A stretch of DNA of 64,000 nt from an uncultured Gammaproteobacteria bacterium (GCA_963729605.1 CAVSNY010000006.1:441529-505528), one strand, 5' to 3'; shown: positions 1-64,000, numbered from the stretch's first letter. Notes: generated by a model not told the origin, from the letters alone. Made by a program: numbers and translations.

Positions 1-500
1 GCCATGTCCGAACCACGGCCGAAATAAGGGTGACTGGCGTCCTTGGGTCCGGCGACCAACTGAAAAGTTCGCGGTGTACGATCAGCCACTACGGTGACCG
101 GACCGGGGCGTTGCGCGGCCGGCACGCTTGCCGCGGGTTTGGACGGGACCGGGCTGGGCGCCACTACGGCGGGGGGCGCGACTACCGGCGCAGGCGCCGC
201 AGCGGGCGGAACGGCTTCGGCGGTTGGAACAACGTCGGCGGGTGGCGCGGATAAATCGGTTTTATTTTCCGGCGCGGTCTGCGGTGATTCCTCTACCGGC
301 GCGGACGGGGCCTCCGTGCTGCCGGCCTCCGGTTGCGTGAGGGCGTCGTCCGTGGTGGTGGCGACTACACTCGGCGATTGCGCCGACATGACCGGCGCCG
401 GCGCGGCGGTCTGCGCGACCTCTTTCTTTTCACCGGTGGACACACACGCCGTCATCGCCACCGCGATCGCCAGACATAACAATTTACGCTTTGAGTTCAT
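1..500 (-). CDS. Lipoprotein with Pro/Ala-rich linker, 3' end outside the window (not in ORF track)
   Basis: Read by hand: GAGGAG RBS, ATG at 500, MNSKRKLLCLAIAVAMTA-C (lipobox), then a long P/A/E-rich linker and ...TFQLVAGPKDASHPYFGRGSDM, open to position 1. Confidence 0.8.
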   Translation of the reverse strand, partial: MNSKRKLLCLAIAVAMTACVSTGEKKEVAQTAAPAPVMSAQSPSVVATTTDDALTQPEAGSTEAPSAPVEESPQTAPENKTDLSAPPADVVPTAEAVPPAAAPAPVVAPPAVVAPSPVPSKPAASVPAAQRPGPVTVVADRTPRTFQLVAGPKDASHPYFGRGSDM

Positions 501-655
501 ACGTCTCCTCGCCGAATCTCATGGCCATACCCAGCCGCAAAGCGTCCGCCGACCCGGTTCATCTCGAACTCAGTCCAGATGAAATTTACCTCCTGGGCAA
601 CGGTGTTGCTCACAGTTTGTCCGTAAAACACGGTGTCAAAAACGGGCTAAATGCG

Positions 656-683
656 GCGGCGCCACAATCACTTGTGGCGCCGC
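656..683. terminator. 12-bp stem hairpin after the triheme gene
   Basis: GCGGCGCCACAA-TCAC-TTGTGGCGCCGC; weak U-tract, so possibly an mRNA-stabilising hairpin. Confidence 0.45.
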
Positions 684-696
684 TTGCGTTATCGGA

Positions 697-1398
697 CTAA
701 CGCCAGGGATTCTTAAGCGTGGCGTCGCTCAACGGCGGCGACCAATCCGCGGGCTTGGGCTTGGAGTGGCACTTGGAGCAGGTCTTGGTGGTGATCGGGA
801 AAGAAACCTTGCCATGACACACACCGCACTTCTGTCCCAACAGAATGGCCGACATATTGATTTGGTTGGCCCCTTTCTGCGGGATGAAGATGGCGGGATG
901 ACAGTTGGCGCAGGACAGCCATTCGGTGTGTTGACGATGGGGGAACACCACGTCCGGCACCGAGGCCTTCACCTCGCGGACGATATCCATGTCCATCACG
1001 AAGGGCTCTTCGCTGGAATCGATACGGTCCCAGCGGGGTGAGAGCTTCTTCTCGTCGATGGCCTTCACCCAGTCGACATGATTGCCGAACTCGGTGGTGG
1101 GCAGACCTTTATAGGCCTCCTTAGGCGGCTGGAGAATATGGGTGCCTTCGTTCTCCGGATCGTGATAGCCGCTCTCCGGCGGCGCCGCGTTGGGATCCTT
1201 TTCCTTCTTCAAATTGCGGTTGAAGGTGTTGGAGGACGAGACATCGGCGAGCATCAAGCGTTCGCCGGGCGCCGCCTGCTGCATGGCACCACTAAACAGA
1301 CCCGCGTCCGCGGCGAAGGCGGAAGCAGAAACCAGCAGGGTCAACACCGCTGATCCTACAAAGATTTTCAATTGTTGTGTCATGACCACGCTCCTCAC
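697..1398 (-). CDS. Periplasmic triheme c7-type cytochrome c with N-terminal extension
   Basis: Signal peptide (..SASAFA); VVFPH..H, CANCH, INM..I..G..CGVCH, CSKCH, the pattern of c7-type triheme domains; true start may be ~1383. Confidence 0.9.
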   Translation of the reverse strand: MRSVVMTQQLKIFVGSAVLTLLVSASAFAADAGLFSGAMQQAAPGERLMLADVSSSNTFNRNLKKEKDPNAAPPESGYHDPENEGTHILQPPKEAYKGLPTTEFGNHVDWVKAIDEKKLSPRWDRIDSSEEPFVMDMDIVREVKASVPDVVFPHRQHTEWLSCANCHPAIFIPQKGANQINMSAILLGQKCGVCHGKVSFPITTKTCSKCHSKPKPADWSPPLSDATLKNPWR

Positions 1399-1407
1399 AT
1401 TGACCGG

Positions 1408-1854
1408 TTACTGTTTGGCAGGCTGTTGTGGAGCGTTGAGCGCCTTATAAGGTGGCGACACTAGACGCTGCACGGTGCTCCCGTGAATGTGGGTCGGCGT
1501 GCCAGGTATGCCGGAATGGCACATATTGCAGTTCTCCACGGACCAAGCCACCTCCCCGTTATGGCAAGCGCCGCAGAATTTACCGTCGATGATCTTGGCC
1601 ATGGTGATCTTGTTGCCGCCGGCTTTGAACTCGAATCCCAGGTCGGCATGACAGACCTTGCAAGTGAAACGAATACGATGAAACCAGTGCGGGAATACCA
1701 CGGGACGCATACCGGCCGCGTCGGCGTAATTATTAATGATCACATCGGCATATTCCGCTTTGGCGGGGGTCATGGCCAGCAGGGCCAGTCCCGCTAACAC
1801 CCCCAAAATGGAAAATCTCCATTTGATGCTACGGTCGGCTTTGTAGGACGTCAT
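1408..1854 (-). CDS. Periplasmic triheme c7-type cytochrome c
   Basis: Signal peptide (..PAKA); VVFPHWFH, CKVCH, ITM..I.DGKFCGACH, CNMCH; GAGGAG RBS. Confidence 0.92.
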   Translation of the reverse strand: MTSYKADRSIKWRFSILGVLAGLALLAMTPAKAEYADVIINNYADAAGMRPVVFPHWFHRIRFTCKVCHADLGFEFKAGGNKITMAKIIDGKFCGACHNGEVAWSVENCNMCHSGIPGTPTHIHGSTVQRLVSPPYKALNAPQQPAKQ

Positions 1855-1932
1855 GCACGGTCTCCTCGGTTAATTTGACGTATTATAATTAATCACCAGC
1901 AAACGTGGTAATGGTTTCAAAGAGCAACCCCA

Positions 1933-3684
1933 TTAAAATCGGCGCATCACGCGAAAGTATAAGAGCTGCGAAGCCTCGTGGCCGTTATCCATCCATCTGA
2001 AACTCAGGCTGGCGTCCACCAATCCGATGGTGTAATTCAGGCGGTTTTCCCATTCGTTGCGATCCAAACCCTCACCCGTGGAGGCTTGCGAGAGCCGCAG
2101 GTCGGAGTTGAATTGCAGGCGCGGAATACTGAACAGGGTTTGCTGAAGATAACTGATCTGACCGGTGGTGGTGGTCACCGAGCCGTCATTGGCTCCACCG
2201 GAGAAATCGCGCACCACCGTCTGCAACGTCAAATGGCCCGACAACGTGCTGCGCGCACCCAAGGCCTGATAACGCGAGGCCTGCAAATTCACCAGCTGCT
2301 GCTCATCGCTCAGATCACCGAAATTACGCGAATCCGACAAGGTGAGTTGCACCAGGGTGGTCGCACCCTGAGTGGACGACTGATTCCAGCCCAAGCTTGC
2401 GCTGTGATCCAGGCGATGCTGAGTGGCCTCATCACCGGTGGTCAACACCTCGTTGAAGGCCTGAGTCAGACCCACGCGCAAAGACGATTGCGGGTCCAGC
2501 ATCCACATCCTCTGCGCATCGTGACCCAATGAGGCCTGTAACGACTGGACGTTTTCATCCACGTCGCTCTGGTTTTCCAGCGCGCCGCTGACATACCACT
2601 GATACGTAAAACTCCGCCATTCGATCAGATCGGATTGCAGCAGGGCGCCAAGTCGCTGGCGATGCAGGGTTTGATTGGCGCCATTGATATCCGACTGACT
2701 GAAATTGGCGCTGCCGTCAAAGCGCAGCCGTTTCGAATATTGATAGAAGGCGCCCGCCGTCGCGCCGAAGCTGGCTTGATCGCTGGATTGCGCGGAATTT
2801 TCGCCGGCCATGGTATAGGCGCGCGCGCCCGCGCTGACCGTCCAGCGTTTATCGACCGGCCGCCAGAACGTGAAGCTGGATACCTGGTTGATTTCCGTGG
2901 TGACGGTATCCACCAAGCCGGTCGCCCCTTCGAAGGTGGTATCGAGATGGTAATGGCTGGCCTTGGTGTCGAGCCGGATATCCTCGTTGGGGAAATAATA
3001 ATGATCGACGTCGAGAATGAAATTTTCTTGGTGGCGATCGGTGCGCGACTGATCGGTGGTTTCTATATTGCCGCGGAACAACAAGCGCTGGCGGACCGGC
3101 CGCCAGTCCAATTCCACGCCCATAATTTCGTTTTCATAGGTACCGCTCAGGTCCGAATCCCAGGTGCGCGCACCATATCGCAACTGGGCGCGATGGCCTT
3201 CTTCGGTGATGTACGATTGCCGCAAATCCAAATTGGTGGTTTGGTATTCCGAACCGAACACCCGCACCAGCGGGTTGTAGACCACGGTATTGTCCACCCG
3301 GCTGTCGGTGGCTTGATACAACAAGCGGAAAGGGGTGCGGCTGTCCGGCAACACGTTGAGCATCAGGTCGCCGGAATACACGTCCGAGGTGGTGCTGGTG
3401 CTGGCGTTGCCGTCGTCCAGGTCCGAGCTGTCCTTGGCCAGGGTGGCGCCGCCCTCGACGGTGGCGAACCACGGCTGCCAGATATAAGAGCGTAAGCGCA
3501 GATTTCCCAACAACTGGTTGCTGGTGGCGTCGGTGGTATCGGTGCTGAGCGAACGGAAACTGTAACCCACGCTGCCTGACACATCCACGGGCAAGGCGCG
3601 CGCCGCGGGGCACACGGACACCAGCGCCACCAGCGCCAAGCCCTGGGTGACGTGAGATGCGAACGCAGCACAGACCCGTCTCAT
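1933..3684 (-). CDS. Large outer-membrane beta-barrel (~583 aa), putative porin of a porin-cytochrome conduit
   Basis: Probable start MRRVCAAF at 3684; signal peptide ..PAARA; amphipathic strands throughout; C-terminal YFRVMRRF BAM-type signal; no CxxCH; flanked by multiheme genes. Confidence 0.82.
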   Translation of the reverse strand: MRRVCAAFASHVTQGLALVALVSVCPAARALPVDVSGSVGYSFRSLSTDTTDATSNQLLGNLRLRSYIWQPWFATVEGGATLAKDSSDLDDGNASTSTTSDVYSGDLMLNVLPDSRTPFRLLYQATDSRVDNTVVYNPLVRVFGSEYQTTNLDLRQSYITEEGHRAQLRYGARTWDSDLSGTYENEIMGVELDWRPVRQRLLFRGNIETTDQSRTDRHQENFILDVDHYYFPNEDIRLDTKASHYHLDTTFEGATGLVDTVTTEINQVSSFTFWRPVDKRWTVSAGARAYTMAGENSAQSSDQASFGATAGAFYQYSKRLRFDGSANFSQSDINGANQTLHRQRLGALLQSDLIEWRSFTYQWYVSGALENQSDVDENVQSLQASLGHDAQRMWMLDPQSSLRVGLTQAFNEVLTTGDEATQHRLDHSASLGWNQSSTQGATTLVQLTLSDSRNFGDLSDEQQLVNLQASRYQALGARSTLSGHLTLQTVVRDFSGGANDGSVTTTTGQISYLQQTLFSIPRLQFNSDLRLSQASTGEGLDRNEWENRLNYTIGLVDASLSFRWMDNGHEASQLLYFRVMRRF

Positions 3685-3985
3685 TGTTATTATCGCGCGC
3701 CCCTCAGTGACATATCCCCTCGAAGCCTCCACCCGGCGCTCCCCCGGATGGCGAGCTACAACGCGCGCGCGGACATTGCCCCCGTCCGCCGTCGTGCGCA
3801 TTGCCGCGCGCCGTAAATTTTTTCACCTTAAGCGACCTCGCACCTCAATGCAAGATCACTCGCCCTCAACGACCGGCGCCACTCATTTTTAATCGCCTAG
3901 CGGCGCCCACTCTCCCTTGCCCGCCCTGATGTCGCCCGACAATCCCTCCTTGATCGGGACTGAAAATTAATACATCGGCCGCAAT

Positions 3986-4804
3986 TTATTTATTATGACA
4001 AGTTAAACACACGGCGCTGCCCGCTGGGTCAACGCGAAGGAAAGTGGGGGTCTCATCCACGTGGGGATCATGGCAGGAGCCGCACTCCACATAAGGCTGC
4101 GCCTCGCCCGCATACGCCCCCCGCGTCGCCACCCGGGTATACAGCTTCATATCGGTACGTTCGAAGGATTGAGTCCCCTCGGGGGTATTGACCCACCACA
4201 CCCGGCTGGTGCCCATGATCTCTGAATTGGCGGGATGAAAATCCCGGTCCGCGCCCGGTCCGCCCGCGTTCGACAGTGAATAACCACCACCCGCGTATTG
4301 AATACCGATAGGATGGTCGTTGGTGAGATCCTTGCCCAAATTAGTGATCACCGCCGGCCGGCCGATGCGGCCTTGCGCGGGCCGCGCCTGTCCGCTCCAG
4401 GCCCCGTTGCGAAAACCGGGCACCTGCACGCCGGAGCCCGGCTCGTTGATCAAGGTATCCATGGCTTGCGTGCCGTCGTGGCAGGAAAGGCAGGCGACCG
4501 AGACCGAACCTATCGGCTCGATGGACCCATCGAGGGTGGTGGTGCCGAGTTGATCGTAGGTTTCGTAGCCGGTGGGGTCGATGTTGCGGTTCCATAATGG
4601 AACGGCCGCGCTGGCGTTGGCCCCATGAGGCGTATGACAAAATACGCAGATCTCCCGCGTGCCGTCGATATTGCTCACGGCATTCAGCCCCCCCGCACTC
4701 AAGTTGTGCTTGGTATTAAATACGCCGCCGAGGCTCACGCCCCCCGCCAACCACAGCAGCGTCGCTCCGGCAAAAACCAAAGCGCGATAACCGGTTTTCA
4801 TCAC
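3986..4804 (-). CDS. Secreted tetraheme cytochrome c, OmcE-like
   Basis: Four CxxCH (CVFCH, CLSCH, CGSCH, CLTCH) and four distal-His motifs (NTKH, CHTPH, NDHP, CHDPH); blocks PLWNR, NLGKDLTNDHP, PTFLR..GS..CLTCHNK follow the OmcE order as recalled. Confidence 0.9.
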   Translation of the reverse strand: MMKTGYRALVFAGATLLWLAGGVSLGGVFNTKHNLSAGGLNAVSNIDGTREICVFCHTPHGANASAAVPLWNRNIDPTGYETYDQLGTTTLDGSIEPIGSVSVACLSCHDGTQAMDTLINEPGSGVQVPGFRNGAWSGQARPAQGRIGRPAVITNLGKDLTNDHPIGIQYAGGGYSLSNAGGPGADRDFHPANSEIMGTSRVWWVNTPEGTQSFERTDMKLYTRVATRGAYAGEAQPYVECGSCHDPHVDETPTFLRVDPAGSAVCLTCHNK

Positions 4805-5086
4805 TCGCCCCTTTAAAGGGTTTTCCGCCGTCAGATTTTGTCAACTTAGGCGCTAAGTTACAAGTGTTTAAACTGACTATGGCCATCGGCGCGCAAAACC
4901 TTGTGATTCGCCCGCTTCCAAAGTTAGTCAAAACGGCGCGGGAGCCGAAAATGACCGCGCATCAAAACCAGCGGCCGCGGCCCTTCCCGTCTCAACGCCT
5001 CATCAAACGCGCTTGATTATTTTAGCGACGTCGCCTGACAGTGGAGCAACCGTTGACCGTTCACATCCAACCGGACATATCGACAT

Positions 5087-5116
5087 AAAAAAGGGCGCCT
5101 GCAGGCGCCCTTTTTT
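5087..5116. terminator. Intrinsic terminator of porin 1 (bidirectional form)
   Basis: AAAAAAGGGCGCCT-GC-AGGCGCCCTTTTTT. Confidence 0.85.
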
Positions 5117-5135
5117 CTCATGCCTCGGTTCCAAC

Positions 5136-6182
5136 TTATTTCGAAGAAAATTTATGGTTGATACCCAATGACAGGGCCGACGCATCCTGGCCGGTCACCG
5201 AGTTCAACCTGGTCAAGTCATAATTGCCATTGTCGCCATTGCTCATCAGGTTGTACATCGCGTACAACTCGGTGTTCTTGGTGAAGTTGCGAAACACGCC
5301 CAAGGCGAAATGGGTGGCGCCGGAATCGGCCTCCGAGTCTTTTTCATCGGCCATGGCGACCGAACCCTTCAGCGTATAACCCTCCAGCTTATGGGCCACG
5401 CTCACCAGAAAGGCATTGCGCTGATTGTCGGCGCCGCCCTCATCGGCGCTTTCAAAAATCGCCCCCACCGTGGTGGGACCGAAGGCATAGCTGCCGCCCA
5501 CCTTCATGGCCACCGCATCGTCGCCGTTGGTGTGATAGGCATTGAGCGACTCGTAAGCGGCGGTGAGGTACCAGGGACCGCTGTTGTAACTGCCGTTCAC
5601 GCTGTAGACATCGCGATCGCTCTACCGCGTGGTCATGGGCAGATCGTCATCGCCCCGATGATCGGCAAACACATAGCCCAGCATCGCGCTGAAGCCGTTC
5701 ATGCTCGGCGTCGTGTAGATGATAATGTTGGAGGCGCGGCGATCGAACAATTTATTGCCGTCGTCCACGCTGCCGATGATGGCGTTGAAATCGCCCTTGG
5801 TCTCGGCAAAGATATCCAGCTTGGAGGTGGCCCTTTTATAGGGGGTATCGTGTTTGCCCGCCAGCACCTGACCAAATCCGCCCGTCAGACCCACAAAGGT
5901 GTTGCGCTGGCTGCTGAACGCCGCGCCGTCGTCAAAATCCACCTGCTGCTCGATCTGCCACAAGGCGGCGAGTCCGTTACCCAAATCCTCGTCGCCCTTG
6001 AAACCCAGACGGGAATCGTAGCTGGTCAGACTAATGGCGCTGTCTTCATTGCCCGCCGTGGGGTCATTATTGTTATTGAAATCCAACGAGACATAAGCCG
6101 CCCCATACACCTCCACGCCGGCCTGCGCCAACGGCGCCATCATGGCAGCCACGACACCCGCGGCGATCATATGTTTATTCAT
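5136..6182 (-). pseudogene. Gram-negative porin paralog 1, interrupted by in-frame TAG at 5622-5624
   Basis: ORFs 5622..6305 and 5136..5600 share a frame; joined reading MNKHMIAAG...DLPMTTR*SDRDVYSVNGSY...INHKFSSK is colinear with both neighbouring porins; stop may be a sequencing error. Confidence 0.75.
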
Positions 6183-6363
6183 TATTCCCCCTCGACTATA
6201 TTGAACCCCGTCTAAATCAACCCCGTCGATCAAAAACCGCCTTGCGCCGCGCGCTGGTCTGATGTTGATATCTTCCCGTGAAAAATCAGCACGGTAATCG
6301 CTCAACAGTCTAACAGTAGCGCATAGCCGCCTTTGTCACAACGCTCTCCTGCATGCGTTTCTC

Positions 6364-6389
6364 AAAAAAAAGGCGCCCGCAGGCGCCTT
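6364..6389 (-). terminator. Intrinsic terminator of porin 2
   Basis: A8-GGCGCC-CGCA-GGCGCC-TT on + strand (hairpin then U-run on -). Confidence 0.8.
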
Positions 6390-6411
6390 CTCATTCTTGG
6401 ACAGTGAAGAT

Positions 6412-7479
6412 TTATTTGGAGGAGAAATTATGGTTGATACCGACAGATATCGCCGAGACACTCTTGTCGGCAAACCCCGCGACGGCCTGAGAACCCGACC
6501 ACAGGCCGTAAGTGCCGTTGCTATCATTATCCACCTGCGTATAGAGGGCATACACCTCGGTGTTCTTGGTGAATGAATGAAAACCGCCGAGGGTGAGCTG
6601 GGTGGCGCCGCTGCTGCTGATGCCATCCACGTCATCGGCCATCGCGATGGCCGCCTTCAAGCTGTTGTCACCCATTTTGTGCGTTGCACTCGCATACCAG
6701 GCACTGCGTTCACCGTTGGCGCCGCCGCGATCGGCGTTTTCAAACAGGCCCGAGAGCACGGTGCCTTGCCCGAAATTCCACGCCGCGCCGACGCGGTAGG
6801 CGACGCCGTCGTCGTTCGCGGTGAGATTGCCGATGGTCTCGTAGCTCGCAGCAAGATAGAGCGGACCGTTCTCGTAGCCCGCGCCGACGCTGACGAGTTC
6901 ACGTTCGCTGTCGGTGGTGGTCATGGGCAAATCATCGCTGGTGCGATTGAACGAATACGCCGCATGCAGTTTGAGCCCCGCCATATCCGGGGAGGCGTAA
7001 GCCACGATGTTGGGCGTGCGGTTATCGAACAAGCGGTTGCCGCGGATATTGCCGATGATGGCGTTGTAATCGCCTTTGGTATCGGAGAAGGGATCGAAGC
7101 GCGCGGTCACGATGCGTAACGGGGTTTCATAGCGCCCCGCCAGCACCGTACCGAAACCGCCGCCCAACCCGATGAAGGTATTGCGGGCGCTCTGGAAGGC
7201 CGAGCCGGTATCGAAGTCCACCTGGGTCTCGAGCTGCCACAACGCGCTCAAACCATTGCCCAAATCCTCGTCACCCTTGAAACCCAGGCGCGAGGTATTG
7301 CTCGACAGCGACACCGCGCTGTCCTCGTTTCCCACCGTGGGATCATCGTTATTGATGAAGTCCAGCGACATACGGGCCTTACCGTAAACCTCGACACCGG
7401 CCTGCACGGCGAAAGAGGCGCCCACCGCCATCGTCGCCGCTACCGCCGTCACCAGCCCCCTCTTGCTCATCATCTTCAT
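6412..7479 (-). CDS. Gram-negative porin paralog 2
   Basis: Signal peptide, GVEVYG, SRLGFKGDEDLGNGLSALWQLE, RNTFIGLGGGFG, C-terminal VGINHNF. Confidence 0.92.
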   Translation of the reverse strand: MKMMSKRGLVTAVAATMAVGASFAVQAGVEVYGKARMSLDFINNDDPTVGNEDSAVSLSSNTSRLGFKGDEDLGNGLSALWQLETQVDFDTGSAFQSARNTFIGLGGGFGTVLAGRYETPLRIVTARFDPFSDTKGDYNAIIGNIRGNRLFDNRTPNIVAYASPDMAGLKLHAAYSFNRTSDDLPMTTTDSERELVSVGAGYENGPLYLAASYETIGNLTANDDGVAYRVGAAWNFGQGTVLSGLFENADRGGANGERSAWYASATHKMGDNSLKAAIAMADDVDGISSSGATQLTLGGFHSFTKNTEVYALYTQVDNDSNGTYGLWSGSQAVAGFADKSVSAISVGINHNFSSK

Positions 7480-7579
7480 TTCACATTCCTCCGGCTATAA
7501 ATGTAGAAGCATCATCAGACCGCTGGCGATTCTATAAACCTTCTATTACGCATTCATGACAAACGCCGGCATACACACC

Positions 7580-7608
7580 AAAAAAAAGGGCGCCCGCAGG
7601 CGCCCTTT
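7580..7608 (-). terminator. Intrinsic terminator of porin 3
   Basis: A8-GGGCGCC-CGCA-GGCGCCC-TTT on + strand. Confidence 0.8.
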
Positions 7609-7634
7609 CTGTCCAACCTCGAAGAGTAAATAAA

Positions 7635-8687
7635 TTACTTCGAGCTGAACTTGTGGTTGATGCCCACCGAGAAGGCGGACATGTCTTCGCCAGCAAACGA
7701 ATTGGAGTTACTGAACAGGCCGTAGTTCGCGTTGGCGTCGTTGCTGACCACCGTGTACAGCGCGTACACGTCGGTGTTGGCGGACAGGGCCTGACCCACG
7801 CCCAGCGCGAAGTGGGTCGCGCCGCTGTCGGTCACGCCACCAACTTCGTCGGCCATCGCGACCGAGGCCATCAGGCTGGTGTCGCCCATCTTGTGCTTGA
7901 CGTTCAGCAACCAGGCGTCGCGGTCGCCGTTGGCGCCGCCGACATCGGCACTTTCCCAGATGGCGCCAATGGTGGTCGCGTCCGTGATGGTGTAGGTGCC
8001 GCCGATCTTCCACGCGCTGGCGTCGTCGCCGCCCACACCTGCGGCATTCAGCGACTCATACGCGGCGGTGACGAAGAGCGGCCCATTGGTGTAACCGGCG
8101 CTCAAGCTGTAGGCATCACGGTCGTTGCCGGCCGTGGAGATAGGCAGGTCGTCATCATTATTGATATCAGACAGGATATAGGCCACGCTGGCCTTGAAGC
8201 CGTTCATGTCCGGCGTCATGTAGGCGATGGCGTTGTCGGCGCGGTTGTCGAATACCACGTTGCCGTTCACCGAGCCCATGATCGCGTTGTAGTCGCCGCG
8301 GGTGTTGCGGAACACGTCCATGTAGTTGGTCGACGACTTGTAGGGGGTGCTCAGGTGGCCGGCCAGCACGGTACCGAAGCCGCCGCCCAAGCCGATGAAG
8401 GTGTCACGGGCCGAGGTGTTGGCCGCGCCGGTGTCGAAATCCATCTGCTGCTCGAACTGCCACAGCGCCGACAGACCGTTGCCGAGGTCCTCGTCACCGC
8501 GGAAGCCGATGCGCGACTTGTTGCTGGACAGGCTGATGGCGCTGTCTTCTGCGCCAGCGGTGTTGTCATTATTGGTGACGAAATCAAGAGAGGCGCGGGC
8601 CTCACCGTACACTTCAACACCGGCTTGGGCCGCCAGAGGGGCCGTCAACGCGGCGGCAACACCAAGAGCAATCAACTTCTTGTTCAT
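7635..8687 (-). CDS. Gram-negative porin paralog 3 (probably the major porin)
   Basis: MNKKLIAL signal, SRIGFRGDEDLGNGL, C-terminal VGINHKF; strongly biased codons. Confidence 0.93.
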   Translation of the reverse strand: MNKKLIALGVAAALTAPLAAQAGVEVYGEARASLDFVTNNDNTAGAEDSAISLSSNKSRIGFRGDEDLGNGLSALWQFEQQMDFDTGAANTSARDTFIGLGGGFGTVLAGHLSTPYKSSTNYMDVFRNTRGDYNAIMGSVNGNVVFDNRADNAIAYMTPDMNGFKASVAYILSDINNDDDLPISTAGNDRDAYSLSAGYTNGPLFVTAAYESLNAAGVGGDDASAWKIGGTYTITDATTIGAIWESADVGGANGDRDAWLLNVKHKMGDTSLMASVAMADEVGGVTDSGATHFALGVGQALSANTDVYALYTVVSNDANANYGLFSNSNSFAGEDMSAFSVGINHKFSSK

Positions 8688-8875
8688 AAAAATCTCCCTG
8701 TTGGGTTTAAATTCGGTGGATTAAAAACGCTTAATCACTTAACTCAAGAGACTTGAGGTGGGGAGACTCTACGAAGGCGGAGGCGTAAAGACAACACTTA
8801 TTTTCAAAAAAACAACGAGGGTGAAGTTGTGTTGCTAAAAAGACACAGGACAGAAACGGGAAGAAGACGGAAAAA

Positions 8876-8949
8876 TGGCTGGGGGACTAGGATTCGAACC
8901 TAGGTTGGCGGAGTCAGAGTCCGCAGTCCTACCGCTAGACGATCCCCCA
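8876..8949 (-). tRNA. tRNA-Gln(CTG)
   Basis: Reverse complement TGGGGGATCGTCTAGCGGTAGGACT-GCGGA-CTCTGAC-TCCGC-CAACCTAGGTTCGAATCCTAG-TCCCCCAGCCA: cloverleaf, anticodon CTG, encoded CCA. Confidence 0.96.
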
Positions 8950-9021
8950 ACAACAACACGGATGAGGACTTATCGGCCCGAGGCCCGAACGAAAATCGCC
9001 CGGGCCTTAGACCTCAGTTCA

Positions 9022-9414
9022 TTAACGTTTCGAGTATTGCGGACGCTTGCGGGCTTTGTGCAAACCGACTTTCTTACGTTCCACCTCGCGGGCATCGCGG
9101 GTGAGGAAGCCGGCCTTGCGCATCGGGCTGCGCAGGGTCTCGTCGCGGTCGACCAGGGCGCGGGCGATGCCATGACGGATGGCGCCGGCCTGACCGCTGT
9201 TGCCGCCGCCACGCACGGTGATGGCGATGTCCAAGGAACCGACCATGTTGACCGCTTCCAAGGGTTGGAGCACGACGCGACGGGGCGTCTCGCGGCCGAA
9301 GTAATGTTCGAGCGTGCGATTATTGATGGTGATCTTTCCGGAGCCGCTGCTCAGGAAAACGCGGGCCGTCGCGGATTTGCGGCGGCCGATGGTGTTATTG
9401 GTCTGCTGTGCCAT
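9022..9414 (-). CDS. rpsI: 30S ribosomal protein S9
   Basis: [10 protein letters not shown]; [14 protein letters not shown]; [19 protein letters not shown]. Confidence 0.99.
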
Positions 9415-9436
9415 GAACAGTCCTGCGCTAAATGAA

Positions 9437-9865
9437 TTAAATATCCAGGGGCTGCGGTTGCTGCGCCTGATGATTATGCTCGGGGCCGGCGAAGACTTTG
9501 AGCTTGGTGAACATGGCCCGCCCGAGCGAATTTTTGGGCAACATGCCCTTCACCGCGATCTCGACGACCTGTTCCGGCGCGCGCTCCAGCATCTTTTGAA
9601 AGCTGAAGGAACGCATATTGCCTATGTGGCCGGTGTGATGATGGTACATCTTGTCGGTGAGTTTTTTACCGGTGACCTGCACCTTGCCGGCGTTGACCAC
9701 CACGATGTAATCGCCGGTGTCGACGTGCGGGGTGTACTCCGCCTTGTGCTTGCCGCGCAGGCGCCGCGCGATCTCGCTGGCCATGCGCCCCAAGGTCTTG
9801 CCGCTGGCGTCCACCACGTACCAGTCACGCTTGACGGTCTCTGATTTTGCGCTGAAGGTCTTCAT
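9437..9865 (-). CDS. rplM: 50S ribosomal protein L13
   Basis: MKTFSAK..WYVVDA..LGR.AS; [15 protein letters not shown]; KGMLPK. Confidence 0.99.
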
Positions 9866-9943
9866 CCGAATGAATCCTGAAAAAAGCTGATTTTAAGAAA
9901 CGCGGGATTCTACAGCAGCACCCGCCCCGGCACAAGCCGCCCG

Positions 9944-10705
9944 TCAGCGAATCAAGCGCCGTCGCAGCAGCCAGGTCGCCGCGGTCAAGGCCGCCGCGGC
10001 ACAAGCCACCAGCACCGCCAGATGCAGCAGCGGCGCGACCAGGGGCAGCCCGGTCATCAGCGGCCGCACCACCGCCAACACGTGGGTGAGGGGAAACCAC
10101 TGCGCCAGCCCCTGCACCCAGGCCGGCATGACTTCCAGCGGGAAAAACACCCCGCTCAGCAAAAACATCGGGGTAATGATGAGGGTGGAATAATACATAA
10201 AGAAATCGAAGCCGGTGGCCACCGAGGTCACCACCAAGGCCATGGCGCCGAAGGCCAGCCCCGCCAGCAGCAGCACCGGCAAGGCCCACAAGGCATTCCA
10301 GTCGTGCACCGCCCCCAGCGCCGCCGCCACGACCAGGATGGGCGTGCTGTTGATCAGCGCCTTGGTACCGGTCCACATCATCTCGCCCACCACCACGTCC
10401 CGCACGCTCAACGGCGTGGCGAGAATGCCTTCCCAGGTCTGCTGCATCGACATGCGCACATAAGCGGAATAGAGGCCTTCCAAGGTCGCGGAGTTCATGG
10501 CGCTGCCGCAGACGATGCCCGACGCGAGGAACATCAGATACGGCATGCCCTGCACCTGATCGATGAAGGAGCCGAAGCCGTAGCCCAGCGCCAGCAAATA
10601 GAACAGGGGTTCGCCGAAATTACCCAGCAGGGACGGCAGGGCCAGCTTGCGCCATACCAGGAAATTCCGTCGCCACACCGGCACCCAGCCCAAGACCGCC
10701 ATCAT
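9944..10705 (-). CDS. nodJ: ABC-2 permease, NodJ-like
   Basis: Start adjusted to MMAVLGW; VWRRNFLVW, GNFGEPLFYL, FLLSGVFFP; about six hydrophobic segments. Confidence 0.85.
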   Translation of the reverse strand: MMAVLGWVPVWRRNFLVWRKLALPSLLGNFGEPLFYLLALGYGFGSFIDQVQGMPYLMFLASGIVCGSAMNSATLEGLYSAYVRMSMQQTWEGILATPLSVRDVVVGEMMWTGTKALINSTPILVVAAALGAVHDWNALWALPVLLLAGLAFGAMALVVTSVATGFDFFMYYSTLIITPMFLLSGVFFPLEVMPAWVQGLAQWFPLTHVLAVVRPLMTGLPLVAPLLHLAVLVACAAAALTAATWLLRRRLIR

Positions 10706-10712
10706 CCCGCCA

Positions 10713-11681
10713 TCAACTCGCCGTCCGCAGATCGCGGCCGGTGAGTTTAAGAAACACGTCTTCCAGATTGGCGCGGCGATGAGTGAAACGCAGCCCCTCC
10801 ACGGCAGCGAGGGCATCGAGCAGCGGCCGCTCGTCGCGCAGATAACACAGCACGCTCTCGCCGACTTCCTCGGTCCGCTCGGCCCGGCCGGCACCCTCCG
10901 CCGCCAACCATTCGGCGGCGCGGGGGCCGAACAGCTCCACCACCTGCGGCTCGATATGGGTGCGGATCAACTCCGCCGGGCTGCCGGTGGCGAGGATCAC
11001 GCCGTGGTCCATCACCACGATGCGGTCGCAAAGCCGTTCCGCCTCTTCCATATAATGGGTGGTGAGCAGCAAGGTCTTGCCGGCGGCCAGCAACTCGCGC
11101 AGCCGCCGCCACAACAACTGGCGCGCCTGCGGATCGAGGCCGGTGGTGGGTTCGTCGAGGATCAGCAGTTCGGGGTCGTTGATGAGGGCGCGGGCCAGGG
11201 TGAGCCGCCGCTTCATCCCGCCGGACAGGGCGCTGATCTTGGCGCCGGCCCGCTCGGTGAGCGCGGCGAATTCCAGCAAGACTGGCACCCGTTCGGCCAG
11301 CGCGGCGTGGCCCAGGCCGAAATAACTGCCGTAGGTTTGCAGATTTTCGGCGACGGTGAAATCCGGATCGAGATTATCGAACTGGGGCACCACGCCCAGC
11401 CGCCGCCGCATCTCGGCGGCCCGCGCCGGTACCGGCAGTCCCAGCACTTCCAGCGTGCCGCCGCTGGGGTGGGCGGTGCCCAGCAGTAAACGCATGGTGG
11501 TGGTCTTGCCCGCGCCATTGGGACCGAGCAGCCCCACGCATTCGCCGCGATAGACGCTGAAATCGATCCCCTTCACCACCGGGGTCTCGCCATACAGCTT
11601 GGTGAGCCCGACGGCGCGCACCACCGCCTCGGCGGACGGAGCAGCGGCCACGGGGGCAATGGTGGGGGCGACGCCGTTCAA
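10713..11681 (-). CDS. nodI: ABC transporter ATPase, NodI-like
   Basis: GPNGAGKT, VVPQFDNLDPDF, LSGGMKRR, LILDEPTTGLDP; start uncertain. Confidence 0.88.
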   Translation of the reverse strand: MNGVAPTIAPVAAAPSAEAVVRAVGLTKLYGETPVVKGIDFSVYRGECVGLLGPNGAGKTTTMRLLLGTAHPSGGTLEVLGLPVPARAAEMRRRLGVVPQFDNLDPDFTVAENLQTYGSYFGLGHAALAERVPVLLEFAALTERAGAKISALSGGMKRRLTLARALINDPELLILDEPTTGLDPQARQLLWRRLRELLAAGKTLLLTTHYMEEAERLCDRIVVMDHGVILATGSPAELIRTHIEPQVVELFGPRAAEWLAAEGAGRAERTEEVGESVLCYLRDERPLLDALAAVEGLRFTHRRANLEDVFLKLTGRDLRTAS

Positions 11682-11986
11682 ATCTTCAACCGCTCCACCA
11701 CCCGGCCGTGTCGCAAGTGTTCATCGATGATCTCGTCGATGTCTTCTTCGTCCACGTAGCTGTACCACACGCCCTCGGGATAGACGACCACCACCGGCCC
11801 CTGCTCGCAGCGGTCCAGGCAGCCGGCGGTATTGATGCGCACCTTATCTTTGCCGGCCAGACCCAATTCCTTCACCCGCTTTTTGGCATAGTCGCGCAAG
11901 GCGGTCGCGCCGCAGTCTTCGCAGCTCTGGCGTTCACCGTCGCGCTGATTGGTACAGAAAAAGACGTGATGGCGGTAATAGGACAT
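11678..11986 (-). CDS. Thioredoxin-like [2Fe-2S] ferredoxin
   Basis: Start MSYYRHHVFFCTN at 11986; C..C, GCLDRCEQGPVVVVYPEGVWY. Confidence 0.92.
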   Translation of the reverse strand: MSYYRHHVFFCTNQRDGERQSCEDCGATALRDYAKKRVKELGLAGKDKVRINTAGCLDRCEQGPVVVVYPEGVWYSYVDEEDIDEIIDEHLRHGRVVERLKI

Positions 11987-12040
11987 ATCGACGATTAAAT
12001 AGCTTGAAGTGGCAAGACAAGGCACAAGAGAATACCATGA

Positions 12041-13345
12041 TTGCATGCCGACCTTTACCGCCTTTTGAATCAGATTGTTCTTTACTTGCCCTCCGCCGCC
12101 CGCCACTCGTCCTTGCTCAAAACCACCGACCGCTGCGTGATGTGCGGCATGTGCCTGCCGCACTGCCCCACTTATCATCTGACCCGCGACGAGGCCGAAT
12201 CGCCGCGCGGCCGCATCGCGCTCATTCAAGGCGTGTTGAGCGGCCGGCTCGAGCAAACGGCGCGGCTCGAAACCCATCTCGATCACTGCCTCGGCTGCCG
12301 CGCCTGCGAAGCGGTCTGCCCTTCCGGCGTGCCCTACGGCGAGATCATCGACGGCGCGCGGGCCGCGCTCTCGGAACAAGCCCCGCCCGCGCCGCGCTGG
12401 CGGCGCCTGGCTTGGGGCTGGGTCACCGGCGTGATCTCGGACCGGCGCCGCCTCTACCGCGCCGCGCGTGCGTTACGGTTCTATCAACGCAGCGGTCTGC
12501 GGCGACTCGCGCGCCTCACCGGCCTCACGCGCCGCGGCAGCCTCGGGCGTTTGGACGCGCTGCTGCCGCCGTTGCCCACGCCGCGCGCCTGGCCCGCCCA
12601 GCTCCCGGCCCAGACCGAGCCGCGCGGCGAAGTCGGCTTGTTTCTCGGCTGCGTCTCCGATGTGGCGGACCGCGCGACCCTCGATGCCGCCGCGCGACTC
12701 CTGACCCGCCTCGGCTACCGCGTGCACCTGCCGGAGGGGCAAACCTGTTGCGGCGCGCTGCACCTGCATCAGGGCGATCCCGCCACCGCGCAGGCGCTCG
12801 CGCAACGCAATCGCGCGGCCTTCAAGGCGCATGCGCTGGAGACCATCATCTCCGTCGCCAGCGGCTGCGGCGCCACCCTCGCCGAATACCCCGGCCAGAA
12901 CGGCGCGGCGCTGGGCGCGCCGGTGCGCGACATCAGCGCGTTTTTGCACGGCGTCAGCTGGCCGGAAGACATCCGCTTCGCGCCGTTGCGCAAAAAGGTC
13001 GCGGTGCAGGACCCTTGTTCGCTGACCCACGTGCTGCGGCAAAACCAGGCGCCTTATTCCCTGCTGGCGCGCATCCCGGAGATCGAACTCATCGCCCTGC
13101 CCGACAACCGCCGCTGCTGCGGCGCGGCGGGCAGTTACATGCTCACCCAGCCCGCGATGGCGGAAAAACTCCGCGACGAAAAAATCGCCGCGTTAAAGGC
13201 CAGCGGCGCCGAGATCCTGCTCACCTCCAACATCGGCTGCGCGCTGCATCTGAGGGCCGGCCTACGCGCGGCGGGGATGGAGATCGAAGTCATGCACCCG
13301 ATTGCGTTGCTGGCGCGGCAGTTGCGAACAGCCGGTACTGTGTAA
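12041..13345 (+). CDS. glcF: GlcF-like Fe-S oxidoreductase (2x[4Fe-4S] plus CCG domains)
   Basis: [24 protein letters not shown], two CCGA motifs, TSNIGC; start uncertain. Confidence 0.8.
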
Positions 13346-13406
13346 AGTCGATTTTCCGTCCTTTAATACTTGCAACTTACCGCCTACAACTTGTAACTTT
13401 GCTCGC

Positions 13407-14051
13407 ATGAATACACGCCGCTACAGCCCGCTCGATCAATGCCTCATTCACCTCGACAACGCGGTGCGCACCGTGTGGGGCGCGCCCGCCGTCACCGAGC
13501 GCGCCGACCCCGCCGATGTCATACCCGAAGGCGATTTGAGCGACGCCGAAAAACGGCTGTCCGCCGGCCTGATGCGGGTCAATCACGCCGGCGAGGTGTC
13601 GGCCCAAGCCCTTTATCAAGGCCAGAGCCTCACCGCCAAACTGCCCACGGTGCGCGAGAAGATGGAACGGGCGGCGCGCGAAGAAAACGATCATCTCGCC
13701 TGGTGCGAACAACGTTTGCAGGCGCTGGACAGCCGCGTCAGCCTGCTCAGCCCGCTGTGGTATGGCGGCTCATTCGCCATCGGCGCCCTCGCCGGTCTCG
13801 CGGGTGACAAATGGAGTCTGGGTTTCGTGGTGGAAACCGAGCGGCAGGTGGTGAAGCACTTGGAGGAACACCTGCAACGGCTACCCACGGCGGACCACAA
13901 AAGCCGCGCCGTGCTGGAACAGATGAAGGAAGACGAACTCCACCACGCCACCACCGCCCTGCAAGCGGGCGGCGCGGAATTGCCGGCGCCGGTGAAGAAG
14001 CTGATGGCCGCGACGTCGAAAGTCATGACCACCACGGCGCGGTTTATTTAG
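13407..14051 (+). CDS. coq7: Demethoxyubiquinone hydroxylase (Coq7)
   Basis: Start MNTRRY at 13407; [19 protein letters not shown]; [10 protein letters not shown]; DELHH di-iron motifs. Confidence 0.95.
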
Positions 14052-14097
14052 CGTAGCGCTTCGCTAATCTAAGGAAACGCAATGCGGCGCGTGCTCC

Positions 14098-14701
14098 TCC
14101 CCGCCTTTTCAAGGCGGGGTGGCCCGCAGGGCCGGGGTGGTTGGAGTCGAAGCCGATACTTTGTCCGCCAACCACCCCGTCGCCTGCGGCGCCACCCCTC
14201 CTCGTTTGAGGAGGGGATAAGATTCATAAAGAACGACGCATTAACACTCAGGCGCGCCCTGGCGGATTGATCCACGCCCTGACTCTTTCCGCCACCGCAA
14301 CGAAACCCTATGGCGCACATCCTCTTCCCCGCCTTTTCAAGGCGGGGTGGCCCGTCAGGGCCGGGGTGGTTGGAGTCGAAGCCGATACTTTGTCCGCCAA
14401 CCACCCCGTCGCCTGCGGCGCCACCCCTCCTCGTTTGAGGAGGGGATAAGATTCATAAAGAACGACGCATTAACACTCAGGCGCGCCCTGGCGGATTGAT
14501 CCACGCCCTGACTCTTTCCGCCACCGCAACGAAACCCTATGGCGCACATCCTCTTCCCCGCCTTTTCAAGGCGGGGTGGTTGGAGTCGAAGCCGATACTT
14601 TGTCCGCCAACCACCCCGTCGCCTGCGGCGCCACCCCTCCTCGTTTGAGGAGGGGATAAGATTCATAAAGAACGACGCATTAACACTCAGGCGCGCCCTG
14701 G
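14098..14701. repeat. Tandem array of ~2.7 near-identical 228-229-bp palindrome-rich (REP/BIME-like) units
   Basis: Units start at 14098, 14326 and 14555; each has CCCCGCCTT-TTC-AAGGCGGGG, GGGGTGGTTGG..CCAACCACCCC and CCCCTCCTC-GTTT-GAGGAGGGG; lies between convergent coq7 and speD. Confidence 0.95.
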
Positions 14702-14750
14702 GGGACTGGCCCGCGCCTTTGCGAACAAGCAGACCCCGGCCGAGGGTGAC

Positions 14751-15554
14751 TTACTTCAGATTCTCGCCGTAGAAAATCTCGGCCATCTCGCGTTGCAGAC
14801 GCTGGCGGATCAGCTTTTCCTCGCGCGGCGACAGGTCTTCCGCCCCCATGCCGAACAGATAATTGTCGAGGTCGAAATCCTTGAGGGCCATCTTGGTGTG
14901 GAAGATGTTCTCCTGATAGACGTTGACGTCGATCATCTGATAACGGTGCTGGGTGTCCTTGGAAATAAAATCCTGGATCGAGCTGATGCGGTGGTCGATG
15001 AAGTGCTTTTTGCCCTTCACGTCGCGGGTGAAGCCGCGCACCCGGTAATCCATGATCACGATGTCGGACTCGAAGCTGTGAATCAAATAGTTCAAGGCCT
15101 TCAGCGGCGAGATGCGGCCGCAGGTCGATACGTCGATGTCGGCGCGGAAGGTACTGATGCCGTTCTCCGGGTGACTCTCCGGATAGGTGTGCACCGTGAC
15201 GTGGCTCTTGTCCAAATGGCCCACCACCGCATCGGGCAAAGGACCGGGGCCGTCCAAATTACGCGACAGGGTCTCGGAGGTCATCGGCTCTTCGGAGATG
15301 AGCATGGTCACGCTGGCGCCCTGCGGATCGTAATCCTGGCGCGCCACGTTCAAAATGGTGGCGCCGATGATATTCGATACATCGGTGAGGATCTGCGTCA
15401 ACCGCTCGGCGTTATACACCTCGTCGATGTACTCGATGTAATCGCGGCGCTGGCGCGCAGTCTTCGCATAACAGATATCGTAAATGTTGAAGCTGAGCGT
15501 CTTGGTGAGGTTGTTAAACCCTTGCAGCTTCAACTTAGTCAGTGGTTTCACCAA
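14751..15554 (-). CDS. speD: S-adenosylmethionine decarboxylase proenzyme (E. coli type)
   Basis: [20 protein letters not shown]; [17 protein letters not shown] self-cleavage region; start approximately 15554/15551. Confidence 0.95.
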
Positions 15555-15658
15555 CGGCGTTTCCCCATCTCTACTGTGACCCGATCCACCGTCCATCATA
15601 ACGGCTCCTATTACCCTCCCCGCCGCGGACGGCGCACCGCCCCGGGGGAGGGCGCACA

Positions 15659-16069
15659 TTATCGCCCATTTTGCGCGAGAGGGGGATGATAAATCATCTG
15701 CACGGTGACCCCGGCCGGGTCCAGGCAGTAAAAACTGCGCGCGCCGTCGCGATGGGTGCGCGGCGCGGTCTTCATGCTGACGCCCCGTTCGAGCAGGAAG
15801 GCATGCCAGTCGTCCACGTCGGCGGGCGTCGCCAGGATGAAACCGATGTGATCCAGACGCTGCGGCCCGCTCGCCGTCACCCCGGCGGGCCAACGGTGCA
15901 GCGCCAGATTATCCACCCCCGAGGTCAGATAGACGTTGTCCGCATCGGGCCGCCATTCCACGGCCATGCCCAGCAACGCCACGTAAAAATGTTCGCAGGC
16001 TTCCAAATCCTCCACGAACAGCGCCATGTGGCGCAAACCGGTGGTGGGGGCGGGACGTCGAGTTGACAT
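15659..16069 (-). CDS. VOC/glyoxalase family protein
   Basis: [14 protein letters not shown]; LDHIGF; [10 protein letters not shown]. Confidence 0.85.
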
Positions 16070-16123
16070 GGGCTCTCCGGAAAAACGCAGGGGCGGCGAT
16101 TATAAGGGAAATGCGCGCGGGCG

Positions 16124-16561
16124 CTAGCCGGCGCCCGACCCGGCCGCCGCGACGATCTCGAAGTCGTGGGTGATCTCCACCCCGGCCCGGCCCAGCATGA
16201 TGGAGGCCGAGCAATATTTCTCCGCCGAGAGGTCCACCGCCCGCTTCACGGCCGCCTCGGCCAAGCCCTGGCCGGTCACCACGAAATGCACGTGAATCTT
16301 GGTGAACACCTTCGGCTCGCTCTCGGCGCGCTCGGCGGAGAGTTCCGCCACGCAACGCGTCACCGGCTGGCGGCCCTTTTTAAGGATGTGCACCACGTCG
16401 TAGGCGGTGCAGGCCCCCACCCCCATCAAGACCAGCTCCATGGGCCGGACCCCGAGATTACGGCCGCCACCCTCAACCGGACCGTCGATCACGATCGCGT
16501 GGCCGCTGCCCGACTCCGCGACGAACTGGGCCTCTTCCACCCATTGGATACGCGCCTTCAT
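16124..16561 (-). CDS. OsmC family protein (YhfA-like)
   Basis: GVRPMELVLMGVGACT; LSAEKYCSAS; divergent from crp as commonly seen. Confidence 0.92.
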   Translation of the reverse strand: MKARIQWVEEAQFVAESGSGHAIVIDGPVEGGGRNLGVRPMELVLMGVGACTAYDVVHILKKGRQPVTRCVAELSAERAESEPKVFTKIHVHFVVTGQGLAEAAVKRAVDLSAEKYCSASIMLGRAGVEITHDFEIVAAAGSGAG

Positions 16562-16790
16562 GTTTCATCCTCGTATTTACTCAGTCTTCAACCACGCTTA
16601 ACCTTGCGGGATAGCCGAACCCCGTTTGACCCCCCGTCCTATCGCACGCTCTATATAGGGGTGGGGACATAAGGGATGCGTCGTCTCGATCACTCACATG
16701 CGAACAACCGCTAAAACTCTCAAGCCTAAGCGCCGATATGATACCTGAGCCGGCCCGGCGACGTCGTGGCCGCAGACCGAGGGAACCGAC

Positions 16791-17432
16791 ATGGCCTTAA
16801 CCGCAAAGCCAAAACCGACGGACAATCCGGTGATACAGCGATTTTTGACGCACTGTCACCGGCGCCGCTATCCGAACAAGAGCGTGATCATCTACGCCGG
16901 CGATCCGCCGGACGCGCTGTATTACATCACCAACGGCTCGGTGGCCGTGGTCAACGAAGACGACGAGGGCCGCGAAATCGTCCTCGCTTATCTCAACGCC
17001 GGTGACTTCTTCGGCGAGATGGGCCTGTTCGAAACCGAAAAACACCGCAGCGCCTGGGTACGCGCGCGCGCCCAATGCGAGGTGGCCGAGATGAGCTACA
17101 ACCGTTTTCGGCAATTGACTCAGGAAGACCCGGACATCCTGTTCGCCCTCGCCTCGCAAATGGCGCTGCGCCTGCGCCGCACCAGCAATATGCTGAGCCG
17201 CCTGGCCTTCATGGACGTGGCGGGCCGCGTCGCGCGCACCTTGCTCGATTTGTCTAAAGAGCCGGACGCCATGACCCACCCCGACGGCATGCAGATCCGC
17301 GTCACCCGCCAGGAACTGGGCCGCATCGTCGGCTGTTCGCGGGAAATGGTCGGCCGCGTGCTGAAGAGCCTGGAACAGCAAAACCTCATCGCCGCCAAAG
17401 GCAAGACCATCGTCGTGCACGGCACCCGTTAA
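16791..17432 (+). CDS. crp: cAMP receptor protein (Crp/Vfr)
   Basis: [45 protein letters not shown]. Confidence 0.97.
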
Positions 17433-17475
17433 GGACGGCGGCGCGCGGTCCACAAAGCACTATCCGATACTTTAT

Positions 17476-17976
17476 TTACAACAGCGCGGGCCGGTCCGGC
17501 AGCTCGTTGGGATTTTCACCTTGAAACGGATAATGCCGCTCGCAATGCGCGGCGATGCCCGCCACCGCCTCCAGCACGCCGCGCTCGAACTCGCCCGCGC
17601 GGAAATGCGCCTCCATGACCCGGCACAAGCGCTCCCATTCCGCCTCGCCCACCCGGAGGTTGATGCCGCGGTCGGCGACGATCTCCACGTCGCGATCCGC
17701 CAGCAACAGATAAACGAGCACGCCGTTATTGTGCTCGGTGTCCCACACCCGCAATAACGAAAAGACCTCCAAGGCCCGTTCGCGCGCGGTTTGGCCGCGC
17801 CACAGCGCGCCCAACGACAAGGCCCCTTCCACCACGAAACGGATCTCGCCGAGGTGGCGGGCCTCGCCGGCGCGGATCGCCGCTTCGATGGCGGACAGCA
17901 CCGGCGGCGGAAAGGCGGTTCGCAACCGCCACGGCGGCGCCGCCAAGTGCCGGCATAGGCGTGACAGGCTTACCAT
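17476..17976 (-). CDS. TPM-domain protein
   Basis: VWDTEHNNGVLVYLLLADRDVEIVADRG; NELPDRP. Confidence 0.88.
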   Translation of the reverse strand: MVSLSRLCRHLAAPPWRLRTAFPPPVLSAIEAAIRAGEARHLGEIRFVVEGALSLGALWRGQTARERALEVFSLLRVWDTEHNNGVLVYLLLADRDVEIVADRGINLRVGEAEWERLCRVMEAHFRAGEFERGVLEAVAGIAAHCERHYPFQGENPNELPDRPALL

Positions 17977-18830
17977 CGTCCCGACGCCCCGCCGCCGCCG
18001 AAACCACCGCCGCCGCGCATCCCACCGAAACCGCCGCCGCCCCAGCCGCCCCGCCCCGGCAGACCGCCGCCGCCACCCAACAAAAAGAAAAAGGCCAAGG
18101 CGCCGAGCACGACGCTCAACAAGAACGAACTGAATAAAAACCAGGCGAGCACGGCGGCGCCCACCCCGGCCAGTCCCGCGCCCGCCAAACGGCCGAACAG
18201 CGCGCGCAGCATAAAACCGCCGATCAGCGTCGCGACGAACAAGGTCGGCAGCCCCGCCTCCAAATCGCCCGTCGCCACCGCCGGGCGGGACGGGGCGGGC
18301 AAGGGCTCACCCTCGATCAACCGCATGAGCTGCCGCACCCCGGCCATGATCCCGCCGGCGTAATCGTCGCTTTTGAAATAGGGCACGATGATCTCGGCGA
18401 TCACCCGTTTGGCCACCGCGTCGGGTATCGCGCCTTCCAAGCCGTAACCCACTTCGATGCGCAGCGCGCGGTCTTGCAGCGCCACCAGCAGCAACACGCC
18501 GTCATCGATATTTTTTCGGCCGAGCTTCCACTGCTCCACGACGCGGATCGAATATTGTTCGATGGTCTCGGGCGCGGTGGTGGGCACAGTCAACACGGCG
18601 ATTTGCGCGCCGTGCCGTGCCTCGAACTCGGTGAGGGTCTGCTCCAAGGCGGCGCGTTGCCCCGGCTCGAGCGCGCCGGCGAGATCGGTGACATGCCCGC
18701 GCAGCGGCGGCACCGCCACGTCCGCCGCCGCCCACGGCGCGAACCCGGCAAGCACCGCCAGCAGCGTCCAGCAGCGGAACCAGGCGCGAGCGGCGATCAC
18801 CTTATTGCGCGGGGGCGGGTTGCGGTGCAT
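17970..18830 (-). CDS. TPM-domain (YgcG-like) membrane protein
   Basis: WKLGRKNIDDGVLLLVA..DR..RIEVGYGLEG; Gly-rich tail GGGGASGRW. Confidence 0.9.
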   Translation of the reverse strand: MHRNPPPRNKVIAARAWFRCWTLLAVLAGFAPWAAADVAVPPLRGHVTDLAGALEPGQRAALEQTLTEFEARHGAQIAVLTVPTTAPETIEQYSIRVVEQWKLGRKNIDDGVLLLVALQDRALRIEVGYGLEGAIPDAVAKRVIAEIIVPYFKSDDYAGGIMAGVRQLMRLIEGEPLPAPSRPAVATGDLEAGLPTLFVATLIGGFMLRALFGRLAGAGLAGVGAAVLAWFLFSSFLLSVVLGALAFFFLLGGGGGLPGRGGWGGGGFGGMRGGGGFGGGGASGRW

Positions 18831-19425
18831 CGGGCGGCGTGCCGAAATCCACCCGCGGCGCGTTGGAGATCGCCTGTTCGTTCTCGACGCTGAAATTGGG
18901 CTTGGTTTGATAACCGAACACCATGGCGGTGAGATTGGACGGGAAGGACCGCACCGTCACGTTGTAGTCCTGCACCGCCTTGATGTAACGATTGCGCGCG
19001 ACGGTGATGCGGTTTTCCGTGCCCTCCAACTGCGCCTGCAGATCACGGAACACCCCGTCGGCCTTGAGCTGCGGATAGTTCTCCGCCACCGCCAGCAAGC
19101 GGGACAAGGATGAAGTCAGCTGGCCCTGCGCCGCTTGGAAGCGGGCGAAGGCCTGTTCATCGTTGAGCAATTCGGGGGTGACTTGAATGCTGCCCACCCT
19201 GGCGCGCGCCTCGGCCACTTGAGTGAGTATGGCCTGCTCATGGGCCGCGTAGCCCTTCACCACGTTCACCAGATTGGGCACCAGATCGGCGCGGCGCTGA
19301 TATTGATTGACGACCTCGGACCAGGCCGCCTTGATTTGCTCGTCGGTCACTTGCAGGGTGTTGTAACCGCAACCGCCGAGCGACAGCAGCATCACCCCCA
19401 TCAGGAATCCCGTCACCGTACGCAT
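18802..19425 (-). CDS. lemA: LemA family lipoprotein
   Basis: LGGC lipobox; YQRRADLVPNLV; ENYPQLKA; LEGTENRITVAR. Confidence 0.95.
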   Translation of the reverse strand: MRTVTGFLMGVMLLSLGGCGYNTLQVTDEQIKAAWSEVVNQYQRRADLVPNLVNVVKGYAAHEQAILTQVAEARARVGSIQVTPELLNDEQAFARFQAAQGQLTSSLSRLLAVAENYPQLKADGVFRDLQAQLEGTENRITVARNRYIKAVQDYNVTVRSFPSNLTAMVFGYQTKPNFSVENEQAISNAPRVDFGTPPDAPQPAPAQ

Positions 19426-19512
19426 CGCGTCTCTCCTTTGACCAAACTCAAACCGAGGCGGTCATTGTAACAAAAGCGGGTAGCGGAGATTTTTACGGGG
19501 CTAAAAACACAA

Positions 19513-19530
19513 CGGCCCCGTGAGGGGCCG
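19513..19530 (-). terminator. Terminator after the TraF-like gene
   Basis: CGGCCCC-GTGA-GGGGCCG followed on - strand by TTGTGTTTT. Confidence 0.6.
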
Positions 19531-19557
19531 CTGTTATCTCATGACCGACGAGAGCGA

Positions 19558-20814
19558 TTAAAAGCGGAAACCCAGCTGGAGACCGGCGCCCACCTCGTCG
19601 CTGTTACCCATCGCGGCGATGTCGACATGGACGCCGAAAGGCGAGAGACCCACGCCCACCGACGCCACGCTGGTGTCGCTGTCGCTGATGTTGTGGCGAT
19701 AACCCAAGCGCAGCTGCACCGTATTCCAACCGTTCCATTCGGCGCCGACCGCCCAATATTGGGTGGGGCCGTCGAGGCCGGCGGGATCGTTCTCCACCAA
19801 ATCGAGATCGGTCGCCACGGTGAGGGACTTCCATTCATAGGCCAGGCCCAAACGGTATTGCGGGTCGAGGTTGATGGTATTGCCCAAGACGGTCCGGTAT
19901 TCCCGCGGGATCAGATTCTTCGCCACCAGGCCGGTGGTCCAGCCGTTGCCGTAACGATGCGCTATACCGACATCCAGATTAAAGTCGGTGTATTCTTTTT
20001 CGCCCTCGTCCACCGACAGGTCGGCGGTGTCCACGTCCAGACGGTAGTCGAAGGTTGTGGCCTGCACCACTTTCGGCGTGATGCCGATCGCCACGCCCTG
20101 ACCGCCGAAGGTGAACTCACGCGCCAGCGACACGCCTATTTCGGACAAGACCACCCCACGCCCCTGCACCGAGGACGTCATAGTATCGGTGGGGTCGATA
20201 ATGTCGCCGTTGCCGTCCACGATGCCGGACGTGTCATTGGCTTCCAAACCGTCGATCACCTCATTGAGCTCGTTAATATCGGATTGGGTGATGTCGAGCA
20301 AGGCCCCGCCCATGGCGCGCGCGTTCACGTACAGCGACGCGCCGAAACGCTTGCTGGGCACGCCCACTACCGCGCCGACGTGCAGCTCGCCGTCCACCGT
20401 TTTATTGGAAAGGGTACCCAAACCATTCACCAAAGCGCGGCCGGTGGCCACCACCGCATCTTTGGCGGTGTTCAGTTCACCGGCCGTGGTGGCATTATTC
20501 CATTGATCCACCGCGTTGCTGAACGCGTCGATATAATCGGCCGATTGGAAATCGTCCAGGCTGTCCACCATCTCATCGGGATCGGCGACCCGCGCGCCGA
20601 TCACCGGCAACTCGAGACTGAAATCCTCGCCCTCACGGCCGATGGCCAACAAGGCCGGATTAAAAAAACTGGCATTGGCGCTGGTGCCCGACGCAACCCC
20701 GGTACCGCCCATGGCCATGGAGCGCGGGTCGAAGGCGCCGAAGGAAACCGCCCCCGCCTCCTGCATCGTCAACAACACCACCGGCAAGCCCATCAATAAA
20801 ACGCGTTTGTCCAT
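19558..20814 (-). CDS. TraF_2-family outer-membrane beta-barrel protein
   Basis: Start MDKRVLL; DPRSMAMGGTGVA..NPALLA; C-terminal LQLGFRF; no conjugation genes nearby. Confidence 0.8.
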   Translation of the reverse strand: MDKRVLLMGLPVVLLTMQEAGAVSFGAFDPRSMAMGGTGVASGTSANASFFNPALLAIGREGEDFSLELPVIGARVADPDEMVDSLDDFQSADYIDAFSNAVDQWNNATTAGELNTAKDAVVATGRALVNGLGTLSNKTVDGELHVGAVVGVPSKRFGASLYVNARAMGGALLDITQSDINELNEVIDGLEANDTSGIVDGNGDIIDPTDTMTSSVQGRGVVLSEIGVSLAREFTFGGQGVAIGITPKVVQATTFDYRLDVDTADLSVDEGEKEYTDFNLDVGIAHRYGNGWTTGLVAKNLIPREYRTVLGNTINLDPQYRLGLAYEWKSLTVATDLDLVENDPAGLDGPTQYWAVGAEWNGWNTVQLRLGYRHNISDSDTSVASVGVGLSPFGVHVDIAAMGNSDEVGAGLQLGFRF

Positions 20815-21090
20815 ATATCCCTCTCCAAATAGCCACGACTCCGACGCACGGCTCGCACCCGCCACGCCACCATGCTTGGCTATCGTCCCGCAAGGGGGTC
20901 GACTTTAGAGAGGTAGGCGGGGCCGAATCGAGAAACGGAACCCACATCCTGAGGCCATCGCCGCAGGCATTGACCGCGGCTGCCGCTGCAAGGCAGGGTG
21001 GCAAATCCAGCGCACCAATATCCGGCAAGACCCGGTTTCCGATTGCCGACTCTTTTTCAGCATTAAGCAGTACCACTGGCACGGATTCTC

Positions 21091-21108
21091 CGTCGGACAG
21101 CTTTACAC
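21091..21108 (+). promoter_or_regulatory. Candidate PEP-CTERM-box enhancer
   Basis: CGTCGG-ACAGC-TTTACAC about 65 bp upstream of a sigma54 motif; resembles the enhancer I recall upstream of PEP-CTERM genes. Confidence 0.45.
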
Positions 21109-21168
21109 TTTAAGATCGGGCGCTTTCGGCAACAGAGCAGTCGTTTGAAATGGCAAGATAAAATTTTT

Positions 21169-21185
21169 AAGGCATAAGCGTTGCA
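21169..21185 (+). promoter_or_regulatory. Sigma54 (-24/-12) promoter
   Basis: AAGGCATAAGCGTTGCA: GG(21171-72)-N10-GC(21183-84) with TTGCA, upstream of the PEP-CTERM gene. Confidence 0.7.
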
Positions 21186-21307
21186 GCAATAAAGGGTCTT
21201 ACCGTTGCGCGCCTCATCGGCCATAAAAATCCGCGTACGGGGGCAGTCGGCAGTGACGGGGTCAACTCGATCCGAAGCCAAACTCAGGGAATGCAAGGAG
21301 CACAACG

Positions 21308-22078
21308 ATGGCAAGAACCGGGACGTATTTCTGGAATAAAAAATTATTAATCGGGGCCGTCGCCGCCCTTGGCGCGACCACCGTCCAGGCGGTACCCACC
21401 ACCTACACCAGCCGGGCCGCCTTCGACGCGGCGATCGCCGCCATCGTCCCCGCCGTGAACCAGAACGTAATCAACTTCGAGAGCGCGTCCGGCGGCGATT
21501 TGATTCCAAGCGGGTCCAGTTTCGGCGGCGTCACCTTTTCCTATACCCTTCCCGGCGGCCCACCTCCATTCCAGGTCGGCATCAATAGCAGCCCGCTCGC
21601 GGGAACCTCGGGCTCCAACTTTCTTGGGGTGACCAACGACGGCGGCGCCAGCTTCGGCCAATTCGCTTTGGGTGATCAGATAGATTTCAGCTTCTCCGCA
21701 TCCCACGCCTTCGGTATGTACATCATCGTCGGGGATACCTCCTTCGATTTCTTCAATGACGACATCAATCTGACTTTCGCCGGCATCACCTTGTCCAACG
21801 TGGACGCGGACGTCGCAACCAGTGTAGGCCCCAACAATGTCGCGGCTCTGTTCGTTGGCATCGTCGATCCTGACGGCACCTATGGCACCGCCAGTCTGCT
21901 CTTCGGCCCGGTGGGCGGCCCGGCGGGCGGCGCCTTCTTCGAGATAGACGACATCGTCAAAACCTCCCCCACCGGAAGCGGCGGCGGCGACGACGGGACC
22001 ATTCCCGAACCCGCGACCCTGGCCTTGTTGGGCGCGGGTATTCTGGGCATCGCCCTGGCACGCCGTAAAAAAAGATGA
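21308..22078 (+). CDS. PEP-CTERM exosortase-target surface protein
   Basis: Signal peptide; C-terminal IPEP-ATLALLGAGILGIALA-RRKKR; AAGGAG RBS. Confidence 0.95.
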   Translation: MARTGTYFWNKKLLIGAVAALGATTVQAVPTTYTSRAAFDAAIAAIVPAVNQNVINFESASGGDLIPSGSSFGGVTFSYTLPGGPPPFQVGINSSPLAGTSGSNFLGVTNDGGASFGQFALGDQIDFSFSASHAFGMYIIVGDTSFDFFNDDINLTFAGITLSNVDADVATSVGPNNVAALFVGIVDPDGTYGTASLLFGPVGGPAGGAFFEIDDIVKTSPTGSGGGDDGTIPEPATLALLGAGILGIALARRKKR

Positions 22079-22396
22079 CGCGGCGGTAAAACGCGCAGGC
22101 AGCGGGCATGGAGGCCGGCGAATATTCCATCGGCGCTCCACCCTTGTTTCCTCTCCTTCCACATCGTTTACCGGATAACGCGAACGCGGTACACCGGCTA
22201 GTTTGCCGCGCTCCGATCATCGCCCCGCTTGATCAAACCGGACGGCGACATCAACGACGACCTATCGCCCGCCCACGCGGAAAAAATCCGGTTGTCGATT
22301 TTTGAACGGCGTACACTCGTATATTCCCGCATCGTGCAAACCATGCAGAGGTCACCGCAACCAAATCAACAAGCAAACACTCAAGGAGGAATCACC

Positions 22397-23061
22397 ATGG
22401 AAAAGGTTTCAAAGAACGCCCTCCAGGGCCTGGCCCTGGCCCTCGCCACCTTCGTGATGACGCCCGGCACGGCGTCGGCGTGCAACACCGAACCCTTTTT
22501 GGGAACGGTCTGCGCCTTCGGCTTCAACTTTTGCCCGCGCGGCTATCGGCCCGCCGATGGTTCGCTCCTACCCATCAGCCAGAACACCGCCCTCTTCTCG
22601 TTGCTCGGCACCACCTATGGCGGCAACGGCACCACCACCTTCGGCCTGCCGGACTTGCGCGGCCGCGCCCTGGTGGGAGCGGGCCAAGGCCCCGGCCTCT
22701 CCCCCGTCAATCTCGGCGAGATGGCCGGCACCGAACAAGTCACCTTGACGGTGAATCAACTACCGCCCCATAGCCACTCGGCCACGACCGACGTGACCGT
22801 CACCACAACGGCGCGTGCCTTGGGATCGGCCGGCAATACCGACAATCCCAACGGCAACAGCCTGGCGATGGTGTCCCGGCAAAATATCTACAGCAACGCC
22901 GCGCCCACCGTGAACATGAGCGCCAACGCCATCGCCACCACGGCCAACGCCACCACCACCATCGCGCCCACCGGCGGGGGCAACCCATCGAGAACCGATC
23001 GCCTTACCTTGGCATCACTTATTGCGTCGCGGTGGAAGGCATCTTCCCTTCGCGCAACTAA
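22397..23061 (+). CDS. Secreted tail-collar-domain (MdpB-like) protein; apparent 1-nt deletion near 22980
   Basis: AGGAGG RBS; EPFLG..FGFNFCPRG..ALFSLLGTTYGGNGTTTFGLPDLRGR; conserved end QPIENRSPYLGITYCVAVEGIFPSRN* lies in another frame. Confidence 0.85.
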
Positions 23062-23149
23062 GCCAAGCGCCATGCTCATTCACGCCTGCGCTTAAACGCA
23101 GGCGTGAATGCAATGCGGTGCGGGGTTTATCGGTACGCCATGCGGCGGC

Positions 23150-23947
23150 TCAGGGGAATAAACGCGCCAATTCCGCACCGGGATCGGCGGCGCGCATAAA
23201 GGCCTCGCCCACCAGAAAGGCATGGACCTGATGACGGCGCAACAAGGCCACGTCATCGCGACTGTGGATGCCGCTTTCGGTGATGACGATGCGGTCGGCG
23301 GGTATCTTGCTCAACAAATCGAGGGTCGTTTCCAAACGCGTATCGAAGTTGCGTAGATTGCGGTTATTGATGCCGATGAGCGGGGTATTCAACGACAGCG
23401 CGCGTTCCAGTTCATCGGCGTCGTGCACCTCCACCAGCACCGCCATCTTCAACTCGGCGGCGAGTTGCGCCAATTCGTGCATTTTCTGGTCGCTCAAGGC
23501 CGCGACGATGAGCAAAATGCAATCGGCGCCGATCGCCCGCGCCTCGTACACCTGATAAGCATCGACGATGAAATCCTTGCGCAACACCGGCAACTCGCAG
23601 GCGGCGCGCGCCTGCTGCAAATACGCCTCGCTGCCTTGAAAGAAATCCCGGTCGGTGAGCACCGACAGGCAAGCCGCGCCGTGTCGGGCATAACCGCGCG
23701 CGATCGCGGCGGGGTCGAAATCCTCGCGCAACACCCCTTTGCTGGGCGAGGCCTTTTTGATCTCGGCGATCACCGCGGCTTTACCCGCGGCCAACTTGGT
23801 CCGCAGCGCGCCGGTGAAATCACGCGGCGCGGGCGCCGAGGGCACTTGCGCACGCAAGGCGTGCAGCGGCACCCGCACGCCGCGTTCGGCGACCTCTTCG
23901 CGTTTGCGCTGGAGGATTCGTTTGAGAATGTCGGGGGTATCAGTCAT
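23150..23947 (-). CDS. trpC: Indole-3-glycerol phosphate synthase
   Basis: [12 protein letters not shown]; LSVLTD; LRKDF; GINNRNL; ESGI. Confidence 0.98.
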
Positions 23948-24027
23948 GTCGTTCGTTACGGTTTTTTATCGGCATGCGTAATGTCGATTTTTCTTGGCGC
24001 CCTTGGCGGTTTGGCGGTTCAAAATTT

Positions 24028-25050
24028 CTAGGCTTTAAATTCATTGGTCAGCTTCACCAAGGCGTCCAACTTTTGTTGCGCCGCGCCGCTGGCGATCACC
24101 TCGCGGGCCTTAGCCACACCCGCCGCCAAAGTCCCGGCGAGCCCAGCCGCATAAATCGCCGCGCCGGCGTTGAGACTGACGATATCCCGCGCCGGCCCCG
24201 GCTGATCGGCCAACACGGCGCGCAGCATGACCAGGCTCTGTTGCGCATCCTCCACCACCAGCGCGGCGATGTCGGTGCGGGTCATGCCGAATTGCTCCGG
24301 CGTCAAGGTCATGCGGCTAATTCGTCCGTCTTTGAGTTCGGCGACCTGGGTGGGCGCGCCGATCGTGATCTCGTCGATGCCGTCCTCGCCGTGCACCACC
24401 AACACATGACGGCTGCCCAAACGTTGCAATACCCGCGCAAGCGGCTCCAACCAGTGCGGACTGAACACGCCGACCACCTGGTTGGGCGCGCCGGCCGGAT
24501 TGGTGAGCGGCCCGAGCAGATTGAACACGGTGCGCACGCCCATCTCGCGGCGCGGCCCGATGGCGTGTTTCATCGCGCCGTGATGCAAGGGCGCGAACAT
24601 GAAACCCACGCCGACCTCGTGCAGACAACGCGTCACTTGCCCGGAAGTCAGATTCAAATTCACACTCGCCGCCTCCAACACATCGGCGCTGCCCGAGCGA
24701 CTCGACACTGAGCGATTGCCGTGTTTGGCGACTTGCGCGCCGGCCGCCGCCGCGACGAAGGCGCTGCAGGTCGAGACATTGAAGGTGCCGCGCGCGTCGC
24801 CGCCGGTGCCGCAGGTATCCACCACATGAGCACCGCTCACCGCGACCCGGCTCGCCAATTCACGCATCACTTGCGCGGCGGCGGTGATCTCGTCCACCGT
24901 TTCGCCCTTCATGCGCAGACCGATGAGAAAACCGCCGATCTGCGCGGGGGTGGCGCCGCCGGTCATGATGGCGCGCATCACCTCGGTCATTTCCTCGGCG
25001 GAGAGATCACGGCGCTCGGTGACGGCGCGGATGGCGGCGGGCATATCCAT
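24028..25050 (-). CDS. trpD: Anthranilate phosphoribosyltransferase
   Basis: DTCGTGGD; NVST; [15 protein letters not shown]; [10 protein letters not shown]. Confidence 0.98.
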
Positions 25051-25116
25051 GATTACAAGTTACAAGCGCCGAGCGGCAAAGAGCAAGATAAAAAGAAGAC
25101 CGGCGGATTTTTCTTG

Positions 25117-25719
25117 CTACCTACTGCTTGCTGCTTTGACCTCCAAGAAGTTCTTCAACATTGCGTGCCCGTGCTGGGTGAGTATCGACTCGGGATGGAA
25201 TTGCACGCCTTCCACCGCGAACTCGCGATGGCGTACGCCCATGATTTCATCGCGCTCGCCGCGTTCGTCCTGCGTCCAGGCGGTCACTTCCAGACAGGCC
25301 GGCAACGAGGCCTGTTCGATGATCAACGAATGATAACGCGTCGCTTCGAAGGGGTCGGGCAGGCCTTTAAACACACCTTGGTCGGCGTGATAAATCGGCG
25401 AGGTCTTGCCGTGCATCACCTGCCGCGCCCGCACCACCTTGCCGCCGAAGGCCTGGCCGATGCCTTGATGGCCGAGACAGACCCCCAGCAAGGGAATCTT
25501 GCCGGCGAAGTGCTGAATAACGGCGATGGACACCCCCGCCTCGCTGGGCGTACACGGCCCCGGCGAGATCACGATGTGATCGGGCTTGAGCCGCGCGATC
25601 TCCTCCACGGTGATCTGGTCGTTGCGATACACCCGTACCTCGGCGCCCAATTCGCCCAAGTATTGCACCAGGTTGTAAGTGAAAGAATCATAATTATCGA
25701 TCATTAGCAGCTTAGCCAT
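25117..25719 (-). CDS. trpG: Anthranilate/aminodeoxychorismate synthase component II
   Basis: [11 protein letters not shown]; ISPGP; GVCLGHQ; RYHSL; QFHPES. Confidence 0.97.
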
Positions 25720-25766
25720 GATAACCTCTTGTTTTAACGGTATTTTCTATCTTAAAACCATGGCTG

Positions 25767-25786
25767 TTATACACTTCATTATACAC
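25767..25786. repeat. Direct repeat TTATACAC x2 (12-bp period), candidate integrase arm-type sites
   Basis: Copies at 25767-25774 and 25779-25786 in AT-rich DNA about 50 bp from the trpG start. Confidence 0.55.
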
Positions 25787-26520
25787 ATCAGCAGTAGATT
25801 TCAGCAGAACGATCGCCGAAAACCAGTCCTGATAGGGAAAAGTGGGCATGGAAGGCACTACTGTGCTTGTGCTTGGCTGCGACACAGCTACCCGCAAGAA
25901 CTTGCAATAAGCCGCCCGAGCCGACCACCCCTTAACTGCGCGCACGACCGCGCCCCACGATGCCGCGCGCAAGGTGTCGATAAAGGAGGTTTTTAATGGC
26001 ACCGGGCAATCTCCTGAGTCTTGGAGCCGCCGTGCCGGAGAGTCATCTGCTGAATCTTGCCCACCGATACGGCGGCAAGGTGCGGGTCGAGGCCGCAACG
26101 ACATGCCGCTTCCTACTGGAAGCGCCACCATTGAGCAATATTGATTGAAGCGGTACGAGTCATAGCAGACCGAGGCTTAGTTAACCAGGAAGATGCGATG
26201 CGGCAGCGAAGGCCCCACGACAGCTTCGTATCCGGGTGATAATAACACGCAACCTCTTCCCCGTCTAATAGCTGAACCTGTAGGGTGTCGCTTTACTGGG
26301 TCATACCGAGCGGCATCTCGATCTAGTCTTCCGCCTTGCTGCTGTGACCACAATTAAGAAGTATCAAAGCCCCTCAATAAGAATGCCCCATTAGAACGAT
26401 GCATGGCGTTGGGTATAATCCAATCACAGGTCTTCGCTTCAGCCGTCCGCATGGCTCGATCAAGGCGACAACTTGGCTCGCATTATTGCAAAGTTAGCCC
26501 TTTCCCAGTATCGTATTGCG

Positions 26521-26868
26521 ATGGTGCGCATTTTACTTGGACATAGGCTGGCGGTGATGGCGTTGCTTCTTGCAACGTTTGTGGTCATTCCTATGGCCGA
26601 TGCGGTCTTGTGCGCATCTGAGAGTGTTGATACGCATTCGTATGTTGATTTGCACGATGACGATGGCGACAGCCGGAGCAACAAAGGTTCCGGGGCCGAC
26701 TATGAACATGACGCCTGCAGCCACTGTCATTGTCACCATACGCACGCTCACGTCTCCCCGAATTTTGCACCCAAAACCGCTTCCCTTCAACTGGCGCACG
26801 CATGGCCAGAAAGTGATGCTATCGCATCACACACGCCTGATGGATTGATGCGACCCCCCAAAGCCTGA
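26521..26868 (+). CDS. Small His/Cys-rich leader protein (CzcI/DUF2946-like)
   Basis: N-terminal hydrophobic segment; HDACSHCHCHHTHAH; C-terminal LMRPPKA; directly upstream of czcC. Confidence 0.7.
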   Translation: MVRILLGHRLAVMALLLATFVVIPMADAVLCASESVDTHSYVDLHDDDGDSRSNKGSGADYEHDACSHCHCHHTHAHVSPNFAPKTASLQLAHAWPESDAIASHTPDGLMRPPKA

Positions 26869-26914
26869 CGAATTCGGACCGTGCTGCCTGCACGGTCGTT
26901 TCGTCAACTTTTTT
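26866..26914 (+). terminator. Stem-loop plus T-run between leader ORF and czcC (possible attenuator)
   Basis: TGACGAA..GACCGTGC-TGCCT-GCACGGTC..TTCGTCA-ACTTTTTT overlapping the leader stop codon. Confidence 0.55.
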
Positions 26915-26932
26915 AGCTTTGGGAGCTTTCCT

Positions 26933-28171
26933 ATGTTCATGTTGTTCGGCCGACCGCTATGCGCGGTTGGCTTCGCTGTGGTCGCCACAGCAATCACGCT
27001 GGCACTGCCAGCAAGGGCCGAACCCGCCCCACCTTATGAAACACTGATCGAGCATCTCGATCGAACCCCGGCAACACTTGAAGCCGAAGCATTACTCGAT
27101 GCCGCCAAGGCGCGCGCGCAACAAGCCCGTGCGTTGCCTAATCCTTCCATCTCCCTGGAGGCCGAGAACGCTTACGGTCGCTCGCCGTTCACTGGCTATG
27201 GCGCCGCAGAGACCACGTTTTCCGTCAGTCAACCTCTGGAACTGTGGGGACAGCGGGGCGCGCGAATCGGTGCCGCACGGGCGGAAGCCGAGGCGGCCGG
27301 CCTGCGCCGCGACCAGTCGCGATGGGCGGTCGCCGGCCGCCTGGCGCTGATCTATGCCGAAGCGGAAGCAGCCTCTTTGCAGCATGAGCTGGCCATTGAG
27401 GCGCTGTCGCTGACGCAGGCGGATGCAAGCGCGGTGATGGCCCTGGTGGAAGAAGGTCGCGAGGCTGTGCTTCGTGGGGTTCAGGCCGAAAGCGAGGTGG
27501 AAGCTGCTCGCGCCGTCGCGGACGAAACACGGGCAAACCGGGATGCAGCTTTCGCGCGTCTCGCCGCAGTCGCGATGCTGACCGAGCCGGTCACATCCAT
27601 CGAAACCAGCCTGCTAAATCGCGCACCCAACCCCTTCACGCCGGATGTACGCAATCCCCTGGCTGTTCAAATTGCCGAGGCCGAGTTGGATGCGGCTGGT
27701 GAATTCGTGAACGTGGAGCGACTGCGTGCTCGTCCCGACGTGACCGCTTCGCTCGGTGTCCGGCGATTCGAAGAATACGACTCCCAAGCACTCACCTTCG
27801 GCATCAGCGTGTCCCTTCCGCTGTTCGACAGAAACACAGGCGCTATCAGTGCAGCCCGTGCCGAGCAGCGAGCTGCCGAGGCGCGGCTGACCGGTTTGAA
27901 GTTGGAGGTCCAGGCAGATCGCAGTGCTGCACAAGCCCGCCTCACTGCATCGATCACCCGGACACGTGCTGCCGATAACGGCGTCGCTTCTGCCGAAGAA
28001 GCCTACCGCCTTGCACGCGCTGGCTTCGATGCCGGGCGCATCTCGCAGTTGGAGCTGCGCAGCATACGGTCTGCTTTGATTGCCGCACGCAATACCGCTG
28101 TGGATGCACGCATAGCGCGCGTCCGTGCAGAAGTCGAACTCGCGCGCCTTGACGGCCGCACCCCATTTTGA
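26933..28171 (+). CDS. czcC: TolC-family outer-membrane factor of a heavy-metal RND pump
   Basis: Signal peptide; ARALPNP; SQPLELWG; SVSLPLFDRN. Confidence 0.88.
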   Translation: MFMLFGRPLCAVGFAVVATAITLALPARAEPAPPYETLIEHLDRTPATLEAEALLDAAKARAQQARALPNPSISLEAENAYGRSPFTGYGAAETTFSVSQPLELWGQRGARIGAARAEAEAAGLRRDQSRWAVAGRLALIYAEAEAASLQHELAIEALSLTQADASAVMALVEEGREAVLRGVQAESEVEAARAVADETRANRDAAFARLAAVAMLTEPVTSIETSLLNRAPNPFTPDVRNPLAVQIAEAELDAAGEFVNVERLRARPDVTASLGVRRFEEYDSQALTFGISVSLPLFDRNTGAISAARAEQRAAEARLTGLKLEVQADRSAAQARLTASITRTRAADNGVASAEEAYRLARAGFDAGRISQLELRSIRSALIAARNTAVDARIARVRAEVELARLDGRTPF

Positions 28172-28181
28172 GGAAGCATAG

Positions 28182-29369
28182 ATGACAACCACAAATATCC
28201 GGCTCCTCTGTGGAGCAGTCCTACTTGCTGCCCTTGGTACTGGCTTCGGCCTTGCCCAGCTCATCCCGTACTCGGAGCACGCCGCTCACGTCGAGGATGA
28301 TGAGCACGCCGCTCACAATGATCCTGACCAACAGAATGAGCACGAGGATGCGCCATCCGAGGAAGGTGTCGTCGCATTAACCGCGAGGCAAATCGAAGCC
28401 TCGGGTATCAGCATCGTAGACGTGGGCCGCGGCGGCGGTAACGAGTATCGGCTGTCAGGCCGGGTCGAGTCTGCAGTGGGCGCTCGGGCAGTCGTAGCGG
28501 CAATCACGGGCGGAAGGGTCGAGCAGATACACGTCGCTCCGGGCTCATCGGTTGAAGCCGGTCAGCTCCTGGCTGTCATAGTCAGTGGCGATGCAGCTAC
28601 TTTGCGTGCAAACGCCGATGCAGCAGTTGCCGAGGCCGAAGCTGCGCGCCTCGCTTATCAGCGCGACTTGAACCTCGTCGAACAGGGGATTGTCGCTCGT
28701 CAGGACATGGAAGCGTCTCGCGCCCGCTCACTCGCCGCTGATGCGGCGGCAAGGGCGGCACAAGCTCAGGTCGCGGCAAGCGGTTCGCCGAATACCTCGG
28801 GACGCTTCAGCGTCGTCAGCCCAATCGCGGGTGTAGTCGGCGCGGTCAGTACCACTGTGGGTGGCTTCGTCGCATCTGGTGGAGCCGTCGTGGAAATCTC
28901 CGATCCGGCGCAAGTGGAACTCGTCTTCAACGCGCCTCCCGCATTGGCATCCGAGGTGACCTCTGGAGCTCGTCTCCAAGTCACAGGTCCGTCTGGCAGT
29001 TTCGAAGCTGTGGTCGTTGGCGTAGCCGCCAATGCGCGCGAGCAAAGCGGTGCAGCCGTTATTCGCGCGCGATCTACTTCAAGTGCCTTACCGCCTGCTG
29101 GGTCCCCCGTGACAGGGACCGTCGTCACAAACAGCCAGGAAGGTGGTCTGACCGTCCCCGCCGATGCCGTTCAAACCGTGGAGGGGCGATCAGTGGTCTT
29201 CGTAGTCGAGGACAATGGCTTTCGCGTCACGCCCGTGCTCGTGGGTCGGCGCGCAGGCGGATACATCGAGATCCTCAACGGGCTGTCGGGCGATGAACGC
29301 ATTGCCAGCACGAACGCCTTCCTATTGAAGGCCGAACTCGCTAAAGGCGAGCTCGAGGACGACGACTGA
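28182..29369 (+). CDS. czcB: RND membrane-fusion protein with His/acidic N-terminal region
   Basis: HAAHVEDDEHAAHND..EHED; SPIAG; VPADAVQTVEG; FLLKAELAK. Confidence 0.88.
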   Translation: MTTTNIRLLCGAVLLAALGTGFGLAQLIPYSEHAAHVEDDEHAAHNDPDQQNEHEDAPSEEGVVALTARQIEASGISIVDVGRGGGNEYRLSGRVESAVGARAVVAAITGGRVEQIHVAPGSSVEAGQLLAVIVSGDAATLRANADAAVAEAEAARLAYQRDLNLVEQGIVARQDMEASRARSLAADAAARAAQAQVAASGSPNTSGRFSVVSPIAGVVGAVSTTVGGFVASGGAVVEISDPAQVELVFNAPPALASEVTSGARLQVTGPSGSFEAVVVGVAANAREQSGAAVIRARSTSSALPPAGSPVTGTVVTNSQEGGLTVPADAVQTVEGRSVVFVVEDNGFRVTPVLVGRRAGGYIEILNGLSGDERIASTNAFLLKAELAKGELEDDD

Positions 29370-29379
29370 GGATAACCAT

Positions 29380-32300
29380 ATGTTTAAAATCATTATCGAA
29401 ACAGCAGTTCGCTTTCGCTGGGCCGTAGTTTTTGTCGCGACGCTTATCGCGGCTTATGGCCTGTTCCAGCTTACCAAGCTCCCCATTGATGCCGTGCCGG
29501 ACATCACAAACCGCCAAGTGCAAATCAACACTATTGCACCTGCGCTCGCGCCCGGTCAGATAGAGCGTCAAGTCACCTACCCACTCGAAACCGCATTGGC
29601 CGGTATCCCGGGACTGACCAACACGCGCTCCATTTCGCGCAACGGATTCTCCCAAATCACTGCCATTTTCACCGACCAGACTGACATCTACTTCGCACGT
29701 CAGCAAGTAGCTGAACGTATGCGCGAAGTGCTGGAGGACTTGCCCGAAGGGGTGACGCCGATGATGTCGCCAGTGACTACGGGGTTAGGTGAAGTACTGA
29801 TGTGGACTGTGGACTACACGCCGTTCGATCCGGAGAACGTGGGTCAACCGAACGAACCGGGCTGGCAGACCAACGAAATCTATCTGACACCCGAAGGCGA
29901 CCGCCTCACCACGCCAGAGGAGCGTGCCACCTACCTGCGCATAGTGCAGGACTGGATTATCGCACCGCAGATGCGCTCGGCTCCCGGGCTCGCGGGCGTC
30001 GACACCATCGGTGGCTACGTCAAGGAATACGCCATCCGTCCGAATGCCGAACGGCTTGCAGCCTACGGTCTCGGCCTAGGCGATCTCGTGCAGGCGCTTG
30101 AACGTTCCAACGTCCAGGCGGGTGCCGGATTCATCCAGCGTGCTGGCGAGGGTCTGATCGTTCGGACCGATGCCCTTGCGCAGACTGTCGACGATCTGGC
30201 GCAGGCGCCTGTCGCCAATCGCGACGGCTTCGTCATCCGGGTCTCGGATGTGGCGAGTGTCGGTCTGGGACGGGCGCCGCGCCTGGGCGCCGCCTCGCGC
30301 GATGGACACGAAGCCGTGCTTGGCACTGCATTGATGATCGCCGACGGCAATAGCCGCACCGTGGCGCAGGCCGCGGCCGAACGCCTTGTCGAAGTCAATC
30401 GCTCCCTGCCGCCGAACATCGTGGCCGAACCCGTGCTCGACCGCAGCGAGCTGGTGAATTCCACGATCAAGACGGTCGCCAAGAACCTGACCGAAGGCGC
30501 GCTGCTGGTCATCGCTGTGCTGTTCCTGTTGCTGGGCAACTTCCGCGCGGCGGCTATCACCGCATTGGTGATCCCGTTGTCATTCCTGTTCGCAGTGATC
30601 GGCATGAACCGCTTCGGGATCAGCGGCAACCTGATGAGCCTGGGGGCGCTCGACTTTGGGATCCTCGTCGACGGGGCGGTCATCGTAATCGAGGCAACGC
30701 TGCTTATGCTTGGCCAAAAGCGGGCCGAGCTGGGTCGTGCATTATCCGCCAGTGAGCGGCTAGGCGTGGCGATCCAGGCAGCGCGCAAGATGGTGCGACC
30801 CGCTGCCTTCGGCCAGATCATCATCCTGCTGGTGTTCGCACCGATCCTCACGCTGGAAGGTGTCGAGGGTAAGACCTTCCAGCCCATGGCGGCGACCCTC
30901 ATGCTTGCCTTGGTCGGCGCATTCATCCTTTCGTTCACCTTTGTGCCGGCCATGGCGGCGCTGTTCGTGCGCGAACCCAAGACCAAGCCCGAACACATTC
31001 CAGAGCAAGAGCATGACCACAGACACGATGGCGAGCACGAAACCCGCCTCATCCGTTATGTACGCGGCAAGGTCGAACCGGTCATCCGCATTGCGGTAAC
31101 GCGGCCACGTGCCGTACTCGCAGGCGCTGTTCTCATGCTCGCGATCGGCTTGGTGGCTTTCATGTCACTGGGTCGCGAGTTCATGCCCACGCTCGACGAA
31201 GGCAACCTGGCGATGCAGGCCCTGCGGGTTCCTTCTGCTTCGCTTGAACAGTCGTTGTCGATGCAGCTCGCCCTGGAGAGGGCGCTGACGAGTGAGCCGG
31301 AAGTGAGGACCGTCTTCTCTCGCACGGGTACGGCGGAAGCGGCCATCGATCCGATGCCGGTCAACATCTCCGACAGCGTGATCATGCTCAAGCCGCGCTC
31401 GGAGTGGCCCGACCCATCGCTGGACAAGGAAGAGCTGATCGGCCGGCTTGAGTCTATCGTCGGTAACCAGATCGGCAATGCGTTCGAGTTCAGCCAGCCC
31501 ATCGAACTGCGTTTCAACGAGCTGATTTCCGGTGTGCGTACCGACTTGGCCGTCATGGTCTTCGGCGACGACTTCGACATCATGCAGAGAGTCGCAGATC
31601 AGGTCGCACTCACGCTGCGTGGCATAGAGGGTGCCGCCGACTTGCGTGTGGAACAAGTCTCGGGATTGCCTACGCTCACGGTGCGAGTCGATCACGCCGC
31701 CGCCGCGCAATACGGTTTGACGGCTGCGGATGTCAGCGAGACAGTAGCAACCGGCATCGGCGGCACCTCAGCCGGTAGGATCTTTGAAGGCGATCGCCGC
31801 TTCGATGTGGTGGTTCGGTTTGACGAAGACGCTCGCAACGATCCGGCACAGCTAGCTGCTTTGCCCATCGTCGCGCCGGATGGTACGGTCGTGCCACTTT
31901 CCTCGGTCGCGCGCATCGAAGTCAGGGAGGGGCCTAACCAGATCAGCCGAAACAACGGTAGTAGGAGGATCGTTGTTCAGGCAAACGTACGTGGCCGTGA
32001 TCTGGGCGGATTCGTCGGGGAGGCGCAGGCTGCCGTGGCTGATGTGTCGCTTCCACCAGGTGTATACCTAACTTGGGGAGGTCAGTTCGAGAACCTGCAA
32101 CGCGCAGAAGCACGGCTGATGCTGGTGGTCCCGATCGTGTTCCTGCTGATCGGGAGCCTGCTGTACATGGCTCTGGGCACGATCCGTGAAGCCGCACTGG
32201 TGTTTGTCTGTGTGCCATTGGCGCTGGTGGGAGGCGCATTGGCGCTGCTGCTGCGTGACATGCCTTTCTCCGTGTCGGCCGCTGTGGGTTTCATCGCCGT

Positions 32301-32652
32301 GTCGGGAGTGGCGACACTCAACGGCCTGGTGCTGATGCAGGCGATTCGCGAACGCCTGACCGCTGGCGATTCACCGCTGGAGGCCGCTGCCGCCGGCGCG
32401 GCCAGTCGCCTGCGTGCGGTGCTGACCACGGCGCTCGTTGCGATCGTCGGCTTCATCCCGATGGCGATCGCTACCGGCTCCGGGGCCGAGGTGCAAAAGC
32501 CGCTGGCCACCGTCGTCATCGGTGGTCTGATCACGGCTACTGTACTGACCTTGCTGGTATTGCCAACCTTCGCCGCGCGAGCTACGAAGCCGAGGGTCAA
32601 TAGCACTGCCAGTTCAGAAGGGACCGCTAAACCGCTGGAGTCCGCGCCATGA
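29380..32652 (+). CDS. czcA: CzcA/CusA-family heavy-metal RND permease (divalent-cation type)
   Basis: LPIDAVPDITN; GNLMSLGALDFGILVDG; GAEVQKPLATVVIGGL; His-rich loop. Confidence 0.95.
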   Translation: MFKIIIETAVRFRWAVVFVATLIAAYGLFQLTKLPIDAVPDITNRQVQINTIAPALAPGQIERQVTYPLETALAGIPGLTNTRSISRNGFSQITAIFTDQTDIYFARQQVAERMREVLEDLPEGVTPMMSPVTTGLGEVLMWTVDYTPFDPENVGQPNEPGWQTNEIYLTPEGDRLTTPEERATYLRIVQDWIIAPQMRSAPGLAGVDTIGGYVKEYAIRPNAERLAAYGLGLGDLVQALERSNVQAGAGFIQRAGEGLIVRTDALAQTVDDLAQAPVANRDGFVIRVSDVASVGLGRAPRLGAASRDGHEAVLGTALMIADGNSRTVAQAAAERLVEVNRSLPPNIVAEPVLDRSELVNSTIKTVAKNLTEGALLVIAVLFLLLGNFRAAAITALVIPLSFLFAVIGMNRFGISGNLMSLGALDFGILVDGAVIVIEATLLMLGQKRAELGRALSASERLGVAIQAARKMVRPAAFGQIIILLVFAPILTLEGVEGKTFQPMAATLMLALVGAFILSFTFVPAMAALFVREPKTKPEHIPEQEHDHRHDGEHETRLIRYVRGKVEPVIRIAVTRPRAVLAGAVLMLAIGLVAFMSLGREFMPTLDEGNLAMQALRVPSASLEQSLSMQLALERALTSEPEVRTVFSRTGTAEAAIDPMPVNISDSVIMLKPRSEWPDPSLDKEELIGRLESIVGNQIGNAFEFSQPIELRFNELISGVRTDLAVMVFGDDFDIMQRVADQVALTLRGIEGAADLRVEQVSGLPTLTVRVDHAAAAQYGLTAADVSETVATGIGGTSAGRIFEGDRRFDVVVRFDEDARNDPAQLAALPIVAPDGTVVPLSSVARIEVREGPNQISRNNGSRRIVVQANVRGRDLGGFVGEAQAAVADVSLPPGVYLTWGGQFENLQRAEARLMLVVPIVFLLIGSLLYMALGTIREAALVFVCVPLALVGGALALLLRDMPFSVSAAVGFIAVSGVATLNGLVLMQAIRERLTAGDSPLEAAAAGAASRLRAVLTTALVAIVGFIPMAIATGSGAEVQKPLATVVIGGLITATVLTLLVLPTFAARATKPRVNSTASSEGTAKPLESAP

Positions 32653-33233
32653 AGTCTGATCTGACCCATCAGAAAACCGTTCTGCTGCAAGTATTGCTGT
32701 GGAACCTTGCCCTGTTTGTCGGGCTCGGCGTGGTCGGCTGGTTGGCCGACTCCAGCGCGTTACTCGCCAACGCCCTCGATAATGGGTCAGATGCGGCCGT
32801 CTATCTACTGAGCTATCTCGCCATAGACAGGCGTTCCGCATGGAAGCGCTCAGCAGCGACGGTGTCCGGGGTAATGCTGCTACTGTTCGCTATCGTCGTC
32901 ATAGCGGATGTCTTCAGGCGCTGGACCTATGGTGCTGAACCGCTAGGCCCGGTGATGATGGTGATGGCATTGATGGCGGGCGCTATTAACCTCTGGTGCC
33001 TCGCCCTGCTGCGGCGCGTCCGTTCCAGTGACATCAACTTGAAGGCGGCCGAGACCTTCAGCTTCAACGATTTCATTTCCAATGGGGGGGTGATCGTCGC
33101 AGGCGGGCTTGTGCTCTGGCTCGGCTCGTCCTGGCCGGATCTCGTAGTAGGAGCCCTAATTGCAACAGTCGCCTTAAAGGGAGGAGTTGAAATTCTGAAA
33201 AACGTACGCGAGGACAGGAAATCACGTGAGTAA
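32649..33233 (+). CDS. Short CDF-family cation transporter
   Basis: SSALLANALDNGSD; FSFNDFISN; WPDLVVG; ATGA overlap with czcA. Confidence 0.82.
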   Translation: MKSDLTHQKTVLLQVLLWNLALFVGLGVVGWLADSSALLANALDNGSDAAVYLLSYLAIDRRSAWKRSAATVSGVMLLLFAIVVIADVFRRWTYGAEPLGPVMMVMALMAGAINLWCLALLRRVRSSDINLKAAETFSFNDFISNGGVIVAGGLVLWLGSSWPDLVVGALIATVALKGGVEILKNVREDRKSRE

Positions 33234-34193
33234 ATTCACCAGGCCAATTGCGATGCAAATGTCGGATGGACGACTGCATTGTTCCGCCTTCGCCGCGCGA
33301 GCTGCGAAGCCACACATCAATAGAGGGGCCAGCGCATGACGAACATACTGCGCCTCACTCTGTGCTTACGACACCAGCGATATCATTCGTGTGCCACGAC
33401 GATGTGAGTAGACATCATAAAGCGCAGCTCGTTGCCGTCGCGGTAATGTTGGACGGCTTTTCGTGTGTCCTCCTTGACAGCTTCGACCAGTTCAGCCCGG
33501 ACTATGGAGTCTAGCTGTGCGAATAACGGCACTGCCACAGGCCAGATCCAGCACGCGCGCACTGCGCTGCGGGCCGACAATCTCAAGCAATATCCGTGTG
33601 AATGGATCAGCCATAGCTGGGCTGAGGTAGTGCTCATAAGTTTCTGCCGGGCTCGGCGCGTCGTTAGTCATTTACTTGCTCCTTGGTCCGTTAGTCGTCC
33701 AACCCGATCTTCTCAAACCACAGGGCGAAGCGTGCAAGATACCCTCGGCCTATCGTTTTCTCATACATGGTCCACGTTGTACCGGGCAGCTGCTCCGTTT
33801 TTTTAAGCGCGTCATCCATAAAGATTGAGATACCGAGCATGCCGAGCGAGCCAGAAGAAGCGCATGGCTCGTAATGGCAATTCGATGCGACGCATAGTCG
33901 AGCCACGGTACGATGATTGCCACTGTTGGCGGTATAGCCTGACCAGCAGCTAAAAGGGAGAGCTGAACGATGGCACACCAAAAATATGCATCTTATATCG
34001 GAACCCGTTACCAGTGCGCGGCGGCCTGTAGCTCTCGAATTTTAATTACAAACGTTAACCGCCCATATGCCCGACAGGACGTTTCGGTCAGCCGCTATCA
34101 GCTCTGGTCGGCGCTGGTGTCCTTGCCAACTACAAGCCTGGTGCTAGTGGAGATTCCTGATTTGCCTTAGATAGCTTCAAGGTATCGCTTGAT

Positions 34194-36524
34194 TTAGGTT
34201 GATCTGCGAAGCCGGAGGGCATTGAACACCACTGACGCCGAACTCAAGCTCATAGCCAATGCGGCAAACATCGGCGAAAGAAGAAGGCCCGCAAACGGGT
34301 ACAAGACGCCTGCTGCAAGCGGTACACCCAGCGCGTTGTAAACAAATGCGAAGCCGAGGTTCTGCTTCATATTGCGGACGGTCTTCTCCGACAGGAAGCG
34401 AGCCGTGGAAATACCGCGCAGGTCCCCCCTAACCAATGTGACTTGCGCGCTGTTCATGGCCACATCAGTTCCGGTCCCCATGGCAATGCCGACATTGGCC
34501 TTGGCAAGAGCCGGCGCATCATTGATGCCGTCGCCCGCCATCGCAACGATCCGTCCTTCGGATTGAAGCTTATTTACCAAATCGAGCTTGTCGCTAGGGG
34601 TCACTTCACCAAAAATCTCGTCGATGCCCAACCGTTCAGCAACAGCCCTCGCTGTAGAGACGCCATCTCCAGTGGCCATGATGATGCGGATCCCCGCTGC
34701 CTTCAGGGCGTCCACGGCCTCAGGGGTGGTTTCTTTGATGGGGTCAGAAACCGCCAACAAGCCAGCGAGTTTGCCGTCCACTGCCAGATACATAACGCTC
34801 GCACCCCTGGTTCGGAAACTTTCGGCAGTATCGCTCAGCTCGGCCACGTCGACGTTCTCCTGCTCCATGAGCGCGGTGTTACCCAGCGTGAGCGGTTTGC
34901 CATCCACCCGACCGCTCACGCCGATACCGCTGCCGGATTCAAATTCTTCCACCGGGCTTAGATTCAGCCCGCGCTCGCGAGCGGCGCTGACGATGGCATC
35001 GGCGAGGGGGTGTTCGCTACCTTGATCCAAGCTGGCTGCAATTCGTAGGACTTCATCGGCGTCCATGTTGCCAGCGGAAACGGCTTGATCGAAGACTGGA
35101 CGGCCTTCAGTCAAGGTGCCCGTCTTATCAACGATGAGCGTATCGACTTTCCGCAGATTCTCTATTGCTGCAGCATCGCGGAACAGCACGCCCTGGGTGG
35201 CACCGCGGCCCGTTGCCACCATGACGGACATCGGCGTAGCGAGCCCCAGCGCACAAGGGCAGGCGATGATCAGTACAGCCACTGCGTTAATCAGTCCATA
35301 GACCCAACTTGGCTGCGGGCCGAAAACTCCCCAGACAAAGAATGTCGTGATTGCGATCACGACCACAGCCATCACGAAGTAGCCGGCCACGAGGTCAGCC
35401 ATCCGCTGCATCGGCGCCCGAGAGCGCTGGGCTTGTGCAACAAGTTGGACAATTTGCGACAGCACCGTGGCTGAACCTACTTTTTCTGCTCGTATCACTA
35501 GCGCGCCGGATGTATTCATGGTCGCGCCAATGACTTTGTCACCTGGGCGCTTGCTGACGGGAATAGGCTCCCCTGTAAGCATGGATTCATCGAGTGAACT
35601 GTTGCCTTCTTCGACGACCCCATCAACGGGTACTTTTTCTCCGGGTCGCACTCGAAGGCGATCACCTTCGTGAACATGCGTCAGCGGTACATCCTCTTCA
35701 GTTCCGTCTGCATTGATACGACGGGCAGTTTTGGGTGCTAAACCGAGTAATGACCTGATAGCAGCGGAGGTCTGTGATCGGGCGCGGAGTTCGAGAACCT
35801 GGCCAAAAAGGGTTAGTGAGATGATGACCACCGCAGCTTCAAAGTAAACGCCAACGCGCCCCATCGACTGGAAGGTTTCGGGGAAAATGCCCGGGGCCAC
35901 TGTTGCGACCGTGCTGTACATGAATGCCGCCCCCGTACCCAAACCAATGAGCGTCCACATGTTGGGACTGCGGTTGATAACAGATTGCCAGCCGCGCACA
36001 AAAAATGGCTGCCCTGCCCATAGCACTACCGGTAATGACAGTACGAGCTCTATCCACGCCTGCATGCCCATGTTGAACCAGCCAAGCTGGGGACCGAACA
36101 TCGCCAGCACGGTGACCACGATGGTGAAAGGCAGCGTCCACCAAAATCGTCGGGAAAAATCTTTTAGTTCTGGATTATCGTCATCTAGGCTGGGCATGAG
36201 CGGCTCGAGCGCCATGCCACACTTGGGACAGCTTCCTGGATGGTCCTGTTGAATTTCAGGATGCATAGGGCAAGTGTAGATTGTACCAGGCTCTACTTGT
36301 CCGGCAGATTCTTCTTTATTTCGTGGTGCAGTGAATTTCTCAGGCTCGCTTTCGAACGTGTGCATACACTTTGCACTGCAAAAATAAAAAGACTTTTCTT
36401 CATGTGCAACGTGATAGGGAGACTCTTCTGTTACATTCATCCCGCACACAGGATCAGTAAGCTGCGACCCGAAGTCCTGTTTTTTTACGGCCTGATTATG
36501 GGACCGTTCATTGTTCTCCGCCAT
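34194..36524 (-). CDS. Cu(I)-translocating P1B-type ATPase with YHS and heavy-metal-binding domains
   Basis: DPVCGM..YFCS..C; YTCPMHP..CPKCGM; TGE, CPCALG, DKTGT, GDGIND, YN and MSLSS. Confidence 0.96.
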
Positions 36525-36620
36525 GACTATAAGACCTCTTCAGGAATAAGCGATACTTCGCGACTTAATGTGCGAGCACGAACCCATCCGCGCGTCGCGA
36601 TGAATACAATATTTTTCGGG

Positions 36621-38072
36621 TTACCTATCGTTTAGCGTAGCTTTGGTCGCAAACATAGGGTTACAAAAAGTATGCGGTATCGTGATGACAAAGCGCGTAA
36701 GGCTGTCATCCGACTCCGCATGGATTCTACCCTTGTGCGCCTCGACGATAGTCTTGACAATCACCAGGCCCAACCCCGCGCCTTCACCTTTGCTCTGACG
36801 TGAAGGATCAACGCGGTAGAAGCGATCAAAGATTCGAGATAATGCTTGTCGCGGAATCTTTGGTCCGGGGTTTTCGACACTGATCGTGGTAGCTCCCACA
36901 TCTTGATGCAGTCGAACAGTAATGCTTGCGCCGCGCGGCGTGTAACGGATCGCATTGGAAAGGAGATTGCTGAGTGCGCGGCGAAGCATTTCTCGATCAG
37001 CCTGTATCGGTGCTGCGCGCCCCTTGAGCTGCAACGAGACACCCCGATCTTCTACCCATGCCTCGAAATACTCGAACAATCCCTGGGTCGCTTCGGTGAG
37101 GTCCACGGTCTCCAGATAGAGATCGTCCGGGGCGTTCTCGGTCTGTGCCAGAAACAGCATGTCGTTGATCATCCGATTCAGGCGCCCGAATTCCTCTAGG
37201 TTCGAGTAAAGAATTTCCCGGTACTCATCAGCGGAACGGGGCTGACCCACCGCCACTTCCGTCTGAGTGGTCAGGTTGGTGACTGGCGTGCGCAGTTCAT
37301 GGGCGATGTCGGCGGAGACATTGGCGAGTTGGGCGTATCCCTCCTCGATGCGCCCGAGCATAGCGTTGAACGAGGCGATGGTCTCTTCCAGTTCGATCGG
37401 TACTTCCTTCGGGTCCAATCGCATGTACAACTTGGAAGAGGTGATCGCTCGAATCTTTTCGTTGGCCCTGCGAATCGGTTTGTGCCCCCAGCGAACCGCA
37501 CTCCAGGCCACCAGAATCACGATGCACATGACAACGCAGACCGTCCACCACTGGATGCGTTTAAAACTGCTGATGAATGTGAGATGGACACCGATATCCA
37601 TCGCAACGGCTATCGTGTACTTTTCACTCAGGGTGTCATCGCCGCCGATCTGTAAAACAGCGCCGCGATAGTGCGTCCCGTTTTCTTCCCATATTGACAT
37701 TTCCTGCTCACTTGCGAGATCGACAGGACGCTCATTCGCGGCAAAGCGCGCCAGATCGGGACCACCTCTGGGAGCATAGAGTGCTTCTCCAGAAGCATTG
37801 GCTACATAGTAGTAGACGCCATGGTGCCCACGGACTGCACGCTGCAAGGCCTGCGCATCGCTATTGTCATGCACCTCACCTAGCGCTCGGATCACCGAAC
37901 TGGCTATCACCCTCAGCTCTTCTTCATCCATCTCGGCGAAGTGCTGATCCAACGATTTGACACTGATCCAGTTAAATATCAGAAATACCAGCAGCATCGC
38001 CAGGCCGACCAACCAGGTTATCCGCAGCGCGAGTGAGGCTGGACGGCGAGCGATAGCAGGTTTATTCGTCAT
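36621..38072 (-). CDS. copS: Heavy-metal sensor histidine kinase
   Basis: Start MTNKP at 38072; two TMs; [11 protein letters not shown]; NLLSNA; FDRFYR; GAGLGL. Confidence 0.93.
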
Positions 38073-38760
38073 CCGGAACATCCAGCGTATAGCCCATGCC
38101 CCTGACGGTATGAATGAGCTTGGGCTCGAAGTCATCATCGATCTTCGCCCGCAGCCGACGAATCGCAACATCGATCACATTGGTGTCGCTGTCGAAGTTC
38201 ATGTCCCAGACCTGGGACGCGATCAGCGAGCGCGGCAACACTTCACCCTGGCGACGCGCCAACAACTCAAGCAGCGCGAACTCCTTGTTGGTCAGATTGA
38301 TACGCCGTCCGCCGCGGATCGCGCGTCGCCGAGCCAGGTCCAGTTCTAGATCCACGATCTGCATGCGGTCGTGGTGGATAGGCATGGCGCCGCGACGCAG
38401 CAAAGTGCGCACACGGGCAAGCAGCTCGGCAAAAACGAACGGCTTAATCAGGTAATCATCGGCACCCAGCTCCAGCCCCTGCACGCGATCATCCACATTG
38501 CCCCGTGCGGTCAGGAACAACACCGGAACCTGGTTGCCCGCAGCTCTGACCGACTGCAGGATGCGCCAGCCGTCTATATCAGGAAGCATGACATCGAGCA
38601 TGATCAAGTCGTAGGCTTCGGTCATGGCCATGTGGTGACCATCGAGCCCATTGCGCGCCAAGTCAACTACAAACCCTGCTTCCGTAAGGCCCTGACGAAC
38701 ATAGTCCGCCGTCTTGTTCTCGTCTTCGACAACCAGCAGTTTCATCGTTGTGTTACTCAT
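38062..38760 (-). CDS. copR: Heavy-metal response regulator (CopR/CusR)
   Basis: MKLLVVEDE; LDVMLP; [23 protein letters not shown]. Confidence 0.96.
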
Positions 38761-38836
38761 GCGATGCCCGGGCCTTCCAGGGGAATCGGGTCAGGTGGCT
38801 TCAACCAGCAGCTTATCTAGCTGGACCTGCCAGAAT

Positions 38837-38876
38837 GATGACACGGAGATTACAAAAATGTAATCGCAATGTCATC
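38837..38876. promoter_or_regulatory. Cop/CusR box in the divergent copR / DUF305 promoter
   Basis: GATTACA-AAAA-TGTAATC (38848-38865) nested inside GATGACA...TGTCATC. Confidence 0.8.
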
Positions 38877-38933
38877 AGAATGACAGCGACAGCTCCTCAG
38901 GATGACCATTGAAGCTGGAGAAAGGGATTCGAG

Positions 38934-39449
38934 ATGGAGCACACTTCACACACGACTGACGATGGTCACGGGAAGAGAACACATCGACCCTACCTGATGT
39001 TCTGGATCAACATGGGCCTCGCCCTGATTGTCATGTATATCGTCATGTTTACGATGATCGATGGCATCCACGACTTCCGGAACAATCTCAACATGTTCTA
39101 TATGGCCGTGACGATGTGGGCGCCTATGGGAATTTTCATGCTCGCAACGATGCCGCACATGTTTTCCAAGGGAAGTCTTAATGTCGCGCTCTATGTACTT
39201 TTTGCCGTTTTAACGATTGGATCGTTTACTGCGACGCGTGCGCAAACACTCATCAATGATCGCCAGTTCATCGATTCGATGATTCCGCATCACTCCGGCG
39301 CGATCCTGATGTGCCGCGAAGCCGATCTCAATGACGCCGAGCTTGTGGACCTTTGCACTGAAATCATTAGAGCGCAGCGATCCGAAATCGATCAGATGGA
39401 GCGAATTAGAACGCGCCTAGATGGCGGATCGTCACGCTCGCCGCAGTAG
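38934..39449 (+). CDS. DUF305 (CopM-like) Met-rich membrane protein
   Basis: Met-rich TM segments; FIDSMIPHHSGAILMC..EIDQM. Confidence 0.85.
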   Translation: MEHTSHTTDDGHGKRTHRPYLMFWINMGLALIVMYIVMFTMIDGIHDFRNNLNMFYMAVTMWAPMGIFMLATMPHMFSKGSLNVALYVLFAVLTIGSFTATRAQTLINDRQFIDSMIPHHSGAILMCREADLNDAELVDLCTEIIRAQRSEIDQMERIRTRLDGGSSRSPQ

Positions 39450-39633
39450 GGTTCAGTCAATTCGTCTGCAGATACCGCATTCATTGACGAACATTCTCGA
39501 AACTCGTACTTCCGATGACAGACATCTTGCTTCAATCAAGCACCAGAGAAACCTAGGCAGTAGGGTTGCAATCGCTGATGCTGGTTAAAGATGACAGCTG
39601 TCGAAAAACTTCGTGAGCGTATCGTTTTTCTGA

Positions 39634-40407
39634 TTACATCCATCCCATGCGCAGCGGCATCCATATGGCCATTGCAATCATAATGAGATTCTCCGTAAGG
39701 GAGACGAAGCCTAGCGGCACATTGCTGTTGCCTCCAACGCAGGCGCATTTGAGCTTGCGCTTGTCGATGTAGACCGCCTTAATTACCGAGACGGCACCTA
39801 CTGTACCGATGAACAGAGCCAGGGGCGATGCGACCCACATCAGAGCTCCGGCTAGCATCAAAACTCCCGCCAGCGTCTCGCCAAAGGCATAGAAATACGC
39901 ATAGGGTACATAGTGGCGCGCCAGAAGATCGTAGTTGAGGAACATAGTCGAGAAACTTTCCACGTCCTGGAGTTTCTGCACACCGAGCAAGCACATGGCG
40001 ACGGCAATTGACGCTTCGACGGCATGGATGCTGAACAAGGTTCCGGCGGCGAACCAGCTCACTGCAAACCCCATCAAGAGCGCAACGCTGAATAGCGCAA
40101 TAATCGGCTGGTAGGTCGTCTCGTCCTTGCCGCGCAGCCGTTTGCCGAAGTGTTTGCGTGTATCGTCATAGCCGCCGATCCGCTCGCCTCCGATGAAAAC
40201 TTGCGGTGTGGTCTTGACATCATGCTCTTGCATGAAACGATCGGCTTCCTCTCGCGTCGACAATGGATGGTCTTCGACCGAGAAACCCCGTCGTTCCAAG
40301 AACGACTTCGTCTTCAAACCATACGGACATAAGTGATCGCTCGTTGCCAGGCGATAGAGCGATGCCGTCGTACCACCGCTTCGGCCCGGGACAGCCTGCT
40401 TTGTCAT
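39634..40407 (-). CDS. Glutaredoxin plus MauE/DoxX fusion protein
   Basis: Start MTKQAV; CPYG; TTPQVFIGGERIGGYD; CACVGG..PLGFVSLTEN. Confidence 0.88.
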   Translation of the reverse strand: MTKQAVPGRSGGTTASLYRLATSDHLCPYGLKTKSFLERRGFSVEDHPLSTREEADRFMQEHDVKTTPQVFIGGERIGGYDDTRKHFGKRLRGKDETTYQPIIALFSVALLMGFAVSWFAAGTLFSIHAVEASIAVAMCLLGVQKLQDVESFSTMFLNYDLLARHYVPYAYFYAFGETLAGVLMLAGALMWVASPLALFIGTVGAVSVIKAVYIDKRKLKCACVGGNSNVPLGFVSLTENLIMIAMAIWMPLRMGWM

Positions 40408-40616
40408 GGTAAACCTCCTCTTAGAACCAGAGCCGCCGGCCGATGTGCTCGGCCCACAGCCCACGGTACCCAGGTCGGGTTGTAGACGACCATCAGCGGT
40501 AGCGCGCCTTCAGCCGGAACATCGGCGGCCGCCGGAGCCGTCCTCGACATGATGGGTGCTGACGACCAACATAATCGAGGCCTTACGTTTCAGGAGCGAC
40601 ATAGCGGTGGGCTCTC

Positions 40617-41579
40617 CTAGAACCAGATGCGCACGCCCGCGACAACGCGCGTGTCCTCGATGTCGCGGGACTGTTCGCGCCGGTAGTCGGCGGTGCCACC
40701 GTATGCGCGCTCCCACACCACGCCGATGTAGGGCGCGAACTGACGATGGAACTCGTAGCGTAGACGGAAGCCAGCCTCCAGCGTGCTCAGGCCGCTACCG
40801 ATGCCGCGCTTCCGATCGTCTTGTCCCCATACTTCGGCCTCGACCAGCCACTGCCCGATCAGGCGGTTGGTGAACAGCGTTTCGTACTCGGCCTCAAGCC
40901 CGAGACCGGTCTGGCCCGATTCGCCGAGGTAGGCGGTCGCCTCGACTTCGAACATGTACGGCGCCAGACCCATCACACCGACGGCAGCGAAGGTCTGCGA
41001 CGGCCCTTCCCCAAAGTCGTGGCGAACACCGGCGACCAGGTCCCACCACCGTGCGATTGCGCGGCCATAAAGCACTTCGACATCGGCCGACTCGACGCTG
41101 CCGTCGATTGATTCGCCCTCGCTGCGCACCCATACGCGGTCCAGGTCGGTGCCAATCCAGCCGCTGCCTTCCCAGCCGATGGCGCTGCCTTCGTCCGCGT
41201 CCCAGGTTTCGAGCCTGTTGAGCAACGCGAACCAGTGCACGCCGTCGTCGTGAACGGTGTGTCCAGCGACATCGGGGAATGCTGCCTCGCGATCGGAATC
41301 GGTCACCGCCGGAATCGGTTCGCGCGGCGCGGCGTTCGCCGGCAGGTCTTGTCCTTGCATGCCGGCATGTTCTTCGGTCGTCATGCCTTCCATGTCGTGG
41401 CCCATAGCGGAGTGGTCCATCTCCTCCATGGATTCCGCGGGCGGCATACCGTGCCCCATCGCGGAATGGTCCATTTCCTGTGTGAAGACTGGCGCGGATA
41501 CACCGCCCAGCGCGAGCGCGATCGCAACGCCGAGTAAACGCGTGCGTGTGATGGCAGGTATCGATTTCATGAGTTTCAT
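40617..41579 (-). CDS. copB: Copper resistance outer-membrane protein B
   Basis: MDHSAMGH repeats; GLAPYMFE; RLRYE..RQFAPYIG; GVRIWF; ATGA overlap with copA. Confidence 0.95.
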   Translation of the reverse strand: MKLMKSIPAITRTRLLGVAIALALGGVSAPVFTQEMDHSAMGHGMPPAESMEEMDHSAMGHDMEGMTTEEHAGMQGQDLPANAAPREPIPAVTDSDREAAFPDVAGHTVHDDGVHWFALLNRLETWDADEGSAIGWEGSGWIGTDLDRVWVRSEGESIDGSVESADVEVLYGRAIARWWDLVAGVRHDFGEGPSQTFAAVGVMGLAPYMFEVEATAYLGESGQTGLGLEAEYETLFTNRLIGQWLVEAEVWGQDDRKRGIGSGLSTLEAGFRLRYEFHRQFAPYIGVVWERAYGGTADYRREQSRDIEDTRVVAGVRIWF

Positions 41580-43426
41580 TCCTCCACCCGCACTTCGCGG
41601 AACATGCCGGCTTCCATGTGGTACAGAAGGTGGCAGTGGTAAGCCCAACGACCGAGCGCGTCGGCGCGCACGCGATAGCTGCGCTTGCTGCCCGGCGGCA
41701 TGTCGATGGTGTGCTTGCGCACCTGGAAGTTGCCGTCTTCGTCCTCAAGGTCGCTCCACATGCCGTGCAGGTGGATCGGGTGGGACATCATGGTGTCGTT
41801 GACTAACACGATCCGCATGCGCTCGCCGTAGTTCAGCCGCAGCGGCTGCGCGTCGGAGAACTTCATGCCGTCGAACGACCAGGCGAAGCGTTCCATGTGG
41901 CCGGTAAGGTGCAGTTCGATTTCCCGGCCGGGCTCGCGGCCATCCGGGTCGCTGAAAGTACTGCGCAGGTCGGCATAGGTCAGCACCCTACGGCCGTTGT
42001 CGCGCAGGCCGATGCCGGGGTCATCGAGCCTGGGCGTCGGGGTCATCGTCTGCATGTCGACCAGAGGATTGCCTTCCTCGCTGGCGGGGTGTTGCTGCAT
42101 GCCCGCCGCACCATGGTCCATACTCGCCATCGGGCCGGGCTGCATCGACGAGGTGCCGTGCTGGCTATGGTCCATGCCGGCGTGCTGCATCCCGGCCATT
42201 GCGCCGCCTGACATCGCGCCCATGTCATGGCCCGTGCCGCCACCCATCATCATGCCATGGCCCATATCGTCCATGGTCAGAATCGGCTTGGGGTCCACCG
42301 ACGGCACCGGAGCGCGCAGGCCTTCGCGCACGGCCAGGGTACCGCTGACGTAACCGGTACGGCCTAAGTCTTGCGCGAAAATTGTGAACGCATCCTGGCC
42401 GCTGGGCTCGACGATCACGTCGAAGGTCTCCGCGGTGGCGATACGGAATTCATCCACGCTAACCGGATGCACGTACTGGCCGTCGGCCGCGACCACAGTC
42501 ATCTTCAGGCCGGGAATGCGCACGTCGAAGTGGGTCATCGCAGAGCCGTTGACGAAGCGCAACCGCACTTTCTCGCCGGACCGGAACAGGCCGGTCCAGT
42601 TGCCCAGCGAGGTCGTACCGTTCATCAGGAAGGTGTACGTATTGCCGTTGACGTCCGACAGGTCGGTTGGTGTCATCCGCATCTCGCCGCTCCACATCTT
42701 GCGGTTTTGAAGCGTAGCCGATAGTCCATGCTGCTGTACGTCGTCAAAGAAGTCCCCGACTGTCTGCTTGGCGAAATTGTCGAAATCGGACATCTTCTTG
42801 AGGCGGGAAAATAAATACGTGGGGTCAAGATCAGTCCAGTCCGACAGAAACACCACATAATCCCGGTCGTAAGAAAACGGTTCGGGCTCAATGGGATCGA
42901 TGATCAGCGACCCGTACATGCCACCCTGTTCCTGGAAGCCGGAATGGCTGTGATACCAGTAAGTGCCGCCCTGACGGATGTCGAATTCGTACAGGTAGCT
43001 TTCTCCGCGATTGATGCCGTCGAAGCTCAGGCCAGGCACACCGTCCATATTCGCCGGCAGCAGGATGCCATGCCAATGAATCGACGTGGAGTCGCCATGA
43101 ATCGATCCACGCGGCAGGTCATTACGGACCCGAAGCTGCACTCGTGTACCTTCCTTCCAGCGCAGGATCGGTCCGGGCACGGAGCCGTTGATGGTGATGG
43201 CCGGGCGCACCTGGCCCGTGTAGTTGACCAGAGTTTCGCCGATGCTCAGGTCGAACTGCGTGCCGGCCATTACCTCCACTTGCCCAGGCGAGCGCAGCGC
43301 CCAGCTCTGTTTGGGCCATAACCCCAAGCCAAGCATTGCGCCGCCAGCTGCCAGCCCGTGAACAAACTGCCTCCGTGATAGTGCGATTTTTTCTTCGGCT
43401 TCTGAACCGAAAGGTCTGGATGACAT
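41576..43426 (-). CDS. copA: Periplasmic multicopper oxidase
   Basis: Start MSSRP at 43426; Tat motif SRRQFV; HWHG, WYHSH, HPIHLHG, HCHLLYHM; Met/His-rich insert. Confidence 0.97.
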   Translation of the reverse strand: MSSRPFGSEAEEKIALSRRQFVHGLAAGGAMLGLGLWPKQSWALRSPGQVEVMAGTQFDLSIGETLVNYTGQVRPAITINGSVPGPILRWKEGTRVQLRVRNDLPRGSIHGDSTSIHWHGILLPANMDGVPGLSFDGINRGESYLYEFDIRQGGTYWYHSHSGFQEQGGMYGSLIIDPIEPEPFSYDRDYVVFLSDWTDLDPTYLFSRLKKMSDFDNFAKQTVGDFFDDVQQHGLSATLQNRKMWSGEMRMTPTDLSDVNGNTYTFLMNGTTSLGNWTGLFRSGEKVRLRFVNGSAMTHFDVRIPGLKMTVVAADGQYVHPVSVDEFRIATAETFDVIVEPSGQDAFTIFAQDLGRTGYVSGTLAVREGLRAPVPSVDPKPILTMDDMGHGMMMGGGTGHDMGAMSGGAMAGMQHAGMDHSQHGTSSMQPGPMASMDHGAAGMQQHPASEEGNPLVDMQTMTPTPRLDDPGIGLRDNGRRVLTYADLRSTFSDPDGREPGREIELHLTGHMERFAWSFDGMKFSDAQPLRLNYGERMRIVLVNDTMMSHPIHLHGMWSDLEDEDGNFQVRKHTIDMPPGSKRSYRVRADALGRWAYHCHLLYHMEAGMFREVRVEE

Positions 43427-43695
43427 GAATGATCTCCTATGATCGGTATGGATTGACCTAAGTGGCAGGGCACGCACATCTCTGCGACCCATGCCATGAG
43501 GCGTCTGCTGCATTCGAAGTCGCCACGGCGGAAGGATTCGATTCGGAACATGCGGATGTTCCCGACCCGCAGCGGCTTCAATTCCCAGGGCCATTCTGGA
43601 GCAGGCGTCACATAGCGCACCGCCATAGAACCAAGTCTGTGGAACTCATGCCATTCAACTTAGATGACAGTCACTGTCGCAGGGATGACTCATTC

Positions 43696-43767
43696 ATTAC
43701 ATTCCTGTCATCTGATAGTCATTTCAGATGGCCCGCACAGATGACAAGTGAATGACATAAATGTAAC
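43696..43767. promoter_or_regulatory. Two Cop/CusR boxes in the divergent copA / copG region
   Basis: ATTACATTCCTGTCAT (43696-43711) and ATGACATAAATGTAAC (43752-43767), with extra GATGAC/GTCATC half-sites. Confidence 0.75.
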
Positions 43768-43902
43768 GCAGGGGTCATCTGTCTGACAGCGCCTGCTCTC
43801 TAGCATCGGTATGAAGAAGACGCATGGTGCATTTCGGGCCTCGAATTACGCCCGACTGCCATGAATCCCTTATACCGACAGTTGAGAGTCACGGAGTCGA
43901 GC

Positions 43903-44370
43903 ATGATGAATGTCGCTATCAAATACCGCATCTGGTTGGCGGGTCTGTTTCTATCTCCCATGCTCGGTATTAGTGTGGCAGCTGCATCTGAGTTGAGCGC
44001 GGAAGTCTGGAAAGACCCCAACTGTGGTTGCTGCAAGGAGTGGATTCAGCATCTTGAAGAAGTGGACATACAGGTGCGTACTTCCAATACCGGCAACACC
44101 GACATACGTGAAAGGCTCGGCATTGCCAGGCAGTTTGGTTCCTGCCATACCGCCAGAATCGGTGGCTACGCTATCGAAGGCCATGTACCGGTTGCCGACA
44201 TCAAGCGTCTCCTGAAAGAAAAGCCCGAGGCGATCGGCCTGGCCGTGCCCGGAATGCCGATCGGTTCACCTGGCATGGACGGCCCGCTCTATGGCGACCG
44301 CAAAGACCCCTACGACGTCTTGCTGATCCATGTCGATGGCAGCGCCAGCGTCTATCAAGCCTATCGCTGA
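43903..44370 (+). CDS. copG: DUF411/CopG metal-binding protein
   Basis: CGCC..W; SCHTA; IEGHVP; GLAVPGMPIGSPGM. Confidence 0.9.
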   Translation: MMNVAIKYRIWLAGLFLSPMLGISVAAASELSAEVWKDPNCGCCKEWIQHLEEVDIQVRTSNTGNTDIRERLGIARQFGSCHTARIGGYAIEGHVPVADIKRLLKEKPEAIGLAVPGMPIGSPGMDGPLYGDRKDPYDVLLIHVDGSASVYQAYR

Positions 44371-44431
44371 TCGATGCGATGAAACGGCCAATGTCCCCGG
44401 TGACCTTCGGGATCAAGAGGAGAACACAGTC

Positions 44432-44707
44432 ATGAACACAGTAGATCTCGACGTCCAGGGTATGAGCTGCGGCTCATGTATCGCGAAAGTCACCGATGCG
44501 CTGAAAGCGCTGCCGGGAGTCGATGCCGTGGAAGTGCATTTGACCACCGGCCGCGTTCAAGTTCGAGGCAACTTCGATCAAGGCAACGATCCGCTGCTGT
44601 CGACGTTGCAACAGGCCGGGTATCCCGCGCGTCTGGCAAGCGGCGACACCCTGTCCAGCCAATCAACAGGAGGCGGCGGCCGAAGTTGCTGCAGCCGAAA
44701 TTCTTAA
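44432..44707 (+). CDS. copZ: HMA-domain copper chaperone
   Basis: GAGGAG RBS; GMSCGSC; AGY; C-terminal CC. Confidence 0.88.
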   Translation: MNTVDLDVQGMSCGSCIAKVTDALKALPGVDAVEVHLTTGRVQVRGNFDQGNDPLLSTLQQAGYPARLASGDTLSSQSTGGGGRSCCSRNS

Positions 44708-44724
44708 ACATATGAAGAGGTGTA

Positions 44725-45117
44725 ATGCACATGAACCGTACTACCCAATTTCGCTCTCTGATTGTTGGTGCCTGTCTTGCGACCGGCTTGCTGATCACAT
44801 CGGTCGCTCAGGCCCATATCTCCCTCGTCAAATCCATACCGACGGCCGATGCTGTTGTCACGACACCGCAGCAGATCGATCTCGTCTTCAGTGAACAGCT
44901 TGTACTTCGCGCCTCGCGCTTGGAGCTGAGCGTCATAAAGGACGGTGGGGCCGCGGAGAAAGTCGAGCACATCGACGTTGAACTCATCAACGACGGCAAG
45001 ACGCTGCGCGCTACGTTGCATAACCCCCTCGGAGTAGGCGTCTACCAGGTGCAATGGCGCGCCGTCGGTGATGACAACCATCCGATGACTGGCGAATACA
45101 GCTTCACCATCAAATGA
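44725..45117 (+). CDS. copC: Periplasmic copper-binding protein
   Basis: Signal AQA then N-terminal His; WRAVGDDNHPMTGEYSF. Confidence 0.93.
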   Translation: MHMNRTTQFRSLIVGACLATGLLITSVAQAHISLVKSIPTADAVVTTPQQIDLVFSEQLVLRASRLELSVIKDGGAAEKVEHIDVELINDGKTLRATLHNPLGVGVYQVQWRAVGDDNHPMTGEYSFTIK

Positions 45118-45132
45118 GCGGGCGCCAACATC

Positions 45133-46077
45133 ATGTCCAGTCTTCCCGACTACACGCTTCGGTTCATGCAGTACCTGGACTTGATGCTGCTGTTCGGATT
45201 GCCGCTATTCGCGTGGTACGGTCCGGCCGCCTCAACGACCAGCGGCGATAAGCACCCACCCCTGCCCAGATGGGCCTTGACCCAGGGGCTCCTGATCTGT
45301 GGGGTGCTCGGCTTGGCGCTGGCGGGCATTGAGATTGTGCGCAGCACGGCTGGCATCATGGGGGTCGCGGTTTCCGATCTGGCGCGGGACGACTTGGCCT
45401 GGTATCTGTTCGACACCCCCGCTGGGCGCGCCGGGCTGACGCGAGCATTCCTGCTGGTTCTGCTGCTTGCTGTACTCGGCTGGCAGTCGCAGCGCGCCGA
45501 GCGCCCATTCCCCATTCGGCGAGTGACCCTACTGGCCGGCGTGGCGCTGGTCAGCCTGGCGTGGAATGGACATGCTGCCAGTGGCGAGGGTGTGAGTGGT
45601 ACGGTGCGGCTGGTGGCTGGTATGGCGCACCTGCTCGCTGCCGGCGGCTGGATCGGGGCCATCTTCGCCTTGCTGATTTTGTTCGTTCGTCACGGCAAGC
45701 CCGCCGCGGGTGAGGGCTTGCACATGCTGTGGCGGGCACTGCACACCTTTTCGCGGCCGGGCACGGTCTTCGTCGGCGTCCTGGTGGTGACCGGCATCTT
45801 TCACTACGGGGATCTGGTCGGCTGGTCCATCGCACCGCTGTTCCACAGCCGGCACGGCAACCTGATGCTGCTCAAGCTGGCGCTGTTCGCTGCGATGCTG
45901 GGCCTCGCCGCCTTGCATCGCTGGTGGTTGGTGCCCCGGCTCGAACGTGACATCCATACCGGCGTCCCTTCGCACTCTGCACAGCACCTGCGACTGAGTG
46001 TGACCATTGAGGCAACGATCGCGCTCCTGATTCTGGTAAGCGTAGCGGTACTCGGCACCCTCAGCCCTCATGGATGA
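45133..46077 (+). CDS. copD: Copper resistance membrane protein D
   Basis: WNGHAAS; HLLAAGGWIG; LLKLALF..LAALHRW; LGTLSP. Confidence 0.92.
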   Translation: MSSLPDYTLRFMQYLDLMLLFGLPLFAWYGPAASTTSGDKHPPLPRWALTQGLLICGVLGLALAGIEIVRSTAGIMGVAVSDLARDDLAWYLFDTPAGRAGLTRAFLLVLLLAVLGWQSQRAERPFPIRRVTLLAGVALVSLAWNGHAASGEGVSGTVRLVAGMAHLLAAGGWIGAIFALLILFVRHGKPAAGEGLHMLWRALHTFSRPGTVFVGVLVVTGIFHYGDLVGWSIAPLFHSRHGNLMLLKLALFAAMLGLAALHRWWLVPRLERDIHTGVPSHSAQHLRLSVTIEATIALLILVSVAVLGTLSPHG

Positions 46078-46146
46078 CAACAGATGGACCAGAACCTTCG
46101 TGCGGCTGTTCAGCATGCTATGGATCATGAAGACCGGAGGCTTCCT

Positions 46147-47436
46147 ATGCGAAATCTAGCGCGCATGCCGCGGCTCGTCGCGGCCGCACTCTTCTCGCTT
46201 AGCTTTGTACCCGCTTTCGTATGGGCACAGATCGACCCGTTAGCGAGCGCAAAGACCTTGCGTCCGGAAGCCCTCGTCGACGCAGTGCTGCAAGACAACC
46301 CACTGCTTCCCGCCGCGCAGTGGGCTTGGCAGGCCGCCGAATCGGAGATCGTGCCCGCCGGCGCGCTCGACGACCCCATGCTGTCCACCATGGTGGCGCC
46401 CAGGACCTTTGGCAAAGCCGAAATGGATCCAGGCGTCGGGATCGAGCTCTCCCAGCGTCTGCCGTGGCCCGGGAAACGCGGCTTGCGCGAAGAAATCGCG
46501 CGGTTCGAAGCGCGTGCGATCAAGCAATCTATCCCGAACACCCGTCTCGATCTGACTGAGCTGGCGAAAGCTGCATTTGCCGACTGGTACCTGGTGCATG
46601 CTGCCCTCCAAGTCAACGAGGCCAACCGTAAGCTCTGGCAAGATGTCCGTGAAATCGCTGCGATCAACTATGCCAGCGGCACCGGCAGCCAGCAGGACGT
46701 GCTGCAGGCCAACGTCGAGTATCAAATGCTGGGCCATCGCCAAGTGGTTTTGGAGCGCCAGCGGGCCGAGGTGCTAGCGCAGCTCAACCGATTACTCAAC
46801 CGGACTGCGGCCGCACCGCTACCGCCTCCCGCATCGCTGGCCGACCCCAGAGACCTACAGTCGCTGGTTGACTTGCGCGCCTTGGCATTGGCACAGCGCA
46901 CCGAACTGGAGGCGGCCGAAGCCGAGATCGAAGCCGACAGCGCGCGGGTCGACCTGGCCAAGCGCGAATTCTATCCCGATTTCCAACTCTCCACGGGCTA
47001 CAACAGCATGTGGGACGACTCGGACATGCAATGGACGGTAGGGGTCGGTATCAACATCCCGCTCGGCCATGCGAAGCGCCACGCAGCCGTCTCTGGTGCC
47101 CGCGCCGAGGCCATGGAGAGCCGCTGGCGCCTGCAAGACCTCTCCCTTGAGATCGTCAAGGAAGTCGAGCAGGCGTATGCGCGCGTCCAGGAAGCCTACC
47201 ACTTGCTTGGCCTTCACGAAGACCAGCTACTTCCCCTCGCCCGCGCCAATCTCGAAGTGGCCCGCACCGCTTATCAGGCGCGCACCGGATCGCTGGAAAG
47301 CCTACTGCGCGCCGAACGCAGCCTGTTCGAGACCGAGCTGAATTTTGAGGCGGCTCGCGCCGACTACTACCGCAATATGGCCGCCCTCGAGCGGGCCGTC
47401 GGCGGTTGGAGTCAGCCCATGGAAGCCGCGCGCTAA
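46147..47436 (+). CDS. cusC: TolC-family outer-membrane factor
   Basis: GGAGG RBS before MRNL; GALDDP; SQRLPWPGKR; REFYPDF. Confidence 0.85.
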   Translation: MRNLARMPRLVAAALFSLSFVPAFVWAQIDPLASAKTLRPEALVDAVLQDNPLLPAAQWAWQAAESEIVPAGALDDPMLSTMVAPRTFGKAEMDPGVGIELSQRLPWPGKRGLREEIARFEARAIKQSIPNTRLDLTELAKAAFADWYLVHAALQVNEANRKLWQDVREIAAINYASGTGSQQDVLQANVEYQMLGHRQVVLERQRAEVLAQLNRLLNRTAAAPLPPPASLADPRDLQSLVDLRALALAQRTELEAAEAEIEADSARVDLAKREFYPDFQLSTGYNSMWDDSDMQWTVGVGINIPLGHAKRHAAVSGARAEAMESRWRLQDLSLEIVKEVEQAYARVQEAYHLLGLHEDQLLPLARANLEVARTAYQARTGSLESLLRAERSLFETELNFEAARADYYRNMAALERAVGGWSQPMEAAR

Positions 47437-47446
47437 GGCCCTCCTT

Positions 47447-49153
47447 ATGAGAAGTTCTCTGATGAAAAAATCCATTGTCTGGGGCGCTGTGGTTGCTGTG
47501 CTCCTGGGAGCCGTTGGCCTAGTCCTCTGGCAGGGTGGCGACCAAACCGCCGGCCAGCCGACGGCGGCTGCCGGCAAGGACGAGCCACTGTTCTACCGCC
47601 ACCCGATGACGCCCTCAATTACCTCACCGGTGCCCGCCAAAGACAACATGGGCATGGACTACATCCCGGTCTATGCCGGCGACGCCGGCAGTAAGGATGA
47701 CGCCTTGGTGAGCATTTCACCGGTGATGGTGAACAACCTGGGCGTGCGCACCGAGCCGGTGACCCGTGGCCCCTTGGCGCGCGAGATCGATACGGTCGGC
47801 TATGTCGATTTTGATGAGCGGTTACTGAGCTATGTCAATTTGCGGGTGGAAGGTTGGATAGAAGAGCTGCAAGTGCGCACGCGCGGTGCACATGTCAGTG
47901 AAGGCGACCTGCTGTTCAAGATCTACTCGCCCGAGCTGGAAACCGCCCAACGCGAATACCTGCAAAGTGTCTCCGGTAGCGCCACGTTGCGGGCTGCGGG
48001 TGCGCAACGCCTGCGGGCCCTGGGGTTGAACGACGCCCAAATCGAGCGCCTGACCAAGACCCGCCAAGTGGCGCCGCTGGTGCCCATTTATGCCAAGCAG
48101 GACGGCATTGTCGCTGAGCTCAACGCCCGCGAGGGGATGTTCGTGACGCCCGGTACCACCGTGATGATGCTGGCCGGCCTGGACAGCGTCTGGGTGCTCG
48201 TCGACATCTTCGAACAACACGCCGACTGGGTAAAAGTGGGCCAGAAGGCCGAAGTGCGCCTGCCTCACAAGCCCAATCGAGTATGGACGGGCGACGTGGA
48301 ATTCATCTATCCCCAGCTAGATCCGCAGACCCGCACGCTGAAGGCGCGCCTGCGTTTCCTCAACTCCGAAGAGGCGCTGCGCCCGAACATGTATGCCGAG
48401 GTCACCGTGCACGCCGACCCACGTCAACGAGCGCTGAGCGTGCCCTCCGAAGCGGTGATCCACACCGGCGACGGCGCCCGCGTCATTCTGGCGCACGGCA
48501 GGGGCCGTTTTGACCCGGTACCGGTGGCAACGGGCTTTGAGTCGGGCGACCGCACCGAGATTCTCGATGGTCTCGCCGAAGGCGACCAAGTCGTTGTTTC
48601 CGCCCAGTTCCTGATTGACTCCGAGGCCAGCCTGCAAGCCAGTCTGCGCCGGATGACCGAGCCGGGAGAGGCCACCGAAGCCAGCGTCAGTGAGGTGATA
48701 TGGGCCGAAGGGCTCGTGAATAGCGTTGCGACGGATCCACCTACGCTCAACCTGAGCCACGAACCCATTCCTGAACTCGGCTGGCCGACAATGACCATGG
48801 CCTTTGCCGTTGCTGACGACGTGGATCTGGCCGCAGTGGCCCCAGGCCAGTCCCTTCGCTTTGCGCTCACGGAAGGAGCGAATGGACACGTCATCACGGC
48901 CATTGATACAGCAGCGAGCGCCGACGCCGGGATCACTGGGACGGGAACACTGAACAGGGTCGATTCGGCCACCGGCAAGGTAAACCTCAGCCACGATCCC
49001 ATCCCCGCCTTGAATTGGCCCGCCATGACGATGGACTTCGCTCTGGATGAGGGTATGCCCCCGCCTGCCATCGAGCCCGGTCAGGCGGTGCGCTTCCAGC
49101 TTGAGGAAACGGATGCCGGCCTGGTCATCGTCGAACTCGATCCAGCGGAGTAA
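47447..49153 (+). CDS. cusB: CusB membrane-fusion protein with two C-terminal CusF-like domains
   Basis: YRHPM..KDNMGMD; YSPEL; AQFLIDSE; then HEPIPELGWPTMTMAF and HDPIPALNWPAMTMDF. Confidence 0.9.
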   Translation: MRSSLMKKSIVWGAVVAVLLGAVGLVLWQGGDQTAGQPTAAAGKDEPLFYRHPMTPSITSPVPAKDNMGMDYIPVYAGDAGSKDDALVSISPVMVNNLGVRTEPVTRGPLAREIDTVGYVDFDERLLSYVNLRVEGWIEELQVRTRGAHVSEGDLLFKIYSPELETAQREYLQSVSGSATLRAAGAQRLRALGLNDAQIERLTKTRQVAPLVPIYAKQDGIVAELNAREGMFVTPGTTVMMLAGLDSVWVLVDIFEQHADWVKVGQKAEVRLPHKPNRVWTGDVEFIYPQLDPQTRTLKARLRFLNSEEALRPNMYAEVTVHADPRQRALSVPSEAVIHTGDGARVILAHGRGRFDPVPVATGFESGDRTEILDGLAEGDQVVVSAQFLIDSEASLQASLRRMTEPGEATEASVSEVIWAEGLVNSVATDPPTLNLSHEPIPELGWPTMTMAFAVADDVDLAAVAPGQSLRFALTEGANGHVITAIDTAASADAGITGTGTLNRVDSATGKVNLSHDPIPALNWPAMTMDFALDEGMPPPAIEPGQAVRFQLEETDAGLVIVELDPAE

Positions 49154-49156
49154 CCC

Positions 49157-52100
49157 ATGATTGCATCAATCATTCGCTGGTCGATCCAGAACCGGCTGTT
49201 AGTCCTCATCCTCTCCGCCCTGCTCACCGGGTGGGGGGGCTACTCCATGTTGACCACGCCCCTGGATGCCATACCTGATCTTTCGGATGTCCAGGTGATC
49301 ATCAAGACGTCCTATCCTGGTCAGGCACCGCAGGTGGTCGAAAGCCAGGTCACCTACCCCCTGTCGACCGCCATGTTGGCGGTACCCGGGGCCGTGACGG
49401 TGCGTGGCTACTCGATGTTCGGCGACTCGTTCGTCTATGTCATCTTCGAGGACGGTACCGATCTCTATTGGGCGCGGTCACGGGTGCTGGAATACCTGAG
49501 CCAGATATCGCCATCGCTACCCGAGGCGGCGCGCCCGGCCTTGGGCCCAGATGCTACCGGCGTGGGCTGGGTCTACGAGTACGCGCTGGTTGACCGCACG
49601 GGCCAGCATGACCTCGCGCAGTTGCGTTCACTGCAGGACTGGTTTCTGAAATTCGAGCTGCAGACGGTCGAGGGCGTGTCGGAAGTCGCCACCATCGGCG
49701 GCATGGTGAAGCAGTACCAGGTGGTGCTCGATCCCACCCGCGCCCGTGCCTACGGGCTGTCGATTGCCGAGGTAAAGCAGGCCATCCAGCGAGCCAACCA
49801 GGAGGTGGGCGGCTCGGTGATCGAACTGGCCGAAGCCGAGTACATGGTGCGCTCGCGGGGCTACCTGCAGGGCATCGAGGACCTCGAATTGGTGCCGCTA
49901 GGTGTCAGCGACAATGGCACGCCAATCTTGTTGAGTGACGTGGCCGAGATCCGGCTGGGGCCGCAGATCCGCCGAGGTATCGCCGAGCTGAATGGCGAAG
50001 GTGAAGTGGTCGGCGGCGTCATCATCATGCGTTTTGGCGGAAATGCGCTGGCGACCATCGCGGCGGTGAAGGAGAAGCTCACCATGCTTGAAGCCAGCCT
50101 GCCGGCCGGGGTGGAGATCGTCGAAACCTACGATCGCTCCGAGCTGATCAAGAGCGCTGTCACCAACCTGGAGCATAAGTTGGTTGAGGAATTCATCGTG
50201 GTGGCCATCGTCACCGCGATCTTCCTGTTCCATCTGCGCTCGTCACTGGTCATCATCATCAGCTTGCCGATTGGGATTCTGGCGGCCTTCGCCATCATGC
50301 GGACGCAGGGCATCAACGCCAACATCATGTCGCTGGGCGGTATCGCGATCGCCATCGGCGCGATGGTGGATGCGGCCATCGTGATGGTGGAGAACGTCCA
50401 CAAACACATGGAAAAAACCAAGATCACCGACAGCAATCGTTGGGAGGTGATCCAGAAGGCATCTGTCGAGGTAGGGCCACCACTGTTCTTTTCCCTGCTG
50501 ATCATTACCTTCAGCTTCTTGCCGGTGTTTGCCCTGGAAGCCCAGGAAGGCCGGATGTTCGCGCCGCTCGCCTATACCAAGACCTACGCCATGGCGGCTT
50601 CGGCTGGGTTGGCGATCACGCTGGTGCCGGTGCTGATGGGTTATTTCATCCGTGGACACATCCTGCCGGAACACAAAAACCCGATCAATCGGGGCCTGAT
50701 TGCCGCCTATCGGCCCTTCGTTAATCTGGTGATGCGGCACCCGGTCAAGATACTGGTTGCCTCACTCGTCATTGCTGTCAGTGGCGCTTGGCCGTTAACA
50801 CAGCTGGGCAGCGAATTCATGCCGGAGCTGGACGAGGGCACACTCCTGTATATGCCCAGCACCTTTCCCGGCGTATCTGTGGGGGAGGCTGCTGAAATAT
50901 TGCAGCAGACCAATAAGTTGATCCGCACCGTACCCGAGGTGGCCACCGTATTCGGGAAAATTGGCCGCGCCGACACAGCCACCGACCCGGCTCCCTTGAG
51001 CATGATCGAGACCACGATTCAGTTGAAACCCGAGTCGGAGTGGCGGCCAGGCATGACCACAGACAAACTGATCGAGCAACTGGACGCAGTGGTTCAGCTG
51101 CCGGGCGTAACCAATGCCTGGGTGATGCCGATCAAAAACCGCATCGACATGCTGGCGACCGGCATCAAAACCCCAGTGGGGATAAAGATCGCGGGCCCCG
51201 ATTTAAATGTCACACAGGAGATTGGCCAGCGCATCGAACAGGTGATTGAACCGATCCCCGGCACCGTTTCGGTGTTCTCGGAGCGCACGGCGGGAGGCCG
51301 CTATATCGATATCGATATCGACCGCAAAGCCGCTGCACGCTTTGGGCTCAACGTTGCTGATGTGCAGGAGGTGGTCGCTGCCGCGATCGGCGGCATGAAC
51401 GTCACCGAGACGGTCGAAGGATTGGAGCGCTATCCGGTCAACCTGCGTTACCCACGCGAGGTGCGCGATTCGGTGGCCGACATCAGGCAGTTGCCCATCG
51501 TGACGCCAACCGGCGCCCACGTCCCCTTGGGGGCCGTGGCTAAGGTAGCAGTGATCGATGGCCCACCCATGCTGAAGAGCGAAAACGCTCGCCTCAATGG
51601 CTGGACTTACATCGACATCAAAGGCCGTGATCTCGGCTCCTACGTCGCCGAGGCTCAACAAGCCGTGGCCGAAAAGGTCGAGTTGCCGCCGGGGTATTCG
51701 CTCACTTGGTCAGGGCAATTCGAATACATGGAACGGGCCATGGAGCGTATGCAGCTCGTGGTACCGGTCACGCTAATGATCATTTTCTTGCTGCTGTACC
51801 TCGCCTTCCAGCGCGTGGGCGAGGCGATCCTCATCATGGCCACCCTGCCCTTTGCACTGATCGGCGGCCTTTGGCTGCTGTACCTACTCGACTACAACCT
51901 GTCGGTGGCCGTCGGCGTTGGCTTTATCGCCTTGGCGGGGGTTGCTGCTGAAACCGGCGTGGTGATGTTGGTCTATCTCGATCAGGCGTTGAAGGACCGT
52001 CGAGAAGCCGCGGCTACGGAAGGCCGACCGGTCACCGTGCAGGAGCTCAGCGACGCGGTGATCGAAGGCGCGCTGTTGCGCGTGCGGCCGAAGATCATGA

Positions 52101-52300
52101 CGGTCACCGCCATCATTGCCGGTTTGCTCCCCATCATGTGGGGCACCGGTACTGGCTCCGAGATTATGCGGCGGATTGCTGCACCCATGGTCGGGGGCAT
52201 GGTCAGCGCGACCTTGCTGACACTGGTCGTCATTCCAGCCGCTTTCCTGGTGTGGAAGCGCCGAGTGGTTATTAGAGAACTGAATACCGCGGGTGGCTAG
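49157..52300 (+). CDS. cusA: Cu/Ag RND permease
   Basis: [15 protein letters not shown]; [10 protein letters not shown]; [11 protein letters not shown]; RIDMLATG; RIAAPMVGG. Confidence 0.97.
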
Positions 52301-52393
52301 CTTTTTACGCCATCTGCAGCCACAGGTAGCTCCTAGCGCAGTTTAGGTTCTACCTGCACCGCCTTTAGATTATCAACCTCAGGAGCAAAGACG

Positions 52394-52777
52394 ATGCGTA
52401 TTCTTCCGATGATGGCAGCGATAGCGCTGGCGGTATCGACCAATGCAGCCGCGGCGAATGAGAACCACGACAAAGAGATGGGGAACAGCACGCACGGGAT
52501 GGATAACATGAAAGGAATGGAGGTGATGAATAACGAACAGACAGTGGGCCAGCAGCTCAGCGGTAAAGGGATGATAAAAGCCATCGATACTGAGGCACAG
52601 ACAATTACGATAACCCATGAACCGATTCCTGCTCTCCAGTGGCCGACCATGACCATGAAATTCAACCTCGACAACTTTTCATTGACCCAAGAGATTGAGG
52701 TTAACGACCAGGTGGAATTTGAATTCGTGCGAGCGAATGGAGACTATGTCATCACCGCTATCAAACCGCAGGAATAA
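52394..52777 (+). CDS. cusF: Periplasmic copper chaperone
   Basis: Signal peptide; Met-rich N-terminus; HEPIPALQWPTMTMKF. Confidence 0.93.
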   Translation: MRILPMMAAIALAVSTNAAAANENHDKEMGNSTHGMDNMKGMEVMNNEQTVGQQLSGKGMIKAIDTEAQTITITHEPIPALQWPTMTMKFNLDNFSLTQEIEVNDQVEFEFVRANGDYVITAIKPQE

Positions 52778-52959
52778 TTACGGAACAAACCTGCAACGTA
52801 GCGCCGAAGCGCTTAGCTGATTCATACCTGGCTCGCAATAAATGCTTAACAACATTTAAGCGGAGTCTTGCCTGGCGCTTCTGCTCTTTTGAGATAGCCG
52901 CCCATCCGGCTCATTCACAGTGGGAACGCTCTGCAGCTAAATTGTTGAATGAAAAATAT

Positions 52960-53170
52960 CGCGTGTTTGGTTAAACGCAAGCGCGTCGCAAGCGTAGCGC
53001 GTTGGTAATACCGATATGGAACTGAGGCTCAGGGCTGCAGCGGCAATAGGCAATAGGCAATAGGCAATAGGCAATAAACGGTGAAGTAACAAGCCACAAA
53101 ATGGGTTAAGCATAACGGCTGCGACCGGCACGCCTGTGGTGACCAAGTTGATGTTAAGCCGAATCGGCCA
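52960..53170 (-). pseudogene. Degraded 3' remnant of a Cu-P1B ATPase
   Basis: GVPVAAVMLNPFCGLLL..IAAAALSLSSIS then (shifted frame) ITNALRLR, matching the end of the intact ATPase at 34194; limits approximate. Confidence 0.7.
53042..53076. repeat. Perfect heptanucleotide repeat (GGCAATA)5
   Basis: Five exact copies counted directly. Confidence 0.95.
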
Positions 53171-53332
53171 ATCGTTCGCGGTCGACGGTGTGGCAAAAAC
53201 CGCTAGTGTTACCCAGCATGATTCAAAGGATTTGGCATTGCAGCTTCTACAGGTGCATTAGTCGAGCCTGGAACACGGGGGTCAATCTGATGGTCTAATT
53301 AAATTCTATCATCAACCAACGAGGAATTGACC

Positions 53333-53665
53333 ATGACACATGAAAAGTACGCTACCTGTATTGAGGCCTGCTATCAATGTGCGGCGGCTTGTGATCATTG
53401 TGCAACATCTTGCCTCAACGAAGACGACGTTAAGATGATGGCGCGCTGCATCGCGCTTGACGTTGACTGTGCCGATATCTGCCGCATGGCGGCAGCCTTC
53501 ATGGCTCGCAACAGTGAATACGCAGCAGCAATCTGCTCGCTTTGCGCAGATATCTGTCAAGCGTGCGGTGACGAGTGTGCGAAGCATGAAGCTAGCCACT
53601 GCCAAGCGTGTGCAAGAGCGTGCCACCGCTGCGCTGAAGAATGCAGAAAAATGGCCACGGCTTGA
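53333..53665 (+). CDS. Cytosolic four-helix-bundle copper storage protein (Csp3/DUF326)
   Basis: 19 Cys in CxxC/CxxxC repeats; no signal peptide; GAGG RBS. Confidence 0.92.
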   Translation: MTHEKYATCIEACYQCAAACDHCATSCLNEDDVKMMARCIALDVDCADICRMAAAFMARNSEYAAAICSLCADICQACGDECAKHEASHCQACARACHRCAEECRKMATA

Positions 53666-54462
53666 TTTAGATCAAGCGGATGCACGGTCATCGGCTGTGC
53701 GCAGTTAATCATTATCGTATTAGCTTGGCTCTGCCTCAGTTCCGATGACCGCGCTCGACCGGGAAGGCCCGCGCTTTAATTATGAACTCTTCACACAAAT
53801 CTTATCGGGTAAAGGAATAACCTTTAGCAATCTTAGTGTCGCCGATCCTCTAGTAAAGGGCTTATGGCTTGTCTGGCTGGCCTTTTGATTTACTTCTGAT
53901 CGCTTGCGATGGCAGGTACGACGTTACAGCAACTGAAGACCATACGGCTTTTGGACACTGCACATTTACCACCACCATGAAAAACTCCATCCTGAACCAT
54001 TCGCCTACCGTGGAAGATCCTGAGCGGTTCAGTGGCCAGATGATCGCTGCAGGCGCGCCCGAGTAAGACACGATGCGCCAGCACTGCTGCGGCGGCCCCG
54101 GCATCAAACTGGAAAACGCTAACCGCATACCACGACAGTATTCCCCAAAAGGTACCGATCTGTCGGGATGGACGCAAGAGCACCCTGATAGAGTCGCTCC
54201 GCGGTTAAATCAGTTGTTCCCATTGTCTAGCCTGCTTCCTTCTTTTGTATGCGTTTGCCTTGCGGAACAAAAGGCACAGACGCATGGGTATGGAAAGAGA
54301 TCGCACGGAGTGCAGCAGAGCCGCCAGCCCTTATAACCATGTAGCATAAACGTTCGGCAGTAGCAGCTATACTCAATGAATTCGGGCCGATTGCCTGTAA
54401 GGAGAAATACATCGGCGATGCGAGCTGTACGAGTCATGCACAATAATTATAGGAGACACTCC

Positions 54463-55347
54463 ATGGAGCTACGCCATCTCAGATGCTTTATTGCCGTGGC
54501 CGAAGAGTTGCATTTCAGCCGAGCCGCCGCACGCTTGCACGTTGAGCAATCCCCCCTTTCACGCACGATCAAGCAGCTAGAATCCAAGTTGGGCGCAATT
54601 CTGTTCGAACGTACATCACGTGGTATGCGCCTGACTTGGGCCGGCCAGGTCTTTTTGGAAGATGCCCGTCGTGTCTTGCTCTCCGTGGAGCACGCCAAAG
54701 CGAATGCCAAGGCCGCTGCCAACGGCTACCGAGGAGCGTTACGCATCGCCCTCTCCGACGGTATCGCCCGAATCCGCCTCAGCTCGCTGCTCGCCCTGTG
54801 CAGAGAAGAAGAACCGGAAGTCGAAATCCGACTATCGGAAATGCCGCTCTCGCAGCAACTCAAGGGCCTGCGCCATGATCTGTACGACGTCGGCTTCACG
54901 CTTGCCAATGAAATCCAGGAAGGGCTGATCGCCGAGCCGGTCTGGCGTGATCCGCTGGTGGTGGCCGTGCCCGCGAGGCATCCCCTGCTGGCACACAAGC
55001 GTGTCCCACTGGACGAGGTATTGAACTACCCGTTGGTGCTTTGCCATCCCGAAGTCTGCGAAGGTTGCAACCAACAACTGGAACGCCTACTGCGCTCGGT
55101 GGATGCCCAGCCCACCGTGGCCGAGCACGTGGCCACGCACGATTTGATGCTGGCACTGGTAGCAGCAGGCTATGGCGTCGGCTTTTCCAGCGCCGCCCAT
55201 ATAGCAGCCTGCAAGACCACGGATGTCGTCGCTCGTCCCCTGGCCGGGCGCTCCTTCATGCTCACCACCTATTTGTTGAGGCCCGACAGCGAACCGTCCG
55301 AGCAATTGAGCAGCTTCATTCGCCGGGCGGGCAAAGTTGTCACATAG
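54463..55347 (+). CDS. LysR regulator, TciR-like (ICE-associated)
   Basis: AGGAG RBS; MELRHLRCF..EELHFSRAA; LRIALSDG, CREEEPEVEIRL, TTYLLRP blocks as recalled for ICE-borne LysRs. Confidence 0.85.
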   Translation: MELRHLRCFIAVAEELHFSRAAARLHVEQSPLSRTIKQLESKLGAILFERTSRGMRLTWAGQVFLEDARRVLLSVEHAKANAKAAANGYRGALRIALSDGIARIRLSSLLALCREEEPEVEIRLSEMPLSQQLKGLRHDLYDVGFTLANEIQEGLIAEPVWRDPLVVAVPARHPLLAHKRVPLDEVLNYPLVLCHPEVCEGCNQQLERLLRSVDAQPTVAEHVATHDLMLALVAAGYGVGFSSAAHIAACKTTDVVARPLAGRSFMLTTYLLRPDSEPSEQLSSFIRRAGKVVT

Positions 55348-56243
55348 CTGCGGGTCGATATCCGGAAAAGAAGCGAAGCTATGCGTCGACCTTGGAGGAC
55401 TTACTACTTAATTGGCCGTTAAATGGATGGACTGTCGATGATGCACCGAAAAATTCCCGCGTCCTTTCTCGGGGCACGCGAATGGCGGCGTTCACGGAAA
55501 TGGGCGCAAGTCTGATTGTGACGCTCAATGGATTGCATTTCTGCGTCATTAATTCGCCAATTGTTATTAACCGAAACGAGTGAGACTGAATGGTTGCCCG
55601 TTGATACCGAAATAGTAGGGTACTGAGCTACAGCACATTCGAGCACGCTCATGTGGCTGGCACAGGCGCGAAGCAGGTTCCCCACCTGACGATGTGATCG
55701 GTGCCACGCAAGAATATTATCGCAGTTAAGAATTCAATGCTTTTTAGGTATCGATCAAGACCGGCTGGGTATGCGTGCATCACGCTCTTCGCTATCAGAC
55801 TGCAATCAGCATGATGGCACAGGCAATGTAGGTTAATGCAAGCAGGTCAGTATGGAATGCACGCCAAGCAGTAATCCCCACCGAGGACCGAAGTCATTAA
55901 TGAGCAGGTCAGCCGTGAGACCTTCCAAGTCTGAATCCCATGAGCGGCACAATGACATCTCATCAAGACCCGTTTGATCTTTACGATATCGTTACAAGTA
56001 AGAACACTCCAAAGTCCGCGAACCTAACCAATACCAACAGGGGCGGAAGCACTTGGCTACGGTGAGACCAGGACTGTCTGCAACGGCACGAATCGAAGAA
56101 GTCGAGGATACAGTGTCCTGACATATCCTCATAGAGACTAGCCACCCCACCAGTCCTACCCTTGCCGGATCGCGCCCAGGCAGCGATAGCGGCATGACGA
56201 CATCCGTCCAAGTGAAACCTGGAAGCACTGTCGGAGGAGACGG

Positions 56244-57011
56244 ATGGCTGGCACAGAAACGCGCAAGACAGGCGCCCTTCACCATTCCAAGGTGTTTTAT
56301 CGTCCTATCGAGGCCGCCATCCGCTGGAGCAGGCTGACCCGCTTTGAACCCCGCATTCTCGACACATTGGGCGCCAGGCCAATACCTGATCCAGGCGACT
56401 TTCCGAGATGGCCGATGCTTCGCCTCAACACCGAACGCATATTCGACGCGATCAGGAATGGTGACCTCCCGTATGGCAAAGCCGGCATTACCTGCGACGA
56501 TCCCTCGCTGATCGATGATCCAGATCTCACCATTCGGCACGTCGATCTCAAGACATGGATGTCGCGCTTCTATCCCGACCAGAGACCTGCCTTTCTTTTC
56601 GACGCGATAGAGCGCCGGCTCCACCCGGCGGTCAGCATCGAAACCGTCCAAACGCTGCTTGCCGAACAGGAAGCGCTCAGGATTCGCCTCGCGGACCGCG
56701 AACAATCCTTCAGCACGCTGCATGAGCAACATGAGCTGCTGTGCCGGCAGGCCGAGAGCTGGGACTCGGCAGGTCGCGAAGTCACACCCCGGAGCGAAAC
56801 GACCTATCTCAATATCGTTGGCGGGCTGCTGACCTTGCTGCTCGGCAAGTCGCCGGGCGGGAGGCCGTACTCGTCGTTCGAGACGATGGATTCCGTCATC
56901 AGCGCATTGCTTGCCCACTACGAAGGCCGGCCCGGAATCAGCGAGCGCACTCTATGGGCAAAATTCTCTGCGGCAAGGCGGCATCTGGACGCCAGCCATC
57001 GCCGAAGGTAG
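56244..57011 (+). CDS. ICEclc-family conserved protein, BisR-like activator
   Basis: FYRPIEAAIRW; LPYGKAGIT; RHVDLKTWM; SETTYLNIVGGLL; GISERTLWAKF; family recalled as lying just upstream of alpA. Confidence 0.7.
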   Translation: MAGTETRKTGALHHSKVFYRPIEAAIRWSRLTRFEPRILDTLGARPIPDPGDFPRWPMLRLNTERIFDAIRNGDLPYGKAGITCDDPSLIDDPDLTIRHVDLKTWMSRFYPDQRPAFLFDAIERRLHPAVSIETVQTLLAEQEALRIRLADREQSFSTLHEQHELLCRQAESWDSAGREVTPRSETTYLNIVGGLLTLLLGKSPGGRPYSSFETMDSVISALLAHYEGRPGISERTLWAKFSAARRHLDASHRRR

Positions 57012-57023
57012 TTGTAGTCGAAC
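56935..57023 (+). repeat. Direct repeat, copy 1 (3' end of bisR-like gene)
   Basis: GAATCAGCGAGCGCACTCTATGGGCAAAATTCTCTGCGGCAAGGCGGCATCTGGACGCCAGCCATCGCCGA..GTCGAAC. Confidence 0.93.
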
Positions 57024-57119
57024 CGCCCTCGGACGGCAGCTCGTCAAGGAGCAAAGGCGAGATGTCGTGGTGTCACAGAGCCTGTGCCTGCGAGGCTCTA
57101 CTCTTGGCCCCCTCTGGGG

Positions 57120-57632
57120 TCAACTGGCGTGTCGACCACCAGTGCGCGTCGGGCGCACGTCGTTTAGCACATCCCCTGCAGCAACCAACAGTTCGGCCTG
57201 CGGATTGGGATTCCGAAGGTCGGCGTCGTGGCAATCGCCATCTGACAACCCCTGCAAGATGCCGCACGCCTCTACCGACCGAGTGCCTGAACACGTCTCG
57301 CGCAATGCGAGCAAATGCCGTTTCAACTGCAACAGCGTCTCCACGCGGACTTCCACCTGCTGGATATGAGCGTCCAGCAGCGTATTGACCTCGCCGCAAT
57401 CCCGAGTCGGGCTATCTCGCAGGCCCAATAGCGTCCGGATCTCGCTCAGCGACATGTCGAGAGAACGGCAGTGGCGGATGAAACGCAAGCGCTCGACGTG
57501 TGGGGCGCCGTACAACCGGAAGTTGCCGTCGCTGCGCGCGGGCTCTGGCAACAACCCTTCCTTCTCGTAGTAGCGGATGGTCACGACCTCGCATCCTGTC
57601 CGCTTCGCAAGCTCTCCAATCTTGATTTCCAT
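57120..57632 (-). CDS. cadR: Cd(II)/Pb(II)-responsive MerR-family regulator
   Basis: KIGELA..TIRYYEKEGLL; RHCRSLDMSL; C..VN, C and CGIL cysteines. Confidence 0.92.
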   Translation of the reverse strand: MEIKIGELAKRTGCEVVTIRYYEKEGLLPEPARSDGNFRLYGAPHVERLRFIRHCRSLDMSLSEIRTLLGLRDSPTRDCGEVNTLLDAHIQQVEVRVETLLQLKRHLLALRETCSGTRSVEACGILQGLSDGDCHDADLRNPNPQAELLVAAGDVLNDVRPTRTGGRHAS

Positions 57633-57654
57633 AGTTCATCTACCCATCTATCGC

Positions 57655-57685
57655 TTGACTCTATAGTAACTATAGGGATTCTAAT
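57655..57685 (+). promoter_or_regulatory. MerR-type promoter/operator for cadA
   Basis: -35 TTGACT, 19-bp spacer containing dyad CTATAGT-A-ACTATAG, -10 TCTAAT. Confidence 0.9.
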
Positions 57686-57725
57686 GGGCAACAACTATAG
57701 ATGACCCATTTGACGGAACTTATCC

Positions 57726-60132
57726 ATGAGCGAATACAGCCCAAAAGGGTGTGACTGTGCGGCCACACCGATCCTTCCAGCCGCAACGCAAGCCCGACCT
57801 ATCGCCGAGTCGGCCGAGGCTGTCTACCGCATCGAGAACATGGATTGCCCGACTGAAGAGGCACTGATCCGAAGCAAACTAAGCGGCCTATCGGGTGTGA
57901 TCGGACTCGACTTCAATCTGATGCAGCGTACCTTGGCGGTGCGACATGAACTGCCTTCGCTGTTGCCGGTTGAACAAGCCCTGATGGCGATCGGCATGCA
58001 GGCTGTACGCATGGATGCAGCCGTGGCCGGGCAGACCACCAGATTATCCATTGCCAAGATGGATTGCCCGACCGAAGAAACGCTGATCCGTAACAAGCTG
58101 GCAACCGTGGCCGGCGTCTCCGATCTCGACTTCAATCTGGTGCAACGCACCCTGTCCGTGCGTCATGCCGACCACGCGCTGCCGAATGTGCTCGCCGCAC
58201 TGCAAGCGCTTGGATTCGAGGCACAGGTGCTTGAGGCAGCGGACACCACTACATCGGCTGCCCCGGCGACAGCACCTACCAAGTGGTGGCCGCTTGCCGT
58301 CTCCCTAGTGGCGGCATCGGCAGCGGAGGTCGTCTACTGGCTTCATGACGGCAACCACTGGTCAGTCATCGCTCTGGCGCTCGTCGCCATTTTCACGGGA
58401 GGTCTCTCCACCTACAAGAAGGGCTGGATTGCGCTCAAGAACCTCAATCTCAACATGAACGCCCTGATGTCGATTGCCGTCACGGGCGCAATGCTGATCG
58501 GTCACTGGCCGGAAGCGGCGATGGTGATGGCGCTTTTCACGCTGGCCGAGGTGATCGAAGCCAGATCGCTGGATCGCGCCCGTAACGCCATACGCGGGCT
58601 ACTCGACCTGGCCCCGGAAAAGGCCACCGTGCGACAACCCGACGACACATGGCGCGATGTGGACGCCAAGCAGGTCGCCATTGGCGCCCGTGTTCGAGTC
58701 AAACCGGGAGAACGGATCGCCCTCGATGGCGAAATACTGGTAGGACATTCCACGGTCAATCAGGCGCCGATCACCGGCGAAAGCCTGCCGGTTGAAAAGA
58801 CGCTTGGCGATCCGGTGTTCGCCGGCACGATCAACGAATCCGGTTCGTTCGAGTACCGCGTCACAGCCGTGGCCACCAACTCTACGCTGGCCCGCATCAT
58901 CCATGCCGTAGAGGCCGCCCAAGGCAGCCGTGCGCCGACCCAGCGCTTTGTGGATCAGTTTGCCCGCTGGTACACACCCATCGTATTCGTCGTAGCCATC
59001 ATCGTCGCATTGGTGCCGCCACTGTTCATGGGCGCCGCGTGGCTGGACTGGATTTACCGCGCGCTGGTTCTGCTGGTCGTTGCCTGTCCGTGCGCTCTTG
59101 TGATTTCCACGCCTGTCACCATCGTCAGCGGCCTGGCCGCAGCCGCACGCCGCGGCATTCTGATCAAGGGTGGCGTCTATCTGGAAGAGGGCCGCAAGCT
59201 GCGCTGGCTGGCGCTGGACAAGACCGGCACGATCACGCATGGCAAGCCCGCGCAATCCGATTTCGTGGCATGGGGCAGTGCGCAGCCTGCCGGCAGCCGC
59301 AGCATTGCCGCGAGTCTGGCGGCTCGCTCGGACCATCCCGTATCCAAGGCTGTGGCGCAAGCCGCCAAGGCCGATGGGGTCGCCTTGCTCGAAGTTGCCG
59401 ATTTCACCGCCTTGCCCGGCAGGGGGGTGAGTGGCCGCATCGACGGCGAGACCTATCACCTCGGCAACCATCGGATGCTCGAAGAGCTGGGGCACTGCAC
59501 GCCGGAACTGGAAGCAGCGCATCTCCGCGCTGGAAATCGAGGGCAAGACCGTGGTGATGCTGGTATGTACAAGTGGCGCGCAAGCTCTTATCGCGGTAGC
59601 CGACACCGTCAAGGACAGCAGCACGAGCGCCATCGCGGATCTGCATGCCCTGGGCATCAAAACCATGATGCTGACCGGCGACAACCCACATACGGCACAG
59701 GCCATTGCCAGGCAAGTCGGTATCGACGACGCGCGCAGGGCAACCTGTTGCCAGACGACAAACTGCGCGAGATCGAACGCACTGGCGCGGACCGGGAAGG
59801 TCGGCATGGTGGGCGACGGCATCAACGATGCGCCCGCCTTGGCGCGCGCCGACATCGGCTTCGCGATGGGCGCCGCCGGTACCGACACGGCCATCGAGAC
59901 GGCCGACGTAGCGCTGATGGACGACGACCTGCGCAAGATTCCGACGTTCATTCGCCTGTCACGCGCAACCGCGCGCGTGCTGACGCAGAACATCGTGCTG
60001 GCGCTTGGCATCAAGGCGGTCTTCCTCGCGCTGACCTTCGCGGGACACGCCACGATGTGGATGGCGGTGTTCGCCGACATGGGCGCGAGCCTGATGGTGG
60101 TGTTCAACGGATTGCGTTTGCTGCGCCACTGA
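57726..60132 (+). CDS. cadA: Zn/Cd/Pb P1B-type ATPase with three apparent frameshifts (~59515, ~59735, ~59780)
   Basis: Two MDCPTEE domains, CPCAL and DKTGT in frame A; [17 protein letters not shown] and VFADMG in frame B; GNLLPDDK back in frame A. Confidence 0.88.
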
Positions 60133-60151
60133 TTCGCCAGGAGAGAAAAGA

Positions 60152-60767
60152 ATGTCAGATCAACACTATTGGGAAAGTAAAGCGCGCATCTACGATCGAA
60201 TCACCGCCCCGTTGGCGCGTCCTATGAAAAGCGCCGCTCTCCTTGCGGCGGATGCCGTTCGCGGCGAGAACCGGGTTCTTGAGGTTGCCGCCGGCACCGG
60301 CTTGTTCACCACTGCTATCGCAGGTGCGGCACGCGAAGTCGTTGCCACGGATTACGCCACCGCAATGGTGGCCATACTGGCGAAACGAGTACAGGAAGCA
60401 GGGTTCCAGAACGTCCGTTGCGAGCAAGCCGACATCAAAGCACTGCACTTTGATCGTGCCTCATTCGACTGTGTTGTCGCTGCGAACGTGCTGCACCTCA
60501 TGCCTGACCTTGCCGCAACGCTTGCGGCGCTGAGACAGGTGCTACGACCAGACGGAAAACTCGTTGTGCCAACGTTCTGTCACGACGAAACCAGATTGGC
60601 TGCCGTCCTGTCGAGATTACTTTCACTTACGGGCTTTCCCATCAAGCATCGCTTCTCCACCCGCTCGCTGTGCAAGGCACTAGAAGCTGCCGGCGTGCGT
60701 GTCACGCGCTTCAAGACCTTACCGGGCCTTATTCCGGTTTGGCTACGTCGAGGGTGTATTCGACTGA
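60152..60767 (+). CDS. Class I SAM-dependent methyltransferase (probable +1 indel near 60740)
   Basis: VLEVAAGTG; FDCVVAANVLH; LRPDG; plausible end GYVEGVFD* at 60767 in a shifted frame; the track ORF reads on to 60925. Confidence 0.78.
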
Positions 60768-60818
60768 GACTCAACCCCCTCATCAACGTGCTGCTCGTGC
60801 ATTGCGAGAGTCACCCAA

Positions 60819-60906
60819 GAATCAGCGAGCGACTCTATGGGCAAAATTCTCTGTGGCAAGGCGGCATCTGGACGCCAGCGATCGCCGACTGCAATTGCAG
60901 TCGAAC
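60819..60906 (+). repeat. Direct repeat, copy 2 (bisR-like 3' end upstream of alpA)
   Basis: Near-identical to 56935-57023 (one deletion and two substitutions in the first ~70 nt). Confidence 0.93.
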
Positions 60907-60999
60907 TGTTCTGCAGTTGCAGTGAATTCGTCACCGATGCGCTATTGAATACGAGGCACTTTCCGAACAGCGCCAATGAGCGTCAAGGAGTGTCTCACC

Positions 61000-61218
61000 A
61001 TGTCTTCGCAGACCACCGCCCCGGCGACGCCGGTTGAACGTCGCATCCTGCGCCGCGCCGAAGTCGAAGCCAAGACCGGCTTCAAGCGCGCACACATCTA
61101 CAGCCTGATGAAAGAAGGCAGGTTCCCGAAGGCACTGCGTTTGGGCGTGCGCGCAGTGGGCTGGGACTCGACCGAGATCGACCAGTGGATCGCTGATCGC
61201 CTCAAAGAACGCGCCTGA
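61000..61218 (+). CDS. alpA: AlpA-family transcriptional regulator
   Basis: AAGGAG RBS; RILRRAEVEAKTG..RAHIY..GRFPK..LGVRAVGW. Confidence 0.93.
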   Translation: MSSQTTAPATPVERRILRRAEVEAKTGFKRAHIYSLMKEGRFPKALRLGVRAVGWDSTEIDQWIADRLKERA

Positions 61219-61262
61219 CGCTTCTCCTTTTCCGGTTCATCCCATTCCGTGAGGAGAAGCCC

Positions 61263-62113
61263 ATGCAGGTGGTATCCATCATTTCGACCAAGGGCGGCGT
61301 GGGCAAGACAACCACGGCGGCCAACCTGGGCGGCTTCGCGGCCGACGCAGGGTTGCGTGTGCTGCTGCTGGACCTGGACGTGCAACCCACTTTGTCGAGC
61401 TATTTCGAGCTGCAAGCGCGTGCCCCCGCCGGCATCTACGAGTTGCTGGCCTTCAACGAGCAGGACATCGGCCGGCTGGTGTCGCGTACCGCGATCGCTG
61501 GCCTGGACCTGGTGCTCTCCAACGACGACAAGGGGCAGTTGAACACCCTGTTGCTGCACGCGCCCGACGGGCGGCTTCGGCTGCGCAATCTGTTGCCCGC
61601 ATTCCACGAACACTACGACCTGATACTGATCGACACGCAGGGCGCGCGCAGCGTCCTGCTTGAGATGGCCGTGCTGGCTTCCGATCTGGCGGTGTCGCCG
61701 GTCACGCCGGAGATCCTCGCCGCCCGCGAGTTCCGGCGCGGCACCCTGCAACTGATGCGGGACATCGCCCATACCGACGTCTCGGCATCACGACCCCACC
61801 GCTGCGCCTGCTCATCAATCGCGTGCATCCGGTGTCCAGCAACGCGCGCTTCATACAGCAGGCGCTACGCGACCTGTTCCAGTCCGAGCCCGGCATCGCC
61901 GTACTCGATACCAACATCCCGGCCATCGAAGCCTATCCGCGCGCATCGACCCAGGCCCTGCCGGTGCATCGAGTGGAACACCGGCGGCCAACAGGACGGA
62001 CGACGCCGGCCGCTTTCGACACGATGCGCGCACTCGCCTGCGAACTGTTGCCGCGCTGGGAACCCTCGTTCACTCGGTTGAAAGCGAGAGTACTCCGGAG
62101 GGACAACACATGA
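61263..62113 (+). CDS. parA: ParA/Soj ATPase of ICE type (apparent frameshift ~61770)
   Basis: STKGGVGKTT; LDLDVQPTLS; LIDTQG; continues as YRRLGI..LLINRVHP..IPAIEAYPRA in a second frame. Confidence 0.88.
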
Positions 62114-62325
62114 CTACCAAGCGCTCCCTCCATCGTCTAAACAAGCGGTTGAAGCCGCTCATCGACTTCGCACTGAAGGAAGGCTGGGAGATCGTTCACA
62201 CGCCGGGCGGACATCTAAAATTCACCAAGCCGGGCCTGCCTCCGATCTACACCGGCTCGACGCCCGGCGATCGCCGCGCCGGCCTCAACGCGCGCGCTCG
62301 ACTGCGCCGCACCGATCGCGCCACC
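62110..62325 (+). CDS. Small HicA-fold/Shi-like ICE protein; native stop lost at the junction
   Basis: FALKEGWEIVHTPGGHLKFTKPG..STPGDRRA..NARARLRR; ATGA overlap with parA. Confidence 0.65.
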
Positions 62326-62693
62326 AGTTGGACACCGATCGAGCTGCTGAAGCACCTCGTCTACATGGAGCGCCGCTGGCTGGTCTGGGGCTTCCTCGCC
62401 GAGCCGGTGCCCGACCCATCGGCGCCGCCGACGACCGTTGGGTGGTGGCCGAGCACGAGACGGTCGACGAGCTCGTCGGGGCGATGCTCGCCGGCGGTGA
62501 GCGCACCCGGTCGATCGTCGCGGCCGCAGACCTCGCCGATGTCACGCCCTTCGGCGGACGGTTCGCACCGGGCGACGAGGAGCCACCCCCGACCCTCGGC
62601 TGGATCCTGCACCACGTCCTGCAGGAGTACTCCCGCCACGCCGGTCGCCTCGACATCGCCCGCGAGCTCGCCGACGGCACGACGGGGGAGTAG
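62326..62693 (+). pseudogene. 5'-truncated DinB/DUF664-family gene, actinobacterial-like, frameshifted
   Basis: WTPIELLKHLVYMERRW..GF then (other frame) TLGWILHHVLQEYSRHAGRLDIARELADGTTGE. Confidence 0.75.
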
Positions 62694-62762
62694 CCCGGAC
62701 CGCGGCGATGGCCAGACCGGAGGGCCTGGCCATCGTCTGGTGGTCGGGACCGGCGTCGATCG

Positions 62763-63952
62763 TCAAGTGCTCGGGTGCGGCTCGGTGGCCTTGTCGCCGC
62801 CCCGGACGCTGTCGAGCACTGTGTGCGCCTGTTGGTCGACCAGCCTTGTGAATAGCTGCTGGGCGTAGCCGAAGATGGCGGCCCACGCCAGGATCTGGGC
62901 TGATGAGTCGAGGGCGCTGAGGCCGGGGACAAACCCGCCGCGCATGAGGACCAGCCCGAGGACGGCCGTGACGGCACCGGTCGGCAGCTTCAGGACGGCG
63001 ATAGCGATGGGTACGCCGTACGGCTCTGATGAGCCGCGAAGTTTCCTGAGCGCAGCAGCCGCGGCCACCGCCGCGGCTGGTGCCGGATCGCCACGACGAA
63101 AATGTCGATCCGCTTCGCGGTCCGGCCGATCTCGGCGTTGATCTCCGTAGCCGTGACCCCCGGCCTTCCGTCATCGTCTGGAATTGGGCCCGACTGCTCC
63201 GTCGGGCACACGACGGTGACCTCGTCACCATTCTCGGGCGCAAAGCACAGCGGCACGGTCTTCGGGCCGACAAGTCCGATGGCGACGAGCCCTGCCGCCA
63301 CGAACAACATGCCAACTGCGGCTCCCTCGACGACGTCGCGGAAGCTGCGCATCGCGTCTTGTTCGCGTAGTGCCGCCGTGCTGGCGCCGTGCATGGCACC
63401 CACGATGACGCCGCGCTCATAGTTAACGATCGTCGCTCGCTTCTCGCGTTCGACCTCGTCGCGGCGTCGTCATCAATTTTTGCGGCGTGCGCCGCAAGCT
63501 CCTTGGCGATCCGCTCGACCTCACGCCGACGGGGATCAGTAGGCTGGAGATGCCGACAGACATGGTTCATGATGCTTGGCATCTGACCGACCACATAGTC
63601 GGCCGGCGCCAGTTGGAGGAGGTCCGCCTCCGCGGCGTCCAGGCTACGCCTCGCGCTCTCGAGCTCTGCTCCGGCGTCGTTTGAACCAGCGCCTACGACC
63701 GCCCGCGGCGGTACGCGCATGGTCGAGATGCATGGCGATCGACGCCTTGAACGCTTCGCATGCCCCCGGGTCGCGCTCCGGACGATCCGGCTGGGGCACA
63801 CCTGCCGCCCAGGGCGTGAGCGTTTCGATCTCAAGATTCTCCGTCAGCAAGCAATCGCACCACACCGTCCGGCGCCCGACATCCCGTTGCGGCTTCGCGG
63901 TCTTGGTCACCGCGTGCGGATGATCGAGAGCATCGGTATTGGTAGCGCTCAC
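62763..63952 (-). pseudogene. Actinobacterial-like hypothetical membrane protein broken into at least four frames
   Basis: Pieces ..LDAAEADLLQLAP.., ..RSFRDVV..PLCFAP.., ..LKLPTGAVTAVLGLVLMRGGFVPGLSALDS..FGYAQQLFT read as one protein across frames. Confidence 0.55.
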
Positions 63953-64000
63953 TATTATACCTCCGATTTCGAGCCCGATTGGAAGTAGCTGACGAGCCGG

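Follow-up and report, generated by a model that had tools for sequence, protein, structure and literature searches.

Do the cytochrome and beta-barrel genes at one end of a 64,000-nt stretch of DNA from an uncultured Gammaproteobacteria bacterium (hereafter, the window) encode an extracellular nanowire of the kind built by OmcE, or another route for electrons across the outer membrane? The initial annotation described four co-oriented genes, encoding a tetraheme cytochrome, a large barrel and two trihemes, followed by a lipoprotein, and proposed that the barrel exports or anchors an OmcE-type filament. All of these genes are present on the minus strand, the lipoprotein gene only in its first part. 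They are listed here under the names of their counterparts in L005, a related locus with a complete uet cluster.

3986..4804, minus strand: uetA, secreted OmcE-family tetraheme c-type cytochrome, 272-aa precursor (ORF and motifs, PDB sequence and fold matches)
3685..3985, minus strand: spacer between uetA and uetC, 301 nt, the site of the PPIase gene uetB (about 1.1 kb) in relatives
1933..3684, minus strand: uetC, predicted outer-membrane beta-barrel, 583 aa (AF2 model, match to L005 UetC)
1408..1854, minus strand: uetD-like periplasmic c7-type triheme, 148 aa (PF14522, TIGR04257, 3ov0)
697..1398, minus strand: uetE-like c7-type triheme, 233 aa (PF14522, TIGR04257, 3ov0)
3..500, minus strand: 5' part of a uetF-like lipoprotein gene, cut by the window edge (ORF, L005 UetF match)
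5087..5110, minus strand: hairpin and T-run closing the upstream porin gene (read directly in the sequence)

Gene content and layout of the locus

The L005 proteins match the window collinearly in tblastn searches, with 68% identity for UetA, 45% for UetC, 84% for UetD and 76% for UetE. By these matches, and that to the start of UetF, we assign the locus to a uet (undecaheme electron transfer) cluster, of which it makes up the promoter-proximal half, uetA-C-D-E-F'. It is one more copy of a known outer-membrane electron-transfer cluster whose nanowire role is putative, and the caution in the initial annotation that it might be a Uet locus was right.

From uetA to the uetF-like gene, the intergenic gaps measure 301, 78, 9, and 196 nt, and a consensus scan found no terminator-like site within any of the four. 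Upstream of uetA, the hairpin at 5087..5110 (GGGCGCCTGCAGGCGCCC then TTTTTT) ends the porin gene. Hence, uetA must have its own promoter in 4805-5086. The consensus scan did not list this hairpin. A neighbouring porin paralogue has an in-frame stop. The coq7 gene, reported earlier as a mark of a ubiquinone-using host, lies at 13302-14051 (PF03232, E 7.7e-48), and from this gene the host is a ubiquinone maker.

Only the first 166 residues of the uetF-like product are inside the window, the remainder continuing leftward past the edge. They comprise a signal peptide ending in ...AMTAC, with Cys19, followed by a linker rich in Pro and Ala and by the beginning of a conserved domain, and the last 25 of them match residues 130-154 of L005 UetF (48% identity, E 0.003). 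The UetF homologues of 8 loci have a common build, with a lipobox, a low-complexity linker and the motif F.V....KD.SHP[FY][FY]G.G; the window fragment agrees with them in build and in the first motif of the domain.

The tetraheme, the barrel and the trihemes

UetA has CxxCH motifs at residues 53, 105, 241, and 266 and no Cys elsewhere. Exactly four motifs had been described, together with four candidate distal His; the first count stands, whereas the precursor has five His outside the motifs (33, 60, 164, 190, and 248), four of them conserved. Among 120 UetA homologues, down to 36% identity, H33, H57, H109, H164, H245, H248, H270, and all 8 Cys are invariant, H60 is conserved in at least 90%, and H190 is not conserved. 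Searches of PDB sequences retrieved the OmcE bundle chain of Desulfuromonas soudanensis (9yuq_N, E 7.8e-28) and OmcE of Geobacter sulfurreducens (7tfs_A, E 4.9e-24). Each CxxCH of UetA aligns to the motifs of both chains in conserved order and spacing, and H33, H60, H164, and H248 all align to His in both. By analogy with the ligation described in the accessible part of PMC13712944, these four conserved His probably act as distal heme ligands. The motif order given in the initial annotation (TKH, CVFCHTPH, PLWNR, CLSCHDG, NLG.DL.NDHP, ECGSCH, FLR, CxxCH.K) can be followed residue by residue in the alignments.

The AF2 monomer of UetA has a mean pLDDT of 76.8, with low confidence over residues 1-60 and 120-150. 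When this model was compared with the PDB by Foldseek, 7tfs was the sole match at E<=0.001 (1 of 167; E 3.2e-8), with TMt 0.67, TMq 0.52, and 26% identity over 244 Foldseek columns. By sequence and predicted fold, then, UetA is an OmcE homologue, as the initial annotation had it. A beta-rich stretch of some 40-55 residues (about 179-236) is conserved and modelled with pLDDT >90; it has no alignment to either solved OmcE, and might alter or obstruct contacts at the filament interface. In the protein database, UetA has a 97%-identical counterpart, P0001, with 15 member sequences. At E<=0.001 the OmcE family spans 4129 clusters (50% identity), a very large group that includes solitary copies with no uet neighbours (L032, L033, and L075), so membership alone does not imply a wire.

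The barrel reading frame is open over 3801..1933 (622 aa). From its plausible start, the ATG at 3684, it encodes 583 aa with a signal-peptide-like N-terminus and the C-terminal end ...RVMRRF, in agreement with the barrel of about 583 aa ending in Phe that had been described. The AF2 model (mean pLDDT 91.4) has 28 strands of at least 11 residues, and 28 strands are also predicted for UetC in the available text of the preprint 10.1101/2022.05.06.490989. On this model, UetC is a large 28-strand outer-membrane barrel. The best UetC identity found was that to L005 UetC (45%, E 2.4e-145); searches of Pfam, NCBIfam, and PDB sequences gave no match, and the model matched only generic large barrels by fold, the best being MtrB (6r2q_B, TMq 0.40). 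An assignment to the MtrB family was rejected on these results. An MtrCAB-type complex, which calls for an MtrA/DmsE-family decaheme and an MtrB-family barrel, was also discarded, with 27.6 bits for TIGR03508 (cut-off 192.2) and 17.3 for TIGR03507 (cut-off 209.3).

The two trihemes, proposed earlier to be c7 domains of the GSU1996 type, proved to be so. The uetD-like protein (CxxCH at 65, 94, and 109) matches PF14522 (E 4.1e-16, 59 bits) and TIGR04257 (E 3.8e-19, 68.6 bits); the uetE-like protein (CxxCH at 163, 191, and 207) matches them with E 8.8e-12 (45.1 bits) and E 2.5e-17 (62.8 bits). Both are above both curated cut-offs (24.8 bits for PF14522 and 40 bits for TIGR04257). In the second protein, the c7 domain occupies residues 145-212, after an N-terminal extension of about 140 aa. 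Both also match 3ov0, with E 4.9e-43 for the first, best to the third domain, and E 4.9e-29 for the second. PDB entry 3OV0, labelled cytochrome c family protein, we take to be the GSU1996 dodecaheme of G. sulfurreducens.

Conservation of the cluster in relatives

We studied gene order in the 80 best of 563 related loci, excluding L005 as the query and counting genes downstream of UetA on the same strand. Within this sample, UetB was found in 72 of 76 loci, UetC in 59 of 69 (by tblastn), UetD in 62 of 68, UetE in 59 of 65, UetF in 52 of 60, UetG in 56 of 60, UetH in 49 of 57, UetI in 48 of 55, and UetJ in 38 of the 54 with enough sequence. A profile built from 41 UetC barrels detected 68 ORFs, spread over 67 of the 80 loci. 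The synteny of tetraheme and barrel, on which the filament proposal had been made to depend, is conserved; most of the 80 loci keep the gene order, and the arrangement uetA-(B)-C-D-E-F-G-H-I-J recurs in many Pseudomonadota.

The nearest species-representative loci, with UetA identities of 66-72%, come from MAGs carrying the labels Gammaproteobacteria, Candidatus Tenderia sp., and Chromatiales. The L005 cluster is annotated by Pfam, with NHL or 6-bladed propeller matches for UetH and UetI. The undecaheme UetJ of relatives begins with a complete UetA/OmcE-like four-heme module, followed by seven more hemes. Two non-proteobacterial loci (L076 and L078) have a minimal set consisting of a propeller, an OmcE-like protein, a large outer-membrane protein ending in Phe, a propeller, and an undecaheme; their barrels have no detectable relationship to UetC.

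Possible filament or conduit, and known systems

The nanowire reading, which the initial annotation took for the new part, had been put forward before. In its accessible part, the 2022 preprint 10.1101/2022.05.06.490989 raised the speculative possibility of conductive polymers made of UetA or UetJ, and the available text of PMC13712944 (2026, mBio) describes OmcE homologues accompanied by a large barrel nearby and by a propeller lipoprotein, spread over five phyla, of which Pseudomonadota is one. One difference between the window copy and its relatives is, by gene content, the lack of uetB.

We regard as about evenly balanced the proposal that the uet cluster builds an OmcE-type filament of UetA on the UetC barrel, fed by the periplasmic trihemes. 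After Sec export and heme loading in the periplasm, UetA would cross the UetC barrel or be mounted on it. It would polymerise head-to-tail like OmcE, one His per subunit completing heme coordination in the neighbour, to form an insulated chain of hemes on the outside of the cell. Electrons would be shuttled between the respiratory chain of the inner membrane and the base of the heme chain by periplasmic UetD and UetE (and UetG); the triheme UetG, the two NHL propellers UetH and UetI, and the undecaheme UetJ are expected just left of the window. To our knowledge, filaments have been demonstrated only in three Desulfuromonadia species, to whose subunits UetA has no more than modest identity. The filaments of OmcE and of its D. 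soudanensis homologue are solved structures, in which a His of one subunit ligates a heme of another (PMC9473688 and the accessible part of PMC13712944). Electron flow here may be uptake, by extension from Tenderiales and Gallionella, the closest described relatives, where published accounts take it as uptake from cathodes or Fe(II).

A porin-cytochrome conduit without a filament is a real possibility, if on the unlikely side. UetJ would thread UetC in the manner of MtrA and MtrB, and UetA would be a monomeric or small-oligomer surface cytochrome that passes electrons on, like MtrC. This resembles the model in the available text of 10.1101/2022.05.06.490989, with UetJ as heme wire and UetC as sleeve, and it is consistent with MtrB being the PDB chain of best TM-score to the barrel model and with the joint occurrence of UetJ and UetA in the 38 of 54 loci given above. 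An 11-heme protein could presumably span the membrane, whereas a single tetraheme could not (OmcE rises 34 Å per subunit, PMC12954529). However, the protein to which UetA is homologous is known only as a filament, UetA itself retains all the ligand His, the MtrA- and MtrB-family signatures (Pfam, NCBIfam) stay below their cut-offs, and the N-terminal UetA/OmcE-like module of UetJ fits co-assembly with UetA better than pairing of the MtrA/MtrC type.

The missing uetB raises the possibility of a decayed copy. A tblastn search of the 64-kb window with complete UetB gave no match at E<0.5 and no remnant, while in relatives the gene almost always directly follows uetA (72/76). The gap of 301 nt between uetA and uetC compares with a smallest value of 1067 nt in 60 related loci; the RNA of this spacer folds somewhat better than shuffles (z -2.63). 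Since uetB is missing, the copy may be impaired or use a chaperone encoded elsewhere. That the cluster is a non-functional remnant left by deletion of uetB seems improbable to us, even with the in-frame stop in the porin paralogue as a sign of some decay nearby: none of the four complete genes is disrupted and no heme motif or ligand His is lost, the 97%-identical P0001 with its 15 member sequences suggests a maintained gene, and general periplasmic chaperones could stand in for UetB. Finally, a purely periplasmic chain, with the cytochromes as soluble carriers and the barrel as an unrelated porin, is very hard to credit: a Sec-type signal peptide by itself takes a cytochrome no further than the periplasm and the barrel has no family assignment (Pfam, NCBIfam, PDB sequences), but its place after uetA, with uetB between them (59/69 loci by tblastn; barrel present in 67/80 by profile), is far too constant for a chance neighbour, and the solved UetA homologues are extracellular in the accessible account of PMC13712944.

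Returning to the UetA filament on the UetC barrel, UetJ is a candidate for its base or tip, because it starts with a complete OmcE-like module. A heteropolymer in which UetJ co-assembles with UetA, as a base threading UetC to the trihemes or as a tip, the window variant doing so without a cluster PPIase, is a tentative and rather doubtful extension. If true, a UetJ end subunit would answer a question raised in the available part of PMC13712944, namely what starts, ends or anchors OmcE nanowires. The answer would cover both metal reducers and ubiquinone-making (coq7) Pseudomonadota like the host of the window, the relatives of which have been described as electron-uptake lithotrophs, and the window would hold the subunit-barrel-charger half of that machine.

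Among known systems, the window shares UetA, UetC, UetD, and UetE and their order with uetABCDEFGHIJ of Candidatus Tenderia electrophaga and other Tenderiales, as given in the accessible part of 10.1101/2022.05.06.490989. The Tenderiales UetF is there a lipoprotein with a P/A-rich linker, a build also seen in the start of the uetF-like protein, whereas the SurA-like PPIase gene uetB between uetA and uetC is absent from the window copy. The cluster is also reported from six Gallionella genomes (PMC10734462).

MtrCAB and related PCC systems follow the same general logic, combining multihemes in the periplasm with a large barrel in the outer membrane and a cytochrome on the outside; yet MtrCAB has a decaheme and a 26-strand MtrB (as quoted in the available text of 10.1101/2022.05.06.490989), whereas the locus has no decaheme and a barrel of 28 strands. 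As for GSU1996 and PpcA-type cytochromes c7, the c7 domain of UetD and UetE can be aligned with every one of the four GSU1996 domains, the third and fourth giving the best matches, but GSU1996 carries four domains on a string and UetD and UetE are here single-domain.

OmcE of G. sulfurreducens (7TFS) and of D. soudanensis WTL (9YUQ; accessible part of PMC13712944) matches UetA in the number and order of its CxxCH motifs and distal His, four of each, and the monomer fold of 7TFS is shared as far as the model shows. UetA is about 40 residues longer, with the beta-rich stretch at about 179-236, and its host makes ubiquinone, whereas the organisms behind the solved filaments are anaerobic Fe(III) reducers (PMC13712944, in its available text). 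[quoted passage not shown] Its barrel gene lies beside that of the subunit, as UetC starts 301 nt downstream of uetA in the window, and its propellers and extra multiheme have counterparts in the two NHL propellers and further multiheme of the window's uet relatives. Beyond this set, Uet has three c7 trihemes and UetF, in most cases together with a PPIase. We read the uet cluster as the form that the OmcE nanowire gene cluster takes in proteobacteria.

Gene content and layout of the cluster

The cluster at the left edge of the window was found as the initial annotation had described it, with its genes at the following coordinates and all on the minus strand:

4804..3986, minus strand: tetraheme (uetA), 272 aa, with a hydrophobic N-terminus, CxxCH at exactly four places (53, 105, 241, 266) and no other Cys
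3684..1933, minus strand, ORF open from 3801: barrel (uetC), 583 aa, basic-hydrophobic leader to ...AARA, end RVMRRF
1854..1408, minus strand: triheme 1 (uetD), 148 aa, three CxxCH, start resembling a signal peptide
1398..697, minus strand: triheme 2 (uetE), 233 aa, three CxxCH, start resembling a signal peptide
500..3, minus strand: lipoprotein (probable start of uetF), first 166 aa, signal peptide to ...AMTAC, long Pro/Ala-rich linker, gene truncated at the edge of the window

Scanning a single genome for each of 185,579 species with a pattern gave at least 637 candidate stretches, at least 563 of which encode a relative, and the best 80 were retained. The OmcE family comprises 4129 clusters at 50% identity. 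The nearest loci among the best 80 of at least 563 are in MAGs labelled Gammaproteobacteria, Candidatus Tenderia sp., and Chromatiales (66-72% identity), and strains of Aromatoleum toluolicum, Ramlibacter (in R. alkalitolerans a solitary copy), and Noviherbaspirillum are also among the loci of the scan. P0001 is a UetA 97% identical to that of the window. One of the nearest loci, L005, has the full set according to Pfam: a tetraheme, a SurA-like PPIase, a barrel, two c7 trihemes, a 541-aa protein, a third triheme, two NHL propellers, and a large multiheme. This is the order described for uetABCDEFGHIJ in the Tenderiales preprint (10.1101/2022.05.06.490989). The proteins of L005 are collinear with those of the window (UetA 68%, UetC 45%, UetD 84%, and UetE 76% identity), and residues 130-154 of its UetF match the final 25 residues of the window lipoprotein. 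UetF homologues of eight loci have in common a lipobox, a low-complexity linker, and a first domain motif, exactly within which the window lipoprotein breaks off. Judging from these sequence comparisons, the window therefore carries uetA, uetC, uetD, and uetE, followed by what is probably the beginning of uetF. The homology and locus type initially proposed were right.

Conservation of uet genes on the same strand and downstream of uetA. L005 was the query and was itself excluded; counts are among the best 80 of at least 563 loci, using only those with enough downstream sequence.
UetB: 72/76 loci
UetC: 59/69 loci
UetD: 62/68 loci
UetE: 59/65 loci
UetF: 52/60 loci
UetG: 56/60 loci
UetH: 49/57 loci
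UetI: 48/55 loci
UetJ: 38/54 loci

Searching with a profile of 41 UetC barrels brings the number of barrels up to 68 ORFs, which lie in 67 of these best 80 of at least 563 loci. Three loci (L032, L033, and L075) have solitary uetA homologues and no other uet genes. In many betaproteobacterial loci, uetA is preceded by a divergent second paralogue that is OmcE-like and shares 29-37% identity with the window protein; it lies upstream by ~1.5-2.5 kb (L019, L022, L028, L031, L034, L035, L040, L042, L046, L053, L059, and L061) or ~4-6 kb (L007, L010, L012, L020, L044, and L056).

No match to UetB was found in the whole 64-kb window, where the gap between uetA and uetC is 301 nt, against a minimum of 1067 nt among 60 related loci. 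The sequence thus indicates that this copy lost its own cluster PPIase or never had one. The gain from the window alone is small: it is another uet copy whose only peculiarity is the uetB-less layout.

Both trihemes exceed the curated cut-offs of PF14522 and TIGR04257. They align to each of the four c7 domains of 3ov0 (E 4.9e-43 and 4.9e-29), which we take to be the GSU1996 dodecaheme of G. sulfurreducens, and these alignments confirm their early assignment to the GSU1996 type. The barrel has no match in Pfam, NCBIfam, or PDB sequences. Its model, built from 41 homologues of the related loci, has a mean pLDDT of 91.4 and 28 long strands, the number also predicted for UetC in the preprint (10.1101/2022.05.06.490989). 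The matches to this model in a fold search were all generic large barrels (TonB-dependent transporters, LptD, FimD, and MtrB, the last with the best TM, 0.40), and hence no specific relative. The nearest ESM Atlas clusters bear the automatic name [quoted passage not shown], which we did not adopt because the barrel has no NCBIfam match at E<=0.1.

From tetraheme to lipoprotein, the intergenic gaps measure 301, 78, 9, and 196 nt. In a consensus scan no terminator-like sites were listed for them, and the scan's two promoter-like sites match a chance expectation of 2.2. The same scan gave no terminator or attenuator after uetA that might account for excess subunit expression. The uetA-uetC spacer is mildly structured (z -2.63). 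The preceding porin gene, which lies upstream of the tetraheme, is closed by a GC hairpin and T-run at 5110-5087, read in the sequence, so the cluster must begin its own transcript.

That porin, at 5136-6305 (minus strand), is the first of three tandem Porin_4 paralogues, the others being at 6412-7479 and 7635-8687. It has a single in-frame stop (...PMTTR*SDRDVY...) at a point where its paralogues read through, which reflects a nonsense mutation or else an error in sequencing. A tRNA-Gln (CTG) at 8876-8949 (minus strand) lies directly upstream of the porin array. The other genes of the window include coq7, trp genes, porins, copper and RND efflux systems, and regulators. A dense copper/metal resistance region at 34194-52300 contains a P-type ATPase with an HMBD/YHS domain, CusS/R-type two-component genes, a CopA-like multicopper oxidase, CopB, CopD, DUF411, and a CusC/B(F)/A-type RND system; a second RND system is at 26933-32652 and a second P-type ATPase at 57726-60227. 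A TraF_2-family outer-membrane protein is encoded at 19558-20865, and a PEP-CTERM-tagged protein (21308-22078) adjoins a phage tail collar domain protein (22229-23095).

UetA and the OmcE family

Searching PDB sequences with the tetraheme returned 9yuq_N (E 7.8e-28), from an OmcE bundle of Desulfuromonas soudanensis (PMC13712944), and 7tfs_A (E 4.9e-24), from the OmcE nanowire of G. sulfurreducens, and beyond these no match with E <0.2. The OmcE motif order given in the initial annotation is visible in full in the alignments to these chains. Pfam detects only a C-terminal doubled-CXXCH motif. An AF2 model from 120 homologues has a mean pLDDT of 76.8; it is weak at residues 1-60 and 120-150, and exceeds 90 across most of 160-250. 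Foldseek gave 167 PDB matches to this model at E<=10 and a single one at E<=0.001, which is 7tfs (E 3.2e-8, TMt 0.67, TMq 0.52). Eight Cys, four proximal His, H33, H164, and H248 are invariant in the 120-sequence alignment, H60 reaches at least 90% conservation, and H190 is unconserved. Given the PDB matches, the fold match, and the conserved Cys and His columns, the tetraheme is, by sequence and model, an OmcE-family protein with a complete bis-His ligand set. A conserved beta-rich stretch (~179-236), modelled with confidence, sets UetA apart from the solved OmcE subunits and aligns to neither of them.

The predicted complex of two UetA (residues 27-272) scored 0.01 against a mark of 0.42, with only 4 of the dimer's 8 hemes supplied, a score that speaks neither for polymerisation nor against it. 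A nine-His OmcE-like protein has been proposed as a possible anchor subunit (PMC13712944). The window tetraheme has nine His in total, and we dropped this role for it because the extra His190 is unconserved in the family.

An OmcE-like head on the UetJ undecaheme

The first ~295 residues of UetJ align with the window tetraheme (32% identity, E 1.3e-25). When four tetrahemes were aligned with five undecahemes, all heme-motif and ligand-His columns of the module proved invariant. The undecahemes run on past the final CxxCH.K of the UetA/OmcE-like module, adding seven hemes. This N-terminal module is present in the undecaheme (UetJ) of five related loci (L005:19259-20800, L076:13365-15422, L078:4646-6997, L072:17346-20168, and L048:15575-17716) and in proteins P0307-P0389. 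The available text of the preprint gives UetJ no other conserved domain (10.1101/2022.05.06.490989). A search limited to longer proteins gave 3148 matches at E<=0.001 among 8000 scored. We tallied 119 of the 120 long homologues listed, with P0233 left out: 76 have eleven CxxCH, 35 have four, and 83 have the N-terminal module, including a 582-aa Geomonas oryzisoli protein with eleven hemes.

Other proteins carry the UetA-like module next to different domains: a SurA_N (UetB-like) domain behind it in P0233, an NHL/6-bladed propeller ahead of it in P0274, and a FecR domain (PF04773) ahead of it in many proteins of 545-650 aa. Such arrangements (P0233, P0274, P0273, and ~25 similar) could be genuine fusions or else the product of gene calls that were merged.

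A minimal cluster occurs at two non-proteobacterial loci, L076 from a Deltaproteobacteria MAG and L078 from a Binatia MAG. In it, a propeller lipoprotein is followed by an OmcE-like tetraheme, a large outer-membrane protein with a terminal Phe, another propeller lipoprotein, and an undecaheme, an arrangement that resembles the smallest omcE clusters of PMC13712944. The profile of 41 UetC barrels against the barrel of L076 reached an hhalign probability of 9.7%, and the corresponding HMM had no match at E<=10 in either locus, so homology between the proteobacterial and delta-type barrels is unsupported. PMC13712944 raises the question of what anchors or caps OmcE wires, and in its available text omcE operons are said to encode no tip candidate. 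The undecaheme with its OmcE-like head, whose genes lie outside the window, is a candidate for such an anchor or cap.

A possible wire and its relation to known systems

Homologies, the ligand set, barrel size, and conserved gene order are the observed base of the mechanism we propose. Heme-loaded UetA would be exported through or onto UetC and, by analogy with OmcE, might polymerise head-to-tail with inter-subunit His ligation (PMC9473688, PMC12954529), and the periplasmic trihemes would charge or discharge the wire. The main rival is the picture of the preprint, in which UetJ is the trans-barrel wire and UetA its surface partner (10.1101/2022.05.06.490989).

If UetA-type proteins do polymerise, cytochrome nanowires would extend beyond anaerobic metal reducers and be common among Pseudomonadota, some of which are closely related to a lineage that oxidises cathodes and is probably autotrophic. 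The strains of Aromatoleum toluolicum, Ramlibacter, and Noviherbaspirillum offer cultured hosts in which assembly could be tested.

The nanowire reading had initially been presented as new, mistakenly, since conductive polymers of one or more Uet cytochromes were already suggested as possible (10.1101/2022.05.06.490989). OmcE homologues accompanied by both a barrel and a propeller lipoprotein are likewise described, chiefly in Thermodesulfobacteriota and Pseudomonadota (PMC13712944). We found no paper joining Uet (UetA, Tenderia) with the OmcE nanowire under these names; the available text of PMC12575090 uses both words in unrelated places. If our reading is true, the uet cluster would bridge two literatures that name one machine differently: work on iron and cathode oxidisers calls it Uet, and work on Geobacter calls it OmcE.
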